From NCBI RefSeq assembly GCF_036365525.1, contig NC_090399.1, positions 42,812,430 to 42,876,429 of the forward strand: DNA of 64,000 nt, written 5' to 3'. This DNA is from Heterodontus francisci (lineage: Eukaryota). The notes below the pieces were generated by a model, which saw nothing but the letters and a program-made list of their open reading frames with translations, made no database searches and was not told the DNA's origin. The translations under genes were made by a program, and so were the position numbers. Shown here in pieces: positions 1-64,000 of the stretch (positions are counted from its first letter, which is position 1; each line of letters opens with the position of its first letter).

Positions 1-809
1 ACTGAGTCACCACATAAATAAATGTGTTTGTGCAGCAACTTAATGTCAGCAGCATATATTCGAATAACTGAAATATATATTCAGAATCGGTGCAATCCGT
101 GTTCTGTTCCTGTAATGTTATAAGAATTCTGAAAAAAACACCAACCACAGAAGTATGAAGTTGCCGGATATGCTGAAGAGTAAAATCACAGACTTCCTTC
201 TGCTCTCCATCTCTGGGTCACTGTGATTCTCTCCCTTGCTCTGACCCCTCAGTCCCTTACGGACTCGAGTGGCCACTAAAATGTATCTGACTGTCAGAGT
301 GTTGAGCAACAGGATTAAAGCGAATGGGATCAATGGGGTTAAAACCAATTCAAACCTGGCATATCTCACCCATCCAGGATCAGTAAAATAGCTTGGCTTT
401 GCAAACCAGAACCACGGTAGATTGTCGATTATCTCTCCAGGTTCATATATAAAGTAGAAGGGGACATTTTTTAAAACTGAGCAGAATACAGGTTGTTGCT
501 AGAACCACAGCCGCAGTTTTCTCGGTACAATATTTTGTTTTCAGCTTCTGGCAACAAATGGCCACAAATCGATCTAAGGTGAAAGTGATGGTGAACCAGA
601 CAGAACAGTCTATGGCTGCACAAAGCAGGAGAAGGATAACACTACACACAGGAATGATCCCTGGAAATAATAATAAATGATCCGCCACAGTATGACCTCA
701 GTGATAATGACCAGTAGATCCGCCGTTGCCATGGCCACCAGGTAGCCAGTGGTGCAGGTGGAGAGGCCGCACTTTCCCCGGGACAGGATCACAATCGCCA
801 GTAAATTAA
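1..809 (-). pseudogene. GPR139/GPR142-like class A GPCR pseudogene, main coding exon (runs off window start)
   Basis: Acceptor ...ctctcttacag at 810-811, then (V)NLLAIVILSRGKCGLSTCTTGYLVAMATADLLVII, ...CSVWFTITFTLDRFVAICCQKLKTKYCTEKTAAVV (DRF at end of TM3), ...LTPLIPFALILLLN...RRKSVILLFSISGNFILLW. The pieces fall in different ORFs (frameshift near 650, further break near 470) and the last ends at a stop at 118-120. Confidence 0.85.
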
Positions 810-1549
810 CTGTAAGAGAGAGAAGGGAAAAGAGACAGGAAATTACTGATCAAACATTCTCCGTGTCTGACCCAGACAGTAAGGGCAGGATTTTAGCACA
901 AAAACAGGGGTCAGAGGTTAAAATATAGAAATCTTAACCCTGATCCCAACTGACCTCCAACCTGCCCACCTCCAGATCGGACTTCACCCCTCCGTGGGAT
1001 CTCACCCTACCACTCCCTGGAGTCAGACACCACCATCACTAGGACCATAACTCCCTGGGATCAGAGTCTCCTCCTTGGATGGGACTCCCCTACAGGCTCG
1101 GACCCGCTCTACCAGGATCAAACCACCTTCCCGTGTTCGGAAGCCCCCGAAAAATCAGGTTTCATCGTGTCTTGGATCAGTCACTCCCCTCGTCCTCCCC
1201 CGACTTGGACCACACTGTAGGAGAGGAGACCACTCCCCGGTGTTGAGGATCGACAGACCAGTGATCGGAGATGTCACCCCTCTCTCCCCCTCTGGAGATG
1301 GTGATTGGACACCCCCCGATATCAGGCATCTCCCCAAAACACCGGAGTCAGCATTTGGACCGCCCTGGTCTTGAGGCCTGCTCCAGAGTCCGCCCTGCCC
1401 GACTGGAGGCCAAGCCTGTCAATCAGGCTGACTTCAGGGTGGGGAACCTGTCAAGGATAAAAGAGGCAGTCTGTGGAGTTAAAACTCTGAAACTCTGCTC
1501 CCCACCTATGTCACTCACCCCTGTTAATATCCAGGAATAAACATTGGCG

Positions 1550-2735
1550 TAAAAACAAAATACTGAAACTGCTGTAAATCTGATAAAAATAGGAGAATAT
1601 TGAAAAAAACTCAGCAGGTCAGGCAGCATCTGTGGAGAGAGAAACAGAGTTAATGTTTCAGGCTGATGGGCTTTCATCAGAACTGGAAGATATTAGAGAT
1701 TAACAGTTTTAAAGCAATCATGTAGTCAGTGAAAAGTGGGGTATAGGGGGAGGAAAGAACAAAAGGGAAGGTCTGTGATCGGGTGGAGGGCAGGAGTGAT
1801 TCAATGATAAAAGGGATGATGGTGCAAGGTGAATGGGACAATTAAAGAAACAGAGGATGGGTCCAGAGGAGGTGTAAATGGTTACAGCAGAATAACAGAG
1901 GAGAAGGTTCCAGGGGCCGGGAAAAGTGATGGAGAATGGTGGGTAGACTCCAGGGGTGTGGACCAGTCTGCCAGCTGTGTACTAATAAGGGATCCTCACC
2001 CAGAGCACCAGCCCACACCCCCTCCACTCCCAGTGACTCTGGTGTAGCCATCCTCCATTACCAGCACAGGCCATCCCAGAAAGTGGGGCCGACGGTTATA
2101 ATCTGAAGTTTTTCATCTCAATGCTGAGTCTGAGAGGCAATAAGATCGCAAATTGAAAAATCCAGTGCTGTTCCTCATTGAAGTTCATTGGAAGGGTGTA
2201 GGTCGTTGGAGATAGAGAGGTCAGAGTGGGAGCGGGATGTAGAATTAAAATGACAAGTGACCAGAAGCTCAGGGTCACACTTGCAGACTGAACAGAGGAG
2301 CTCAGCAAAGCAATCACTCAATCTGTGTTTGCTCCTCTCCCAATGTCCAGGAGATTCCATCGTGAGCAGCGAATACTGCTAATAAATTGAAAGAAGTCCA
2401 AGTAAATCACTGTTTCACCTGGAAGGAATGTTTGGGGCCTTGGACAGTGGGATTGGAGGAGGTAAAAGGGCAGGTGTTACATCTCCTGTGCTTGCACGGG
2501 AAGATGCCTGGGGAAGAGGAGCTGATGTTGGGGGTGAATTAGGAGTGAATCACAATGAATGGGGGGAAGGGAGGGGAGCAGAATATATGTTTGGTGTTGG
2601 ACTTAGCTGGATGTGGCAAAAATGTTGGAGGACGATCTGTTGAATGTGGAAGCTGGTGGGGTGGAAGGTGAGGATAAGGGGAACCTTATTATGGTTCTGG
2701 CAGAGAAGTGGGGGGGGGGGTGCGGGGTGCAGAAA
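1550..2735 (-). mobile_element. Penelope-like retroelement fragment (pLTR plus degraded GIY-YIG/RT C-terminus)
   Basis: Minus-strand ERSKHRLSDCFAELLCSVCKCDPELLVTCHFN is homologous to the GIY-YIG region at 4247-4573. Terminal segment 1550-1700 is homologous to 3699-3810. Confidence 0.75.
1648..1684 (-). ncRNA. Degenerate hammerhead ribozyme motif in Penelope pLTR
   Basis: AGTT-CTGATGA-AAGCCCATCAGCCT-GAAA-CATT-AACT. Core is intact, stem II is eroded. Confidence 0.4.
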
Positions 2736-2839
2736 GATCCAATTGAGAGTAGAGTTATTACAGAGGAAGAACGTAATAAAATACCTGAAGATATTGATAA
2801 TAACAAATAAACTTGCACAATGGAAATTTAAATAGTAAA

Positions 2840-3220
2840 TGAATTTGAGTCGAGCTAAATGTGAGGTGCTGAATTTTGGTCAGAAGAATAAGGTTCCCCA
2901 ATATACCTTGGAAAATAAGCATCTGAAATGGGGTCAAGGGGACAGGGGTTCAGGAGGACAGATTCCCAAATCATTTTTCACAAATCATTTAAAGTAGCAA
3001 CACAGGTTAACAGGGTCATAAAAATACAAACAAAGCACTGGAGTTCATTTCTAGAGGAATGGAATTGAAAAAGCAAAGAGCTGATATTAAACCAATTTTG
3101 AACCTTAGTTATACAACACTTAGCCTATTGTGTACAGTTCTGGTCTCCATATTACAAAAAGAATATTGATGCACTGGAGAAGTTGCAATTATTTTAACCA
3201 GAGTGATACCAGAACTGAGA
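2840..3220 (+). mobile_element. Degraded CR1 LINE ORF2 3' fragment
   Basis: aaatgtgaggtgctgaattttggtcagaagaataagg and tattgtgtacagttctggtctcc (KCEV..FG.KN; YCVQFWSP), as in other CR1 copies in the window. Confidence 0.6.
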
Positions 3221-3698
3221 GAAGTGTAGTATTTATTTAATCATTAACAGTTTACTAATGTTATTATTTACTTCTCTCCATCTGATGTCTGGAAAATGAA
3301 ACCCTGATATATCTGTTCCTCAGTTATAGGTGTCTCTCCTCACAGGGACACACCTCACTGAGCTAAGGGCAGAGATTGGTAGAGGTTACATATGTCGAGA
3401 CTCTGAATCATAGATAAGAACTGATCTGTCAAACCATAATCAGTTACAGAAGTGAATGATTCAATAAACACAGCCCAATATTCATCCTGTGTAATAGACA
3501 GATAATAAAATTCAACATTCATGACCCACAGATTCTCAGGACTTTGTTGGGGAAAGGGATTAATCATCAATAAAATAATTCAAGTGTTTACAGTAACTAT
3601 ACTCAGAATAAGAAAGTTCATTATACAGAGGATTAGAATGTTGTAACAGTGCTGTCCTGCTGTTTCACTGTCAGTAAGTAGTTAACATCTGTTTCTGA

Positions 3699-5220
3699 AA
3701 TAAAAACATGAAATGCTGGAAATACTCAGCACGTCTGGCAGCATCTGTGGAGAGAGAAGCAGAGTTAATGTTTCAGGTCAGTGACCCTTCATCAGAACTG
3801 GTAAAGGTTAGAAATGTAATAGGTTTTAAGCAAATAAAGTGGAGGTGGGGCAAGAGATAACAAAAGAGAAAGCGTTGATTGTGACCTTGTCCTGAGAATA
3901 ACTGACCAGAAGGTCATGGAGCAAAGGCAAAGGAGTTAACGGTGTGCTGAAAGACAAAGCGTTAGTGCAGAGAGCGTGTTAATGGACAAAATAATGAACA
4001 GCCCTGGCCCAAAGCACAAACATGTAGAAAACAGTGGACAGGCGCATGGTAAGAAAAATGAACAATGAAAGAAACTAAAATAAAATAAAATAAAATGGAA
4101 AAAAAAGAAAAAAAACTGAAAATTAAAAGGGAGCCCGTTATGCTCTGAAATTATTGAACTCAATGTTCAGTCCTGCATGATATAGCGTGCCTAAATCAAT
4201 AAATGAGCTGCTGTTCCTCGAGCTTGTGTTAATGTTCACTGGAACACTACAGCAAGCCCAGGACAGAGATGTGAGCATGAGAGCAGGGGGGAGTGTTGAA
4301 ATGGCAAGCAACTGGAAGCTCAGGGTCATGCTTGCGGACGGAGCGAAGGTGTTCCGCAAAGCGGTCACCCAATCTGCGTTTGGTCTCCCCAATGTAGAGG
4401 AGACCACATTGTGAGCAGCGAATACAGTATACTAAATTGAAAGTAGTACAAGTAAATCGCTGCTTCAACTGAAAGGCATGTTTGGGGCCTTGGATAGTGA
4501 GGAGAGAGGAAGTAAAATTAAAGGTATTACACCTCCTGTGATTGCAGGGGAAGGTGCCGTGGAAAGGGGACAAGGTGTCAGAGGTAATGAAGGAGTGAAC
4601 CAGGGTGTTATGGAGGGAACGATCTCTTTGGAATGCCGACAGGGGAGGGAAGGGGAAGATGTGTTTGGTTGTGGCATCACACTGGAGGTGGCGGAAATGG
4701 TGGAGGATGTGGAGGCTGGTGGGGTGGAAAGTGAGGACAAGGGGAACCCTGTCGTGGTTCTGGGAGGGAGGGGAAGGGGTGAGGGGAGGGGTGTGGAAAA
4801 TGGGCCGGACACGGTTGAGGGTCCTGTCAACAACAGTGGGGGGAAATTCTCAGTTGAGGAAAAAGGAAGACATCAGAAGCGCTGATGTTGTGGAAGTTTG
4901 CATCATCAGAGCAGATGCGTCGGAGACGGAGAAACTGGGAGAATGGAATGGAGCCCTTACAGGAGGCAGGGTGTGAAGAAGTGTAGTCAAGGTAGCCGTG
5001 GGAGTTAGTGGGCTTATAATGAATATTAGTAGACAGCCTATCCCCAGAGATGGAGACAGAGAAGTCGAGGAAAGGAAGGGAAGGGAAGGGAAGTGTCAGA
5101 GATGGGCCATGTAAAGGTGAGAGAAGGGTGGAAACTGGAAGCAAAGTTGATAAAGTTTTCCAGTCCGGGACAGGAGCAGGAAACAGCACCGATACAGTCA
5201 TCAATATACTGGAAAAAGAG
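3699..5220 (-). mobile_element. Penelope-like retroelement (RT C-terminus, GIY-YIG endonuclease, pLTR)
   Basis: FLDFSVSISGDRLSTNIHYKPTNSHGYLDYTSSHPASCKGSIPFSQFLRLRRICS (PLE RT thumb) and CTTFNLVYCIRCSQCGLLYIGETKRRLGDRFAEH (GIY-YIG). Frameshifted. Confidence 0.88.
3763..3799 (-). ncRNA. Minimal type I hammerhead ribozyme motif in Penelope pLTR
   Basis: Minus strand AGTT-CTGATGA-AGGGTCACTGACCT-GAAA-CATT-AACT: helix I AGTT/AACT, CUGANGA and GAAA core, stem II GGTC/GACC. Confidence 0.6.
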
Positions 5221-5288
5221 TCACTGAATAAAACCAGAGACCAGCTCGCACACAGATTTACACAACTTCAATGGCTATAGTCACTTAC

Positions 5289-5355
5289 CAGGAACACCAA
5301 TGACAGCAAGAATTGGGTAATATATTTTCATGATACTGTCAATAGGAAGATACAT
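5289..5355 (-). pseudogene. First coding exon of the GPR139/142-like pseudogene
   Basis: ATG at 5355-5353, MYLPIDSIMKIYYPILAVIGVP-G|gtaag (donor 5288-5284). Phase 1 joins in frame to the exon at 809 (G+TT=Val), giving TM1 YYPILAVIGVPVNLLAIVIL. Confidence 0.85.
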
Positions 5356-5649
5356 TTTCTGTGTGAAGTGATGTGTCCCTTTGTACTGCAGACAATCTCT
5401 CTGTATTAAACTCTGAGGCGACATTTTTCAAACTTTTTTTTAATTGAACAGATACATCAAGTTCAGTCCGTGTATATTTATATTTTTGATTTCTGAGATT
5501 GAATTGGAAAACTCCAAAGACTGGACAATTCTGATCACATTAAATAACTAATGAAAATTTGAAGCTGTATTCTCCAGCAATGAGGTTGTTCTTTCAAACA
5601 CCATCAGTCCCATCTCTAGATCTCATGTTGTTTCAGTGATGTCCTTCAC

Positions 5650-5807
5650 TCGACTGTGGTTCGGGTGGTGAAGAGCAGATTGTGGCCATTGTCCATCTGG
5701 GCCTTGAGCTGCAGGCTCTCATTGTAAAGCACAGTGAACTGGGACTGCAGTCAGTGAAACTCTGGGGAGTCCTTCACCATCTCACTGGCAAGAGTCTTCA
5801 GCTGTTC
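5650..5807 (-). pseudogene. Isolated pseudo-exon of BRE1 E3 ligase (RNF20/RNF40 family)
   Basis: After a pyrimidine tract and AG (5809-5808) it reads EQLKTLASEMVKDSPEFH*LQSQFTVLYNESLQLKAQMDNGHNLLFTTR. This matches, from memory, the RNF20/40 coiled-coil segment VKETPEY..MQSQFSVLYNESLQLKA.LD. One in-frame TGA. Confidence 0.75.
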
Positions 5808-5964
5808 CTAGGGAGGGGAGAGTGGGGAGGAGACACAGGACAAGGACAGGGTTAACCAGAGAGAGAGAGATTCACTGTCCTACACCTTGCCTGCCCAGAG
5901 TAAACACAGGAACAGGAGGAGGCCACTCAGCCCCTCAAGCCTGTTACAGAGTGTTAGGAAATCG

Positions 5965-8835
5965 TACGAACATACAAATTAGGAGCAGGAGTAGGACACA
6001 TGGCCTATCGAGCCTGCTCTGCCTTTCAATAAATTCATGGCTGAACTGATTACTCCACATTTCCACCTACCCTCGATAACCTTACACCTCCTTTCTTATC
6101 AAGAATCTATCCACCTCTGCCTTAAAAATATTCAAAGACTCTGCTTCTACCACCTTTTGAGGAAGAGAATTCCAAAAACTCACAACGCTCTGCGAGAAAA
6201 AAATTCTCCTCATCTCTGTTTTAAACAGTGACCCCTGGTTCTCGATTCTTCCACAAGGGGAAACATCCTTTCCACATCCACCCTGTCAAGACGCCTCAGG
6301 ATCTTGTATGTTTCAATCAAGTCACCTCTTACTCTTCTAAATTCCAGAGGATACAAGCCTAGCCTGTCCAATCTTTCCTTGTAAGACAGCCCACCCATTC
6401 CAGGTATTAGCCTAATAAACCATCTCTGTACTGCCTCCAATGCATTTACATTCTTCCTTAAATAAGGAGACTAGTACTGTACACAGTATTCCAGATGTGG
6501 TCTCACCAATGCCCTGTATAGCTGAAGCATAACCTCCCTACTTTTGTATTCAATTCCCCTCGTGATAAACAATAACATTCTATGAGGTTACGTGCTGTAC
6601 CTGCATACGAACACTTTGTGATTCATGCACTAGGACACCCAGATCCCTCTGCATCTCTGAGCTCTGCAATCTCTCACCATTTAGATAAATGCTTCTTTTT
6701 TATTCTTCCTGCCAAAGTGGACAATTTCCCACTTTCCCACATTGTACTCCATTTGCCAGGTTTTTGCCCACTCATTTAATCTATCTATATCCCTTTGTAA
6801 CCTCCTTATGTCCTCTTCACAAGTTACTTTCCTACCTATCTTTGTGTCATCAGCAAATTTAGCAACCATACCTTCAGCCCCTTCTTCTACGTCATTTAGA
6901 TAAATTGTAAAAAGTTGAGGCCTCAGCACAGATCCCTGTGGCACACCACTCGTTACATCTTGCCAACCAGAAAATTACCCATTTATGCCTATTCTGTTTC
7001 CTGTTCGCTAACCAATCTTGTATCCATTCCAATATGTTACCCCCTACTCTATGAGATTTTATTTTCTGCAATAACCTTTGATGCGGCATCTTTTCAAATG
7101 CCTTCTGGAAATCTAAACACAATACATCCACAGCACATGTAACTCCCTCAGAGAACTCCAATAATTTGGTTAAGCATGATTTCCCTTTCACAAAACCATG
7201 TTGACTCTGCCTGATTACCTTGAATTTTTCTAAATGCCCTGTTATAATGTCTTTAATAATAGCTTCTAATATTTTCCCTATGACAGATGTTAAGCTAACT
7301 GGCCTGTAGTTTCCTGCTTTCTGTCTCCCTCCCTTTTTGAATAAAGGAGTTACATTCGCTATTTTCCAACTAATGGAACTTTCTCCAAATCTATGGAATT
7401 TTGGAAAATTAAAACTAACCCATCAACTATCTCACTAGCCACTTCTTTTCAGATCTTAGAATGAAGTGCATCAGGACCAGGGGCCTCGTCAGCTCACAGC
7501 TCCTACAATTTGTTCAGTACCACTTCCCTAGTGATCGTAATTTTCTTGAGTTCCTCCCTCCCTTTTATTTCCTGACTGACAGCTAATACTGGGATGTTAC
7601 TTGTATCCTCAATAGTGAAGATTGATGCAAAATACCTGTTCAATTCATCTGCCATCTCCTTATTATCCAATATTAATTCCCCAGACTCACTTTCTATAGG
7701 ACCAATGCTCACTTTTTTAAACTTTTTTTTTGCTATCCATAGAAACTCTTACTATCTGTCATTATATTTCCAGTTAACTTTCTCTCATACTCTAATTTTA
7801 GCTTCCTTATCAATCTTTTAGTCATTCTTTGCTGTTTTTTTTATATTCTGTCCAATCTTCTGACCTGCCTCCCTCCCATCTTTGCACAATTATAGGCTTT
7901 TTCTTTAAGTTTGATACTATCTTTAACTGTTTTAGCTAACTACGGATGGCAGGTCTCACCCTTGAAATTTTTCTTTCTCATTGGAATGTATCTATTCTGT
8001 ATATTCTGAAATATCTCCTTAAATGTCTACCACTGCCTCTCTATTGACCTATCCCTTAACCTGATTTACCAGTTCACTTTAGCTAGTTCTGCTTTCATGC
8101 CCTCGTAAATGTCCTTATTTAAGTTTAAAATACTAGTCTCATACCCACTCTTCCCTCCCTCAAACTGAATATAAAATTCAATCATATTATGATCACTGCT
8201 ACCTAGGGGCGCCTTAACTATGAGGTTATTAATTAATCCTATCTTGTTGCACAATACCAGGTCTAGTATAGCCTGTTCTCTGGTTGGTTCCAGAATGTTT
8301 TGTTCCAAGAATCTATCCTGAAAACGTTCTATGTACTTCTCATCTAGGCTACCTCTGCGCATCTGATTTTTCCAGTCTAAATGCAGGTTAAAATCCCCCA
8401 TAATTATCGCTGTACCTTTCTGACAAGCTGCCAATATTTCTTCCTTTATGCCCTATCCTACAGTGTGCTTAATGTTAGGTGACCTGTACACCACTCCCAC
8501 AAGTGACTTCTTGTCTTTATGATTTCTCATCTCTACCCAAACTGCTTCTACATCCAAGTCTCCTGAACTTAAGTCATCTCTCTTAATTGCGCTAATCCCA
8601 TCATTAATTAACAGAGCTACCCCTCCACCTTTTCCTAGCTTCCTGTCCTTCCTAAATGTCATGTATCCTTCAATATTCAGGTCCCAATCTATGTCGTCCT
8701 GCAGCCATGTCTCTGTAATGGCTATCAGATTTACTTATTTACTTATTTCTATTTGTGCTCTCAGTTCATCTGTTTTGTTTTGAATGCTACTTGCATTCAG
8801 ATACAGAGCCTTTAGTTGTGTCCTTTTATTATTTT
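5965..8835 (-). mobile_element. CR1 LINE, degraded ORF2 (APE endonuclease plus RT) with 3' tail
   Basis: FRKDRKLGKGGGVALL, VGVVYRSP, IIMGDFN, LDLVLCN..SDHN (EN). KSCLTKLLEF, PQGSVL.PQLF.IYLND..KFADDTK (RT). RVRGDLIETYKI. Many stops and frameshifts. Confidence 0.9.
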
Positions 8836-10150
8836 TGTAACCTCTAGCTTTATCCTTTAGGAACATAGGAAAATAGGAACAGGAGTAGGCCATTCAGCCC
8901 ATCGAGCCTGCCCTGCCATTCAATATGATCATCGCTGATCATCCACTTCATTGCCTTTTCCACACTATCCCCATATCCCCTTATGTCATTTGTATTTAGC
9001 AATCTGTCAATCTCTGCTTTAAACATACTGAATGACTGAGCTTCCACAGCCCTCTGGGGTAGAGAATTCCAAAGATTCAAAACGCTCTGAGGACAGAAAT
9101 TTCTCCTCATCTCAGTCCTAAGTGGCTTCCCCCTTATTTTGAAATTGTGTCCCCTGGTTCTAGACTCCCCAACCAAGGGAAACATCTCATCTATCGCTTT
9201 AAGTATTTTGTAGGTTTCAATGAGATCACCTCTCATTCTTAGAAACTCTAGAGAATACTGGCTCAGTTTCCCAATCTCTCTTCATAGGACAGTCCTGCCA
9301 TCCTGGGAACAAGTCTGGTGAATCTTTGTTGCACTCCCTCTATAGTAATAATATCCTTCCTAAGGTAAGGGGACCAAAACTGCACACAGTACTCCAGGTG
9401 CAGTCTAACCAAGGTTCTATACAATTGAAGAAAGAATTCACTACTCCTGCACTGAAATCCTCTTGTGATAAAGGTTAACATACCATTAGCCTTCCTAATT
9501 GCTTGCCACACCTGCATGTGAGCTTTCAGTGACATATTGACAAAGACACCCAGATCCCTTTGTAAATCTACACTTTCTAATCTATCATTTAAGAAATACT
9601 CTGCACATCTATATTCCTCCTAACAAAGTGGATAACCTCACATTTTTCCACATTATATTCCATCTGCCACGTTCTTGCTCACTCACGAAGTCTGTTCAAA
9701 TCTCCTTGAAGCCGCTTTGCATCTTCCTCACGACACATATTCCCACCTAGTTTTGTGTCATCCATGAACTTGGAAATACTACATTTTGTCCCCACATCCA
9801 AATCATTATTATACATTGTGAACAGCTGGGGCTCAAGCACTGACCCCTGTGGTATCCCACTAGTCACAGCCTGCCAACGAAAGAATGACCCGTTTATTCC
9901 TACTCTCTGTTTTCTGCCTGTTAACCAATCCTTAATCCATGCTTAATCCTGATCGCCATATATTACCTCCTATCCCATGTGCTGTAATTTTGCAAACCAA
10001 TCTCCTGTGGGGGACTTTATCAAAAGCCTTCTGAAAATCCAAATATACCATGTCCACTGACTCGCCTTTATCAATTCTGTTAGTAACATCCTCAAAAAAC
10101 TCCAACAGGTTCTTCAAACATGATTTCCCATTCATAAATCCATGTTGACA
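8836..10150 (-). mobile_element. Second CR1 LINE, 5'-truncated RT and 3' tail
   Basis: KSCLKNLLEFFEDVT, GIPQGSVLEPQLF..KFMDDTKLGG, LEYCVQFWSPYLRKD, RGDLIETYKI. Tail ggaacataggaaaatagg near 8860. Confidence 0.88.
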
Positions 10151-11689
10151 ATGCCAAATAAATCAAACACAATGAAATGATTCCTCATGATTCAGGCTCA
10201 AGTGTGCTGTCCGAATGCAAGTTTGTCATTCAGACACCAATACTAACAAAACTATCAATGCAAATAACTATTACCGTTATACAATAGATTCATACAATCT
10301 ATTTCTTGCAACCCGAAGATGATAAAAACTTGTAGAAGTTATCCCTTTGATTGTCCTATGTGCTCTCCTGATGTTGTCCCTCCAGCTGACTTGTGTGTTC
10401 TCCCTCCAACAAAGGGCTGTCTCCTGATATTTCTGCACCCTTTTTTTGTGAGTTCTATTACATGGTGCTCAGAATGTTTATTGAAGTGAGTCCCTACTTT
10501 ACAAAGTGTCCTGGATGTCCTAAACAATCCCAAATAGTTAAGTGATACTGCTTGGGTGCTTCCATTGTTCTGGGTAATATCCGATACTCGCACCTTGACA
10601 TGGGATGTAGCCAACATGTCTGATATAGTTGCTACTTACATTGTTCTGATTAATCTCGGTTAACCAAAATCCAAATTCCGATAATCAGATTATCAGCTCA
10701 CGTAAATTCAAACATTCCCCCCCATGAACCTTAGTTGTCAAACTCTGGTTCATTGATTTTGAGTACAGCTCTCAGCCTGATCAACTTGAGTCTACAAACT
10801 TACCAATTACACAGCACCAACTTATCTACTAATAATTTTACAGACTCTACTAATGGTGTGTGAGCTTTTTATACTCATGGGGATCCTCCAAAAGGCCCCT
10901 ATAAGTAGGCAGGTCTTGCCGGACCTGCAGCTGATCCACCAACCGCCGACGCACGCTGTTCATATGTATCCAAGCAATAATAGTCATAGAGTCATCTAGT
11001 TATACAGCACTGAAACAGGCCCTACAGCCCATCGTGTCTGTGCCAGCCATCATCAACCTATCTATTCTAATCTCATTTTCCAGCACTTGGCCCGTAAACA
11101 TGTCCAGCCAAGTAGCTGTGAAACGGGACAAGTGCATATCAATCTCATTAAGTGGTCATTGCTGATAAATACACAGCAAAGAATCATGAATCTGGAGCCC
11201 CTTGAATGACAATGAAAATGACCTAAACCAGGCTCAAGGTACCATCATGGAAGGGCAGTTAGGTAACGACTGACCAATCAGATGAACAGACATCAGGGCT
11301 TTCCTAATATGGCACAGAACCAAGCTGGGAAAATGTATAAAGAAAGAGCTTTTAAGATCCCAAATGTACGCATCATCATCAAGAAGAGAAGATAGAAAAT
11401 CAACCTCAAACAAGGGACAAGTTAACTGGAGGTTGAGGACCAGTGTTCCATCATGAACACAACTGCTGACCACTGCCCTTTGCTAAGTATCACGATTTTG
11501 TGCTTATTGAGGAAAACTTAATAAAGTCTGTGAAGCCTGTGAAAGCACCCTCGTAACCATGTGGTTTTGTAGCTAATCTGAGCTGGAAGTCCCTTTTAGA
11601 TCAACTGTCCCAACTGAGACTGTAATTGTAATTGAGCCAAGTCTTACAATTAAATTAAAGCAAACCCTAGATCTTACAAGAACCCTTCC

Positions 11690-11837
11690 CATCCCAAACA
11701 TTAGGAAAACCCATCAATCCCACTCCCCAAACACAAGCAAAACCCATCAGTCCCACAAACACCAGCAGCAAAACCCATCAAACCCACTCCCCAAATACAA
11801 GCAAAACCCATCAGACCCCAAACACCAGCAAAACCCA
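11690..11837. repeat. Minisatellite (~28-31 bp, caaacaccagcaaaacccatcagacccc), segment 1
   Basis: Degenerate tandem copies, same unit as 14258-14458 and 20625-20700. Confidence 0.75.
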
Positions 11838-12196
11838 TGTTACAACCAGTTGCGAAAGGTGTCTAGGGGTCTGTTACTATCTTCACCTGGTCTTATTGTA
11901 ACAGGGTTTAATTTTAAACAAAGTGTTTTGAGCTCCCCCTTTGTGAATCCTTGTTCTCAGTTTTCCAATAACACAACAGAGAAACCAATTCACACAGGCT
12001 TTCTCAAGTTTAAAGAAGAAAGATGAAATGTCATCAAACCATAAAACTTAAACTATAATACGGTTCACGCCTACGGATATAAAACATGCCCACACTGGCA
12101 TGAACATACGATACACACATGCAAATAGGGAGACTAAAGAGAAGAAAAGATAAGGTGGAACAGTTTGAAGCAATATCTTGTTCCAGTGCTGTAACA
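11838..12196. mobile_element. Truncated LTR-like element (same family as 33106-34024)
   Basis: Starts TGTTACAACCAG..gtgtctaggggtctgttactatcttcacctggtcttattg and is colinear with 33106 onward for about 350 bp. Confidence 0.65.
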
Positions 12197-12199
12197 ATC

Positions 12200-14257
12200 T
12201 GTAACGTCATGGACCAGCATATCCCCCACTCTGCCATTACCATCAAGACAGGGGACCAACCCTGGTTCAATGAAGAGTGCAGAAGGGCATGCCAGGAGCA
12301 GCACCAGGTATACCTCAAAATGAGGTGTCAACCTGGTGAAGCTGAAAGCCAGGGCTACTTGCATGCCAAACAGCATAAGCAGCATGCGACAGATCGAGCT
12401 AAGTGATCCTGTAACCACCGGATCAGATCTAAGCTCTGCAGTTCTGTCACATCCAGTCGTGAATGGTGGTGGACAATTAAATTACTAACAAGAGGAGACT
12501 CCACAAATATCCCCATCCTCAATGATGGGGGAGCACAGCACATCAGTGGGAAAGATAAGGCTGAAGCATTTGCAAAATTTCAGCCAGAAGTGCCAAGTGG
12601 ATGATCCGTCTCGGCCTCCTCCTGAAGTCCCCAGCATCACAGACGCCAGTCTTCAGCCAATCCGATTCACTCCGTGTGATATCAAGTAACGGATGAAGGC
12701 ATGGGATACTGCAAAGGCTATGGGCTCTGACAATATTCCGGCAATAGTACTGAAGACCTGTGCTCCAGAACTAGCTGCACCCCCAGCCAAGCTGTTCCAG
12801 TACAGCTACAACACTGGTATCTACCCTGCAATGTGGAAAATTGCCCAGGTATATCCTGCACAAAAAACAGGACAAATCCAACCCAGACAATTATTGTCCC
12901 ATCAGTCTACTCTCGATCATCAGCAAAGTGATGGACGGTGTCACTGACAGTGCTATCAAGCAGCACTTGCTTAGCAATAACCTGCTCAGTGATGCTCAGT
13001 TTGGGTTCCACCAGGGCCACTCAGCTCCTGATCTCATTTCAGCCTTGGTTCAAACATGGACAAAAGAGCTGAACTCCAGAGATGAAGTGAGAGTGACTGC
13101 ACTTAACATCAAGGCAGCATTTGATCGAGTGTGGCATCAAGGAGCCCTAGCAAAACTGGAGTCAATGGGAATCAGGGAGAAAACTCTCCACCGGTTGGAA
13201 TCATACTTAACGCAAAGGAAGATGGTTGTGGTTGTTGGAGGTCAATCATCTCACTCCAGAACATCACTGCAGGAGTTCCTCAGGCTAGTGTCCTAGGCCC
13301 AACCATCTTCATCTGCTTCATCAATGACCCTCCTTCAAATTATAGGGTCAGAAGTGGGGACGTGCACTGATGATTGCACAATGTTCAGCACCATTCACGA
13401 CTCCTCAGATACTGAAGCAGTCCGTGTAGAAATGCAGCAAGACCTGGACAATATCCAGGCTTGGGCTGATGAGTGGCAAGTAACATTTGCGTCACACAAG
13501 TGCCAGGCAATGACTATCTCCAACAAGAGAGAATCTAACCATCTCCTCTTGACATTCAATAGCATTACGATCGCTGAATCTCCCACGATCAACATCCTGG
13601 GCGTTAACATTGACCAGAAACTGAACTGGAGTAGCCATATAAATACCGTGGCTACAAAAGCAGGTCAGAGGTTAGGAATCCTGCGGCGGGTAACTCACCT
13701 CTTGATTCCCTAAAGCCTGTCCACCATCCACAAGGCACAAGTCAGGAGTGTGATGGAATACTCTCCAATTGCCTGGATGGGTACAGTTCCAACAACACTC
13801 AAGAAGCTCGACACCATCCAGGACAATGCAGCCCGCTTGATTGGCACCCCATCTACAACATTTTCTCCCTCCACCACCGATACACAGTGGCAGCAGTGTG
13901 TACCACCTACAAGATGCACTGCAGCAACACATCAAGGCTGCTCAGGCAGCACCTTCCAAACCCATGACCTCTACCACCTAGAAATACAATGGCAGCAGAT
14001 GCATGGGAACACCACCACCTGCAAGGTCCCTCCAAGCCACACACCATTCTGACTTGGAACTATATCGCCATTCCTTCACTGTCATTGGGTCAAAATCCTA
14101 GAACTCCCTTCCTAACAGCACTGTGGGCGTACCTGCCCAACATGGACTGCAGCGGTTCAAGAAGGCAGCTCACCACTGCCTTCGCATGGGCAAATAGGGA
14201 TGGGTAATAAATGCTGGCCTGGCCAGTGATGCCCACACCCTGTGAAATGAATGAATA
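12200..14257 (+). mobile_element. LINE of a second CR1/Jockey-group family, 5'-truncated RT and 3' tail
   Basis: KSNPDNYCPISLLSIISKVM, QFGFHQGHS, IKAAFDRVWH, AGVPQASVLGP, TDDCTMF, ILGVNID. Tail ...gtgaaatgaatgaataaa. Confidence 0.88.
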
Positions 14258-14458
14258 AACCCATTCCCCAAATACCAAAAATACGCATCAGACCGACTCC
14301 CCAAACACCAGCAAAACCATCAGACCTCCAAACACCAGCAAAACCCATCAGACCCCCAAACACCAGCAAAACCCATCAGACCCCCAAACACCAGCAAAAC
14401 CCATCAGACCCCCAAACACCAGCAAAACCCATCAGACCCCCAAACACCAGCAAAACCA
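14258..14458. repeat. Minisatellite caaacaccagcaaaacccatcagacccc, segment 2
   Basis: About 6 near-perfect 28-29 bp units. Confidence 0.85.
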
Positions 14459-16615
14459 CTCTTGCAAACACACGAATTAAGAGCAGGAGTAGGCCACTCG
14501 GCCCCTCAAGCCTGCTCCGCCATTCAACAAGACCATGGCTGATCTGATTGTAACCTCGACTCCACATTCCCGTCTCCCCCCAACAACCTTTCACCCCCTT
14601 GCTCTTAAAATATTCAAAGACTCTGCTTCCACCGCCTTTTGAGGAAGAGAGTTCCAAAGACTCACGATGGTCTGAGAGAAAAATAAGTTCTCATCTCTGT
14701 CTTAAATGCGTGACCCCCTATTTTTGAACAGTGGCCCCCTAGTTCTAGATTCTTCCACAAGAGGAAACATTATTTTCACATCCACCCTGTCAAGACCCCT
14801 CAGAATCTTATATGTTTCAATCAAGTCGCCTCTTACTCTTCTAAACTCCAGCAGATACAAGCCTGGCCTGTCCAACATTTCCTCATAAGACAACCCAGGT
14901 GTTAGTCTCGTAAACCTTTTCTGAACTGCTTCCAACGCACTTACATCCTTCCTTAAGTAAGGAGATCAATACTGTACACAGTACTCTAGATGTGGTCTCA
15001 CCAATGCCCTGTGTAGCTAAAGCATAACCTCCCTACTTTTTTGTTCAATTCCCCTCACGATAAATGATAACATTCTATTAGCTTTCCTATTTACTTACTG
15101 TACCTGCATACTAACCTTTTGTAATTCATGCACTAGGACACCCAGAACCCTCTGCATCTCAGAGCTCTGCAAAATCTCACCATTTAGATAATACGCTTCT
15201 TTTTGATTCTTCCTGCCAAAATGGACAATTTCACATTTTTCCACATTATACTCCATTTGCCAGATCTTTTCCCACTCACTTAACCTATCTATATCCCTTT
15301 GTAGCCTCCTTATGACCACTTGACAACTTACTTTCCTACCTATCTTTGTGTCATCAGTATATTTGGCAACCATACTTTTGGTCCCTTCATATAAGTCATT
15401 TATATAAATTGTAGAAAGTTGAAGCCCCAGCACTGAACCCTGTGGCACACCACTCGTTACATCTTGTTAACCAGAAAATGACCCATTTATGTCTGCTCTC
15501 TGTTTCCTGTTAGCTAGCCAATCTTCTATCCATGCCAATGTTACCCCCTACACCATGAGCTTTTATTTTCTGCAATCACGTTTTATATGGCATCTTTTCA
15601 AATGCCTTCTGGAAATCTAAGTACAGTACATCCACCGGTTCACCTTTATCCACAGGACATGTTACTTCTTCAAAGACCTCCAATAAATTGGTTAGACATG
15701 ATTTCCCTTTCACAAAGCCATGTTGACTCTGCCTGATCACCTTGAATTTTTCTAAGCGCAGTCATAACATCTGTAATAACAGCTTCTAACATTTTTCCTA
15801 AGACAGATGTTAAGCTAATTGGCCTGTAGTTTCCTGCTTTCTATCTCCCTCCCTTTTTGAATAAAGGAGTTACATTGGCTATTTTCCAATCTAATGGAAC
15901 CTTCCCCGAATCTAGGGAATTTTGGAAAATCAAAACCAACACATCTGCTGTCACACTGGCCACTTCTTTTAACACCCTAGGATGAAGGCCATCAGGACCT
16001 GGGGACTTGTCAGCTCGCAGCTCCAACAATTTGCTCAGTACTACTTCCTTGGTGATTGTAATTTTCTTGAGTTCCTACCTCCCTTTCATTTCTTGATTTA
16101 CAGCTACTTCTGGAATGTTACTTGTATCCTCTATGGTGAAGACCGAAGCAAACTATTTGTTCAATTCATCTGCCATCTCCTTATTTTCCCTTATTAATTC
16201 ACCAGATTCACTTTCTATAGGACCAACGCTCAGTTTAACTCTTTTTAAAAAATATCTATAGAAACTCTGACCATCTGTTTTTCATATTTCTTGCCAGCTT
16301 TCTCTCGTACTCTAACTTTTCCCTCCTTATTAATCTTTTAGTCATTCTTTGCTGCTATTTTATATTCTGTCCAATCTTGACCTGCCACTCATCTTTGTGC
16401 AATTTTATGCTTTTTCTTTAAGTTTGATACTATCTTTAATGTTTTTAGTTAACCACGGATAGTGGGTCCTCCCCTTGGAATTTTTCTTTCTCGTTGGAAT
16501 GTATCTATTCTGTGTATTCTGAAAAAAGCCCTTAAATGTCTGCACTGCATCTCTATTGACCTATCCCTTAACCTACTTTGCCAGTTCACTTTTGCTACCT
16601 CTGCTTTCATTCCCT

Positions 16616-19600
16616 CATAGAAACATAGAAAATAGGAGCAGGAGTAGGCCATTCGGCCTTTCGAGCCTGCTTCGCCATTCATTATGATCATGGCTGATCA
16701 TCCAACTCAGTAGCCTGTTCCGGCTTTCGCCCCATATCCTTTGATCCCTTTAGACCCAAGAGCTATATCTAACTCCTTTTTGAAAACATACAATGTTTTG
16801 GCCTCAACTGCTTTCTGTGGTAGTGAATTCCACAGGCTCACCACTCTCTGGGTGAAGAAATTTCTCCTCACCTCAGTCCTGAAAGGTTTACCCTGCATCT
16901 TTAGACTATGACCCCTGGTTCTGGACTCCCCCACCATCAGGAACATCCTTCCTGCATCTACCCTGTCAAGTCCTGTTAGAATTTTATTGGTTTCTATGAT
17001 ATCCCCCCTCACTATTCTGAACTCCAGCAAATATAATCCGAACCGACCCAATCTCTTCTCAGACGTCAGTCCCGCCATCCCAGGAATCAGTCTGGTAAAC
17101 CTTCACTGCACTCCCTCTATAGCAAGAACATCCTTCCTCAGATAAGGAGACCACAACTGCACACAATATTCCAGGTGTGGCCTCACCAAGGCCCTGTATA
17201 ATTGCAGCAAGACATCCCTGCTTCTGTACTCGAATCCTCTCGCTATGAAGGCCAACATAGCATTTGCCCTTTTTACCGCCTGTTGCACCTGCATGCTTAC
17301 CTTCAGCGACTGGTGTATGAGAACAGCCAGGTCTCGCTGCATATTCCCCTCTCTCAGTTTATAGCCGTTCAGATGATAATCTGCCTTCCTGGTTTTGCTA
17401 CAAAAGTAGATAACCTCACATTTATCCACATAATACTGCATCTTCCATGCATTAGTCCACTCACTCAACTTGTCCAAATCACCCTGAAGCCTCTCTGCAT
17501 CCTCCTCACAACTCACCCTCCCACCCAGTTTTGTGTCATCTGCAAACTTGGAAATACTACATTTAGTTCCCTCATCTAAATCATTAATGTATGTTGTGAA
17601 TAGCTGGGGTCCTAGCACCAATCCCTGCGGTGCAACACTAGTGACTGCCTGCCATTCGGAAAGAGACCCATTTATTCCTACTCTTTGTTTCCTGTCTGCC
17701 AACCAATTTCCTATCCATCGCAATACACTACCCCCAATCCCATGCGCTTTAATTTTACTTGCTAATCTCTTATGTGGGACTTTGTTGAAAGCCTTCTGAA
17801 AGTCCAAATAAACCACATCCACTGGCTCCCCCTCATTAACTCTACTGGTTACATCCTCAAAGAATTCTAGTAGATTTGTCAAGCATGATTTCCCTTTCGT
17901 AAATCCATGCTGACTCAGCCTGATTCTACCAGTGTTCTCTAAGTGGTCTGCTATAAAATCTTTGATAATGGACTCTGGAATTTTCTCCACTACCAGCGTC
18001 AGGCTGACTGGTCTATTATTCCCTGCTTTCTCTCTACTTCCCTTTTTGAAATAGTGGGTTGACATTAGCTACCCTCCAATCTGTAGGAACTGTTCCAGAG
18101 TCTACAAAGTCTTGGAAGATGACCACCAATGCATCCACTATTTCTTGGGCCACTTCCTTAAGTACTCTGGGATTTCTCTACTAATACTGATTTCCTTCAG
18201 TTCCTCTCTGTCACTAAGCCATGTATTGCCCAACATTTCTAGTATGATATTTGTGTCCTCCTTTGTGAAGACAGAACCAAAGTATGCATTTAGTTGGTCA
18301 GCCATTTCTTTGTTCCCCATAATAAATTCCCCCGTTTCTGACTGTAAGGGACCTACATTTGTCTTCACCATTCTTTTTCTCTTCACATACCTATAGAAAC
18401 TTTTACAGTCAGTTTTTATGTTCCCCGCAAGCTTGCTCTCGTACTCTATTTTCCCCTTCTTAATCAATCCCTTGGTCCTCCTTTGCTGAATTCTAAACTG
18501 CTCCCAATCCTCAGGTCTGTTGTTTTTCCTGGCAAATTTATATGTCTCTTCCTTGGATCTAATGCTATCTCTAATTTCCCTTGTAAGCCATGGTTTGGCT
18601 ACATTTCCCAGTTTACTTTTGCGCCAGACAGGAATAAACAATTGTTGCAGTTCATCCATGTGCTCTTTAAATGTTTGTCATTGCCTATCCACCATCATCC
18701 CTTCAAGTAACGCTTCCCAATCTGTCATGGCTATCTCGCGCCTCATACCTTCGTAGTTTCCTTTACTAAGATTCAGGACCCTTGTCTCAGAATCAACTAC
18801 GTCACTCTCCATCTTGATGAAGAATTCTATCATATTATGGTCGCTCGTCCTCAAGTGGTTTCACACCACTAGATTGTCAATTATTCCTCTCTCATTACAC
18901 AATACCCAGTCTAGGATGGCCTGTTCTCTGGTTGGTTCCTCAACGTATTGGTCCAGAAAACCATCCCGTATACACTCCAAGAATTCCTCCTCTACGGTTG
19001 ATTTGCCCAATCTATATGCAGATTAAAATCACCCATAATTACAGATGTTTCTTTATCGCATACATCTCTAATTTCCTGTTTAATGCCATTCCCAACGTCA
19101 CCACTACAGTTTGGGGGTCTATATACAACCCCCACTAACGTTTTTTGCCCCTTAATGTTTCTCAGCCCTACCCATACAAGATTCCACATCGTCAGAGCAA
19201 ATATCTTTCCTCACTATTGCATTAAATTTCCTCTTTAACCAGCAATGCAACTCCACCGCCTTTTGCTTTTTGTCTGTCCTTCCGAAATACTGAATTTCCC
19301 TGGATGTTCATTTCCCATCCCTGGTCACCTTGCAGCCATAACTCCGTAATCCCGACTATATCATACCTGTTTACATCTATTTGCGCGACTAATTCATCCA
19401 CTTTATTGCGAATGCTCCGCGCGCTAAGACACAAAGCCTTAAGGCTTGTCTTTTTAACATTACTTGTCCTCTTCCCACTATTTTTCACTGTGGCCCTGTT
19501 TGATTCTGACCCTTGATTTCTCTGCCTATCACTTTTCTTATTCCCCTTACTGTCTTTTGTTCTTTTCTTTGATTCCCCCTCTGAGTCCTTGAAAAGGTTC

Positions 19601-19683
19601 CCATTCCCCCCTGCCCTTTTAGTTTAAACCCTCCCCAACCACTCCAGCAAATACTCCCCCGAGGACATCAGTCCCGGTCCTGC
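16616..19683 (-). mobile_element. Younger CR1 LINE nested inside the preceding CR1
   Basis: Tail catagaaacatagaaa at 16616. 320-aa RT ORF 17103-18065 (YLDFQKAF, PQGLVLGP, KFADDTK). EN start SLKALCLSARSIRNK..GITELW. Confidence 0.88.
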
Positions 19684-20055
19684 CCTTATTTAAGTTTAAA
19701 ATACTTGTGTTGGAGCCATTCTTCTCTCTTTAACACTTAATGTAAAATTCAATCATATTATGATTGCTGCTGCCTAGGTGCGCCTTCACTATGAGGTCAT
19801 TAATTAATCCTATCTCATTGCACAATACCAGGTGTAGTACAGCCTTGTCTCTGGTTGGCTTCAGAATGTGCTGTTCTGAGAAACTATCCCAAAAACAATC
19901 TATGAACTCCTCATCAAGGCTACCTTTGCCCATCTAATTTTTCCAATCTATATGTAGATTCAAATCCCTCATGATTATCATCATACCTTTCTGACAAGCA
20001 CCCAGTATTTCTTCCTTTATAAAAACAAGAAACCCTAACCCTAACTCTTCTTCTT

Positions 20056-20094
20056 GAGTTCTGAAGAAGGGTCACTGACCTGAAACATTAACTC
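20056..20094 (+). ncRNA. Minimal hammerhead ribozyme motif in short Penelope-derived insertion
   Basis: GAGTT-CTGAAGA-AGGGTCACTGACCT-GAAA-CATT-AACTC, with a 5-bp helix I and intact core. Confidence 0.6.
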
Positions 20095-20151
20095 TGCTTC
20101 TCTCTCCACAGATGCTGCCAGACCTGCTGAGCATTTCCAGCGTTTCTTGTT

Positions 20152-20412
20152 TTAGATTAGATTAGATTAGATTAGAGATACAGCACTGAAACAGGCCCTT
20201 CGGCCCACCGAGTCTGTGCCGAACATCTACCACCCATTTATACTAATCCTGCACTAATCCCATATTCCTACCAAACATCCCCACCTGTCCCTATATTTCC
20301 CTACCACCTACCTATACTAGTGACAATTTATAATGGCCAATTTACCTATCAACCTGCAAGTCTTTTGGCTTGTGGGAGGAAACCGGAGCACCCGGAGAAA
20401 ACCCACGCAGAC
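20152..20412 (-). mobile_element. 5'-truncated HE1/V-SINE-like SINE
   Basis: (TCTAA)n tail on the minus strand. Nearly identical to 20782-21040. Confidence 0.85.
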
Positions 20413-20781
20413 AGTTTTTATTTCAGATTTCCAGCATCCACAGTATTTTGCTTTTATTTCTTCCTTTATACCCTGTCCTACAATGTGATAATTGTTCGGG
20501 GGCCTGTACACCACTCCCACAAGTGACTTCTTGCCTTTATCATTTCTCATCTCGACCCAAACCGCTTCTACATCCTAGTTTCCTGAACTTAGGTCATCCC
20601 TCTCTATTAGCTCGATCCCTCTCCACTCCCCAACCACCAGCAAAACCCATCAGACCTACTCCGCAAACGCCAACAAAACCCATCAGACCCACTCCCCAAA
20701 TAGGAGTAATACCGATTCTGGGAGAATGACAACTCTAAACCTCTGGAAAGGAAACTGAGCAGCTGACAGGAATCCACGTCC

Positions 20782-21140
20782 AGATTAGATTATTAGATTA
20801 AATATACAGCACTGAAACAGGCCCTTCGGCCCACCGAGTCTGTGCCGAACATCAACCACCCATTTATACTAATCCTACACTAATCCCATATTCCTACCAA
20901 ACATCCCCACCTGTCCCTATATTTCCCTACCACCTACCTATACTAGTGACAATTTATAATGGCCAATTTACCTATCAACCTGCAAGTCTTTTGGCTTGTG
21001 GGAGGAAACCGGAGCACCCGAGAAAACCCACGCAGACACAGGGAGAACTTGCAAACTCCACACAGGCAGTACCCGGAATCGAACCCAGGTCCCTGGAACT
21101 GTGAGGCTGCGGTGCTAACCACTGCGCCACTTTGCCGCCC
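20782..21140 (-). mobile_element. Full-length tRNA-derived SINE (shark HE1 / V-SINE type)
   Basis: Minus strand head gggcggcaaagTGGCGCAGTGG (A box)...GGTTCGATTCC (B box), V-domain-like gtgtggagtttgcaagttctccctgtgtctgcgtgggttt, and TCTAA-repeat tail. Confidence 0.88.
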
Positions 21141-21285
21141 ATTGTGAGACGTTTCCAGGGGTCTTTATCCTCAATCCCTACCCCCTCCCCAGGATATCTC
21201 CAGCCTCCGACAGTTAAGGAGCAGCCATCTCCAGAGGGCCAGTCTCAAAGCTCAGTGTTGAATTGTACGAGCTGGTCTTTAGTGA
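21141..21285 (-). other. Probable 3'-UTR exon of the MHC class I gene (downstream end unknown)
   Basis: Acceptor gtctgtctctccctgtatag at 21287-21286 pairs with the gtatg donor after the stop-codon exon. Confidence 0.5.
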
Positions 21286-21416
21286 CTATACAGGGAGAGA
21301 CAGACACTGCATTCAGATTCCACCCACCAGATTGTACAGTTAACACCAGCTGTCATAGCCCAGTTAGAAGGCCAGGGAAGGATCTGCTCATACGATTGAT
21401 CAACACGATTCATACC

Positions 21417-21463
21417 TCAGGCATTGGCGGAGGAGCTGGATGAGGATTCCCCTTTATCAGAAG
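21417..21463 (-). CDS. MHC class I heavy chain, last coding (cytoplasmic) exon
   Basis: ttaacag| (A)CT TCT GAT AAA GGG GAA TCC... = TSDKGESSSSSSANA*, then G|gtatg. Ser-rich tail typical of class I. Confidence 0.8.
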
Positions 21464-21636
21464 CTGTTAATGGAAGGACAGGCATTAACAAACTGTTCAC
21501 TATGAGAGATAGAGACAGAGTCAGTGAACAAGATACAAAGACAAAGAGAGAGAGAAAAATGGAGAGATGGACAAAGACAAAGACACAGATGCACACACAG
21601 AGAAAGAAAGACAGAGATAGAGCCAGCATGCAAGAT

Positions 21637-21645
<9 letters not shown>

Positions 21646-21692
<47 letters not shown>
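21646..21692. repeat. (AG)n microsatellite within a GA-rich intron
   Basis: About 23 perfect AG units. Confidence 0.95.
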
Positions 21693-21696
<4 letters not shown>

Positions 21697-21829
21697 GGAC
21701 AGAGACACAGAGAGAGTAAGGCAGAGATGGAGGAAGCCATAGAAATGAGCTGTTGTGTGTCAGACACCCAATGAGCAATGATTCACACAGTTACACAAAG
21801 ATCCAGATGATGTTTGATGGTCAGCTTAC

Positions 21830-21862
21830 TCTTTGTAGGATTGTAGCCGCTCGTCCCTGTCA
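21830..21862 (-). CDS. MHC class I heavy chain, cytoplasmic exon 1 (33 nt)
   Basis: tttttcag|TG ACA GGG ACG AGC GGC TAC AAT CCT ACA AAG A|gtaag = VTGTSGYNPTK. Contains the conserved cytoplasmic Tyr, phase 1/1. Confidence 0.85.
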
Positions 21863-21959
21863 CTGAAAAACAAGGAATACTCAGTGAGTGACAAGAGAAT
21901 AACAGAAAATCGGATTGGAGACAGGCAGGAACTCCGAATGAAAGCAAGAGACGGACCCT

Positions 21960-22355
21960 CCCCCACACTGAGCCCCTCTCTCCACCCTGAGCCCCGATCA
22001 TGGACCCCTCGTCCCCACCTTGATTCCCAATCCCGGTCCCCTCGTCCCAACCCTGAGCCCCGATTCTGGTCCCCTCGTCCCAACCCTGAGCCCCGATCCT
22101 GGTCCCCTCGTTCCAACCCTGAGCCCCGATCCTGGTCCCCTCGTTCCAACCCTGAGCCCCGATCCTGGTCCCCTCGTTCCAACCCTGAGCCCCGATCCTG
22201 GTCCCCTCGTCCCAACCCTGAGCCCCGATTCTGGTCCCCTCGTCCCAACCCTGAGCCCCGATCCTGGTCCCCTCGTCCCAACCCTGAGCCCCAATCCTGG
22301 TCCCCTCGTCCCAACCCTGAGCCCCGATCCTGGTTCTCTTGTGCCCACCCTGAGC
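21960..22355. repeat. 33-bp minisatellite (cctgagccccgatcctggtcccctcgtcccaac), about 11 units
   Basis: Near-perfect tandem copies in the TM/cytoplasmic intron. Four G-tracts per unit on the gene's sense strand. Confidence 0.95.
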
Positions 22356-22554
22356 TCCTTTGCTCCAAAATAAGCCCCACCTATGACTCTGGGCCCTCAG
22401 CTCAGCCTTTCCATCCTAAATCTGTACCCTTCCTCATGACCCTGAGCCTCACCCCCTACATCCTGAGCCTCACAGTCTGCCCTCCTCCACTCTCTGGGGC
22501 CCACGGCTTCCTCTCCCCCAGTGAGGCCCTGTCCATATTCTCTCCAATTCCTAC

Positions 22555-22665
22555 CTTTCCTCTTATAGACAGCGACAGCCACAATGACGAGAACGATGAT
22601 CAGCCCGAGGATCACAAGTACAATCCCGACAGTAACAGGGATCTGGGAGTCAGACTTTAGTCCTG
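22555..22665 (-). CDS. MHC class I heavy chain, connecting peptide/transmembrane exon
   Basis: ctccag|cag| tandem acceptor (22665 or 22662), (A)GLKSDSQIPVTVGIVLVILGLIIVLVIVAVAVYKRK G|gtagg. In frame with alpha3. Confidence 0.88.
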
Positions 22666-23050
22666 CTGGAGAGCGAGAGAATGAGAGAGAGAATCAGAGA
22701 TATCCCAGGATACAGCGTGTCCTTGTAGTACTATAATATCCCAAGACACACTAGGTCCAGTCGTACTGTAATATCCCGGGATATTAATCTGTTAATTGTG
22801 AATGAATTTTTTAATTATATGCAGTGGAGGGTGTTAATTGGGGACTTACTTAAGCACTTATAAGCAGACACTTACTGAGACTGGTAAAAGTATTTGACGG
22901 AGGGGCTACATGTTTGAAATCCTTTTACTCTGTACAAACTGAGTAAAAATAGGCTCCAGCATCATCCTTCTATAACAAGCTTTCTGGAGGTTACACCAGA
23001 ACCTGCCATACTGTAATATCCCAGGATACACCGGGTCCTGCTGTACTGTA

Positions 23051-23620
23051 TGTTGGAGAATTTTCTGAGCTTTGCTAATTATTACTTAACTTTGTAGAAA
23101 TAGAAAAACAGGACGCAGCTTGTAGCTAACCTAACCAATGGTCATAAAATGTAGACAGAGCAACTGACCACAATCAACTATCTTAGGAAGAGACAGAGCT
23201 CATGATGGATTTTGGGGAAGTGAACGCCGACTGTTCATTGCTGACTCTTCCGCTTTTATCATGTTTGTGCAACCTAGCCAGAAGTAACGGCCAGATATAG
23301 TCTGGAGTGGGCATTGAATTAAGGAACTAGCGTGTTATGCTCGAACTAACGCTCTACTGACCTCGGACTTTGCAAAGGGCACAGAGCTGCAGGTGGTCTT
23401 GTGGTTGTCCTGTGGTTTATGCTTAATTGTGAAACTGCTAGCTCTGCTTCTTTTACACTATATAAGTCCACGACGATTTGTAGCTGTCGGGAGCAGCACT
23501 GGACCACATTTAGGTAAGGTGTGCACCCCCATGATATCATGCAATAAAGTGTTTGATTCTCAACGTCCGAGTCCGGAGAATTTGTTCAACAATTGGGCAC
23601 AATCTGGGTTTTCTCCAACA
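23051..23620 (+). mobile_element. Solo LTR, 570 bp
   Basis: TGTTGGAGAA...TTCTCCAACA 10-bp inverted termini, perfect 5-bp TSD CTGTA (23046-50 and 23621-25), TATAA at 23461, AATAAA at 23543. Confidence 0.9.
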
Positions 23621-23635
23621 CTGTAATATCCCGGG

Positions 23636-24104
23636 TTTGGGGACAGATCAAAAGTAAGCTAACCAACTAATTATGAATTACTAACAAACTAACTGTGGAG
23701 CTGTGGAGACAGTTTATAAAAAAAACTCACAAGCAGAAGCTAACAGGACAGCTGCAGATAGCTTAATAGTAGCCTATTGTTTAATAATCAGCCTAACAGT
23801 TCAAGGAGGGGGGATGTGAAACTACTGAAATAAAATGCCAAAATAAAATAACCAATCATGCAATGATAACAGAAGTCTACAAACCACTCAGAAGCAAAGG
23901 GGAGGGGGGGGGGGGGTTACTAGTTTTGTTTGAATAGCTATAAGAAAGACTTGCTGTAGTGAGCACATGTTCTTTTGTTTTGCTCTTTTGTTTTGTTCTT
24001 TTGCATGTTCTTTTTCTTTGCTTTGTAACAATCACGTCCTGCAATAAAGTTTCTAAAAGTTACGATCGGACTTCGTCTCTCTTTGTAACTGATGGGATCT
24101 AACA
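23636..24104 (+). repeat. ERV 5' LTR
   Basis: tttggggacagatcaaaagt...AATAAA(24043)...gggatctaaCA, homologous to 30301-30782. Confidence 0.9.
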
Positions 24105-24107
24105 ACT

Positions 24108-24125
24108 TGGCATAGTCGGCAGGAT
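24108..24125 (+). promoter_or_regulatory. ERV primer-binding site, tRNA-Ser
   Basis: TGGCATAGTCGGCAGGAT versus TGGCGTAGTCGGCAGGAT, the complement of the vertebrate tRNA-Ser 3' end (ATCCTGCCGACTACGCCA). 17/18 match, 3 nt after the LTR. Confidence 0.85.
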
Positions 24126-24419
24126 CGCTGGAGGATTAAAACCGAAGCCCGAGACATCAGATCTATATCGGCACCCCGGAGGTAAGGACTCCTCTTTACG
24201 TTAAAAAGTCCTCGGCCGTTGTCTAATTTCGGTTCCCTACCACGCAATTTCGAACTTTTCTGAGGCTCGAGACCCCCTTATAAACGTCTGACTCGGCGGT
24301 ATTTGACAACATACCGACTCGGCTACAAAGCCCGCGGCTTGAGACCCCCTTCCCTCCCTGAATGAATCGATACAATGTGACGAAGACGACCGACAGTTAC
24401 CAAACACCGTCAAAGGCGG

Positions 24420-25847
24420 GCGGGCCCTGGCAGATGTTTCCAAAGATGAAATCCTTCGGCAGTTAAAAGGATATATAGAACAACAGTTGAATTTGGCTAA
24501 AACGTGTACCGAAATTGAACAGAAATATGGTGTCTCCAAGGGACAGTGGTCCTTGGAAGATATAAAGAGAGTTTGGGGAAAAATGACCCGTTTAAAGGAT
24601 AAAGAACGGACCCAACGGTCCTTGGCCGTTATGGGCCAGATCTGACAGAGTAATGAGATTATCCGACAAGCTGAACGCGACCGTGACCTGACCAATACGA
24701 AGGCGGTTTGCGAACAATTGAAGAGGGAAAAGCTTAAATCAGAAAAGTTAGAATCTGAAAACAAAGAGACAATTACGAGAAGAACAGGCAGCCCAGCCAA
24801 AGGGCCCGGGACCACCCTGCGGACCTCCACAGCCCCACTTGTACCCGAACATGGACTCATTACGCAAAGAACTACAGAAAACACAACGACGGGAAGCCGG
24901 TATAGAGGAAGCGGAGTCCTCCAGCAAGGAGAATAACTCGGATGATGAGCTTTCTTTTGCACAGCTCACCCCCTTAAAAACAGAAACGTGTTAAGGTCAA
25001 ACAGGAAAAGAAGACTACAGACGGCAATGAGGTGATCACGTCTGAGCACCAGACACACTGGATGCACGTCCCTGCGGACCCTGAGAAAATCGATAAATGG
25101 TCTGAAGAATTGCCAGACCCGAAAAAGGGAGCAGTTGGAATGTTTGAAGGGAATTTACAACCTCTACCCGTGGGACAGGGGACAGATTTTGACTGTAATG
25201 GTGCTCGGGCGAGCGGGCCGAAGACAGAACAGAGAGGTCCAAACCGCTCTGGGCGAGGACGAGCAACAACTAGATGCGGGATGGGCTGTGATTAGTCAGT
25301 GGCTGCTAGCGTTCTGCCCCGCAAAAACGGATTGGAGCAAAATTGCCGCATGTCAGCAAAAAGGTACCGAAGAGGTGCGGGAGTATGAAGAGAGGTTTAG
25401 ATCTACTTGGTTTGAATACTCGAGGATAACGGACCTTGCCCCGGAGGACTTCCGCTTCCCACGTCTGAAGTCGGCGTTTGTCACGGGATTAAAACCAGAA
25501 CTATCAAAGATGTTGAAGGTAAACCTACCGAATTGGGAAGGCACAGATATATCCTTCGCAATGTTGGTCGACCGGCCCAGTCAGCTGGACAGGGACTTGG
25601 CAGCGAAGCTCCGAGCTCTGCAGGGGGGTTGGGCATCCAGAGGCCCTGATAGGAAGCAAGATAGGTGACCTGAGACATGCCACTACTGCGGAAAGGAAGG
25701 CCATTGGGCTAAGATGTGTACAGCCAGGGGACGGGGAAGAGGACGGCACCAAGACCAGGTCCCTCCCCTGAGGGCAATGACCTTGAAGTCTTTAAACAGC
25801 TGACACCTCAGCAACGGAAAGAATTACTTGGTGCGGCAAAAAACTAG
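24420..25847 (+). pseudogene. gag: ERV gag (disrupted, start approximate)
   Basis: TDWSKIAACQQKGTEEVREYEERF (MHR-like), LKSAFVTGLKPEL, zinc knuckle CHYCGKEGHWAKMC at 25678-25719. Stops and frameshifts. Confidence 0.8.
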
Positions 25848-28800
25848 CAGAGCCCTCCCTCGCCTTCTCGGTGCCCCTCCTGGCGCTAATAGAACAACAA
25901 AGAGATGGATTGTATATAACCGTGAGGGTGGGCGATCAATATATAGACTGCCGAATGGATATCGGAGCCGAATTAACGTGTCTATCTCAACGATACAGGA
26001 ACTCTATACCGATGGACGGTAAAGTTAAGACCACCCACGGGGCTGGTGGATATGGGTTGGTGATCAGGAAAACTCAGCCCGTTCGCATTGGTCTTGGTCC
26101 ACACGAATTGATAACACCAGTCTGGATAGGTCCGGTGGACCAGGCCCTTCTGGGTATGGACGTTCTTACTCAGCTGAACTCCTCGTTGCATTTTGAAGGT
26201 GGCCAGTTAACATGGTCTATCAGAAGTCTGAAGAAGGAGGAGCTGAGGGAGCACCCAATATGGGCTCGGGATAAGAACGATTGTGGGCGACTTCAAATGG
26301 AACCGGTAACGTTTACAGGATCCGCTCCGCCCTGTACTATACAATACCCCATTAGTCCAACATCTATTGCAGGAATCTGACCCGTAATTAGACAGCTAGA
26401 GGAGCAAGGCATGCTGGTTAAAACACACAGTACCTCAAACAGCCCTGTGTAGCCAGTACGGAAACCAAACGGGACCTGACGGCTTACTGTTGACTATAGA
26501 AGGGCTAACCAGTGTATTGATCAAAAGACTCCTCTGGTAGCTGACCCCTCCACGGTATTCAATGCCCTGAGGCCGGAACATGAATGGTTCTCTGTTATCG
26601 ACATGGCCAATGGATTTTGTTCGGTGCCACTGGCACCCGAGGACCAACTGTGGTTCGCCTTTCCCGTTCGACAACAACAGTACACCTGGACCCGGCTGCC
26701 ACAGGGTTTCCACAACAGCCCTACGGTATTTCATATGGCCCTACAAAACCATTTGAGGGAGTTACCTTCCATACACTCCACGGTCATCCAGTACGTGGAC
26801 AACATCCTGTTAGCCTCTGAAACGGAAGAACAACACGAACAAGATCTGCTGGACCACCTTCATCGGAGAGGACACAAGGCCAGTATCGACAAAGCACAAA
26901 TTGCCCAAGAAGAGGTCGTGTACCTGGGACAAAAGATTTCAAATGAAAAGAGGGAACTTACCTCGGACAGGACCACAGCCATCCGGGCTGCCAAACAGCC
27001 CACCACTATCCAGGAGATTAGGTCCTTTCTGGGTTTGTGTAATTTCAACAGAAATTGAATCAACTCCTACACACAACTGGCTCAACCATTAACCGATCTC
27101 TTGAAGGGAAAGTGGGCCTCTAAAGAATCAGTTACTCTAGCCAAAGAACAAGAGGCCTTCGAAAGCTTAAAGAGGGCCTTGTGCTCGGCGCCAGCCCTGG
27201 GAATCCCCGGCAACGGGAAACCGTTTACCCTGTTTGTACATGAAAAAGAGGGATATATGACCGCCATATTGACACAGGAGCATGGGGACCAACAGAGACC
27301 TATTGGATACAATTCGAGAAAACAGGATGGGGCAGTTGTTTAAGGGCCATGGAAGCTACATGCCAAGCTGTGATGGCTACTGCAGGTCTGGTATTGGATC
27401 CAAAGCTAACAGTCAAGTGCCCGCACACTGTCCACACATTGCTGTCCATGAATAGAGAATCCCAAGTGACAGCAGCCAAATGGACCCAATGGACAACGGT
27501 CCTAGAGGCCCCCAGCCTCCATATAGTCCGAGCCAGCCTGATAAACCCAGCAACTATGCTCCCATTGCCTGGGGAGCAAGAGGGGGAAGAGCATGACTGC
27601 GTGGAGGCTATGATAGAGACAGAGAAAGTAACCTTAGCAGCAGAGGAGGCACTGCACAATCCAGATTTAATCCTTTTTACAGACAGCTCCTCCTTTGTTG
27701 ACAACGGTACCTGGAAAGCAGGATGGGCAGTTACAACCTTACACAAAGTCATGGCGACAGGATGTCTGCCCTCTGGGACGTCAGCCCAACAGGCGGAATT
27801 GCAGGTCCTGTCGGAGGCATGTCGGATAGCGGAGGGAAAGACGGCTAATATTTATATGGACTCACGATACACCTTTGGAGTTGCTCACGACATTGGTCAG
27901 TTGTGGCGTAAGAGAGGATTTCTCACTGCTGCTGGTACACCTATCCGAAACGGGGAAGAGGTTCGAGACTTGCTAGAGGCCATGCAATTACCACAAGAGG
28001 TGTCCATTCTGAAATGTAAAGCCTATACGAAGGACAATACCATAGAGGCACAGGGAAACGCCCTAACCGACCAGGCAGCCAAGGGAGCCACCTCGCAGGG
28101 TGATTCTTCGGATGTAGGGACGCAAATATGTAAACTGGGTGCACCCAGTCTGGCACAAGATCGACAAATGATGCAGAGCGAGTGCTCCAGAGACAAAAAA
28201 TGGAGATGGATAGAGGCAGGGATCAAGCGATGTGAAGACGGCATCTGAAGACAAAGGGACACCAATAGGCCAGTCGCGCCACAGGCGCTGATGTCCTTTT
28301 TAGCCCAACAGATTCACTCCTGGGGGCACCTGGCCCTGCAACAGATGACGGCTCGGTTCCAGAAAGGCTGGTGGGGTCGGGGGTTCAAAAAACAGGCCCA
28401 GCTGCTGGCTGACCGCTGTGTGGTCTGTCAGAAAAACAATCCAGGACCCACCACGATAATGCCTCAACTAAGAGCTCCTGCTCCAGCCGGCCCATTCCAG
28501 TGCTTGCAAGTTGACCATATCACTCTCCCACCTGGCCAGGGATACACCGGCATTCTCGTTATTGTCGACAGATTTTCCAGATGGTTACAGGCCGTCCCAG
28601 CCAGAAGAGCCACAGCCAACCACACCGCTATTCTGACCAAGGGACTCATTTTACAGGCGCGGTCTGTCAGGAAGTCTGTCGGCTACTGAACGTTACGTGG
28701 AATTTACACTGTCCTCAGGCGAAGTGGAGCGAATGAACCAGACCCTAAAGCAATGACTATCCAAGTATCACCAGGAAGGAATACCATGGCCCCAGGCATT

Positions 28801-29206
28801 GTCGATAGTTCTGTGCAGTATTAGGGCGACTCTGAACAGAACTACAGGCCTGAGTCCATTTGAAATAATAACAGGGAGACCCATGTCTCCGCCGGGAACA
28901 ATTGATTTGCAAAAAGCTGATTGTCACCTGATGAGTGATGGCTTACTGGAATATTGTCAGAACCTAACAAATGCTATCAGTTCTGCTTCTTCGCAGGTAT
29001 CGGCAGTTTGGGGTGACCCACCAGAAAGAGGGCACGACATCGTCCCGGGGGTCTGGGCCTACGTGAAGAAAATACATAAAGAACCATTGGGCGCCAAGTG
29101 GGAGGGACCTTTCCAGGTGCTACTGACCACCCAGGCAGCAGTTCAAGTCGAAGGGAAGAAAGCCTGGATACACGTCTCTCACGTCAAACGAGCGACCCGT
29201 GACTAA
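25838..29206 (+). pseudogene. pol: ERV pro-pol (protease, RT, RNase H, integrase; disrupted)
   Basis: MDIGAE..LLGMDVL (PR). VIDMANGF..TRLPQGFHNSP..QYVDNILLA (RT). FTDSSSF..SAQQAEL..IYMDSRY (RH). H-SWGH..CVVC, LQVDH..VDRFSRW, WEGPFQVLLTT..WIHVSHVK (IN with GPY/F module). Confidence 0.93.
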
Positions 29207-29353
29207 AGACCGACCAGTTATCAGGAAAATTAGCATTTGCCAATATGTTCAGAATTTTTATTATCCTCTTTGCATGCATTTTAAATATCTGCTTACTTTT
29301 AGCTAACCAAACCTTTCCACTTTGGGGAACTAATTGAGTGTCGGTAACAGCAT

Positions 29354-30185
29354 TTGCAACTATACTGTGTTCATAGACCCCCCCCAGGCAACAACGTCTC
29401 CATTTCCCTTTTTAATCACACAGGTCAAAACCATTGGAATCTCACGTTTCTGCCCAAGGCACTAAATGCTTCCAAATTCCCCTCCTATAGTGGCACTTAC
29501 TTTATTTGCGGCCACAAGGCCTATCCCTGGTTGCCGAAACTTTGGACAGGATCATGTTATTTGGGTTATGTTACACCTTACATCCATCACTTGACCTCCC
29601 TGCCTGTGCCACCTCACTGGTAAAGGATGAGGCGAGCTTTCACAGAGACGGAGAGATTCTTTGCGATCTTGTTTCCCTGGTATGGGACAGCTAAGCTGGC
29701 CAGGGAATCTATTAACATGGTCTCTGTTCTAGAAAAAGTTGCCAACGACACCGCTGAAGCCCTGGTTAAAATAAATACAGAAATGGTGGCTATCCGGACA
29801 GTGGCCCTTCAGAACCGAATGGCCCTAGATTTTATCCTTGCAGAAAAGGGGGGGTACTTGCGCCTTGATAGGGCCCGAATGCTGCACCTACATTCTAGAC
29901 AGCTCCAAAGAGATCTCTAATCTGGCGGAGCACATCGAAAAGGAGATAGAAAAGCTCAAACAACCCCCCAATCCCGCCTCATGGGGTTGGGCAACTGGTT
30001 GGTTGGGCTCAATAGGGACCTCAATGGTACATGGTTTGGTCTTTTTTGGTATAATCATAACTTTGTATTTTATGTTTTTGCTGATTAAGTGCTGTTGTAA
30101 ACAAGTAACTGAAGCCCCTGCCAAACTTATGCCTTTACAGAGCTCCCACCGCCCCCTCTTGTGGCACAAGTGGGCAACGTATTAA
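29354..30185 (+). pseudogene. env: ERV env remnant (SU C-terminus plus gamma-type TM)
   Basis: FICGHKAYPWLPKLWTGSCYLG, RMRR/AF cleavage, fusion peptide FFAILFPWYG, ISD LQNRMALDFILAEKGG, CX6CC (CALIGPECC), TM helix. Stop near 29621 and frameshift in the G-run near 29850. Confidence 0.9.
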
Positions 30186-30300
30186 GCGCAACCCCTCTGG
30201 GTGTTGACGGCTGTTTCTAGACAAGTAGAGACCATTAAAGGCACCAAGGTGGGATTGATGGAAAGATTCTTAAAGAAGTTTGAAGAGTCAAAGTGGGGAC

Positions 30301-30782
30301 TCTGGGGACAGATTAAAAGTAAGCTAAATCAGCAAACAAACTAACTGTGCAGTTGTGGAGCCAATTTATAAAACATAACAGCCTAAGAAGCTAACAGGAC
30401 AGCTGCAGATAGTTTAATAGTAGAGTATTGTTTAATAATCAGCCTAACAGTTCAAGGAGGGGGAATGTGAAACTACTGAAATAAAATGCAAGAATAAAAT
30501 GCTGAGTCGAATGAACCAATCATGGACTGATAATAGAAGTCTGCAAACCACTCAGAAATAAGGGGGGGGGGGGGGGAGGCGTTACTAGTTTTGTTTGAAT
30601 AACTATAAGAAAGGCTTTTATATAAGAAAGACTTGCTGCAGTGAGCACATGTTCTTTTGCATGTTCTTTGTTTTGCTTTTTGTTCTTTTGTACCCTTGCA
30701 ACGTAACAACCATATACGGCAATAAAGTTTCTAAAAGTTATGGTCGGACTTCGTCTCTCTTTGTAACCGATGGGATCCAACA
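30301..30782 (+). repeat. ERV 3' LTR (preceded by PPT-like aagagtcaaagtggggac)
   Basis: tctggggacagattaaaagt...AATAAA(30721)...gggatccaaCA. Confidence 0.9.
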
Positions 30783-31025
30783 GTTACTTACAAAATATTG
30801 TTTAGTTAATGGGAATTTTTAGTTTAGATAAATCTTGCCCTGTAATTCTTGAAATTGCTCTGGGAATGTCAGATCTTGTGTTTTACCATTAACGGTCTCA
30901 CTGAGGTGGAAACACTGTGTATCCTGGGCCTCAGCCTGTCCTGGGCTGGTAGCTCAGCACTGACCCTCCCTCCTGTGCTCCTGCTCTGAGGCTGGGTCCC
31001 CTCTAACAGTGAGAGACAGTCTTAC

Positions 31026-31289
31026 CATAAATCACCACCATCATCTCCGTCAGCCCGCTGTGCTCCACCCGACAGGAATACTCAGCCTGGTCTTCCGGAT
31101 CAAACTCTATCCATTTCCGGATCTGGTAGGTTCTGTCGTGATTGGGTAAAATCCCAGAGGACAGGATCTCATCGATCATCACTCCATCTCTCCACAGAGT
31201 CACCTCGATGGCCTGAGGGTAAAACCCAGTGACGACACAGGACAGCCGGTTAGAATCACCTGGACGTGTAAAGGACACGACGGGGGCGA
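31026..31289 (-). CDS. MHC class I heavy chain, alpha3 (Ig C1) exon
   Basis: ctctcag|(V)APVVSFTRPGDSNRLSCVVTGFYPQAIEVTLWRDG...ILPNHDRTYQIRKW...YSCRVEHSGL...IY G|gtaag. 264 nt, C1-set motifs. Confidence 0.95.
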
Positions 31290-31399
31290 CTGAGAGAGAG
31301 AAAGAGGAATCAGTACAAGAAGCTTGAGGTTGTGTGTCCCGGAGCACCCCACCCCCCCGCCAATTCACCAACTCACACTTGCCCTCAGATACCCCCACG

Positions 31400-31926
31400 A
31401 CTTCACTCACCGATTCTTGGTCCATTCATCCGCACATCCCCTCATTCACCGACTCTCAGTCCCTCCCTCCCTTCACTCTCCGACTCTCGGTCCCACCCCC
31501 CTCACTCACTCACTGACTCTCAGTCTCTCCTCCTCAATATCTCACCGACTCTCTGTCCCCCCACCTCGCTCACCGACTCTCAGTCCGTCTGTTCCCCCCC
31601 TGCTCACCGACTCAGTCCCTCCCCCTCACTCACTCACTGACTCTCAGTCCCTCCCCCTCACTCACTCACCGACTCTCAGTCCCTCCCCCTCACTCACTCA
31701 CCGACTCTCAGTCCCTCCCCCTCACTCACTCACCGACTCTCAGCCCCTCCGTCCCCCCTCGCTCACCGACTCTCAGTCCCTCCCCCTCACTCACTCACCG
31801 ACTCTCAGCCCCTCCGTCCCCCCCTCGCTCACCGACTCTCAGTCCCTCCCCCTCACTCACTCAACTCTCAGTCCCTCCCCCTCACTCACTCACTGACTCT
31901 CAGTCCCTCCGTCCCCCCTTACTCAC
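31400..31926. repeat. ~32-bp tandem repeat containing the alpha2 exon end and splice donor
   Basis: About 16 units of ctcactcaccgactctcagtccctcccc (sense: ...CTGAGAGTCG|GTGAGT...). Confidence 0.9.
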
Positions 31927-32199
31927 CGACTCTCAGTTCTCGCTGTCCGTACAGCAGGTATTTCCTCAGCCACTCAATACACTCCTCCTCCAAGTAATTC
32001 TTCCAGCCCAGATTGCCAACTCTGTCCTGGTTCCAATTGTGTTGGATGTTCTGCCCCCATGGGACCGGTGTCACCCACACCATGTGATCCTTGTCAAAGC
32101 TGAGGAAGTCTCGTCCGTCCCAGCCGTACTGGTTGAATCCAGTGCTGGTCCCATCGTCCCGCAGGTCACAGCCGGTCATCATCTGGATTGTACGGATCC
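31927..32199 (-). CDS. MHC class I heavy chain, alpha2 exon
   Basis: ttgacag|(G)IRTIQMMTGCDLRDDG...QYGWDGRDFLSFD...W...NYLEEECIEWLRKYLLYGQRELRV G|gtgagt. 273 nt, with C101/C164, W147, Y159, Y171. Confidence 0.96.
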
Positions 32200-32214
32200 C
32201 TGTCAATAAGACAC

Positions 32215-32460
32215 ACCCAGCCAATCAGACCCAGTACCGCTGGGAGCCCCCGCCCACCACAAAAACAGCCAATCAGGCACAATGACAATAGGCGACCCCA
32301 CCCACTATCCCCCAGCTAACAGCCAATCAGATCCAGTCCCACTGGGAGACCCCGCCCACCACACAGCCAATCAGCCTCTGTCCCACTGGGAGACCCCACC
32401 CACTATTCCCCAGCTAACAGCCAATCAGACCTAGTCCCACTGGGAGACCCCGCCCACTGC
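32215..32460. repeat. ~50-bp repeat with five AGCCAATCAG (CCAAT) boxes alternating with CCCCGCCC/CCCCACCC boxes
   Basis: CCAAT at 32221, 32269, 32323, 32367 and 32421. Confidence 0.8.
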
Positions 32461-32629
32461 CTGTTATTAATCACCTGGGGAGATGGGGCATTTAAAGAAG
32501 CCCCGGAACCCAACGGTGTATTTAAAAGGACAGGTGCTGTAGGATCTGTAAACTGAAAGGGCCCCAGGAAACCAATCTGTATATATAAAGAAACGTGATC
32601 TACATATTTTAAAGAGCACTTGGATGCTG

Positions 32630-33105
32630 ATCTGTCTATTTAAAAGGACACCCCTGGACCTTGTTCTGTGTATTTAAAGCAACATTCCCCCACATCCGAA
32701 CCCTGTTCTCTATTTAAAGGAGCACTCCCCCTTTTCTGGACCCTGTTCTGTATATTTACAACAACACTCACCACCACCTTCTCAAGGGCAATTCGGGATG
32801 GACAATAAATGGTGGCCTCGCCAGCAATGCCCACATCTCCCGAGCGAATGAAAAAAAAATACTGCCCTGACCCCGAGCCCTCTTTCTGTGTACTTAAAGG
32901 AACACTCCCCCACCCCCAGACCTGGTTCTGTGTATTTAAAGGAACACCACCCTGCCCCCAGACCTTGTTCTGTGTAATTAAAGGGACATTCCCCCACATC
33001 CAAACCCTGTTCTGTGTCTTTAAAGGAATACCCCACCCGGACTCTGTTCTGTGTACTTAACTGAACACTCCCGCAACCTCAAATCTTGTTCTGTATAATT
33101 TAAAA
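32630..33105. repeat. ~42-bp minisatellite (tgttctgtgtatttaaaggaacactccccc), left segment, with a LINE 3' tail inserted at ~32768-32859
   Basis: Degenerate tandem units. The same unit resumes at 34025-34043 and 38940-39400. Confidence 0.8.
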
Positions 33106-34024
33106 TGTTACGACCAGGTGAGAAATGTGTCTAGGGGTCTATTACTATCTTCACCTGGTCTAGGGGTTACTATCTTCACCTGGTCTTATTGCAACAGGGT
33201 TTAATTTTAAATACACTGTGTATTGAACTCCCCCTTTGTGAATCCTTGTTCACAACTTTCCAATTATAAGGCAAAGAAATGAGCAGAAACAGGTTTTCTT
33301 TGGTTTAAAGAAGAAAAGTGAAATTTACTAAACTTATTTAAACTTAAACTCTAAGATGGTTCACACCTACGGATATATGACACACCCATGCTAGCATGCA
33401 CAGACGATTCACACATGCAAATAGGAACAGAAAAGAGAGGAAATTATAAGGTGAAAGGTTTAAGGCAGTCTATAATGGAGGTTCTTTACTGTGCTTCGAG
33501 CTCACTTGATTGTTGGTAGTCTTGCTGTTCATCGGGGCCCAGTGTTCTTCTTAAACCTTATTCACATAGGAGAATTTTCTCTCTTTGAGGTTCACATGTT
33601 TTCACAAGATTCAATTCCCTGAGAGATGGGCAGGCAGACAGGAGAGAGATGTTCTCAGTCCAAGAGCAAACAGCCTTCTGATTTTCAAACACACTGCGGC
33701 AAGTTCAAAATTCAAACAACTCCAACAGTCAGCCAGCCATGTAATCGAACCAGTCCGGCCACATCTGTTTGTGTATTCGGCCATCTTTGCAGTTAACCTG
33801 GAATGCTAGCATTTCCACCTTCAACGCCTGGTAATCAAACGTCCACTATGGATTAAATTGGAGCAGGGAATTGCTCCTTTGTCCTTGGAAGTACTTGTCT
33901 GTTGAGATGCTAATGTCTCTTTCCAGCCAAAGTTTCTAATTGTTTTTTTAAAGCAGTTTAAAATCAAAGTTCATGTGGCAAAATTAATTTCCCTCATTCT
34001 TGGCCAGTGGGGGTTTGCCTGACA
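33106..34024. mobile_element. Solo LTR-like element (~920 bp)
   Basis: TGTTA...TGACA termini. It interrupts a minisatellite unit (aaaa|...|aaag near-TSD). The left end recurs at 11838 and the right end recurs inverted at 36919-36972. Confidence 0.7.
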
Positions 34025-35823
34025 AAAGGAACATTCCCCCACCTGCCTGGAGGGAGTTGGGATTGGCGGCGGATCTGTGAGGAACCAGTTACCAGGGAGT
34101 GTATAAAGCGAGACCCAGGCTCAGGGCCTTCACCTACCTGGAGGGAGTCGGGAGAGGCGGCGGATCTGCGAGGAACCAATTACTATGGAGTGTGCAAAGC
34201 GAGACCCAGGCTCAGGGCCTTCACCCACCTGGAGGGAGTCAGGAGAGGCGGCGGATCTACGAGGAACCTGAAGCGTATAAAGAGAGACCTAGGCTCAGGG
34301 CCTTCACTGACCTGGAGGGAGTTGGGAGAGGTGGCTGATCTGTGAAGAGCCAATTAGATGCCGGAGTTTAAAAAAAACACCATTGCATCACAGGAAAGTC
34401 ATGAGTTGATTGGCTGGTGAGTATTGCTGCTTTGAGACTGAGTTTAAACAATTGAGAATTTAAATCATTAAACATTTTAAGTATTAATCACAAGTAACAA
34501 GTGAGTAGCTGGTGAGTCTTGTCTTTTATTTTTAAATAAGCTTTATAACTATTGGTGAGGTTAATTCTACTATTGGGAACATTTTAGTATTGGTAGGATG
34601 TATTAATAGTGGTAAGGTTTATCAGTATTGGTAGTTTCTTATTAGCAATGGTAAAGTTATTATGACTATTGGTAAGGTTTATTACTACTGGTAGGATTTA
34701 TTAGTAGTAGCACGGCTTATTAGTAGCATGGTTTAATTGTAGTACCAAGGTTTATTATCTAACAGACAGAGAAATGGCAGGGTTGCTCCAACCTCTGGAG
34801 GGCACATCCTGTGTTGTGTGGGAACTCCAGGACACTTCCCATATCCTGGTAAACCATATGTGCTGGAATTGTCAGCAGTTGCAAAGCCTGAGCTCTGGGT
34901 TTCAGAACTTAAGCAACAACTGGTGTCACTGCGGAGCATCCGTGAGATTGATAGCTTTGTGGATAGCACATTTATAGATGTGGTCACCCTGCAGCTTAAC
35001 AGTGTATAGGAAAAGAGGAATAGATGACCACCAGACAGTCAGGTAGTGAAGGAGACCCCTGACTGCATCTCATTCTCCAACCAGTATTCAGTTCTGAATA
35101 CTGATGATTGTTCACCTGGGGAGTGCAGTCAGAGCCGAGGCCATGGCACCACGGGTGGCTCAGCTGCACAGGGGAGCACAATGAGGCAATAGTGATAAGA
35201 GATTCAATAGTCAGGGGAACAGACAGATGTTTCTGTGACAGCAGACGTGAATCCAGGATGGTGTGTTGCCTCCATGGTGCCAGGATCAAGGATGTCACTG
35301 GCTGCAGAGCACTCTGAGGGGAAAGAGGGAACAACCAACAGTCATGGCTCATACTGGTAACAACATAGTTAGAATGAGGGATGTGGCCCTGCAGAAAGAG
35401 TTTAGTGAGCTTGGTAAGAAATAAGCAAGTAGGACCTCAAAATTAGTCATCTCCAGACTGCTCCCAGTGCCACATGCAAATGAGTATAGAAATAGGACGA
35501 TAGTGCAGATGAATGCACGGCTGGAAAGATGTTCCAGGAGGGAGGGCTTTAGATTCCTGGGACACTGGGACCAGTTCTGGAGAAGGTGGGACCTGTCAAG
35601 ACTGGGTGGGTTGCATCTGAACAGAGCTGGGACAAATGTCCTCGTGGGGCGATTTGCTAGTGTTATTGGGGAGAGTTTAAACTAACTTGGCAGGGCTGTG
35701 GGAACAGTGAGATAATACAAGAAAGGACACCAAGATGCACAGAGAATTGAAAGAGACCGATAGCATTAGAGTAGGAAATAGGAAAGTATTACGTGATGTC
35801 TGAGTGAGAGTGTTAGTACTTGA

Positions 35824-36443
35824 TCATAGAGTCATTTACAGCACAGAAGGAAGCTGTTCGGCCCGTCGAGTCTGTGCTTTCTCTCCACTGAGCTATCCAG
35901 TCAGTCCCACTCCCCTGCTCAATCCCCATTGCCCTGCAAGTCTATTTCTCTCAGGTGGCCATCCGACTTCCTCTTGAAGTCATTGATCGTCTCCGCTTCC
36001 ACCATCCTTGTGGACAGCGAGTTCCAGGTCATTACCACCCACTGTGTAAAAAGTGCTTCCTCATATTCTCCCTGCATCTTTTGTCCAAAACCTTCAATCT
36101 GTGTCCCCTAGCCCTTGTACCATTAGTTAATGGGAACAGTTTTTCCTCTAAGCTTGTCATAATCTTGTCCATTTCTATTAAATCTCCTCTCAATCTCTTT
36201 TGTTCTAAGGAGAACAAACCCAGCTTTTCCAACCTAACATTGTAACTAAAATCCTCCATCCCTAGAACCATTCTGGTAAATATCCTCTGCACCTTATCTC
36301 GGATCCTCACATCCTTCCTGAAGTGTGATAACCAGAACTGAACAGGATACTCCAGTTGGGGCCTAACCAGAGATTTATAAAGGTTCAGCACAACTTCCCT
36401 GCTTTTGTGCTCAATGCCTGTGTTTATGAAGCCCAAGATCTCA
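35824..36443 (-). mobile_element. CR1 3' fragment inserted in inverted orientation inside a CR1 of its own family
   Basis: Reverse complement of ~38300-38937 (LYKSLVRPQLEY..RLRGDLIE). Confidence 0.85.
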
Positions 36444-36984
36444 TATGTTTAAAGAAGGGAATAGTTCCATATTGGATGGGAGTGAATGGAAAAGGACTAT
36501 GAAGAATGCAAAGACAGGATTACAATGTACATGTGTAAACACAAAAAGTGTGGTGAATCAGGTTGGTGAGCTACAAGCACAAATAGCATTCTGGGAATAT
36601 GATATGGTGGCAATAACGGAAACATGGCTTACAAATGGCGGGGACTGAGTGCTTAATATACAAGGATAGATGTTCAGCAAAGATAGAGAAGGAAATAAGG
36701 GAGGTGGGGTGGCAGTCCTGATTAGGGAAGACATTGCAGTGCTGGAAAGGGAGGATGCATGGAAGGGGTAAGGACAGAATCCATTTGGTTAGAGTTGAGG
36801 TGCAAAAAAGTCTATGATAACAGTCCTAGGAGTATTGTATAGTGAGAGAGATAGAAGAGCAAATCTGCAGGGAAATCACAAAGATGTGCAATAACTATGC
36901 AGTGGTGATACTGGAGGATGTCAGGCAAACCCTCCACCTGCCAAGAATGAGGAAAATTAATTTCGCCACATGGTGGGTGGAATG

Positions 36985-37703
36985 TCAAGGGAGATGGTTA
37001 GGTTCTCCGTTTTTGGAGATGGTCATTGCCTGGCAATTGTGTGGCGTGAATGTTACTTGCCACTTATCAGCCCAAGCCTGCATATTGTCCAGGTCTTGCT
37101 GCATTTCCACACAGACTTCCTCAGTATGTGAGTCATTGTGAATGGTGCTGAACATCGCACATTTATCAGCGAACATCCCCACTTCTGATCTTATGGTTAA
37201 AGGAAGGTCACTGATGAAGCAGCTAAAGATGGTTGGGCCTAGGACACTACCTTGAGGAACTCCTGCAGTAATGTCCTGGAGCTGAGATGATTGACCTCCA
37301 ACAACCACAGCCATCTTCCTCTGCGTTAGGTATGACTCCGACCAGCAGAGAGTTTTCCACCTGATTCCCATTGATTCCAGTTTTGCTAGGGCTCCTTGAT
37401 GCCATACTCTGTCAAAGGCAGTTACTCTCACCTCACCTCTTTTGTCCATGTTTGGACCAGGTTTGTACTGAGGTCAGGAGCTGAGTGGCCGTGACTTGGA
37501 ACTATATCCCCGTTCCTTCACTGTCACTAGGTCAAAGGCCTGGATCTTCCTTCCTAACAGCACTGTGGGTGTACCTACCCAACATGGACTGCAGCGGTTC
37601 AAGAAGGCAGCTCACCAGCACCTTCCCAAGGGCAATAAGGGATGGACAATAAATGCTGGCCTAGCCAACGTTGCCCACATCTCCTGAACGAATGAAAAAA
37701 AAT
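36985..37703. mobile_element. 5'-inverted LINE insertion (family of 12200-14257)
   Basis: 36985-37490 is RT on minus (AGVPQGSVLGPTIF..FADKC). 37491-37703 is the 3' end on plus, ending gaatgaaaaaaaa. Confidence 0.8.
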
Positions 37704-38939
37704 CATGCTTGACTAATCTAATTGAATTTTTTGATAAAGTAACAGGGAAGGTTGATCAAGGAAATGTTGTGGATGTTGTTCATGCGGATTGTAAAAAGGT
37801 ATTTGATAACAGACAACATAAAAGGCTGATCAACAAAATTGAGGCTCATGGAATAGGTGGATCAATGCCCAATTGGATAAAAAAAAAAATTGGCTTAAGG
37901 ACAGAAAACAGCGAGTTATAGTAAATGGTTGCTTTTCAGAATGGAGCGGGTAGACAGTGGTGTTCCCCAAGGGTCAGTGCTGGGATCAATGCTTTTATGT
38001 ATGTTGTAAAAATGACTTGGATCTTGAAATACAGAAACAAATCCCAAAATTTGCTAATGACACCAACTTGGAGAACTTGAACTGCCTGCATCAGGACATA
38101 GATAGGACATAGTGCGCAGAAAGGGGCAGATGAAGTTTAACACAATGTGAGGTAATGCACTGTGGCAGAAGGAATAGGGAGAGGCAGTATATACTTAATG
38201 GCACAGTTCTAAAGAGTGTGCAAAAACAGAGGGACCTGGGGGTGCATGTGCATAGATCTTTGAAGGTTTCAGGACATATTGAGAGAGGATTAGTAAAGCA
38301 TATGGGATCTTGGGCTTCATAAATAGAGGTACTGAGTACAAATGCAGGAAGATTATGCTGAGCCTTTATAAAGCTCTGGTTAGACCCTAACTGGAGTATT
38401 GCTTCCAATTCTGGTCACCACACTTCAGGAATGATGTGAGGGTCCTTGAGAGGGTGTAGAGGAGATTTACCAGAATGGTTCCAGGGATGGAGGATTTTAG
38501 TTACAAGGTTAGGTTAGAAAAGCTGGGTTTGTTCTCCTTGGAGCAAAGGAGATTGAGGGAGATTTAATAGATGTGTAGAAGATTATGACAGGCTTAGATA
38601 AGGTAATCAAGAAAAACTGTTCCCATTAACTAATGGTACAAGGACCAGGGGACACAGATTGAAAGTTTTGGGTAAGAGATGTAGGAGGAGGTTGAGGAGA
38701 AACGTTTTTACGCAGCAGGTGGTAATGACCTGGAACTCACTGCCCACAAGGATGATGGAAGCAGAGACGATCAATAACTTCAAAAGGAAATTGCACGGCC
38801 ACCTGAGAGAAATAAACCTGCAGGGCTAGGGGGATTGAGCATAGCAGTGGGACTGAGTGGACAGTTCAGTGGAGAGTCAGCATGGACTTGATGGGCAAAT
38901 GGCCTCCTTCTGTGCTGTAAATGACTCTATGTCTATGAC

Positions 38940-39400
38940 CCCTGGACCCCATTCTGTGATTTAATGGAACAGTCTCCCACCCCCCACAACGCTGTTCTGT
39001 GTATTTAAAGCAACACTCCCTCACTCTTGGTGCACTGTGTATTTAAAGGAACACTCCCCCAACACCCCTCCCCCCCCACCCCGTTCTGTGTATTTAAAGG
39101 AACACTCCCTCACTCCGAAACCTTGCTCTGTGTATTTAAAGGAACACTCCCCCAACATCCACCCACCTCCCCCCCACTGGTTCTGTGTATTTAAAGGAAC
39201 AGTTCTTCACTCCTGGACACTGCTCTGTTTATTTAAACGAACACTCCCCCACCCCCGGACCCTGTGCTGTGTCTTTAGAGGAACACTCCCTCACTCCGAG
39301 ACATTGCTCTGTGTATTTAAAGAAACACTCCCCCACCCCCGGACCCTGTGCTGTGTGTTAAAGGACACCCAGAAATTGATCTGTGTATTTAATGAAACGA
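38940..39400. repeat. ~42-bp minisatellite, right segment
   Basis: About 10 units of ctgtgtatttaaaggaacactccc. Confidence 0.85.
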
Positions 39401-39548
39401 CTATCCCATTGGGCACTACCCTGTGGAACTACTTTTCTCGGGTGCATTGCCTCCCTGATCCTGCTCCACTTCCAGCTTCGCCCCATTCCATCCCGGATCC
39501 GTCAACTCACAGAAAGAGGCCGAGCGAAGTAGGAGGTTGAGGACTCAC

Positions 39549-39809
39549 CCGCTGACTGGTTGGCTCGGGACATGAGGATCGGAATACGGGCCTTGAACTT
39601 CATCTCTCGCTCCTGTGCCAGGAACTTCTTCCGTGCCCAAGCCTCAGGCCCTTCACTCTCCACCATCCACTGCTCCCGAGGAATCAACTCCTTCCGATCG
39701 CTGTCGTACATAACAAACTGGACATCGTCAACATAACCGACACCCACAAACTCCGGGAAACCAGGATTTGGAGTCATGGACGTGAAGAAATACCGGAGAG
39801 AGTGAGAGC
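39549..39809 (-). CDS. MHC class I heavy chain, alpha1 exon
   Basis: tttttcag|(G)[37 protein letters not shown]...PREQWM..EGPEAW...[10 protein letters not shown]|gtgagt. 261 nt, N86 glycosylation site NQS. Confidence 0.96.
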
Positions 39810-39827
39810 CTGAAAAACAGAGAAAAA

Positions 39828-42800
39828 GACATCAGGACATGAACCCCAAACCACCAACCCCACACAGAGAGAGAAATCGGGACACGAACCTCAAACCACC
39901 AACCCCACACAGAGAGAGACATCAGGACATGAACCCCAAAACACCAACCCCACACAGAGAGAGAAATCGGGACACGAACCTCAAACCACCAACCCCACAC
40001 AGAGAGAGACATCAGGACATGAACCCCAAAACACCAACCCCACACAGAGAGAGAAATCGGGACATGAACCCCAAACCACCAACCCCACACAGAGAGAGAA
40101 ATCGGGACATGAACCTCAAACCACCAACCCCACACAGAGAGAGCATTCAGGACATGAACCCCAAAACACCAACCCCACACAGAGAGAGAAATCGGGACAT
40201 GAACCTCAAACCACCAACCCCACAGAGACACATCAGGACATGAACCCCAAAACACAAACCCCTCACAGAGAAACATCAGGACATGAACCCCAAAACACCA
40301 ACCCCACATATCGAGACACATCAGGACATGAACCCCAAAAAACCAACCCCTCACAGAGAAACATCAGGACATGAACCCCAAAATACCAACCCCACACAGA
40401 GAGAGACATCAGGACATGAACCCCAAAACACCAACCCCACACAGAGAAACATCAGGACATGAACCCCAAAACACCAACCCCTCACAGAGAAACATCAGGA
40501 CATCAACCCCAAACAGACAGACATCAGGACATGAACCCACAAACACCAACCCCACACAGAGACATCAGGACATGAACCCCAAAACACCAACCCCACACAG
40601 ACAGACATCAGGACATGAACCCCAAAACACCAACCCCACACAGACAGACATCAGGACATGAACCCCAAAACACCAACCCCAATCAGAGAGACGTCAGGAC
40701 ATGAACCCAGAAACACCAACCCCACACAGAGAGAGACATCAGGACATGAACCCCAAAACACCAACCCCAATCAGAGAGACGTCAGGACATGAACCCAGAA
40801 ACACCAACCCCACTCAGAGAGACACATCAGGACATGAACCCCAAAACACAAACCCCACACAGACAGACATCAGGACATGAACCCCAAAACATCAACCCCA
40901 CACAGAGACATCAGGACATGAACCCCAAAACACAAACCCCACACAGAGACACATCAGGACATGAACCCCAAAACACCAACCCCACACATCGAGACACATC
41001 AGGACATGAACCCCAAAACACCAACCCCACATATCGAGACACATCAAGACATGAACCCCAAAACACCAACCCCACACATCGAGACACATCAGGACATGAA
41101 CCCCAAAACACCAACCCCACACATCGAGACACATCAGGACATGAACCCCAAAACACCAACCCCTCACAGAGAAACATCAGGACATGAACCCCAAAACACC
41201 AACCCCACACATCGAGACACATCAGGACATGAACCCCAAAACACAAACCCCACACATCGAGACACATGAGGACATGAACCCCAAAACACCAACCCCACAC
41301 AGAGACACATCAGGACATGAACCCCAAAACACCAACCCCACACAGAGACACATCAGGACATGAACCCCAAAACACCAACCCCACAAAAAGACATCAGGAC
41401 ATAAACCCCAAAACACCAACCCCACACAGAGAGACATCAGGACATAAACCCCAAAACAACAACCCCACAAAAAGACATCAGGACATAAACCCCAAAACAC
41501 CAACCCCACACAGAGAGACATCAGGACATAAACCCCAAAACACCAACCCCACACAGAGAGACATCAGGACATGAACCCAAAAACACCAGCCCCACACAGA
41601 GAGAGACATCAGGACATGAACCCCAAAGCACCAACCCCTCACAGAGAAACATCAGGACATGAACCCCAAAATACCAACCCCACACAGAGAGAGACATCAG
41701 GACATGAACCCCAAAACACCAACCCCACGCAGAGAGTCATCAGGACATGAACCCCAAAACACCAACCCCACACAGAGAGACATCAGGACATGAACCCCAA
41801 AACACCAACCCCACACAGAGAGACATCAGGACATGAACCCCAAAACACCAACCCCACACAGAGAGACATCAGGACATGAACCCCAAAACACCAAACCCAC
41901 ACAGAGAGACATCAGGACATGAACCCCAAAACACGAACCCCACACAGACAGACGTCAGGACATGAACCCAGAAACACCAACCCCACAGAGACACATCAGG
42001 ACATGAACCTCAAACCACCAACCCCACACAGAGAGAGACATCAGGACATGAACCCCAAAACACCAACCCCACACAGAGAGAGACATCAGGACATGAACAC
42101 CAAAACACCAACCCCAATCAGAGAGACGTCAGGACATGAACCCAGAAACACCAACCCCACTCAGAGAGACACATCAGGACATGAACCCCAAAACACAAAC
42201 CCCACACAGAAAGACATCAGGACATGAACCCCAAAACATCAACCCCACACAGAGACATCAGGACATGAACCCCAAAACACAAACCCCACACAGAGACACA
42301 TCAGGACATGAACCCCAAAACACCAACCCCACACATCGAGACACATCAGGACATGAACCCCAAAACACCAACCCCACATATCGAGACACATCAAGACATG
42401 AACCCCAAAACACCAACCCCACACATCGAGACACATCAGGACATGAACCCCAAAACACCAACCCCACACATCGAGACACATCAGGACATGAACCCCAAAA
42501 CACCAACCCCTCACAGAGAAACATCAGGACAAGAACCCCAAAACACCAACCCCACACATCGAGACACATGAGGACATGAACCCCAAAACACCAACCCCAC
42601 ACAGAGAGACACATCAAGACATGAACCCCAAAACACCAACCCCACACAACGAGACACATCAGGACATGAACCCCAAAACACAAACCCCACACAGAGACAC
42701 ATGAGGACATGAACCCCAAAACACCAACCCCACACAGAGAGACATCAGGACATGAACCCCAAAACACCAACCCCACACAGAGAGACACATCAAGACATGA

Positions 42801-45800
42801 ACCCCAAAACACCAACCCCACACAGAGACACATCAAGACATGAACCCCAAAACACCAACCCCACACATCGAGACACATCAAGACATGAACCCCAAAACAC
42901 CAACCCCACACATCGAGACACATCAAGACATGAACCCCAAAACACCAACCCCACACATCGAGACACATCAAGACATGAACCCCAAAACACCAACCCCACA
43001 CAGAGAGACATCAGGACATGAACCCCAAAACACCAACCCCACACATCGAGACACATCAAGACATGAACCCCAAAACACCAACCCCACACAGAGAGACACA
43101 TCAGGACATGATCCCCAAAACACCAACCCCACACATTGAGACACATCAGGACATGAACCCCAAAACACCAACCCCACACAGAGAGACATCAGGACATGAA
43201 CCCCAAAACACCAACCCCACACATCGAGACACATCAAGACATGAACCCCAAAACACCAACCCCACACAGAGAGACACATCAAGACATGAACCCCAAAACA
43301 CCAACCCCACACATCGAGACACATGAGGACATGAACCCCAAAACACCAACCCCACACAGAGACACATCAGGACATGAACCCCAAAACACCAACCCCACAC
43401 AGAGAGACATCAGGATATGAACCCAAAACACCAACCCCACACAGAGACACATCAGGACATGAACCCCAAAACACCAACCCCACAAAAAGACATCAGGACA
43501 TAAACCCCAAAACACCAACCCCACACAGAGAGACATCAGGACATGAACCCCAAAACACCAACCCCACACAGAGAGACATCAGGACATGAACCCAAAAACA
43601 CCAGCCCCACACAGAGAGAGACATCAGGACATGAACCCCAAAACACCAACCCCTCACAGAGAAACATCAGGACATGAACCCCAAAACACCAACCCCACAC
43701 AGAGAGAGACATCAGGACATGAACCCCAAAACACCAACCCCACACAGAGAAACATCAGGACATGAACCCCAAAACACCAACCCCTCACAGAGAAACATCA
43801 GGACATCAACCCCAAACAGACAGACATCAGGACATGAACCCACAAACACCAACCCCACACAGAGACATCAGGACATGAACCCCAAAACACCAACCCCACA
43901 CAGACAGACATCAGGACATGAACCCCAAAACACCAACCCCACACAGACAGACATCAGGACATGAACCCCAAAACACCAACCCCAATCAGAGAGACGTCAG
44001 GACATGAACCCAGAAACACCAACCCCACACAGAGAGAGACATCAGGACATGAACCCCAAAACACCAACCCCAATCAGAGAGACGTCAGGACATGAACCCA
44101 GAAACACCAACCCCACTCAGAGAGACACATCAGGACATGAACCCCAAAACACAAACCCCACACAGACAGACATCAGGACATGAACCCCAAAACATCAACC
44201 CCACACAGAGACATCAGGACATGAACCCCAAAACACAAACCCCACACAGAGACACATCAGGACATGAACCCCAAAACACCAACCCCACACATCGAGACAC
44301 ATCAGGACATGAACCCCAAAAGACCAACCCCACATATCGAGACACATCAAGACATGAACCCCAAAACACCAACCCCACACATCGAGACACATCAGGACAT
44401 GAACCCCAAAACACCAACCCCACACATCGAGACACATCAGGACATGAACCCCAAAACACCAACCCCTCACAGAGAAACATCAGGACATGAACCCCAAAAC
44501 ACCAACCCCACACATCGAGACACATCAGGACATGAACCCCAAAACACAAACCCCACACATCGAGACACATGAGGACATGAACCCCAAAACACCAACCCCA
44601 CACAGAGACACATCAGGACATGAACCCCAAAACACCAACCCCACACAGAGACACATCAGGACATGAACCCCAAAACACCAACCCCACAAAAAGACATCAG
44701 GACATAAACCCCAAAACACCAACCCCACACAGAGAGACATCAGGACATGAACCCCAAAACACCAACCCCACACAGAGAGACATCAGGACATGAACCCAAA
44801 AACACCAGCCCCACACAGAGAGAGACATCAGGACATGAACCCCAAAGCACCAACCCCTCACAGAGAAACATCAGGACATGAACCCCAAAATACCAACCCC
44901 ACACAGAGAGAGACATCAGGACATGAACCCCAAAACACCAACCCCACGCAGAGAGTCATCAGGACATGAACCCCAAAACACCAACCCCACACAGAGAGAC
45001 ATCAGGACATGAACCCCAAAACACCAACCCCACACAGAGAGACATCAGGACATGAACCCCAAAACACCAACCCCACACAGAGAGACATCAGGACATGAAC
45101 CCCAAAACACCAAACCCACACAGAGAGACATCAGGACATGAACCCCAAAACACGAACCCCACACAGACAGACGTCAGGACATGAACCCAGAAACACCAAC
45201 CCCACAGAGACACATCAGGACATGAACCTCAAACCACCAACCCCACACAGAGAGAGACATCAGGACATGAACCCCAAAACACCAACCCCACACAGAGAGA
45301 GACATCAGGACATGAACACCAAAACACCAACCCCAATCAGAGAGACGTCAGGACATGAACCCAGAAACACCAACCCCACTCAGAGAGACACATCAGGACA
45401 TGAACCCCAAAACACAAACCCCACACAGACAGACATCAGGACATGAACCCCAAAACATCAACCCCACACAGAGACATCAGGACATGAACCCCAAAACACA
45501 AACCCCACACAGAGACACATCAGGACATGAACCCAAAACACCAACCCCACACATCGAGACACATCAGGACATGAACCCCAAAAGACCAACCCCACATATC
45601 GAGACACATCAAGACATGAACCCCAAAACACCAACCCCACACATCGAGACACATCAGGACATGAACCCCAAAACACCAACCCCACACATCGAGACACATC
45701 AGGACATGAACCCCAAAACACCAACCCCTCACAGAGAAACATCAGGACAAGAACCCCAAAACACCAACCCCACACATCGAGACACATGAGGACATGAACC

Positions 45801-48800
45801 CCAAAACACCAACCCCACACAGAGAGACACATCAAGACATGAACCCCAAAACACAAACCCCACACATCGAGACACATGAGGACATGAACCCCAAAACACC
45901 AACCCCACACATCGAGACACATCAGGACATGAACCCCAAAACACAAACCCCACACAGAGACACATGAGGACATGAACCCCAAAACACCAACCCCACACAG
46001 AGAGACATCAGGACATGAACCCCAAAACACCAACCCCACACAGAGAGACACATCAAGACATGAACCCCAAAACACCAACCCCACACAGAGACACATCAAG
46101 ACATGAACCCCAAAACACCAACCCCACACATCGAGACACATCAAGACATGAACCCCAAAACACCAACCCCACACATCGAGACACATCAAGACATGAACCC
46201 CAAAACACCAACCCCACACATCGAGACACATCAAGCCATGAACCCCAAAACACCAACCCCACACAGAGAGACATCAGGACATGAACCCCAAAACACCAAC
46301 CCCACACATCGAGACACATCAAGACATGAACCCCAAAACACCAACCCCACACAGAGAGACACATCAGGACATGATCCCCAAAACACCAACCCCACACATT
46401 GAGACACATCAGGACATGAACCCCAAAACACCAACCCCACACAGAGAGACATCAGGACATGAACCCCAAAACACCAACCCCACACATCGAGACACATCAA
46501 GACATGAACCCCAAAACACCAACCCCACACAGAGAGACACATCAAGACATGAACCCCAAAACACCAACCCCACACATCGAGACACATGAGGACATGAACC
46601 CCAAAACACCAACCCCACACAGAGACACATGAGGACATGAACCCCATAACACCAACCCCACACAGAGAGACATCAGGACATGAACCCAGAAACACCAACC
46701 CCACAGAGACACATCAGGACATGAACCTCAAACCACCAACCCCACACAGAGAGAGACATCAGGACATGAACCCCAAAACACCAACCCCACACAGAGAGAG
46801 ACATCAGGACATGAACACCAAAACACCAACCCCAATCAGAGAGACGTCAGGACATGAACCCAGAAACACCAACCCCACTCAGAGAGACACATCAGGACAT
46901 GAACCCCAAAACACAAACCCCACACAGACAGACATCAGGACATGAACCCCAAAACATCAACCCCACACAGAGACATCAGGACATGAACCCCAAAACACAA
47001 ACCCCACACAGAGACACATCAGGACATGAACCCCAAAACACCAACCCCACACATCGAGACACATCAGGACATGAACCCCAAAACACCAACCCCACATATC
47101 GAGACACATCAAGACATGAACCCCAAAACACCAACCCCACACATCGAGACACATCAGGACATGAACCCCAAAACACCAACCCCACACATCGAGACACATC
47201 AGGACATGAACCCCAAAACACCAACCCCTCACAGAGAAACATCAGGACATGAACCCCAAAACACCAACCCCACACATCGAGACACATCAGGACATGAACC
47301 CCAAAACACCAACCCCACACATCGAGACACATGAGGACATGAACCCCAAAACACCAACCCCACACAGAGAGACACATCAAGACATGAACCCCAAAACACA
47401 AACCCCACACATCGAGACACATGAGGACATGAACCCCAAAACACCAACCCCACACATCGAGACACATCAGGACATGAACCCCAAAACACAAACCCCACAC
47501 AGAGACACATGAGGACATGAACCCCATAACACCAACCCCACACAGAGAGACATCAGGACATGAACCCCAAAACACCAACCCCACACAGAGAGACACATCA
47601 AGACATGAACCCCAAAACACCAACCCCACACAGAGACACATCAAGACATGAACCCCAAAACACCAACCCCACACATCGAGACACATCAAGACATGAACCC
47701 CAAAACACCAACCCCACACATCGAGACACATCAAGACATGAACCCCAAAACACCAACCCCACACATCGAGACACATCAAGACATGAACCCCAAAACACCA
47801 ACCCCACACAGAGAGACATCAGGACATGAACCCCAAAACACCAACCCCACACATCGAGACACATCAAGACATGAACCCCAAAACACCAACCCCACACAGA
47901 GAGACACATCAGGACATGATCCCCAAAACACCAACCCCACACAGAGACACATCAGGACATGAACCCCAAAACACCAACCCCATACAGAGAGACATCAGGA
48001 CATGAACCCCAAAACACCAACCCCACACATCGAGACACATCAAGACATGAACCCCAAAACACCAACCCCACACAGAGAGACACATCAAGACATGAACCCC
48101 AAAACACCAACCCCACACAGAGAGACAGATCAGGACATGAACCCCAAAACACCAACCCCACACAGAGAGACACATCCGGACATGAACCCCAAAACACCAA
48201 CCCCACACAGAGAGACATCAGGACATGAACCCCAAAACACCAACCCCACACAGAGACACATCAGGACATGAACCGCAAAACACCAACCCCACAAAAAGAC
48301 ATCAGGACATGAACCCCAAAACACCAACCCCACACAGAGAGACATCAGGACATGAACCCCAAAACACCAACCCCACACAGAGAGACATCAGGACATGAAC
48401 CCAAAAACACCAGCCCCACACAGAGAGAGACATCAGGACATGAACCCCAAAGCACCAACCCCTCACAGAGAAACATCAGGACATGAACCCCAAAATACCA
48501 ACCCCACACAGAGAGAAACATCAGGACATGAACCCCAAAACACCAACCCCACACATCGACACACATGAGGACATGAACCCCAAAACACCAACCCCACACA
48601 GAGACACATCAGGACATGAACCCCAAAACACCAACCCCACACAGAGAGACATCAGGATATGAACCCAAAACACCAACCCCACACAGAGACACATCAGGAC
48701 ATGAACCCCAAAACACCAACCCCACAAAAAGACATCAGGACATAAACCCCAAAACACCAACCCCACACAGAGAGACATCAGGACATGAACCCCAAAACAC

Positions 48801-51800
48801 CAACCCCACACAGAGAGACATCAGGACATGAACCCAAAAACACCAGCCCCACACAGAGAGAGACATCAGGACATGAACCCCAAAGCACCAACCCCTCACA
48901 GAGAAACATCAGGACATGAATCCAAAATACCAACCCCACCCAGAGAGAGACATCAGGACATGAACCCCAAAACACCAACCCCACGCAGAGAGTCATCAGG
49001 ACATGAACCCCAAAACACCAACCCCACACAGAGAGACATCAGGACATGAACCCCAAAACACCAACCCCACACAGAGAGACATCAGGACATGAACCCCAAA
49101 ACACCAACCCCACACAGAGAGACACATGAGGACATGAACCCCAAAACACCAACCCCACACATCGAGACACATCAGGACATGAACCCCAAAACACAAACCC
49201 CACACAGAGACACATGAGGACATGAACCCCAAAACACCAACCCCACACATCGAGAGACATCAGGACATGAACCCCAAAACACCAACCCCACACAGAGAGA
49301 CACATCAAGACATGAACCCCAAAACACCAACCCCACACATTGAGACACATCAGGACATGAACCCCAAAACACCAACCCCACACAGAGAGACATCAGGACA
49401 TGAACCCCAAAACACCAACCCCACACATCGAGACACATCAAGACATGAACCCCAAAACACCAACCCCACACAGAGAGACACATCAAGACATGAACCCCAA
49501 AACACCAACCCCACACATCGAGACACATGAGGACATGAACCCCAAAACACCAACCCCACACAGAGACACATCAGGACATGAACCCCAAAACACCAACCCC
49601 ACACAGAGAGACATCAGGATATGAACCCAAAACAACAACCCCACACAGAGACACATCAGGACATGAACCCCAAAACACCAACCCCACAAAAAGACATCAG
49701 GACATAAACCCCAAAACACCAACCCCACACAGAGAGACATCAGGACATGAACCCCAAAACACCAACCCCACACAGAGAGACATCAGGACATGAACCCAAA
49801 AACACCAGCCCCACACAGAGAGAGACATCAGGACATGAACCCCAAAGCACCAACCCCTCACAGAGAAACATCAGGACATGAACCCCAAAATACCAACCCC
49901 ACACAGAGAGAGACATCAGGACATGAACCCCAAAACACCAACCCCACACATCGAGACACATGAGGACATGAACGCCAAAACACCAACCCCACACAGAGAC
50001 ACATCAGGACATGAACCCCAAAACACCAACCCCACAAAAAGACATCAGGACATAAACCCCAAAACACCAACCCCACACAGAGAGACATCAGGACATGAAC
50101 CCCAAAACACCAACCCCACACAGAGAGACATCAGGACATGAACCCAAAAACACCAGCCCCACACAGAGAGAGACATCAGGACATGAACCCCAAAGCACCA
50201 ACCCCTCACAGAGAAACATCAGGACATGAATCCAAAATACCAACCCCACACAGAGAGAGACATCAGGACATGAACCCCAAAACACCAACCCCACGCAGAG
50301 AGTCATCAGGACATGAACCCCAAAACACCAACCCCACACAGAGAGACATCAGGACATGAACCCCAAAACACCAACCCCACACAGAGAGACATCAGGACAT
50401 GAACCCCAAAACACCAACCCCACACAGAGAGACATCAGGACATGAACCCCAAAACACCAACCCCACACAGAGAGACATCAGGACATGAACCCCAAAACAC
50501 GAACCCCACACAGACAGACATCAGGACATGAACCCCAAAACACCAACCCCAATCAGAGAGACGTCAGGACATGAACCCAGAAACACCAACCCCACAGAGA
50601 CACATCAGGACATGAACCTCAAACCACCAACCCCACACAGAGAGAGACATCAGGACATGAACCCCAAAACACCAACCCCACACAGAGAGAGACATCAGGA
50701 CATGAACACCAAAACACCAACCCCAATCAGAGAGACGTCAGGACATGAACCCAGAAACACCAACCCCACTCAGAGAGACACATCAGGACATGAACCCCAA
50801 AACACAAACCCCACACAGACAGACATCAGGACATGAACCCCAAAACATCAACCCCACACAGAGACATCAGGACATGAACCCCAAAACATCAACCCCACAC
50901 AGAGACATCAGGACATGAACCCCAAAACACAAACCCCACACAGAGACACATCAGGACATGAACCCCAAAACACCAACCCCACACATCGAGACACATCAGG
51001 ACATGAACCCCAAAACACCAACCCCACATATCGAGACACATCAAGACATGAACCCCAAAACACCAACCCCACACATCGAGACACATCAGGACATGAACCC
51101 CAAAACACCAACCCCACACATCGAGACACATCAGGACATGAACCCCAAAACACCAACCCCTCACAGAGAAACATCAGGACATGAACCCCAAAACACCAAC
51201 CCCACACATCGAGACACATCAGGACATGAACCCCAAAACACCAACCCCACACATCGAGACACATGAGGACATGAACCCCAAAACACCAACCCCACACAGA
51301 GAGACACATCAAGACATGAACCCCAAAACACAAACCCCACACATCGAGACACATGAGGACATGAACCCCAAAACACCAACCCCACACATCGAGACACATC
51401 AGGACATGAACCCCAAAACACAAACCCCACACAGAGACACATGAGGACATGAACCCCATAACACCAACCCCACACAGAGAGACATCAGGACATGAACCCC
51501 AAAACACCAACCCCACACAGAGAGACACATCAAGACATGAACCCCAAAACACCAACCCCACACAGAGACACATCAAGACATGAACCCCAAAACACCAACC
51601 CCACACATCGAGACACATCAAGACATGAACCCCAAAACACCAACCCCACACATCGAGACACATCAAGACATGAACCCCAAAACACCAACCCCACACATCG
51701 AGACACATCAAGACATGAACCCCAAAACACCAACCCCACACAGAGAGACATCAGGACATGAACCCCAAAACACCAACCCCACACATCGAGACACATCAAG

Positions 51801-54800
51801 ACATGAACCCCAAAACACCAACCCCACACAGAGAGACACATCAGGACATGATCCCCAAAACACCAACCCCACACATTGAGACACATCAGGACATGAACCC
51901 CAAAACACCAACCCCATACAGAGAGACATCAGGACATGAACCCCAAAACACCAACCCCACACATCGAGACACATCAAGACATGAACCCCAAAACACCAAC
52001 CCCACACAGAGAGACACATCAAGACATGAACCCCAAAACACCAACCCCACACAGAGAGACAGATCAGGACATGAACCCCAAAACACCAACCCCACACAGA
52101 GAGACACATCCGGACATGAACCCCAAAACACCAACCCCACACAGAGAGACATCAGGACATGAACCCCAAAACACCAACCCCACACAGAGACACATCAGGA
52201 CATGAACCGCAAAACACCAACCCCACACATTGAGACATCATCAGGACATGAACCCCAAAACACCAACCCCACATAGAGAAACATCAGGACATGAACCCCA
52301 AAACACCAACCCCACACATCGAGACACATCAAGACATGAACCCCAAAACACCAACCCCACACAGAGAGACACATCAGGACATGATCCCCAAAACACCAAC
52401 CCCACACATTGAGACACATCAGGACATGAACCCCAAAACACCAACCCCACACAGAGAGACATCAGGACATGAACCCCAAAACACCAACCCCACACATCGA
52501 GACACATCAAGACATGAACCCCAAAACACCAACCCCACACAGAGAGACACATCAAGACATGAACCCCAAAACACCAACCCCACACATCGAGACACATGAG
52601 GACATGAACCCCAAAACACCAACCCCACACAGAGACACATCAGGACATGAACCCCAAAACACCAACCCCACACAGAGAGACATCAGGATATGAACCCAAA
52701 ACACCAACCCCACACAGAGACACATCAGGACATGAACCCCAAAACACCAACCCCACAAAAAGACATCAGGACATAAACCCCAAAACACCAACCCCACACA
52801 GAGAGACATCAGGACATGAACCCCAAAACACCAACCCCACACAGAGAGACATCAGGACATGAACCCAAAAACACCAGCCCCACACAGAGAGAGACATCAG
52901 GACATGAACCCCAAAGCACCAACCCCTCACAGAGAAACATCAGGACATGAACCCCAAAATACCAACCCCACACAGAGAGAAACATCAGGACATGAACCCC
53001 AAAACACCAACCCCACACATCGAGACACATGAGGACATGAACCCCAAAACACCAACCCCACACAGACACACATCAGGACATGAACCCCAAAACACCAACC
53101 CCACACAGAGAGACATCAGGATATGAACCCAAAACACCAACCCCACACAGAGACACATCAGGACATGAACCCCAAAACACCAACCCCACAAAGAGACATC
53201 AGGACATAAACCCCAAAACACCAACCCCACACAGAGAGACATCAGGACATGAACCCCAAAACACCAACACCACACAGAGAGACATCAGGACATGAACCCA
53301 AAAACACCAGCCCCACCCAGAGAGAGACATCAGGACATGAACCCCAAAGCACCAACCCCTCACAGAGAAACATCAGGACATGAATCCAAAATACCAACCC
53401 CACACAGAGAGAGACATCAGGACATGAACCCCAAAACACCAACCCCACGCAGAGAGTCATCAGGACATGAACCCCAAAACACCAAACCCACACAGAGAGA
53501 CATCAGGACATGAACCCCAAAACACCAACCCCACACAGAGAGACATCAGGACATGAACCCCAAAACACCAACCCCACACAGAGAGACACATGAGGACATG
53601 AACCCCAAAACACCAACCCCACACATCGAGACACATCAGGACATGAACCCCAAAACACAAACCCCACACAGAGACACATGAGGACATGAACCCCAAAACA
53701 CCAACCCCACACATCGAGAGACATCAGGACATGAACCCCAAAACACCAACCCCACACAGAGAGACACATCAAGACATGAACCCCAAAACACCAAACCCAC
53801 ACATCGAGACACATCAAGACATGAACCCCAAAACACCAACCCCACACAGAGAGACATCAGGACATGAACCCCAAAACACCAACCCCACACATCGAGACAC
53901 ATCAAGACATGAACCCCAAAACACCAACCCCACACAGAGAGACACATCAGGACATGATCCCCAAAACACCAACCCCACACATTGAGACACATCAGGACAT
54001 GAACCCCAAAACACCAACCCCACACAGAGAGACATCAGGACATGAACCCCAAAACACCAACCCCACACATCGAGACACATCAAGACATGAACCCCAAAAC
54101 ACCAACCCCACACAGAGAGACACATCAAGACATGAACCCCAAAACACCAACCCCACACATCGAGACACATGAGGACATGAACCCCAAAACACCAACCCCA
54201 CACAGAGACACATCAGGACATGAACCCCAAAACACCAACCCCACACAGAGAGACATCAGGATATGAACCCAAAACAACAACCCCACACAGAGACACATCA
54301 GGACATGAACCCCAAAACACCAACCCCACAAAAAGACATCAGGACATAAACCCCAAAACACCAACCCCACACAGAGAGACATCAGGACATGAACCCCAAA
54401 ACACCAACCCCACACAGAGAGACATCAGGACATGAACCCAAAAACACCAGCCCCACACAGAGAGAGACATCAGGACATGAACCCCAAAGCACCAACCCCT
54501 CACAGAGAAACATCAGGACATGAACCCCAAAATACCAACCCCACACAGAGAGAGACATCAGGACATGAACCCCAAAACACCAACCCCACACATCGAGACA
54601 CATGAGGACATGAACGCCAAAACACCAACCCCACACAGAGACACATCAGGACATGAACCCCAAAACACCAACCCCACACAGAGAGACATCAGGATATGAA
54701 CCCAAAACACCAACCCCACACAGAGACACATCAGGACATGAACCCCAAAACACCAACCCCACAAAAAGACATCAGGACATAAACCCCAAAACACCAACCT

Positions 54801-57800
54801 CACACATAGAGACATCAGGACATGAACCCCAAAACACCAACCCCACACAGAGAGACATCAGGACATGAACCCAAAAACACCAGCCCCACACAGAGAGAGA
54901 CATCAGGACATGAACCCCAAAGCACCAACCCCTCACAGAGAAACATCAGGACATGAATCCAAAATACCAACCCCACACAGAGAGAGACATCAGGACATGA
55001 ACCCCAAAACACCAACCCCACGCAGAGAGTCATCAGGACATGAACCCCAAAACACCAACCCCACACAGAGAAACATCAGGACATGAACCCCAAAACACCA
55101 ACCCCACACAGAGAGACATCAGGACATGAACCCCAAAACACCAACCCCACACAGAGAGACATCAGGACATGAACCCCAAAACACCAACCCCACACAGAGA
55201 GACATCAGGACATGAACCCCAAAACACGAACCCCACACAGACAGACATCAGGACATGAACCCCAAAACACCAACCCCAATCAGAGAGACGTCAGGACATG
55301 AACCCAGAAACACCAACCCCACAGAGACACATCAGGACATGAACCTCAAACCACCAACCCCACACAGAGAGAGACATCAGGACATGAACCCCAAAACACC
55401 AACCCCACAGAGAGAGAGACATCAGGACATGAACCCCAAAACACCAACCCCAATCAGAGAGACGTCAGGACATGAACCCAGAAACACCAACCCCACTCAG
55501 AGAGACACATCAGGACATGAACCCCAAAACACAAACCCCACACAGACAGACATCAGGACATGAACCCCAAAACATCAACCCCACACAGAGACATCAGGAC
55601 ATGAACCCCAAAACACAAACCCCACACAGAGACACATCAGGACATGAACCCCAAAACACCAACCCCACACATCGAGACACATCAGGACATGAACCCCAAA
55701 ACACCAACCCCACATATCGAGACACATCAAGACATGAACCCCAAAACACCAACCCCACACATCGAGACACATCAGGACATGAACCCCAAAACACCAACCC
55801 CACATATCGAGACACATCAAGACATGAACCCCAAAATACCAACCCCACACATCGAGACACATCAGGACATGAACCCCAAAACACCAACCCCACACATCGA
55901 GACACATCAGGACATGAACCCCAAAACACCAACCCCTCACAGAGAAACATCAGGACATGAACCCCAAAACACCAACCCCACACATCGAGACACATCAGGA
56001 CATGAACCCCAAAACACCAACCCCACACATCGAGACACATGAGGACATGAACCCCAAAACACCAACCCCACACAGAGAGACACATCAAGACATGAACCCC
56101 AAAACACAAACCCCACACATCGAGACACATGAGGACATGAACCCCAAAACACCAACCCCACACATCGAGACACACCAGGACATGAACCCCAAAACACCAA
56201 CCCCACACAGAGACACATGAGGACATGAACCCCAAAACACCAACCCCACACAGAGAGACATCAGGACATGAACCCCAAAACACCAACCCCACACAGAGAG
56301 ACACATCAAGACATGAACCCCAAAACACCAACCCCACACAGAGACACATCAAGACATGAACCCCAAAACACCAACCCCACACATCGAGACACATCAAGAC
56401 ATGAACCCCAAAACACCAACCCCACACATCGAGACACATCAAGACATGAACCCCAAAACACCAACCCCACACATCGAGACACATCAAGACATGAACCCCA
56501 AAACACCAACCCCACACAGAGAGACATCAGGACATGAACCCCAAAACACCAACCCCACACATCGAGACACATCAAGACATGAACCCCAAAACACCAACCC
56601 CACACAGAGAGACACATCAGGACATGATCCCCAAAACACCAACCCCACACATTGAGACACATCAGGACATGAACCCCAAAACACCAACCCCACACAGAGA
56701 GACATCAGGACATGAACCCCAAAACACCAACCCCACACATCGAGACACATCAAGACATGAACCCCAAAACACCAACCCCACACAGAGAGACACATCAAGA
56801 CATGAACCCCAAAACACCAACCCCACACAGAGAGACACATCAGGACATGAACCCCAAAACACCAACCCCACACAGAGAGACACATCCGGACATGAACCCC
56901 AAAACACCAACCCCACACAGAGAGACATCAGGACATGAACCCCAAAACACCAACCCCACACAGAGACACATCAGGACATGAACCGCAAAACACCAACCCC
57001 ACACATTGAGACACATCAGGACATGAACCCCAAAACACCAACCCCACATAGAGAAACATCAGGACATGAACCCCAAAACACCAACCCCACACATCGAGAC
57101 ACATCAGGACATGATCCCCAAAACACCAACCCCACAGAGAGAAAGACATCAGGACATGAACCCCAAAACGCCAACCCCACACAGAGACACACATCAGGAT
57201 ATGAACCCCAAAACACCAACACAAGAGAGACATCAGGACATGAACCCCAAAACACCAACCCCACACAGAGAAACATCAGGACATGAACCCCAAAACACCA
57301 ACCCCACAAAAAGACATCAGGACATAAACCCCAAAACACCAACCCCACACAGAGAGACATCAGGACATGAACCCCAAAACACCAACCCCACACAGAGAGA
57401 CATCAGGACATGAACCCCAAAACACCAACCCCACACAGAGAGACATCAGGACATGAACCCCAAAACACCAACCCCACACAGAGAGACATCAGGACATGAA
57501 CCCCAAAACGCCAACCCCACACATCGAGACACATCAAGACATGAACCCCAAAACACCAACCCCACTCATCGAGACACATCAAGACATGAACCCCAAAACA
57601 CCAACCCCACACATCGAGACACATCAAGACATGAACCCCAAAACACCAACCCCACACATCGAGACACATCAAGACATGAACCCCAAAACACCAACACCAC
57701 ACATCGAGACACATCAAGACATGAACCCCAAAACACCAACCCCACACATCGAGACACATCAAGACATGAACCCCAAAACACCAACACCACACATCGAGAC

Positions 57801-60800
57801 ACATCAAGACATGAACCCCAAAACGCCAACCCCACACATCGAGACACATCAAGACATGAACCCCAAAACACTAACCCCACACAGAGAGAGACATCAAGAC
57901 ATGAACCCCAAAACACTAACCCCACACAGAGAGAGACATCAGGACATGAACCCCAAAACACCAACCCCACACAGAGAAACATCAGGACATGAACCCCAAA
58001 ACACCAAGCCCACACAGAGAGACATCAGGACATGAACCCCAAAACACCAAGCCCACACAGAGAGACATCAGGACATGAACACCAAAACACCAGCCCCACA
58101 CAGAGAGAGACATCAGGACATGAACCCCAAAACACCAACCCCACAGAGAGAGAGACATCAGGACATGAACCCCAAAACACCAACCCCACATAGAGAAACA
58201 TCAGGACATGAACCCCAAAACACCAACCCCACACAGAGACACATCAGGACATGAACCCCAAAACACCAACCCCACAGAGAGAAAGACATCAGGACATGAA
58301 CCCCAAAACGCCAACCCCACACAGAGACACACATCAGGATAAGAACCCCAAAACACCAACACAAGAGAGACATCAGGACATGAACCCCAAAACACCAACC
58401 CCACACAGAGAGACATCAGGACATGAACCCCAAAACACCAACACAAGAGAGACATCAGGACATGAACCCCAAAACACCAACCCCACACAGAGAGACATCA
58501 GGATATGAACCCAAAACACCAACACCACACAGAGACACATCAGGACATGAACCCCAAAACACCAACCCCACAAAAAGACATCAGGACATAAACCCCAAAA
58601 CACCAACCCCACACAGAGAGACATCAGGACATGAACCCAAAAACACCAGCCCCACACAGAGAGAGACATCAGGACATGAACCCCAAAGCACCAACCCGTC
58701 ACAGAGAAACATCAGGACATGAACCCCAAAATACCAACCCCACACAGAGAGAGACATCAGGAAATGAACCCCAAAACACCAACCCCACGCAGAGAGTCAT
58801 CAGGACATGAACCCCAAAACACCAACCCCACACAGAGAGACATCAGGACATGAACCCCAAAACACCAACCCCACACAGAGAGACATCAGGACATGAACCC
58901 AAAAACACCAGCCCCACACAGAGAGAGACATCAGGACATGAACCCCAAAGCACCAACCCTTCACAGAGAAACATCAGGACATGAACCCCAAAATACCAAC
59001 CCCACACAGAGAGAGACATCAGGAAATGAACCCCAAAACACCAACCCCAGGCAGAGAGTCATCAGGACATGAACCCCAAAACACCAACCCCACACAGAGA
59101 GACATCAGGACATGAACCCCAAAACACCAACCCCACACAGAGAGACATCAGGACATGAACCCCAAAACACCAACCCCACACAGAGAGACATCAGGACATG
59201 AACCCCAAAACACCAACCCCACACAGAGAGAGATCAGGACATGAACCCCAAAACACCAACCCCACTCAGAGAGACACATCAGGACATGAACCCCAAAACA
59301 CAAACCCCACACAGACAGACATCAGGACATGAACCCCAAAACATCAACCCCACACAGAGACATCAGGACATGAACCCCAAAACACAAACCCCACACAGAG
59401 ACACATCAGGACATGAACCCCAAAACACCAACCCCACACATCGAGACACATCAGGACATGAACCCCAAAACACCAACCCCACATATCGAGACACATCAAG
59501 ACATGAACCCCAAAACACCAACCCCACACATCGAGACACATCAGGACATGAACCCCAAAACACCAACCCCACATATCGAGACACATCAAGACATGAACCC
59601 CAAAACACCAACCCCACACATCGAGACACATCAGGACATGAACCCCAAAACACCAACCCCACACATCGAGACACATCAGGACATGAACCCCAAAACACCA
59701 ACCCCTCACAGAGAAACATCAGGACATGAACCCCAAAACACCAACCCCACACATCGAGACACATCAGGACATGAACCCCAAAACACCAACCCCACACATC
59801 GAGACACATGAGGACATGAACCCCAAAACACCAACCCCACACAGAGAGACACATCAAGACATGAACCCCAAAACACAAACCCCACACATCGAGACACATG
59901 AGGACATGAACCCCAAAACACCAACCCCACACATCGAGACACATCAGGACATGAACCCCAAAACACAAACCCCACACAGAGACACATGAGGACATGAACC
60001 CCAAAACACCAACCCCACACAGAGAGACATCAGGACATGAACCCCAAAACACCAACCCCACACAGAGAGACACATCAAGACATGAACCCCAAAACACCAA
60101 CCCCACACAGAGACACATCAAGACATGAACCCCAAAACACCAACCCCACACATCGAGACACATCAGGACATGATCCCCAAAACACCAACCCCACACATTG
60201 AGACACATCAGGACATGAACCCCAAAACACCAACCCCACACAGAGAGACATCAGGACATGAACCCCAAAACACCAACCCCACACATCGAGACACATCAAG
60301 ACATGAACCCCAAAACACCAACCCCACACAGAGAGACATCAGGACATGAACCCCAAAACACCAACCCCACACAGAGACACATCAGGACATGAACCGCAAA
60401 ACACCAACCCCACACATTGAGACACATCAGGACATGAACCCCAAAACACCAACCCCACATAGAGAAACATCAGGACATGAACCCCAAAACACCAACCCCA
60501 CACATCGAGACACATCAGGACATGATCCCCAAAACACCAACCCCACAGAGAGAAAGACATCAGGACATGAACCCCAAAACGCCAACCCCACACAGAGACA
60601 CACATCAGGATATGAACCCCAAAACACCAACACAAGAGAGACATCAGGACATGAACCCCAAAACACCAACCCCACACAGAGAGACATCAGGACATGAACC
60701 CCAAAACACCAACACAAGAGAGACATCAGGACATGAACCCCAAAACACCAACCCCACACAGAGAAACATCAGGACATGAACCCCAAAACACCAACCCCAC

Positions 60801-63800
60801 AAAAAGACATCAGGACATAAACCCCAAAACACCAACCCCACACAGAGAGACATCAGGACATGAACCCCAAAACACCAACCCCACACAGAGAGACATCAGG
60901 ACATGAACCCCAAAACACCAACCCCACACATCGAGACACATCAAGACATGAACCCCAAAACACCAACCCCACACATCGAGACACATCAAGACATGAACCC
61001 CAAAACACCAACCCCACACATCGAGACACATCAAGACATGAACCCCAAAACACCAACCCCACACATCGAGACACATCAAGACATGAACCCCAAAACACCA
61101 ACACCACACATCGAGACACATCAAGACATGAACCCCAAAACACCAACCCCACACATCGAGACACATCAAGACATGAACCCCAAAACACCAACACCACACA
61201 TCGAGACACATCAAGACATGAACCCCAAAACGCCAACCCCACACATCGAGACACATCAAGACATGAACCCCAAAACACTAACCCCACACAGAGAGAGACA
61301 TCAAGACATGAACCCCAAAACACTAACCCCACACAGAGAAACATCAGGACATGAACCCCAAAACACCAAGCCCACACAGAGAGACATCAGGACATGAACC
61401 CCAAAACACCAAGCCCACACAGAGAGACATCAGGACATGAACACCAAAACACCAGCCCCACACAGAGAGAGACATCAGGACATGAACCCCAAAACACCAA
61501 CCCCACAGAGAGAGAGACATCAGGACATGAACCCCAAAACACCAACCCCACATAGAGAAACATCAGGACATGAACCCCAAAACACCAACCCCACACAGAG
61601 ACACATCAGGACATGAACCCCAAAACACCAACCCCACAGAGAGAAAGACATCAGGACATGAACCCCAAAACGCCAACCCCACACAGAGACACACATCAGG
61701 ATAAGAACCCCAAAACACCAACACAAGAGAGACATCAGGACATGAACCCCAAAACACCAACCCCACACAGAGAGACATCAGGACATGAACCCCAAAACAC
61801 CAAAACAAGAGAGACATCAGGACATGAACCCCAAAACACCAACCCCACACAGAGAGACATCAGGATATGAACCCAAAACACCAACACCACACAGAGACAC
61901 ATCAGGACATGAACCCCAAAACACCAACCCCACAAAAAGACATCAGGACATAAACCCCAAAACACCAACCCCACACAGAGAGACATCAGGACATGAACCC
62001 AAAAACACCAGCCCCACACAGAGAGAGACATCAGGACATGAACCCCAAAGCACCAACCCGTCACAGAGAAACATCAGGACATGAACCCCAAAATACCAAC
62101 CCCACACAGAGAGAGACATCAGGAAATGAACCCCAAAACACCAACCCCACGCAGAGAGTCATCAGGACATGAACCCCAAAACACCAACCCCACACAGAGA
62201 GACATCAGGACATGAACCCAAAAACACCAGCCCCACACAGAGAGAGACATCAGGACATGAACCCCAAAGCACCAACCCTTCACAGAGAAACATCAGGACA
62301 TGAACCCCAAAATACCAACCCCACACAGAGAGAGACATCAGGAAATGAACCCCAAAACACCAACCCCACGCAGAGAGTCATCAGGACATGAACCCCAAAA
62401 CACCAACCCCACACAGAGAGACATCAGGACATGAACCCCAAAACACCAACCCCACACAGAGAGACATCAGGACATGAAGCCCAAAACACCAACCCCACAC
62501 AGAGAGACATCAGGACATGAACCCCAAAACACCAACCCCACACAGAGAGACATCAGGACATGAACCCCAAAACACCAACCCCACACAGAGAGACATCAGG
62601 ACATGAACCCCAAAACACCAACCCCACGCAGAGAGTCATCAGGACATGAACCCCAAAACACCAACCCCACGCAGAGAGTCATCAGGACATGAACCCCAAA
62701 GCACCAACCCCTCACAGAGAAACATCAGGACATGAACCCCAAAATACCAACCCCACACAGAGAGAGACATCAGGACATGAACCCCAAAACACCAACACCA
62801 CGCAGAGAGACATCAGGACATGAACCCCAAAACACCAACCCCACACAGAGAGACATCAGGACATGAACCCCAAAACACCAACCCCACACAAAGAGACATC
62901 AGGACATGAACTCCAAAACACCAACCCCACACAGAGAGACATCAGGATATGAACCCCAAAACACAAACCCCACACAGAGAGACATCAGGACATGAACTCC
63001 AAAACACCAACCCCACACAGAGAGACATCTGGACATGAACCCCAAAACACCAACCCCACACATCGAGACACATCAAGACATGAACCCCAAAACACCAACC
63101 CCACACAGAGAGAGACATCAGGACATGAACCCCAAAACACCAACCCCACACAGAGAAACATCAGGACATGAAACCCAAAACACCAACCCCACTTAGAGCG
63201 AGACATCAGGACATGAACCCCAAAACACCAACCCCACACAGAGAGACACATCAGGACATGAACCCCAAAACACCAACCCCACTTAGAGCGAGACATCAGG
63301 ACATGAACCCCAAAACACCAACCCCACACAGAGAGACACATCAGGACATGAACCCCAAAACACCAACCCCACAGAGAGAAAGACATCAGGACATGAACCC
63401 CAAAACACCAACCCCACACAGAGAAACATCAGGACATGAACCCCAAAACACCAACCCCACACAGAGAAACAACAGGACATGAAACCCAAAACACCAACCC
63501 CACTTAGAGCGAGACATCAGGACATGAACCCCAAAACACCAACCCCACACAGAGAGAAACATCAGGACATGAACCCCAAAACACCAACCCCACACAGAGA
63601 GACACATCAGGACATGAACCCCAAAACACCAACCCCACAGAGAGAGACATCAGGACATGAACCCCAAAACACTAACCCCACACAGAGAGAAACATCAAGA
63701 CATGAACCCCAAAACACCAACCCCACATATCGAGACACATCAGGACATGAACCCCAAAACACCAACCCCACACAGAGACACATCAGGACATGAACCCCAA

Positions 63801-64000
63801 AACACCAACACAAGAGAGACATCAGGACATGAACCCCAAAACACCAACCCCACTTAGAGCGAGACATCAGGACATGAACCCCAAAACACCAACCCCACTG
63901 AGAGCGAGACATCAGGACATGAACCCCAAAACACTAACCCCACACAGAGAGAAACATCAGGACATGAACCCCAAAACACCAACCCCACACAGAGAGACAC
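39828..64000. repeat. Giant 43/45-bp tandem satellite (>24 kb, roughly 550 units) in MHC intron 1
   Basis: Units gacatcaggacatgaaccccaaaacaccaaccccacacagaga (43) and gacacatcaggacatgaaccccaaaacaccaaccccacacatcga (45), plus variants. No non-repeat interruption seen to the window end. Confidence 0.99.

Follow-up and report, generated by a model that had tools for sequence, protein, structure and literature searches.

A spliced non-classical MHC class I gene of the elasmobranch UBA lineage in Heterodontus francisci and its remodelled groove

The class I gene studied here raises the question of whether a horn shark molecule that has given up several classical peptide anchors is intact, to which lineage it belongs and what its groove would hold. 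The window, i.e., the whole stretch of DNA analysed, comprised 64,000 nucleotides of Heterodontus francisci (assembly GCF_036365525.1, contig NC_090399.1, positions 42,812,430 to 42,876,429). A preliminary description of the window had proposed an intact non-classical class I gene whose A and F pockets are altered and which possibly binds a non-peptide or atypical ligand.

Gene structure and splicing

The class I gene was found to contain six coding exons on the minus strand of the window (Table 1), without any internal stop codon. The five introns between them were all GT-AG and all in phase 1. The mature chain was 328 or 329 amino acids long when counted with G1 and 327 or 328 when counted from S2, in agreement with the six exons and the open chain of about 329 residues described earlier. 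A tandem CAGCAG acceptor of exon 5 (22665 or 22662) takes one alanine in or leaves it out, and the RefSeq X1/X2 forms match the two outcomes. Exon 3 encoded R93, I143, N146, W147, W156, Y159, E163, and Y171 together with C101-C164. The transmembrane helix comprised residues 291-320 in the structure model. A further intron, with its donor one base past the stop codon, was joined to a 3'-UTR exon at 5807; the loose ends of the run contigs (28 nt in X1 and 25 nt in X2) matched only 5779-5806, behind an AG acceptor. The search for a leader within the 64,000 nucleotides returned satellite-derived false candidates only. The true leader exon was found outside, 66.8 kb upstream and beyond the satellite, and intron 1 was 66,815 nt long.

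All five introns between the six coding exons appeared joined in contigs of public runs. None of the listed runs was recorded as RNA, and their RNA status is the guess of the tool, although DNA would hardly account for exon joints as exact as these. The contigs lose rare variants and cannot rank expression, and contig depth was not taken as an expression level. A joint between 23661 and 30590 in contig X1 was discarded as similarity of one LTR to the other. The gene is intact and spliced, its transcription being read from the joints in the run contigs. A pseudogene was ruled out by the open frame, the leader, the exon joints, and purifying selection. The decay of neighbouring elements, as described before, was seen again: the exon of a neighbouring GPCR carried a frameshift and stops, and the retrovirus in intron 4 (LTR, gag, protease, RT, RNase H, integrase, env pieces, LTR) was broken into short frames.

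Table 1. Features of the class I gene and its surroundings (positions are those of the window unless a contig is given).
Feature	Position	Strand	Description
Leader exon	G000:C29:42919054-42919102, outside the window		sequence MIGLIVLVLLCGGVSA
Exon 2	39549-39809	-	alpha-1 domain (Y7, A59, K63, L66, R84); joint to alpha-2 in run contigs X1, X2
Exon 3	31927-32199	-	alpha-2 domain; both joints in run contigs X1, X2
Exon 4	31026-31289	-	alpha-3 C1-set domain; joints in run contigs
Exon 5	22555-22665 or 22662	-	connecting peptide and transmembrane helix; both joints in run contig X1
Exon 6	21830-21862	-	cytoplasmic, tyrosine motif GYNP
Exon 7	21416-21463	-	serine-rich tail; stop codon 21419-21417
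Exon 8	5430-5807	-	3'-UTR; start shown, end presumed from ATTAAA at 5444
Broken endogenous retrovirus	23639-30782	+	inside intron 4, antisense, removed by splicing
43-45 bp satellite	39827-64000		occupies the bulk of intron 1; total length about 58 kb

Lineage and genomic position

The spliced product showed no differences from the RefSeq proteins XP_067865801.1/XP_067865803.1 and differed from the horn shark protein AAC60348.1 (O19480) in 1 of 328 mature residues. The latter shared the leader, the long acceptor, I220, and V283 with the studied gene; the one difference, K versus T at the groove-facing HLA position 73, is either an allele or a cloning error. The trees comprised 64 rows, none of them UCA, UDA, UEA, UFA, UGA, CD1, or MR1, and 36 of them formed the UBA clade. 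The studied gene was placed in this clade with nurse shark Gici-UBA (AAC60347) with a support of 100/99 for alpha1-3 and 100/98 for alpha1-2. Grouping with shark UAA was rejected by the AU test (p=7.2e-6; 3 window-type rows and 9 shark UAA rows), in which the group was defined after the tree had been seen. On the trees and the database identity, the gene belongs to the already described elasmobranch non-classical class I lineage UBA, and its protein was already deposited. The preliminary description had left a known or a new lineage to choose from; a new one is excluded. The UBA label was taken from the supplement of PMC10751288, with row P0059 matched by eye to the UBA rows there. The literature search on accessions and clone names gave no match in main texts. 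The database names of AAC60348.1/O19480 and of the RefSeq models omit "UBA".

Gici-UBA (AAC60347/O19479) was 66, 66, and 83% identical to the studied gene in alpha1, alpha2, and alpha3, respectively. Both contained K63, L66, A67, I143, W156, E163, V31, and E49 and had lost Y59, whereas Gici-UBA has F59, R146, F159, and H93 in place of A59, N146, Y159, and R93. Gici-UBA is no one-to-one orthologue, since the horn shark copies form an expansion of their own. The family was multicopy on contig C29, with 8 matches at 75-100% for alpha-1 and 8 at 94-100% for alpha-3, and a more divergent group of copies was found at 46.1-46.5 Mb. UFA/UGA look-alikes were separate loci elsewhere on the contig, with about 32-35% identity.

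UBA is described as lying in the MHC yet at a distance from the class Ia region, with c4 on one flank (PMC10751288) and rxrb on the other. The studied gene was at 42.85 Mb and PSMB8 at 65.90 Mb on C29, 23 Mb apart, whereas class Ia is tightly linked to PSMB8/9 and TAP. The horn shark classical gene, with 8 of 8 anchors, was at C29:66.35 Mb, 0.45 Mb from PSMB8. A C4-like exon was found at 31.86 Mb, 11 Mb from the studied gene; the UBA paralogues start from 32.07 Mb, and C4 adjoins the family, as published for UBA. Candidate anaphylatoxin-domain matches were also present at 30.92 and 46.03 Mb.

Groove residues, selection and variation

In HLA-A2 numbering, the studied gene was found to keep Y7, R84, W147, Y159, and Y171 and to contain A59, I143, N146, and R93; all of the residues called earlier were read identically. 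Five of the eight peptide anchors were kept, and no row of the UBA clade kept more than 6 of 8. From the class Ia set (Y7, Y59, R84, T143, K146, W147, Y159, Y171) the gene departed by A59, I143, and N146. Y59 was found in 0/36 UBA-clade rows versus 21/25 class I rows of sharks and rays outside the clade. I143 was contained in 28/36 clade rows (in another tally, 26/34 versus 0/25 of the others) and K63 in 31/36 (in another tally, 29/33 of the rows with any residue at this site), across sharks and a sawfish. K63 was paired with an acid at 163 in 28/34 clade rows versus 1/25 others. Since E63 occurred in just 10/25 other shark and ray rows, what is unusual is the presence of K63 and not the loss of E. 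Among the clade rows having a residue there, L66 was present in 30/33 and L45 in 31/33. R84 was kept in 28/36 rows, W147 and Y159 in 27/36 each, and W167 in 36/36; several members lacked W147, Y159, or R84. R93 was nearly private (3/36: the studied gene, its cDNA, and its duplicate) and is therefore no lineage feature. Judged by these residue counts, the remodelled groove is a signature of the whole UBA lineage. The K63/E163/A59/I143 signature may already be listed in the primary UBA papers.

Over 37 positions that we take to face the groove, the mean hydropathy was -0.05 in the studied gene versus +0.31 in nurse shark UAA and +0.51 in the horn shark classical gene; the earlier wording "hydrophobic" does not hold for these positions. 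The clade mean was 0.13 versus -0.31 in other shark class I rows, the rows not being independent. The net charge of the groove-facing positions was +4 in the studied gene, with a clade mean of +2.3 versus +1.3 in the others. The aromatic cradle was kept.

A measure of selection, as suggested by the preliminary description, was clear outside the groove, where pN/pS was 0.39-0.48 with the interval below zero, and purifying selection acts there. Within the groove, pN/pS among paralogues was 0.88-0.94 with intervals spanning zero; positive selection was not shown, and the values fit relaxed constraint as well as diversification. In the horn shark paralogues, conservation at the A/B end did not exceed that at the C-F end (pN 0.25 vs 0.31). 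In two paralogues, 6 residues of the alpha-1 helix were deleted, and some paralogues had lost most anchors. Low polymorphism and restricted expression are general traits of class Ib. Five samples from a second organism (organism B) showed M35V and E166D as the only listed changes, in contigs that drop rare variants, and the groove residues of the studied gene were unchanged at the listed sites. The structure model took on an ordinary class I fold and was matched best by the peptide-loaded shark UAA 6LUP. The Foldseek matches to MR1 had about 40% identity, the same as classical chains of chicken, carp, and duck, and are thus not discriminating.

Putative ligand and comparison with other class I systems

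The studied UBA member may well be a surface molecule bound to beta-2-microglobulin that holds peptide-like cargo C-terminally without the classical N-terminal lock; to this reading, drawn from the sequence, we give an even chance. Counting against it are the inconstancy of E63 in the other shark and ray rows, the groove pN/pS of 0.88-0.94, the A/B end of the horn shark paralogues being no better conserved, and the clade members that lack W147, Y159, or R84. Pairing with beta-2-microglobulin is suggested by the kept T10, R48, Q96, and D119, the contact residues of class I being taken from PMC8236899. In classical class I, the amino terminus of the peptide is bound via the Y7-Y59-E63 water network (PMC8236899). 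The pockets were read from residue numbering, rather than from model coordinates. The A pocket of UBA would be changed by A/S59 and K63, with E163 opposite, and as K63 would disfavour a free amine, N-blocked or N-extended peptides are suggested. The F pocket would be more apolar yet usable, I143 costing one hydrogen bond to the carboxylate and R84 and W147 staying. The paralogues vary in the central and C-terminal parts of the groove and would therefore each carry their own cargo, to be seen by innate-like T cells or NK-type receptors. The intact, non-classical molecule with altered A and F pockets proposed earlier gains support, that of the pockets coming from residue identity. It is unlikely that UBA, which sharks and rays share, turned the classical A pocket (A/S59, K63, L66, A67, T99, E163) into a conserved binding site dedicated to a single chemical class of ligand, e.g., N-blocked microbial peptides or an anionic metabolite, with the paralogues varying the rest of the groove; sharks would then have their own counterpart of H2-M3 or MR1, independently derived from the classical gene. 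Our literature search, with most subscription papers outside its reach, found no paper on a UBA ligand.

We also doubt that UBA uses K63 at the A/B end to bind a small anionic or carbonyl-bearing non-peptide (a metabolite, or a phosphorylated or acylated compound), in the manner of MR1 but with a different lysine. The conservation of K63, L66, and L45 across the clade and the positive charge of the groove would suit such a ligand, and the loss of Y59 would open a cavity, but the site of MR1 K43, the Schiff-base lysine on the floor of the groove, which we take to be HLA position 45, is Leu. Moreover, residue 63, high up on the helix, may do no more than pair with E163, R84 and W147 of the F end are mostly kept, and the structural matches to MR1 do not discriminate. 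A closed or empty groove is quite improbable; the molecule would then be a stress or self marker or a direct receptor binder, like HFE, MICA, or FcRn, and the groove changes tolerated drift. The groove pN/pS near 1, the paralogues without most anchors, the two helix deletions, and the bulky F74, R77, R70, and W156, which could fill the cleft, are consistent with it, whereas Y7, Y159, W167, and Y171 persist in most of the 36 rows and the listed groove sites did not vary in organism B. Presentation of lipids, as by CD1, is very unlikely, since the groove is polar and basic: I143, L66, F74, and W156 are apolar and the clade mean of hydropathy exceeds that of other shark rows, but the studied protein falls below two classical molecules and keeps 5/8 peptide anchors, and the CD1-like genes of sharks are UFA and UGA (PMC12562908), with look-alikes at other loci. 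Of the atypical ligands supposed earlier, the hydrophobic lipid type is thus disfavoured by hydropathy and the kept aromatic cradle, and the small anionic type retains some probability. A divergent UAA allele or Ia-like copy presenting ordinary TAP-delivered peptides is hardly credible and already largely refuted, for although shark UAA is the nearest match in fold and the UBA clade sits within UAA-like genes in the trees, the AU test, 5/8 versus 8/8 anchors, 23 Mb versus 0.45 Mb to PSMB8, and the very little variation observed argue against it.

Elasmobranch class Ib lineages are described as being of yet unknown function (PMC10751288). As the gene and the lineage were already known, there is little new in the finding as such. 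The function of UBA can, however, be approached through the K63/E163/A59/I143 signature, and the studied gene, with its complete sequence and splicing firmly established, lends itself to refolding and ligand elution.

Classical shark UAA (Gici-UAA*01, PDB 6LUP; the horn shark 66.35 Mb gene) has the same fold, exon plan, and GYNP tail, and 55-72% identity per domain to the studied gene, which keeps five of its eight anchors. The studied gene differs by the absence of Y59, T143, and K146, the presence of K63, its separate clade, and its distance from PSMB8. MR1, CD1, and shark UFA/UGA share the non-classical class I fold, whereas, unlike MR1 and CD1, the studied gene has no lysine at the presumed MR1 K43 site and no hydrophobic groove. 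Xenopus XNC4 and other mhc1-uba class Ib genes form an expanded family away from the class Ia gene, as here. XNC4 is reported to have a hydrophobic F pocket and possibly to bind long peptides, on unpublished data (PMC12562908). The likeness to XNC4 is one of functional analogy only, with a presumably independent origin, and the shared name implies no orthology.

Gene structure, transcripts and surroundings

The window gene was found to be a real, intact, expressed and already known horn shark UBA class Ib gene. The motifs quoted in the preliminary description were present in place on the minus strand, and its six exons, spliced GT-AG in phase 1 into an open chain, were borne out; the chain contained 327 or 328 residues counted from S2. 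MHC_I and C1-set domains (Pfam) were found in the predicted chain, and its AlphaFold model (input alignment of 67 rows, mean pLDDT 82.6) contained the usual sheet, two helices, Ig domain and transmembrane helix, the top structural match being 6LUP, the peptide-loaded nurse shark UAA. A leader exon was located outside the window, behind an intron 1 of 66,815 nt, and contigs of two public sequencing runs (X1 and X2, from one sample, their RNA status being the tool's guess) jointly spanned all five introns between the coding exons at the predicted sites; the doubt whether the gene has a leader or transcripts therefore fell away. Both exon 5 acceptors were seen in X1 contigs. The loose end of a contig directly after the stop codon matched only 5779-5806, behind an AG, and so marks a 3'-UTR exon 15.6 kb downstream. 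In a contig of X8, a run from a second organism (organism B), exon 6 was joined at window 21832 straight to the 3'-UTR exon and exon 7 was skipped; such skipping would alter the cytoplasmic tail. Upstream of the leader were candidate kappaB-like, CCAAT/Y-box-like and ISRE-like words.

The alpha-1 exon query matched, at 99%, the class I protein O19480/AAC60348.1 of Heterodontus francisci. With the short acceptor the spliced product was the same as XP_067865801.1, and with the long acceptor the same as XP_067865803.1; compared with AAC60348.1, presumably the cDNA of Bartl et al. (1997), it showed a single difference in 328 positions (HLA position 73, K versus T). A second deposited horn shark protein, O19481, resembled the alpha-1 of a 67.03 Mb gene at its start and the 66.35 Mb gene in alpha-3, with a longer helix region; allelic recombination or a chimeric clone could account for this.

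Features of the window gene and its surroundings (G000:C29 is the contig carrying the window; other positions are those of the window)
Feature	Position	Strand	Remark
Leader exon MIGLIVLVLLCGGVSA	G000:C29:42919054-42919102		outside window; phase-1 donor
Coding exons	39549-39809, 31927-32199, 31026-31289, 22555-22662/22665, 21830-21862, 21417-21463	-	GT-AG phase-1 introns, open frame
43-45 bp satellite	39827-64000, onward to G000:C29:42910344		inside intron 1, ~58 kb total
Endogenous retrovirus, broken	23639-30782	+	intron 4, antisense to host gene
Solo-LTR-like insert	23051-23620		9-bp inverted ends; directly adjoins retrovirus 5' LTR
Two-exon GPCR-like gene	5283-5370 and 1-810	-	frameshift and stops

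The neighbouring elements and GPCR were decayed, as had been described. The retrovirus contained a truncated 5' LTR, its LTRs differed at 65/448 aligned sites (14.5%), and its primer-binding-like site at 24108 is presumably of the tRNA-Ser type. The GPCR-like gene, which we take to be GPR139-like, had its first exon beginning ~70 bases past the MHC gene's putative polyadenylation signal. The satellite ran 34 kb beyond the window (G000:C29:42876430-42910344).

A copy at 42.46 Mb of the same contig was ~96-99.9% identical blockwise, mostly >99%, and included the retrovirus, the leader and ~51 kb of the satellite. This segmental duplicate (G000:C29:42421001-42561000), ~391 kb away, kept mostly >99% identity over at least 140 kb, and is either a real duplication or an assembly artefact. 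The retrovirus was present in both copies and is thus older than the duplication. The duplicate contained I220T and V283G (a Gly in the transmembrane helix) and no long exon 5 acceptor, so AAC60348.1 and the X1 long-acceptor joint derive from the window copy.

Lineage, genomic position and variation

IQ-TREE (LG+G4) trees were built from a selection of 64 rows (3 outgroups plus 61 proteins from sharks and rays), which omit fused, partial and redundant hits as well as UCA-UHA, CD1 and MR1. The spliced protein was placed inside a 36-row clade with nurse shark UBA (Gici-UBA; support 100/99 for alpha1-3, 100/98 for alpha1-2 alone). Placement with nine shark UAA rows, a group named after the tree was seen, was ruled out by the AU test (p-AU 7.2e-6). 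The gene almost certainly belongs to UBA; of the two lineages suggested earlier, a known shark non-classical one or a new one, the former stood and the latter did not. In the supplement of PMC10751288, AAC60347, the accession adjacent to AAC60348, is labelled Gcirratum_UBA, and a 2025 review (PMC12562908) cites Bartl et al. (1997) for UBA, as an expanded family derived from UAA.

PSMB8 was found at 65.90 Mb and, 0.45 Mb from it at 66.35 Mb, a class I gene in which the eight anchors are all present, the window gene being at 42.85 Mb. Its paralogues were found at 32.07-32.9, 40.36, 42.3-42.7 and 46.1-46.5 Mb; a C4 exon at 31.86 Mb adjoined paralogues, as did further hits to the anaphylatoxin domain (30.92 and 46.03 Mb). 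These positions fit the c4-flanked multicopy UBA cluster, set apart from the class Ia region, that PMC10751288 describes. Loci at 49.5-54 Mb resembled UDA, UCA/UEA, UFA and UGA by eye, at an identity of only 28-44%.

Two UBA paralogues, L007 (42.33 Mb) and L008 (40.36 Mb), contained an in-frame 6-residue alpha-1 helix deletion (~63-68) removing K63, and most anchors were gone. The loci L016, L024, L026, L053, L054 and L057 (46.1-46.5 Mb) formed a long-branch subgroup related to UBA, in which residue 171 is C, the alpha-1 floor is hydrophobic and the groove is acidic; Stegostoma and Hemiscyllium hold related long-branch genes, a join on which the tree warns. At 57-63 Mb, the class Ia-like genes L010-L019 were nearly identical to one another and lay in an array; they had the full set of eight anchors but a different alpha-3 type, and resembled UAA-2 of the PMC10751288 supplement.

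Among seven horn shark paralogues, pN/pS was 0.48 in non-groove codons (0.39 for the four closest; bootstrap pN-pS intervals below zero) and 0.88 in groove codons (0.94; intervals spanning zero). The frame of the paralogues is conserved; the groove is relaxed or diversifying, and the test fits both. In organism B, the spliced orthologue was found in five samples (two studies), and the alpha1-2 differences listed were four synonymous changes, M35V, and E166D in three samples. This suggests low variation; ~two differences per exon near contig ends are unlisted, however, and contigs drop rare alleles.

Groove residues and candidate cargo

The residues called earlier (A59, I143, N146 and R93, with Y7, R84, W147, Y159 and Y171 kept) hold in HLA-A2 numbering, for which motifs and the alignment in the PMC10751288 supplement served as anchors. 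Judged from 36 clade and 25 other rows, the changes are features of the UBA lineage, apart from R93, which was confined to the window gene, its duplicate and its cDNA. Y59 was present in 0/36 clade rows (A20, S10, F4, G1, W1) versus 21/25 others, T143 in 2/36 (I in 28) versus 25/25, K146 in 5/36 versus 23/25, and K63 in 31/36 versus 1/25; K63 with an acid at 163 was found in 28/34 non-redundant clade rows versus 1/25. L66 (32), W156 (28) and E163 (30) were frequent in the clade, and R84 (28), W147 (27), Y159 (27), Y171 (27), W167 (36) and Y7 (27, with 4 gaps) were mostly retained. This signature may already be described in Bartl 1997, Almeida 2020 or 2021, or their supplements.

According to PMC8236899, the amino terminus of the peptide in classical class I is held in part through a water molecule that Y7, Y59 and E63 bind, and T10, R48 and Q96 are beta-2m contacts; these three were retained in the window protein. 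In UBA, a small residue at 59 together with K63 would disfavour a free amine, and K63 may pair with E163; at the C-terminal end, I143 would cost one hydrogen bond, with R84 and W147 staying. Since the amino end would disfavour a free amine, R84 and W147 remain and the beta-2m contacts are kept, a peptide-like cargo is favoured, and we put at about even the chance that UBA holds it at the C-terminal end with its N-terminus blocked or overhanging. We infer the whole ranking: below the peptide-like cargo, a small anionic ligand is unlikely, an empty groove slightly more so, a lipid cargo improbable and ordinary classical function very improbable. No paper on a UBA ligand was found in the literature searched.

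Over 37 positions that we take to be groove-facing, the window protein had a net charge of +4 and a hydropathy of -0.05, lower than in nurse shark classical class I (Gici-UAA, +0.31) and the horn shark classical gene (+0.51), whereas the clade's higher mean (0.13 versus -0.31 in other rows) mildly points the other way. The domain identities of the window gene were 66/66/83% with Gici-UBA and 61/59/55% with Gici-UAA, respectively.

Follow-up and report, generated by a model that had tools for sequence, protein, structure and literature searches.

The intron that separates the alpha2 and alpha3 exons of an MHC class I gene in the horn shark, Heterodontus francisci, consists for about three quarters of its length of a minisatellite whose unit carries the 5′ splice site itself. 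The locus therefore raises the question of whether the reiterated donors are used in splicing, and whether their number matters to the gene. A preliminary description had inferred that copy number could act as a splicing rheostat and that the copies could seed exon-level recombination between paralogues. Coordinates below refer to the window, that is, the whole stretch of 64,000 nucleotides analysed; the exons, the repeat-bearing intron and the features within it lie on the minus strand, and slashes in sequences mark splice borders.

Pfam profiles recover the domain order MHC_I, MHC_I and C1-set in the host gene. The alpha1 exon (exon 2, 39549..39809; MHC_I, E 3e-20) matches the RefSeq models XP_067865801.1 and XP_067865803.1 at 86/86 aa, and its splice to alpha2 is visible as a loose end at 32200 in contigs of sequencing runs X5 and X6. 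The alpha2 exon (exon 3, 31927..32199, 273 nt; MHC_I, E 2e-23) ends in ELRV plus a G and is 100% identical to the H. francisci protein O19480 (O19480_HETFR, AAC60348.1), recovered with 33 hits among 57 candidates. The alpha3 exon (31026..31289; C1-set, E 4e-16) measures 264 nt, a multiple of three, and agrees at 87/87 aa with O19480 and with both RefSeq models, which match the host exactly at alpha1, alpha2 and alpha3. The transmembrane (TM) exon (22555..22665), located by tblastn of protein P0003 and by its junction letters, has a tandem CAGCAG acceptor (22665 or 22662), at which a single Ala separates the RefSeq isoforms X1 and X2; the longer form is that of O19480. Cytoplasmic exon 1 (21830..21862) and the last coding exon, running to the TGA stop (21417..21463), were placed by sequence comparison. 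No leader exon was found within the window, where the best match covered 7/16 aa. A further model, XP_067865799.1, represents a near-identical twin gene, with one differing residue each in alpha3 and the TM part. The nearest structure to the host protein is 6LUP (E 5e-100), presumably the solved nurse-shark class I structure, relative to which EYW is replaced by EAW and ITKNKW by IQHNW-type changes at peptide-anchoring positions, which we take to be Y59, T143 and K146 by numbering. Given these changes and the presence of several class I paralogues on one contig, sequence comparison marks the host as a nonclassical MHC class I gene (shark class Ib), with the class I domain order kept and peptide-anchoring residues lost. 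By its sequence it probably belongs to the shark UBA family, which extracts of a recent report describe as an expanded, UAA-derived lineage (PMC12562908); a survey of the open-licence literature found no paper tying the O19480/AAC60348.1 accession to UBA. When metagenomes were scanned with P0003, the pattern was matched 40 times, but no relative emerged.

The gene is rich in other repeats. Intron 1 is occupied at 39827-63999 by about 553 copies of a 45-bp unit, a 24-kb array that runs past the window end and stops 18 nt from the alpha1 acceptor; its unit carries CTGAT and a pyrimidine run and merges into the real acceptor tract, making the array an acceptor-side counterpart of the donor-side minisatellite. 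Avoidance of AG in this array was considered and ruled out, since AG occurs 59 times, against 18 for AA, 27 for AC, 70 for GC and 81 for TA, other dinucleotides absent from the unit. Related units of ~42 bp stand near both ends of intron 2 (32671-33104 and 38977-39365), a 54/98-bp repeat with CTGATTGGCT cores (32218-32458) ends 19 nt before the alpha2 acceptor, and a 33-bp minisatellite of 11.6 copies (21973-22355) separates the TM exon from cytoplasmic exon 1. The alpha3-TM intron further harbors, at ~23640-30780, a broken, antisense endogenous retrovirus-like element. Its terminal repeats, separated by ~6.66 kb, have diverged and are 78-95% alike over four pieces, its gag, RT, RNase H and integrase frames are broken into fragments, and the integrase C-terminus gives a match of MLV type. 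To judge from O19480 and the RefSeq models, splicing of the host transcript still bridges the element.

Intron 3, between alpha2 and alpha3, spans 31290..31926 (637 nt, GT..AG), as defined by its junction letters and an RNA joint. TRF detects a head-to-tail tandem of a 32-bp unit in 15.6 copies (80% matches, score 593) at 31441-31937; one further degenerate unit lies near 31419, outside that span, and the junction-spanning minisatellite as a whole covers 31400..31937. Its first unit starts at 31936, in the last 10 nt of the alpha2 exon, so that the donor is part of the unit, a border backed by both protein and RNA joint. Hand counting gives the junction unit and 16 intronic unit heads, the last of them degenerate with its GT at 31410. 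The preliminary description was thus right about a ~32-bp unit and some 16 copies, but its wording that the unit repeats the 10 exonic bases plus GTGAGT about 16 times overstates their fidelity. The full 16-mer is exact in only four of the 16 intronic units (31661..31808; GT at 31798, 31733, 31701 and 31669), situated 128-257 nt into the intron, the nearest being the fourth unit, 128 nt downstream of the true donor. The 9-mer donor TCG/GTGAGT is retained in five, the fifth copy falling in the degenerate terminal unit (31402..31419), and the homologous GT in 14. The array is better stated as four to five perfect and 11-12 degenerate copies of the junction.

Two unit types are interleaved, a GTGAGCGAG-type that is otherwise junction-like and a GTGAGTGAGTGAG-type, and the array is G-rich, with 27 runs of at least three Gs. 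Approximate dinucleotide shuffles (n = 2000) contain GTGAG(T/C) 2.1 times on average and never more than 8 times, whereas the intron has it 22 times; for TCG/GTGAGT, the shuffles average 0.02 and never exceed 1, and the intron has six, true donor included. The three exon-proximal units are all weakened (TCA/GTGAGT, a 3-base deletion and TCG/GTGAGC); selective weakening of proximal copies was considered and amounts to no more than chance (p=0.29). A blastn search of the window yielded no match to the unit outside the array. Contigs of DNA runs (records 2, 5, 6 and 7) also contain the array, which is therefore not an assembly artefact, while its copy number is not readable from contigs and 15.6 is the value in this assembly. 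One DNA joint jumps 165 nt (31719-31885) at depth 2 with a short side of 23 nt, and fits a paralogue variant unit as well as a shorter allele.

The authentic alpha2 donor, CTGAGAGTCG/GTGAGTAAG (31918..31936), is cut at 31927/31926 and joined to the acceptor at 31290/31289, confirming the junction proposed in the preliminary description. For spliced RNA, contigs from four of the 20 listed sequencing runs (X1, X5, X6 and X9) were compared with 30950-32300. X1 is a DNA run, and X5 and X6 are RNA-type runs from one sample, treated as RNA, though not so labelled on record, because they carry an exact GT..AG joint missing from X1. That joint, 31289-31927 (CT..AC), reaches depths of 624 in X5 and 1730 in X6, and a paralogue's equivalent of it 945 and 1961, with neither present in X1. 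A single 208-nt contig in X6 follows 31927-32075 without differences and continues unbroken into 59 nt of alpha3. The protein records point the same way: O19480/AAC60348.1, XP_067865801.1 and XP_067865803.1 all read RELRV/VAPVVSF, a reading that only the first donor gives. X9, from organism B, contributes two joints from diverged paralogues and has no intron cover, and thus gives no information on conservation of the repeat.

A search for repeat donors spliced to 31289 returned none among the 10 joints listed from contigs of these four runs, in which rare forms drop out, and 31927 is the only donor joined to alpha3 in the X5 and X6 contigs. This documents the presence of the first junction rather than its exclusive use, and the junction contigs do not separate the host gene from its twin XP_067865799.1. 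Some use of the repeat donors may go unseen, as contigs lose rare forms and NMD would deplete such transcripts. In both X5 and X6, no RNA contig covers 31318-31455 or 31686-31823, which alone is no evidence, since contigs lose rare forms and a filter removes some records. Over the first repeat units (31864-31915), X5 contigs show a depth of about 100-155 (155.6 at 31870; mean 101.5 over 31870-31915; 1.7 in X6) that is linked to neither exon among the joints listed; DNA depth inside the array also climbs, to 147 versus ~4. Because the X5 depth falls towards the exon, short matches from similar G-rich repeats would account for it better than read-through would, but it still counts against the interpretation that we favor below.

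Donor strength was scored by consensus matches and by the energy of the duplex with the familiar motif at the U1 5′ end. The true donor is the best in the intron, at -11.0 versus -10.2 kcal/mol for the perfect copies, and belongs to the only unit with an A at +7 (GTGAGTAAG). Behind it stands an in-frame TAA (31919..31921), with read-through giving ...RVGE and stop, so that every donor downstream of the TAA truncates the protein. All 32 listed GTGA/GTAA sites lie downstream of it and would give an alpha1-alpha2-only product ending in RVGE; a +4 donor (TGA/GTAAGG, 31922) precedes the TAA, and its use would shift the frame and likewise truncate. As the stop would lie 120-508 nt upstream of the new junction and further introns follow, transcripts from downstream donors are candidates for NMD. 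Both the in-frame TAA and the expectation that downstream donors yield an alpha1-alpha2-only truncation or an NMD target, as first put forward from the sequence, therefore hold in silico for all 32 sites. Intronic polyadenylation as a source of alpha1-alpha2 mRNA was ruled out, neither AATAAA nor ATTAAA being present in intron 3.

We consider it likely that the array is a minisatellite born at the junction, whose extra donors are ignored and whose presence is near-neutral. A ~32-bp piece made up of the last 10 exonic and first ~22 intronic bases would have been duplicated, after which slippage or unequal exchange would have multiplied the unit and made its copies partly uniform. By analogy with human F7, U1 and exon definition would commit the transcript to the most upstream donor, here also marginally the strongest, and the 637-nt intron is removed whole, as the recovered joint shows. 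Stray use of a copy would include the TAA and send the transcript to NMD, so that a leak of a few per cent would cost little and the array would drift nearly neutrally; such a low-level leak to repeat donors may occur. We see no mark of selection on the copies in either direction: 14/16 keep the GT and 5/16 the 9-mer. Further minisatellite arrays lie 18, 19, 41, 111 and 184 nt from other exon borders of the gene, and this pattern speaks for a general tendency of the locus to grow minisatellites, not for a device assembled at this donor. Two considerations temper the reading: the scanning rule has been demonstrated in mammalian cells only, and the pseudo-site use described for IFI6 and CBS, together with the ~2% second-unit use described for ABCA7, counts against donors that are fully ignored. 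As found, the locus is another natural case in which the first among identical donors wins, here in a shark, and array length may be of use in marking class Ib haplotypes.

Among the alternatives, an indirect effect of length survives best, although we regard it as improbable. Here the copies would hardly be used, and array length would alter alpha3 skipping or intron retention through bound U1 or G-run proteins, for which the 22 GTGAG(T/C) sites and 27 G-runs offer places to bind. The precedent is ABCA7, for which the extracts of De Roeck et al. 2018 (PMC5954066) describe a 3.2-fold rise in downstream-exon skipping with VNTR size; by this analogy it would be the best model for any dial in the shark gene, and such a dial would act on alpha3 rather than via decoy donors. 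Since the 264 nt of alpha3 are a multiple of three, skipping would keep the frame and produce an alpha1-alpha2-TM isoform, and retention a soluble alpha1-alpha2 product. Yet the sole loose end listed for 31927 continues into the alpha3 of a paralogue and not into the TM exon, which lies outside the compared stretch. The 10 listed joints, drawn from contigs in which rare forms are lost and from a stretch that excludes the TM exon, include no isoform attributable to the repeat, and 0/38 shark proteins are shorter than 260 aa, a weak indication from cluster representatives only. In the F7 experiments as reported, deletion of monomers or mutation of the G-triplets left splicing unchanged (PMC1557585).

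It is more doubtful still that the length of the array is polymorphic among the multicopy class Ib genes of sharks and sets the share of transcripts that skip alpha3 in frame or end in RVGE. If this were true, the outcome would be membrane-bound alpha1-alpha2-TM or soluble alpha1-alpha2 isoforms, or gene-by-gene tuning of dose, which would give an MHC family of cartilaginous fish a heritable dial for splicing. Array length that governed alpha3 skipping or truncation would let an MHC family of unknown function vary in dose and isoform through non-coding sequence.

The origin of the array bears on the proposed recombination. Among 38 shark proteins, ELRV precedes alpha3 in 18 of the 26 junctions matched (13 proteins escaped the pattern), and it closes alpha2 in Mustelus, Scyliorhinus, Ginglymostoma, Hemiscyllium and Carcharodon; so widespread an exon end is evidently ancestral, implying that the repeat copied the exon and not the reverse. 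A 563-nt contig of run X1 extends from alpha3 through to 31640 with one difference, evidently the A>G at 31166 that corresponds to the twin's Ile-to-Thr codon, and the twin gene XP_067865799.1 probably shares the array. At 31166 itself, the window has A, DNA run X1 has G at full depth, and G makes up 5985/6336 of the X5 RNA depth; as G agrees with the twin and the other paralogues, much of the expression may come from those genes. Units that match those of the array, though shorter or more diverged, also occur in this intron in two paralogue-like DNA contigs (depth ~2): record 3 shows 20 differences over 31078-31301 followed by a 44-nt match to 31622-31666, and record 8 matches 31885-31939 and 31438-31462. 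Paralogue introns are visible as contig pieces only, and the common unit implies that it predates these duplications or was spread between them.

In principle, a shared repeat could predispose paralogues to gene conversion or unequal exchange where alpha2 meets alpha3, a role compatible with a junction-born, near-neutral minisatellite, but one to which we give little credence. The matching units in records 3 and 8 and the contig that carries the twin's alpha3 variant into the array agree with it, but common descent explains shared units equally. Likewise, alpha3 differs less among paralogues than alpha2 does (4-9/88 versus 17-27/92 aa, twin pair excluded), although class I genes are expected to keep their Ig domain conserved even without any repeat. 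A mosaic test on five horn-shark proteins (among them P0035, P0004, P0005 and P0038) found only two informative columns in alpha3, one on each side, so that no breakpoint can be placed at this border. The sole discordance concerns a different intron: in alpha2 the host groups with P0004 at 7/7 informative columns, and in alpha1 it is closer to P0005 and P0038 (13 versus 19 of 86 positions differ), which hints weakly at exchange in intron 2.

Least probable of all is the rheostat, in which perfect copies compete with the true donor and additional copies raise truncation and NMD, so that copy number sets class I dose: five intronic copies of the true donor's 9-mer, the truncating outcome of all downstream use, and the leak of IFI6 and CBS to two pseudo-sites (summarised in PMC1557585) would favor it, but no repeat-donor joint appears among the 10 listed, the published leak goes to the most proximal sites while the closest perfect copy here comes only at the fourth unit (128 nt away), the idea presupposes length polymorphism for an array known at one length, and F7 and ABCA7 are, in the published extracts, insensitive to repeat length in donor use. 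The rheostat suggested in the preliminary description has thus not been sustained, and a regulatory role of the array is unsupported.

Repeats that span an exon/intron border and reiterate its donor are an established class, described for human F7, CBS, IFI6, LMNB2 and PDGF (Borensztajn et al. 2006, PMC1557585). The architecture is thus already published for these human genes and for ABCA7, and the shark MHC gene is an added case; the open-licence literature yielded no paper on this shark repeat, and subscription papers or supplements may describe the intron. The extracts of that study report use of the authentic donor alone in F7, LMNB2 and PDGF, and of two pseudo-sites besides it in IFI6 and CBS. 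F7 minigenes across 1-12 monomers (1-6 or 8-12) behaved alike, the most upstream site always being used, and pseudo-sites became active only once upstream sites were destroyed, with no competition up to a consensus value of 91 (PMC1557585). As far as the mammalian case can stand for the shark, the copy-number minigene test has already been done in F7, with a negative result. For ABCA7, the extracts give ~2% retention of one unit through the second donor, which is NMD-sensitive, and neither this retention nor its NMD varied with VNTR size (PMC5954066).

Set against these systems, as far as they are described there, the shark array most resembles the 37-bp VNTR of human F7 intron 7 (IVS7), whose first monomer likewise spans the exon/intron border and reiterates the donor, and for which, as in the shark contigs, no site but the most upstream was recovered from spliced RNA. 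It differs in having 16 intronic units, five of them with the 9-mer, rather than four to eight identical copies, in including 10 exonic bases per unit rather than four, and in belonging to a shark rather than a mammal. Copy number is similar to that in IFI6 (6-16) intron 2 (25 copies) and CBS intron 13 (15-20, or 16-21 units in PMC2630376), and CBS also has a similar unit length of 31 bp; unlike in these two genes, with their two used pseudo-sites, the three proximal units of the shark array are weakened and no leak was recovered in contigs. As in the 25-bp VNTR of ABCA7 intron 18, the unit carries a donor, and use of the next unit leads to a premature stop and NMD, a consequence predicted for the shark. 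The ABCA7 unit, however, begins at the GT, whereas the shark unit includes 10 exonic bases, and the ABCA7 length effect falls on skipping of the next exon rather than on donor use, while the shark gene is known from one array length. Compared with shark class Ib proteins, the host gene is one aa apart from O19480/AAC60348.1 over alpha1-alpha3 and likewise multicopy on one contig, and its repeat is intronic and leaves the protein unchanged. With a tandem unit that spans the border, a reiterated donor and the upstream donor as the main one used, the shark array is a donor-reiterating minisatellite.

Follow-up and report, generated by a model that had tools for sequence, protein, structure and literature searches.

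Intron 1 of an MHC class I gene of Heterodontus francisci consists mostly of a satellite, and this array is a very large, intron-only form of the known boundary-anchored mirage minisatellites; our data reveal no new mechanism. It is likely that the satellite arose by tandem duplication of the bases upstream of the alpha1 acceptor and that it has no function of its own. The gene is located on the minus strand of a stretch of 64,000 nucleotides (the window; contig NC_090399.1, positions 42,812,430 to 42,876,429), and the array, which continues beyond the window, fills 58 kb of the 67-kb intron. Our view of its origin is based on the structure of the gene, the length of the array, the presence of its unit ahead of the acceptor in 21 of the 23 class I genes studied and the block indels that separate near-identical copies.

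Table 1. Exons and repeats of the class I gene (window positions unless stated otherwise)
Feature	Position	Strand	Remarks
Leader exon MIGLIVLVLLCGGVSA	contig positions 42,919,102-42,919,054, outside the window	-	G|GTGAGT donor
63-bp donor-anchored array	start of intron 1		13 + 16 units, LINE-like insertion between them
43-45-bp satellite, 3' 24 kb of the array	39827..64000, on to contig position 42,910,500	-	internal higher-order blocks
Intron 1 3' end	39810..39835	-	putative branch CTGAT, A at 39,832 (-23); pyrimidine tract; CAG 39,812-39,810
alpha1 exon	39549..39809	-	phase 1 at both ends
42-bp minisatellite	38977..39365	.	in intron 2, close to its 5' end; related units at 32,671-33,104
44-54-bp repeats with CTGATTGGCTG	32218..32458	-	end about 18 nt before the alpha2 acceptor
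alpha2 exon	31927..32199	-	
32-bp repeat	31441..31937	-	spans the alpha2 exon end and donor
alpha3 exon	31026..31289	-	
Transmembrane exon	22555..22665	-	tandem CAGCAG acceptor
Cytoplasmic exons (n=2)	21417..21862	-	21,862-21,830; 21,463 to the stop at 21,417

An intact nonclassical class I gene

The gene has the makeup of an MHC class I heavy-chain gene: the leader, alpha1 to alpha3, transmembrane and cytoplasmic exons are all open and in phase. All seven exons match the database protein P0036, and a second one, P0002 (AAC60348.1), differs from them by a single residue and has the leader joined to alpha1. The nurse shark class I protein 6lup_A was the top match among solved structures (E 2e-27), and the tandem acceptor of the transmembrane exon fits two database isoforms, one of which has an extra Ala. 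The initial annotation had asked for a leader exon beyond the array. Such an exon ranked first among all candidates in a 66-kb scan past the array, a CCAAT-like box is present about 160 nt upstream of it, and intron 1 measures 66,815 bp from the leader donor to the alpha1 acceptor. Truncation of the gene by a subtelomeric satellite can thus be dismissed: the array has an end with the leader on its far side, and the locus maps to 42.9 of 74.5 Mb.

Classical class Ia (UAA) molecules are characterised by eight conserved peptide-terminus residues, i. e. Y7, Y59, R84, T143, K146, W147, Y159 and Y171. In the window gene Y59, T143 and K146 are replaced, whereas all eight are retained in the paralogue P0038, in Triakis P0039 and in 6LUP. 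The window gene is intact and nonclassical. In our tree, it belongs to a separate clade of 11 rows from different sharks (support 100/99). The gene may belong to the UBA lineage, a putative label since the tree rows included no UBA-labelled sequence. According to the available parts of two studies, shark UBA is nonclassical, multicopy, and close to yet distinct from the classical UAA (PMC12562908, PMC10751288), as is the family of the window gene, and the UBA cluster is flanked by c4 and rxrb (PMC10751288). A search for the class II beta family gave no match, and its control gave none either.

Three of four sequencing runs, from three studies and on record only as presumed RNA or unlabelled, yielded contigs that pass from alpha1 into the last 13-14 letters of the leader. 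The junction contigs in runs X4 and X8 are at least five letters off this alpha1 exon; they derive from alleles, paralogues or related species, whose array lengths may differ. Normal splicing may be preserved; the leader-alpha1 join in P0002 and in the contigs stems from alleles or relatives.

The intron 1 array and its relatives

The satellite was initially described as an array of more than 24 kb; it is real and even longer, with 58,245 bp and about 1,359 units of 43 bp. Tandem-repeat detection assigned 553 copies with 90% matches to the window part (39,827-63,999). As the initial annotation had stated, the array stops 17 nt short of the alpha1 acceptor, its terminal unit reads as quoted there, and a yUnAy-type A, placed about 22 nt upstream, is found at position -23; this putative branch motif sits within the last repeat unit. 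The statement that every unit carries CTGAT has to be relaxed: 416 of the roughly 553 window units do so, and most of the others have TTGAT (101) or CTCAT (33), both compatible with yUnAy. Almost all units also contain TTCAT, another motif of this type. The 43-bp unit is entirely intronic, without any exon letters. Of the 561 exact matches of a 33-nt unit motif in the genome, 560 fall into three introns of class I genes. With a variant motif of 27 nt, 1,307 of 2,445 matches could be placed and 1,138 are without location, and the repeat family may also occur outside the located class I introns.

The unit precedes the acceptor in 21 of the 23 class I genes examined, in amounts from half a unit to 58 kb. 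In 15 of the 23, an array of at least 0.8 kb ends 9-17 nt before the acceptor, and the low-copy relatives of the unit that the initial annotation had suggested to look for are indeed present: some paralogues have just half a unit to two units at this site. This agrees with the proposal that the array grew from the 3' end of the intron, the unit being the intron's own pre-acceptor sequence as kept in low copy in the paralogues. By contrast, the assumption that intron 1 of class I genes is usually short was not borne out, as it spans 6.1-66.8 kb in all 22 class I genes in which both of its ends could be located. In the closest paralogues, the introns are colinear (87-92% identity) but their arrays do not exceed 1.2 kb; therefore, the expansion came later. 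A distant paralogue has a 53.9-kb array that shares none of the 238 unit types of the window gene's array, and this is a second, independent expansion. Finally, a gene copy 391 kb away has a 51.4-kb array, unique flanks that are 99.2-100% identical and many block indels. The 58.2-kb and 51.4-kb arrays share the order of their variants and differ in block indels. Thus, the array is unstable in length and homogenised in a gene-specific manner.

Unrelated arrays sit at other exon edges of the region. In two paralogues, one of them classical-like, arrays of a 137-bp unit repeat the full acceptor almost exactly, 14 times in one and 127 times in the other, in addition to the real one. Another class I paralogue has 934 YAG in an array of 32-bp TTTACAG|G units that is at least 32 kb long. 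For the acceptor-rich paralogues, correct splicing is deduced from the gene model P0038 in the database and from the exons being open; run contigs did not display the junction of the 137-bp-array gene (X1 and X2 gave a looping array contig). A PSMB8-like exon has an array on either side, one of at least 18 kb and one of at least 21 kb, and one of the two has CAG in almost every unit; a broken class I gene is swollen by an unrelated array as well. In our comparison of 22 proteasome-gene loci, from which six HMM matches were excluded as located on unplaced contigs or retrocopy-like, none of the 21 exon matches on other contigs had an abutting multi-copy array, and two of them had arrays 0.4-0.7 kb distant. 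Within the window gene itself, the repeats before the alpha2 acceptor are a miniature of the intron 1 arrangement, and the 32-bp repeat is a true boundary-spanning array that contains AGTCG|GTGA in 11 copies, including the real donor.

Probable origin of the array and the missing AG

We propose that about 43 bases just upstream of the last 17 nt of the acceptor were tandemly duplicated, and that the array then swelled by unequal exchange or slippage. The last unit would provide the working branch point, and selection would pin this end of the array while the remainder drifts in length. In exon definition, an acceptor is selected jointly with the downstream donor. Here, the partner of the acceptor would be the donor 261 nt downstream, and splicing would stay correct for this reason rather than because upstream AGs are missing. 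The lack of AG would have been inherited from an A-poor pre-acceptor source sequence.

It had been suggested that the array is tolerated because it offers branch points but almost no acceptors. In its strict form, i. e. that growth was possible only with such a unit and that AG-making variants were selected away, this idea appears quite unlikely. The sense-strand consensus is free of AG, as originally noticed, and contains only two A in 43 nt. However, 38% of 100,000 shuffles of the unit also lack AG and 59% lack YAG, so the proposed comparison with composition-matched shuffles does not favor depletion, and with 210 AG in the whole array (59 in the window part), 92 of them YAG, AG is hardly absent. 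The observed-to-expected ratio of AG in the array is 0.17, next to 0.19 for AC and TA, 0.15 for CG, 0.10 for GC and 0.27 for AA; the deficit results from the absence of AG from the unit, as for any missing dinucleotide, and we rejected the whole-array shuffle as a sign of depletion because the 1,359 copies are not independent of one another. In the window gene's array, AG-making substitutions were not rarer than matched ones (P=0.50). When each array was tested against its own core, one of seven, the independent array of the 54-kb paralogue, had fewer AG-making changes (stratified test, P=0.03, uncorrected), and five others gave values above 0.3; a cruder test gave P=0.003 for the 54-kb paralogue but is biased by a consensus difference. 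Unit variants do not arise independently of one another, and these tests therefore carry little weight for or against selection. Next to the acceptor, the three largest arrays are free of YAG over 18 kb (window gene), 11 kb (copy) and 7 kb (54-kb paralogue), as selection would predict. We do not regard this zone as a sign of selection, because AAC, CAC, CCA, CGC, GCC and TAA are equally missing from the acceptor-proximal quarter of the window gene's array, and five paralogues have a YAG 54-78 nt from the array end. It is true that the largest intron 1 arrays measured end to end (51-58 kb) belong to the AG-poor family, but AG-rich arrays of 18 to more than 32 kb, including full acceptor copies, are present in class I introns. 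Since composition explains the lack of AG and AG-making changes are not rarer in this array, tolerance by missing AG is unsupported, and the missing AG is probably incidental.

It is also rather improbable that the array has been co-opted, either by delaying or dampening expression through its length or as a recombination substrate that reshuffles the promoter/leader and alpha1 among paralogues. Such a role would fit with an intron 5- to 10-fold longer than in the closest paralogues, with two independent expansions beyond 50 kb, with the finding that large introns help alpha1/alpha2 reshuffling in trout class I genes (available parts of PMC6523485), and with a paralogue 10 Mb away in which the 281-nt promoter/leader is 100% identical as compared to 90% for the intron and 87% for alpha1. 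On the other hand, array length varies about 1,000-fold among paralogues, and the swelling of the PSMB8-like and broken class I introns by unrelated arrays is what a regional mutational bias would produce. It is very improbable that an assembly artefact accounts for the length of the array or for the second gene copy: the near-identical flanks of the two copies could reflect uncollapsed haplotypes, but there is no N in the 164 kb spanning the array, its unit types are diverse and none of its exact internal repeats is longer than about 40 parsed units (parsing merged some units, 869 of about 1,359 being parsed), the copies combine a shared variant order with different block indels, and a related 137-bp array forms the looping contig in the independent runs X1 and X2.

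Relation to known systems

Three systems invite comparison. (i) The mirage minisatellites of amphioxus (Adh3 and the globins BflGb6 and BflGb9) are anchored at an exon-intron boundary, at the 5' or 3' end, with units of 10-160 bp; they are length-unstable, show concerted evolution and diverged edge units, and normal splicing is reported to be unaffected (available parts of PMC3087553). The window array, too, is fixed to an exon-intron boundary of the gene in which it lies. However, mirages span the boundary and have two to six units in the globin cases, whereas the unit studied here contains no exon sequence, ends 17 nt before the AG and forms about 1,359 copies over 58 kb. The boundary is spanned by the 137-bp paralogue and the 32-bp intron-3 arrays, and the 137-bp, 63-bp and 32-bp arrays of the gene family are nearer to true mirages. 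(ii) Human donor-side VNTRs (F7 IVS7 with 37 bp, 6-16, CBS IVS13, lamin B2 and PDGF) also reiterate splice signals in an intron while the authentic site is mostly used, as far as covered by the available parts of PMC1557585. They correspond to the 63-bp intron-1 and 32-bp intron-3 donor arrays of the gene. With 5-25 units at the donor, they differ from the window array, which is acceptor-side, reiterates only a branch motif and tract, and has 50-250 times as many units. (iii) In the Drosophila Y-loop genes kl-3 and kl-5, too, an intron consists mostly of satellite DNA that has to be transcribed, but these introns reach megabase size, are made up of simple repeats and belong to spermatocyte genes served by dedicated RNA-binding proteins (available parts of PMC6508621). 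In the immune gene studied here, the 43-bp unit resembles the end of the intron itself, and its array takes up 58 kb of a 66.8-kb intron. The literature searched gave no account of satellites in the introns of shark class I genes. In the available text of PMC10751288 the word "intron" does not occur, and intron structure is unmentioned there and in that of PMC12562908.

Implications

An unlikely, more far-reaching reading would be that the shark MHC is a hotspot of exon-edge amplification, with at least six unrelated families in class I and PSMB8-like genes, that the arrays serve as heritable length-variable expression controls or recombination substrates, and that as many as 127 near-perfect decoy acceptors immediately ahead of a real one are passed over by the spliceosome. 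The scale of the array is two to three orders above the compared cases, and a vertebrate immune gene can bear more than 1,000 branch-like motifs ahead of one acceptor. Our data suggest that such arrays may be a reason why shark MHC regions are big and difficult for short-read assembly. The paralogues, with half a unit to 58 kb of array and with 14 and 127 acceptor decoys, provide a natural series for the study of acceptor choice and of the cost of intron length.

Results

Intron 1 of the nonclassical MHC class I gene is dominated by a satellite of 43-45-bp units, of which Tandem Repeats Finder counted 553 copies in the window. As the initial annotation had stated, this array adjoins the alpha1 acceptor: its minus-strand end lies 17 nt upstream of the CAG, and the A of CTGAT, the putative branch motif, is at -23. 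With the neighbouring stretches included, the array measures 58,245 bp (about 1,359 units). The leader exon expected beyond it was found as well: when 66 kb were scanned for an ATG, a hydrophobic stretch and a phase-1 donor, MIGLIVLVLLCGGVSA G/GTGAGTA ranked first among the candidates, and intron 1 is thus 66,815 bp long and 87% satellite. The G/T-rich sense strand of the array carries two G4 runs and about nine UG per unit and is a possible G-quadruplex or UG-binding-protein substrate.

The alpha1, alpha2, alpha3, TM and two cytoplasmic exons in the window are open and in phase and match database proteins named from horn shark. One residue separates the protein from AAC60348.1, which has the leader joined to alpha1 and is presumably cDNA-derived. 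In three of four sequencing runs (X1, X4 and X8, from three studies), contigs continue from alpha1 into the leader's final 13-14 letters, and in all four they continue from the other end of alpha1 into alpha2. That these runs are RNA is a guess, and contigs of X4 and X8 show at least five letter differences. Two database isoforms differ by one Ala because of the tandem acceptor of the TM exon. The alpha3-TM intron contains broken retroelement-like frames antisense to the gene, which by their motifs are gag-, protease-, RT- and RNase H-like. Pieces of another frame resemble, by eye, a seven-transmembrane receptor. The protein lacks three of eight classical anchor residues and falls inside a cross-shark clade (support 100/99) separate from Triakis and nurse-shark sequences; the gene probably belongs to the UBA lineage as described in PMC12562908 and PMC10751288.

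Twenty-five alpha1-like places were found and matching leaders then located. Intron 1 spans 6.1-66.8 kb in all 22 class I genes with both ends placed. The array unit directly precedes the acceptor in 21 of the 23 genes with a placed acceptor: 15 have arrays of 0.8-58 kb, and six have the low-copy form sought by the initial annotation, with between half a unit and two units; in some of these, insertions have pushed remnants upstream. The introns of the closest paralogues are colinear (87-92% identity), yet their arrays reach at most 1.2 kb; by parsimony, the expansion would thus be later than those duplications. A distant paralogue carries 53.9 kb of a variant unit, judged from its unit types (0 of 238 in common with the main array) to be a second expansion. 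A near-identical copy of the gene, possibly a duplicate and possibly an allele or haplotype left uncollapsed, has an array of 51.4 kb that shares the variant order of the main array but differs from it by block indels. Genome-wide, 560 of 561 matches of one unit motif fall within three class I introns; a variant motif gave 2,445 matches, 1,138 of them without placement. At L042, a promoter/leader stretch of 281 nt is 100% identical to that of the gene, against about 90% in the intron and 87% in alpha1, a possible sign of local gene conversion across 10 Mb.

Arrays anchored at exon edges are a regional habit. Intron 1 of the same gene opens with a 63-bp array whose first base is the G of the donor GT; GTGAGT occurs 26 times in its first 4.9 kb, and later units mostly read TCA/GTGAGT. 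This array is common to most paralogues and interrupted by a LINE-like insertion. Intron 3 opens with a 32-bp array copying the exon end and donor, and elsewhere among the class I genes intron 2 or intron 3 carries arrays of 17-23 kb or more. A PSMB8-like exon of the region, named from its motifs, is flanked by 37-bp units over at least 18 kb on one side and 51-bp units over at least 21 kb on the other; matches to proteasome-gene exons on other contigs numbered 21, and no array abutted any of them. Simple tandem repeats are commoner on shorter shark chromosomes, according to PMC10620051, in passages that do not name the MHC.

Positions of the features on contig NC_090399.1 (G000:C29), on which the window covers 42,812,430-42,876,429; L-numbers denote stretches of the same assembly
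Feature	Position	Strand	Remark
Main array	window 39,827-63,999 (sense strand described to 64,000)	-	no N
alpha1 CAG acceptor	window 39,812-39,810	-	
TM exon tandem CAGCAG acceptor	window 22,662-22,668	-	
Retroelement-like frames	window 25,036-28,248	+	
Receptor-like frame pieces	window 1-850	-	
63-bp donor array	G000:C29:42,919,053 downward (L024-L025)		5' end of intron 1
Near-identical copy of the gene and its neighbour	G000:C29:42.46-42.56 Mb (L002, L031-L040)		offset 391 kb
281-nt identical stretch	G000:C29:32,792,115-32,792,395 (L042)		
Presumed PSMB8-like exon and flanking arrays	G000:C29:65.88-65.92 Mb (L119-L122)		
Two 137-bp-array genes	G000:C29:66.35 and 66.72 Mb (L066, L068-L070)		intron 1 3' end

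Discussion

The array is real and its size striking, and it is a very large version of an already known kind of repeat; its earlier reading was partly wrong. Amphioxus 'mirages' (PMC3087553) and donor-side VNTRs of human genes, F7 IVS7 among them (PMC1557585), are boundary-anchored repeats that leave splicing mostly intact. The main array would behave in much the same way, although it does not span the boundary and is far larger. Drosophila Y-loop introns (PMC6508621) provide a precedent for satellite-filled introns, and PMC10078293 shows that human splicing can be altered by repeats close to branch points. These shark arrays went unmentioned in the literature searched, which covered part of the work on shark MHC.

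Structure, sizes, family distribution and turnover are observed; the steps behind them form a mechanism that we consider, as a whole, fairly probable. A short duplication of pre-acceptor sequence would have seeded the array, and unequal exchange or slippage would have changed its length. The last unit may be retained because the working branch point lies in it, and the alpha1 exon may be recognised together with its downstream donor, which would leave upstream array motifs silent.

The initial annotation had attributed tolerance of the array to its AG-free unit, an explanation that now appears unlikely. The 18 kb nearest the acceptor are indeed free of YAG, and AG-creating substitutions were rarer than matched ones in one of seven arrays (P=0.03, uncorrected; the rest 0.34-1.0). 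However, six variant triplets that contain no AG are likewise missing from that quarter of the array, and in five paralogues a YAG occurs no more than 78 nt from the array end. The unit has only two A among 43 nt, and 38% of its shuffles lack AG; in the array, observed/expected AG is 0.17, with AC, TA, CG and GC similarly low (0.10-0.19). The whole array has 210 AG, including 92 YAG, and AG-creating substitutions are no rarer in it than matched ones (P=0.50). There may be weak selection against AG, but that is probably not why arrays of this kind can exist. Co-option for expression or recombination seems just as doubtful as the AG-based reading, and an assembly artefact in array length or gene copy is very improbable, the full array containing no N.

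Acceptor-rich arrays also argue against the AG-based reading. One paralogue retains all eight classical residues and stands closest to class I alleles of Triakis; its 137-bp array holds 14 near-exact copies of the acceptor in addition to the real one, and another paralogue has 127 over 18.7 kb. Besides the branch motif, tract and CAG, the 137-bp unit contains the initial letters of the exon and a segment similar to the PEYWERQTQI part of alpha1; in those units that were translated, each decoy acceptor led to a stop in the exon's frame. A third intron holds at least 32 kb of a TTTACAG/G unit with 934 YAG. A search of the runs gave the 137-bp repeat itself in X1 and X2 but no splice junction of the acceptor-rich genes. 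For testing splicing, the 137-bp-array genes, with 14 and 127 decoys and one of them classical-looking, are better suited than the main array.
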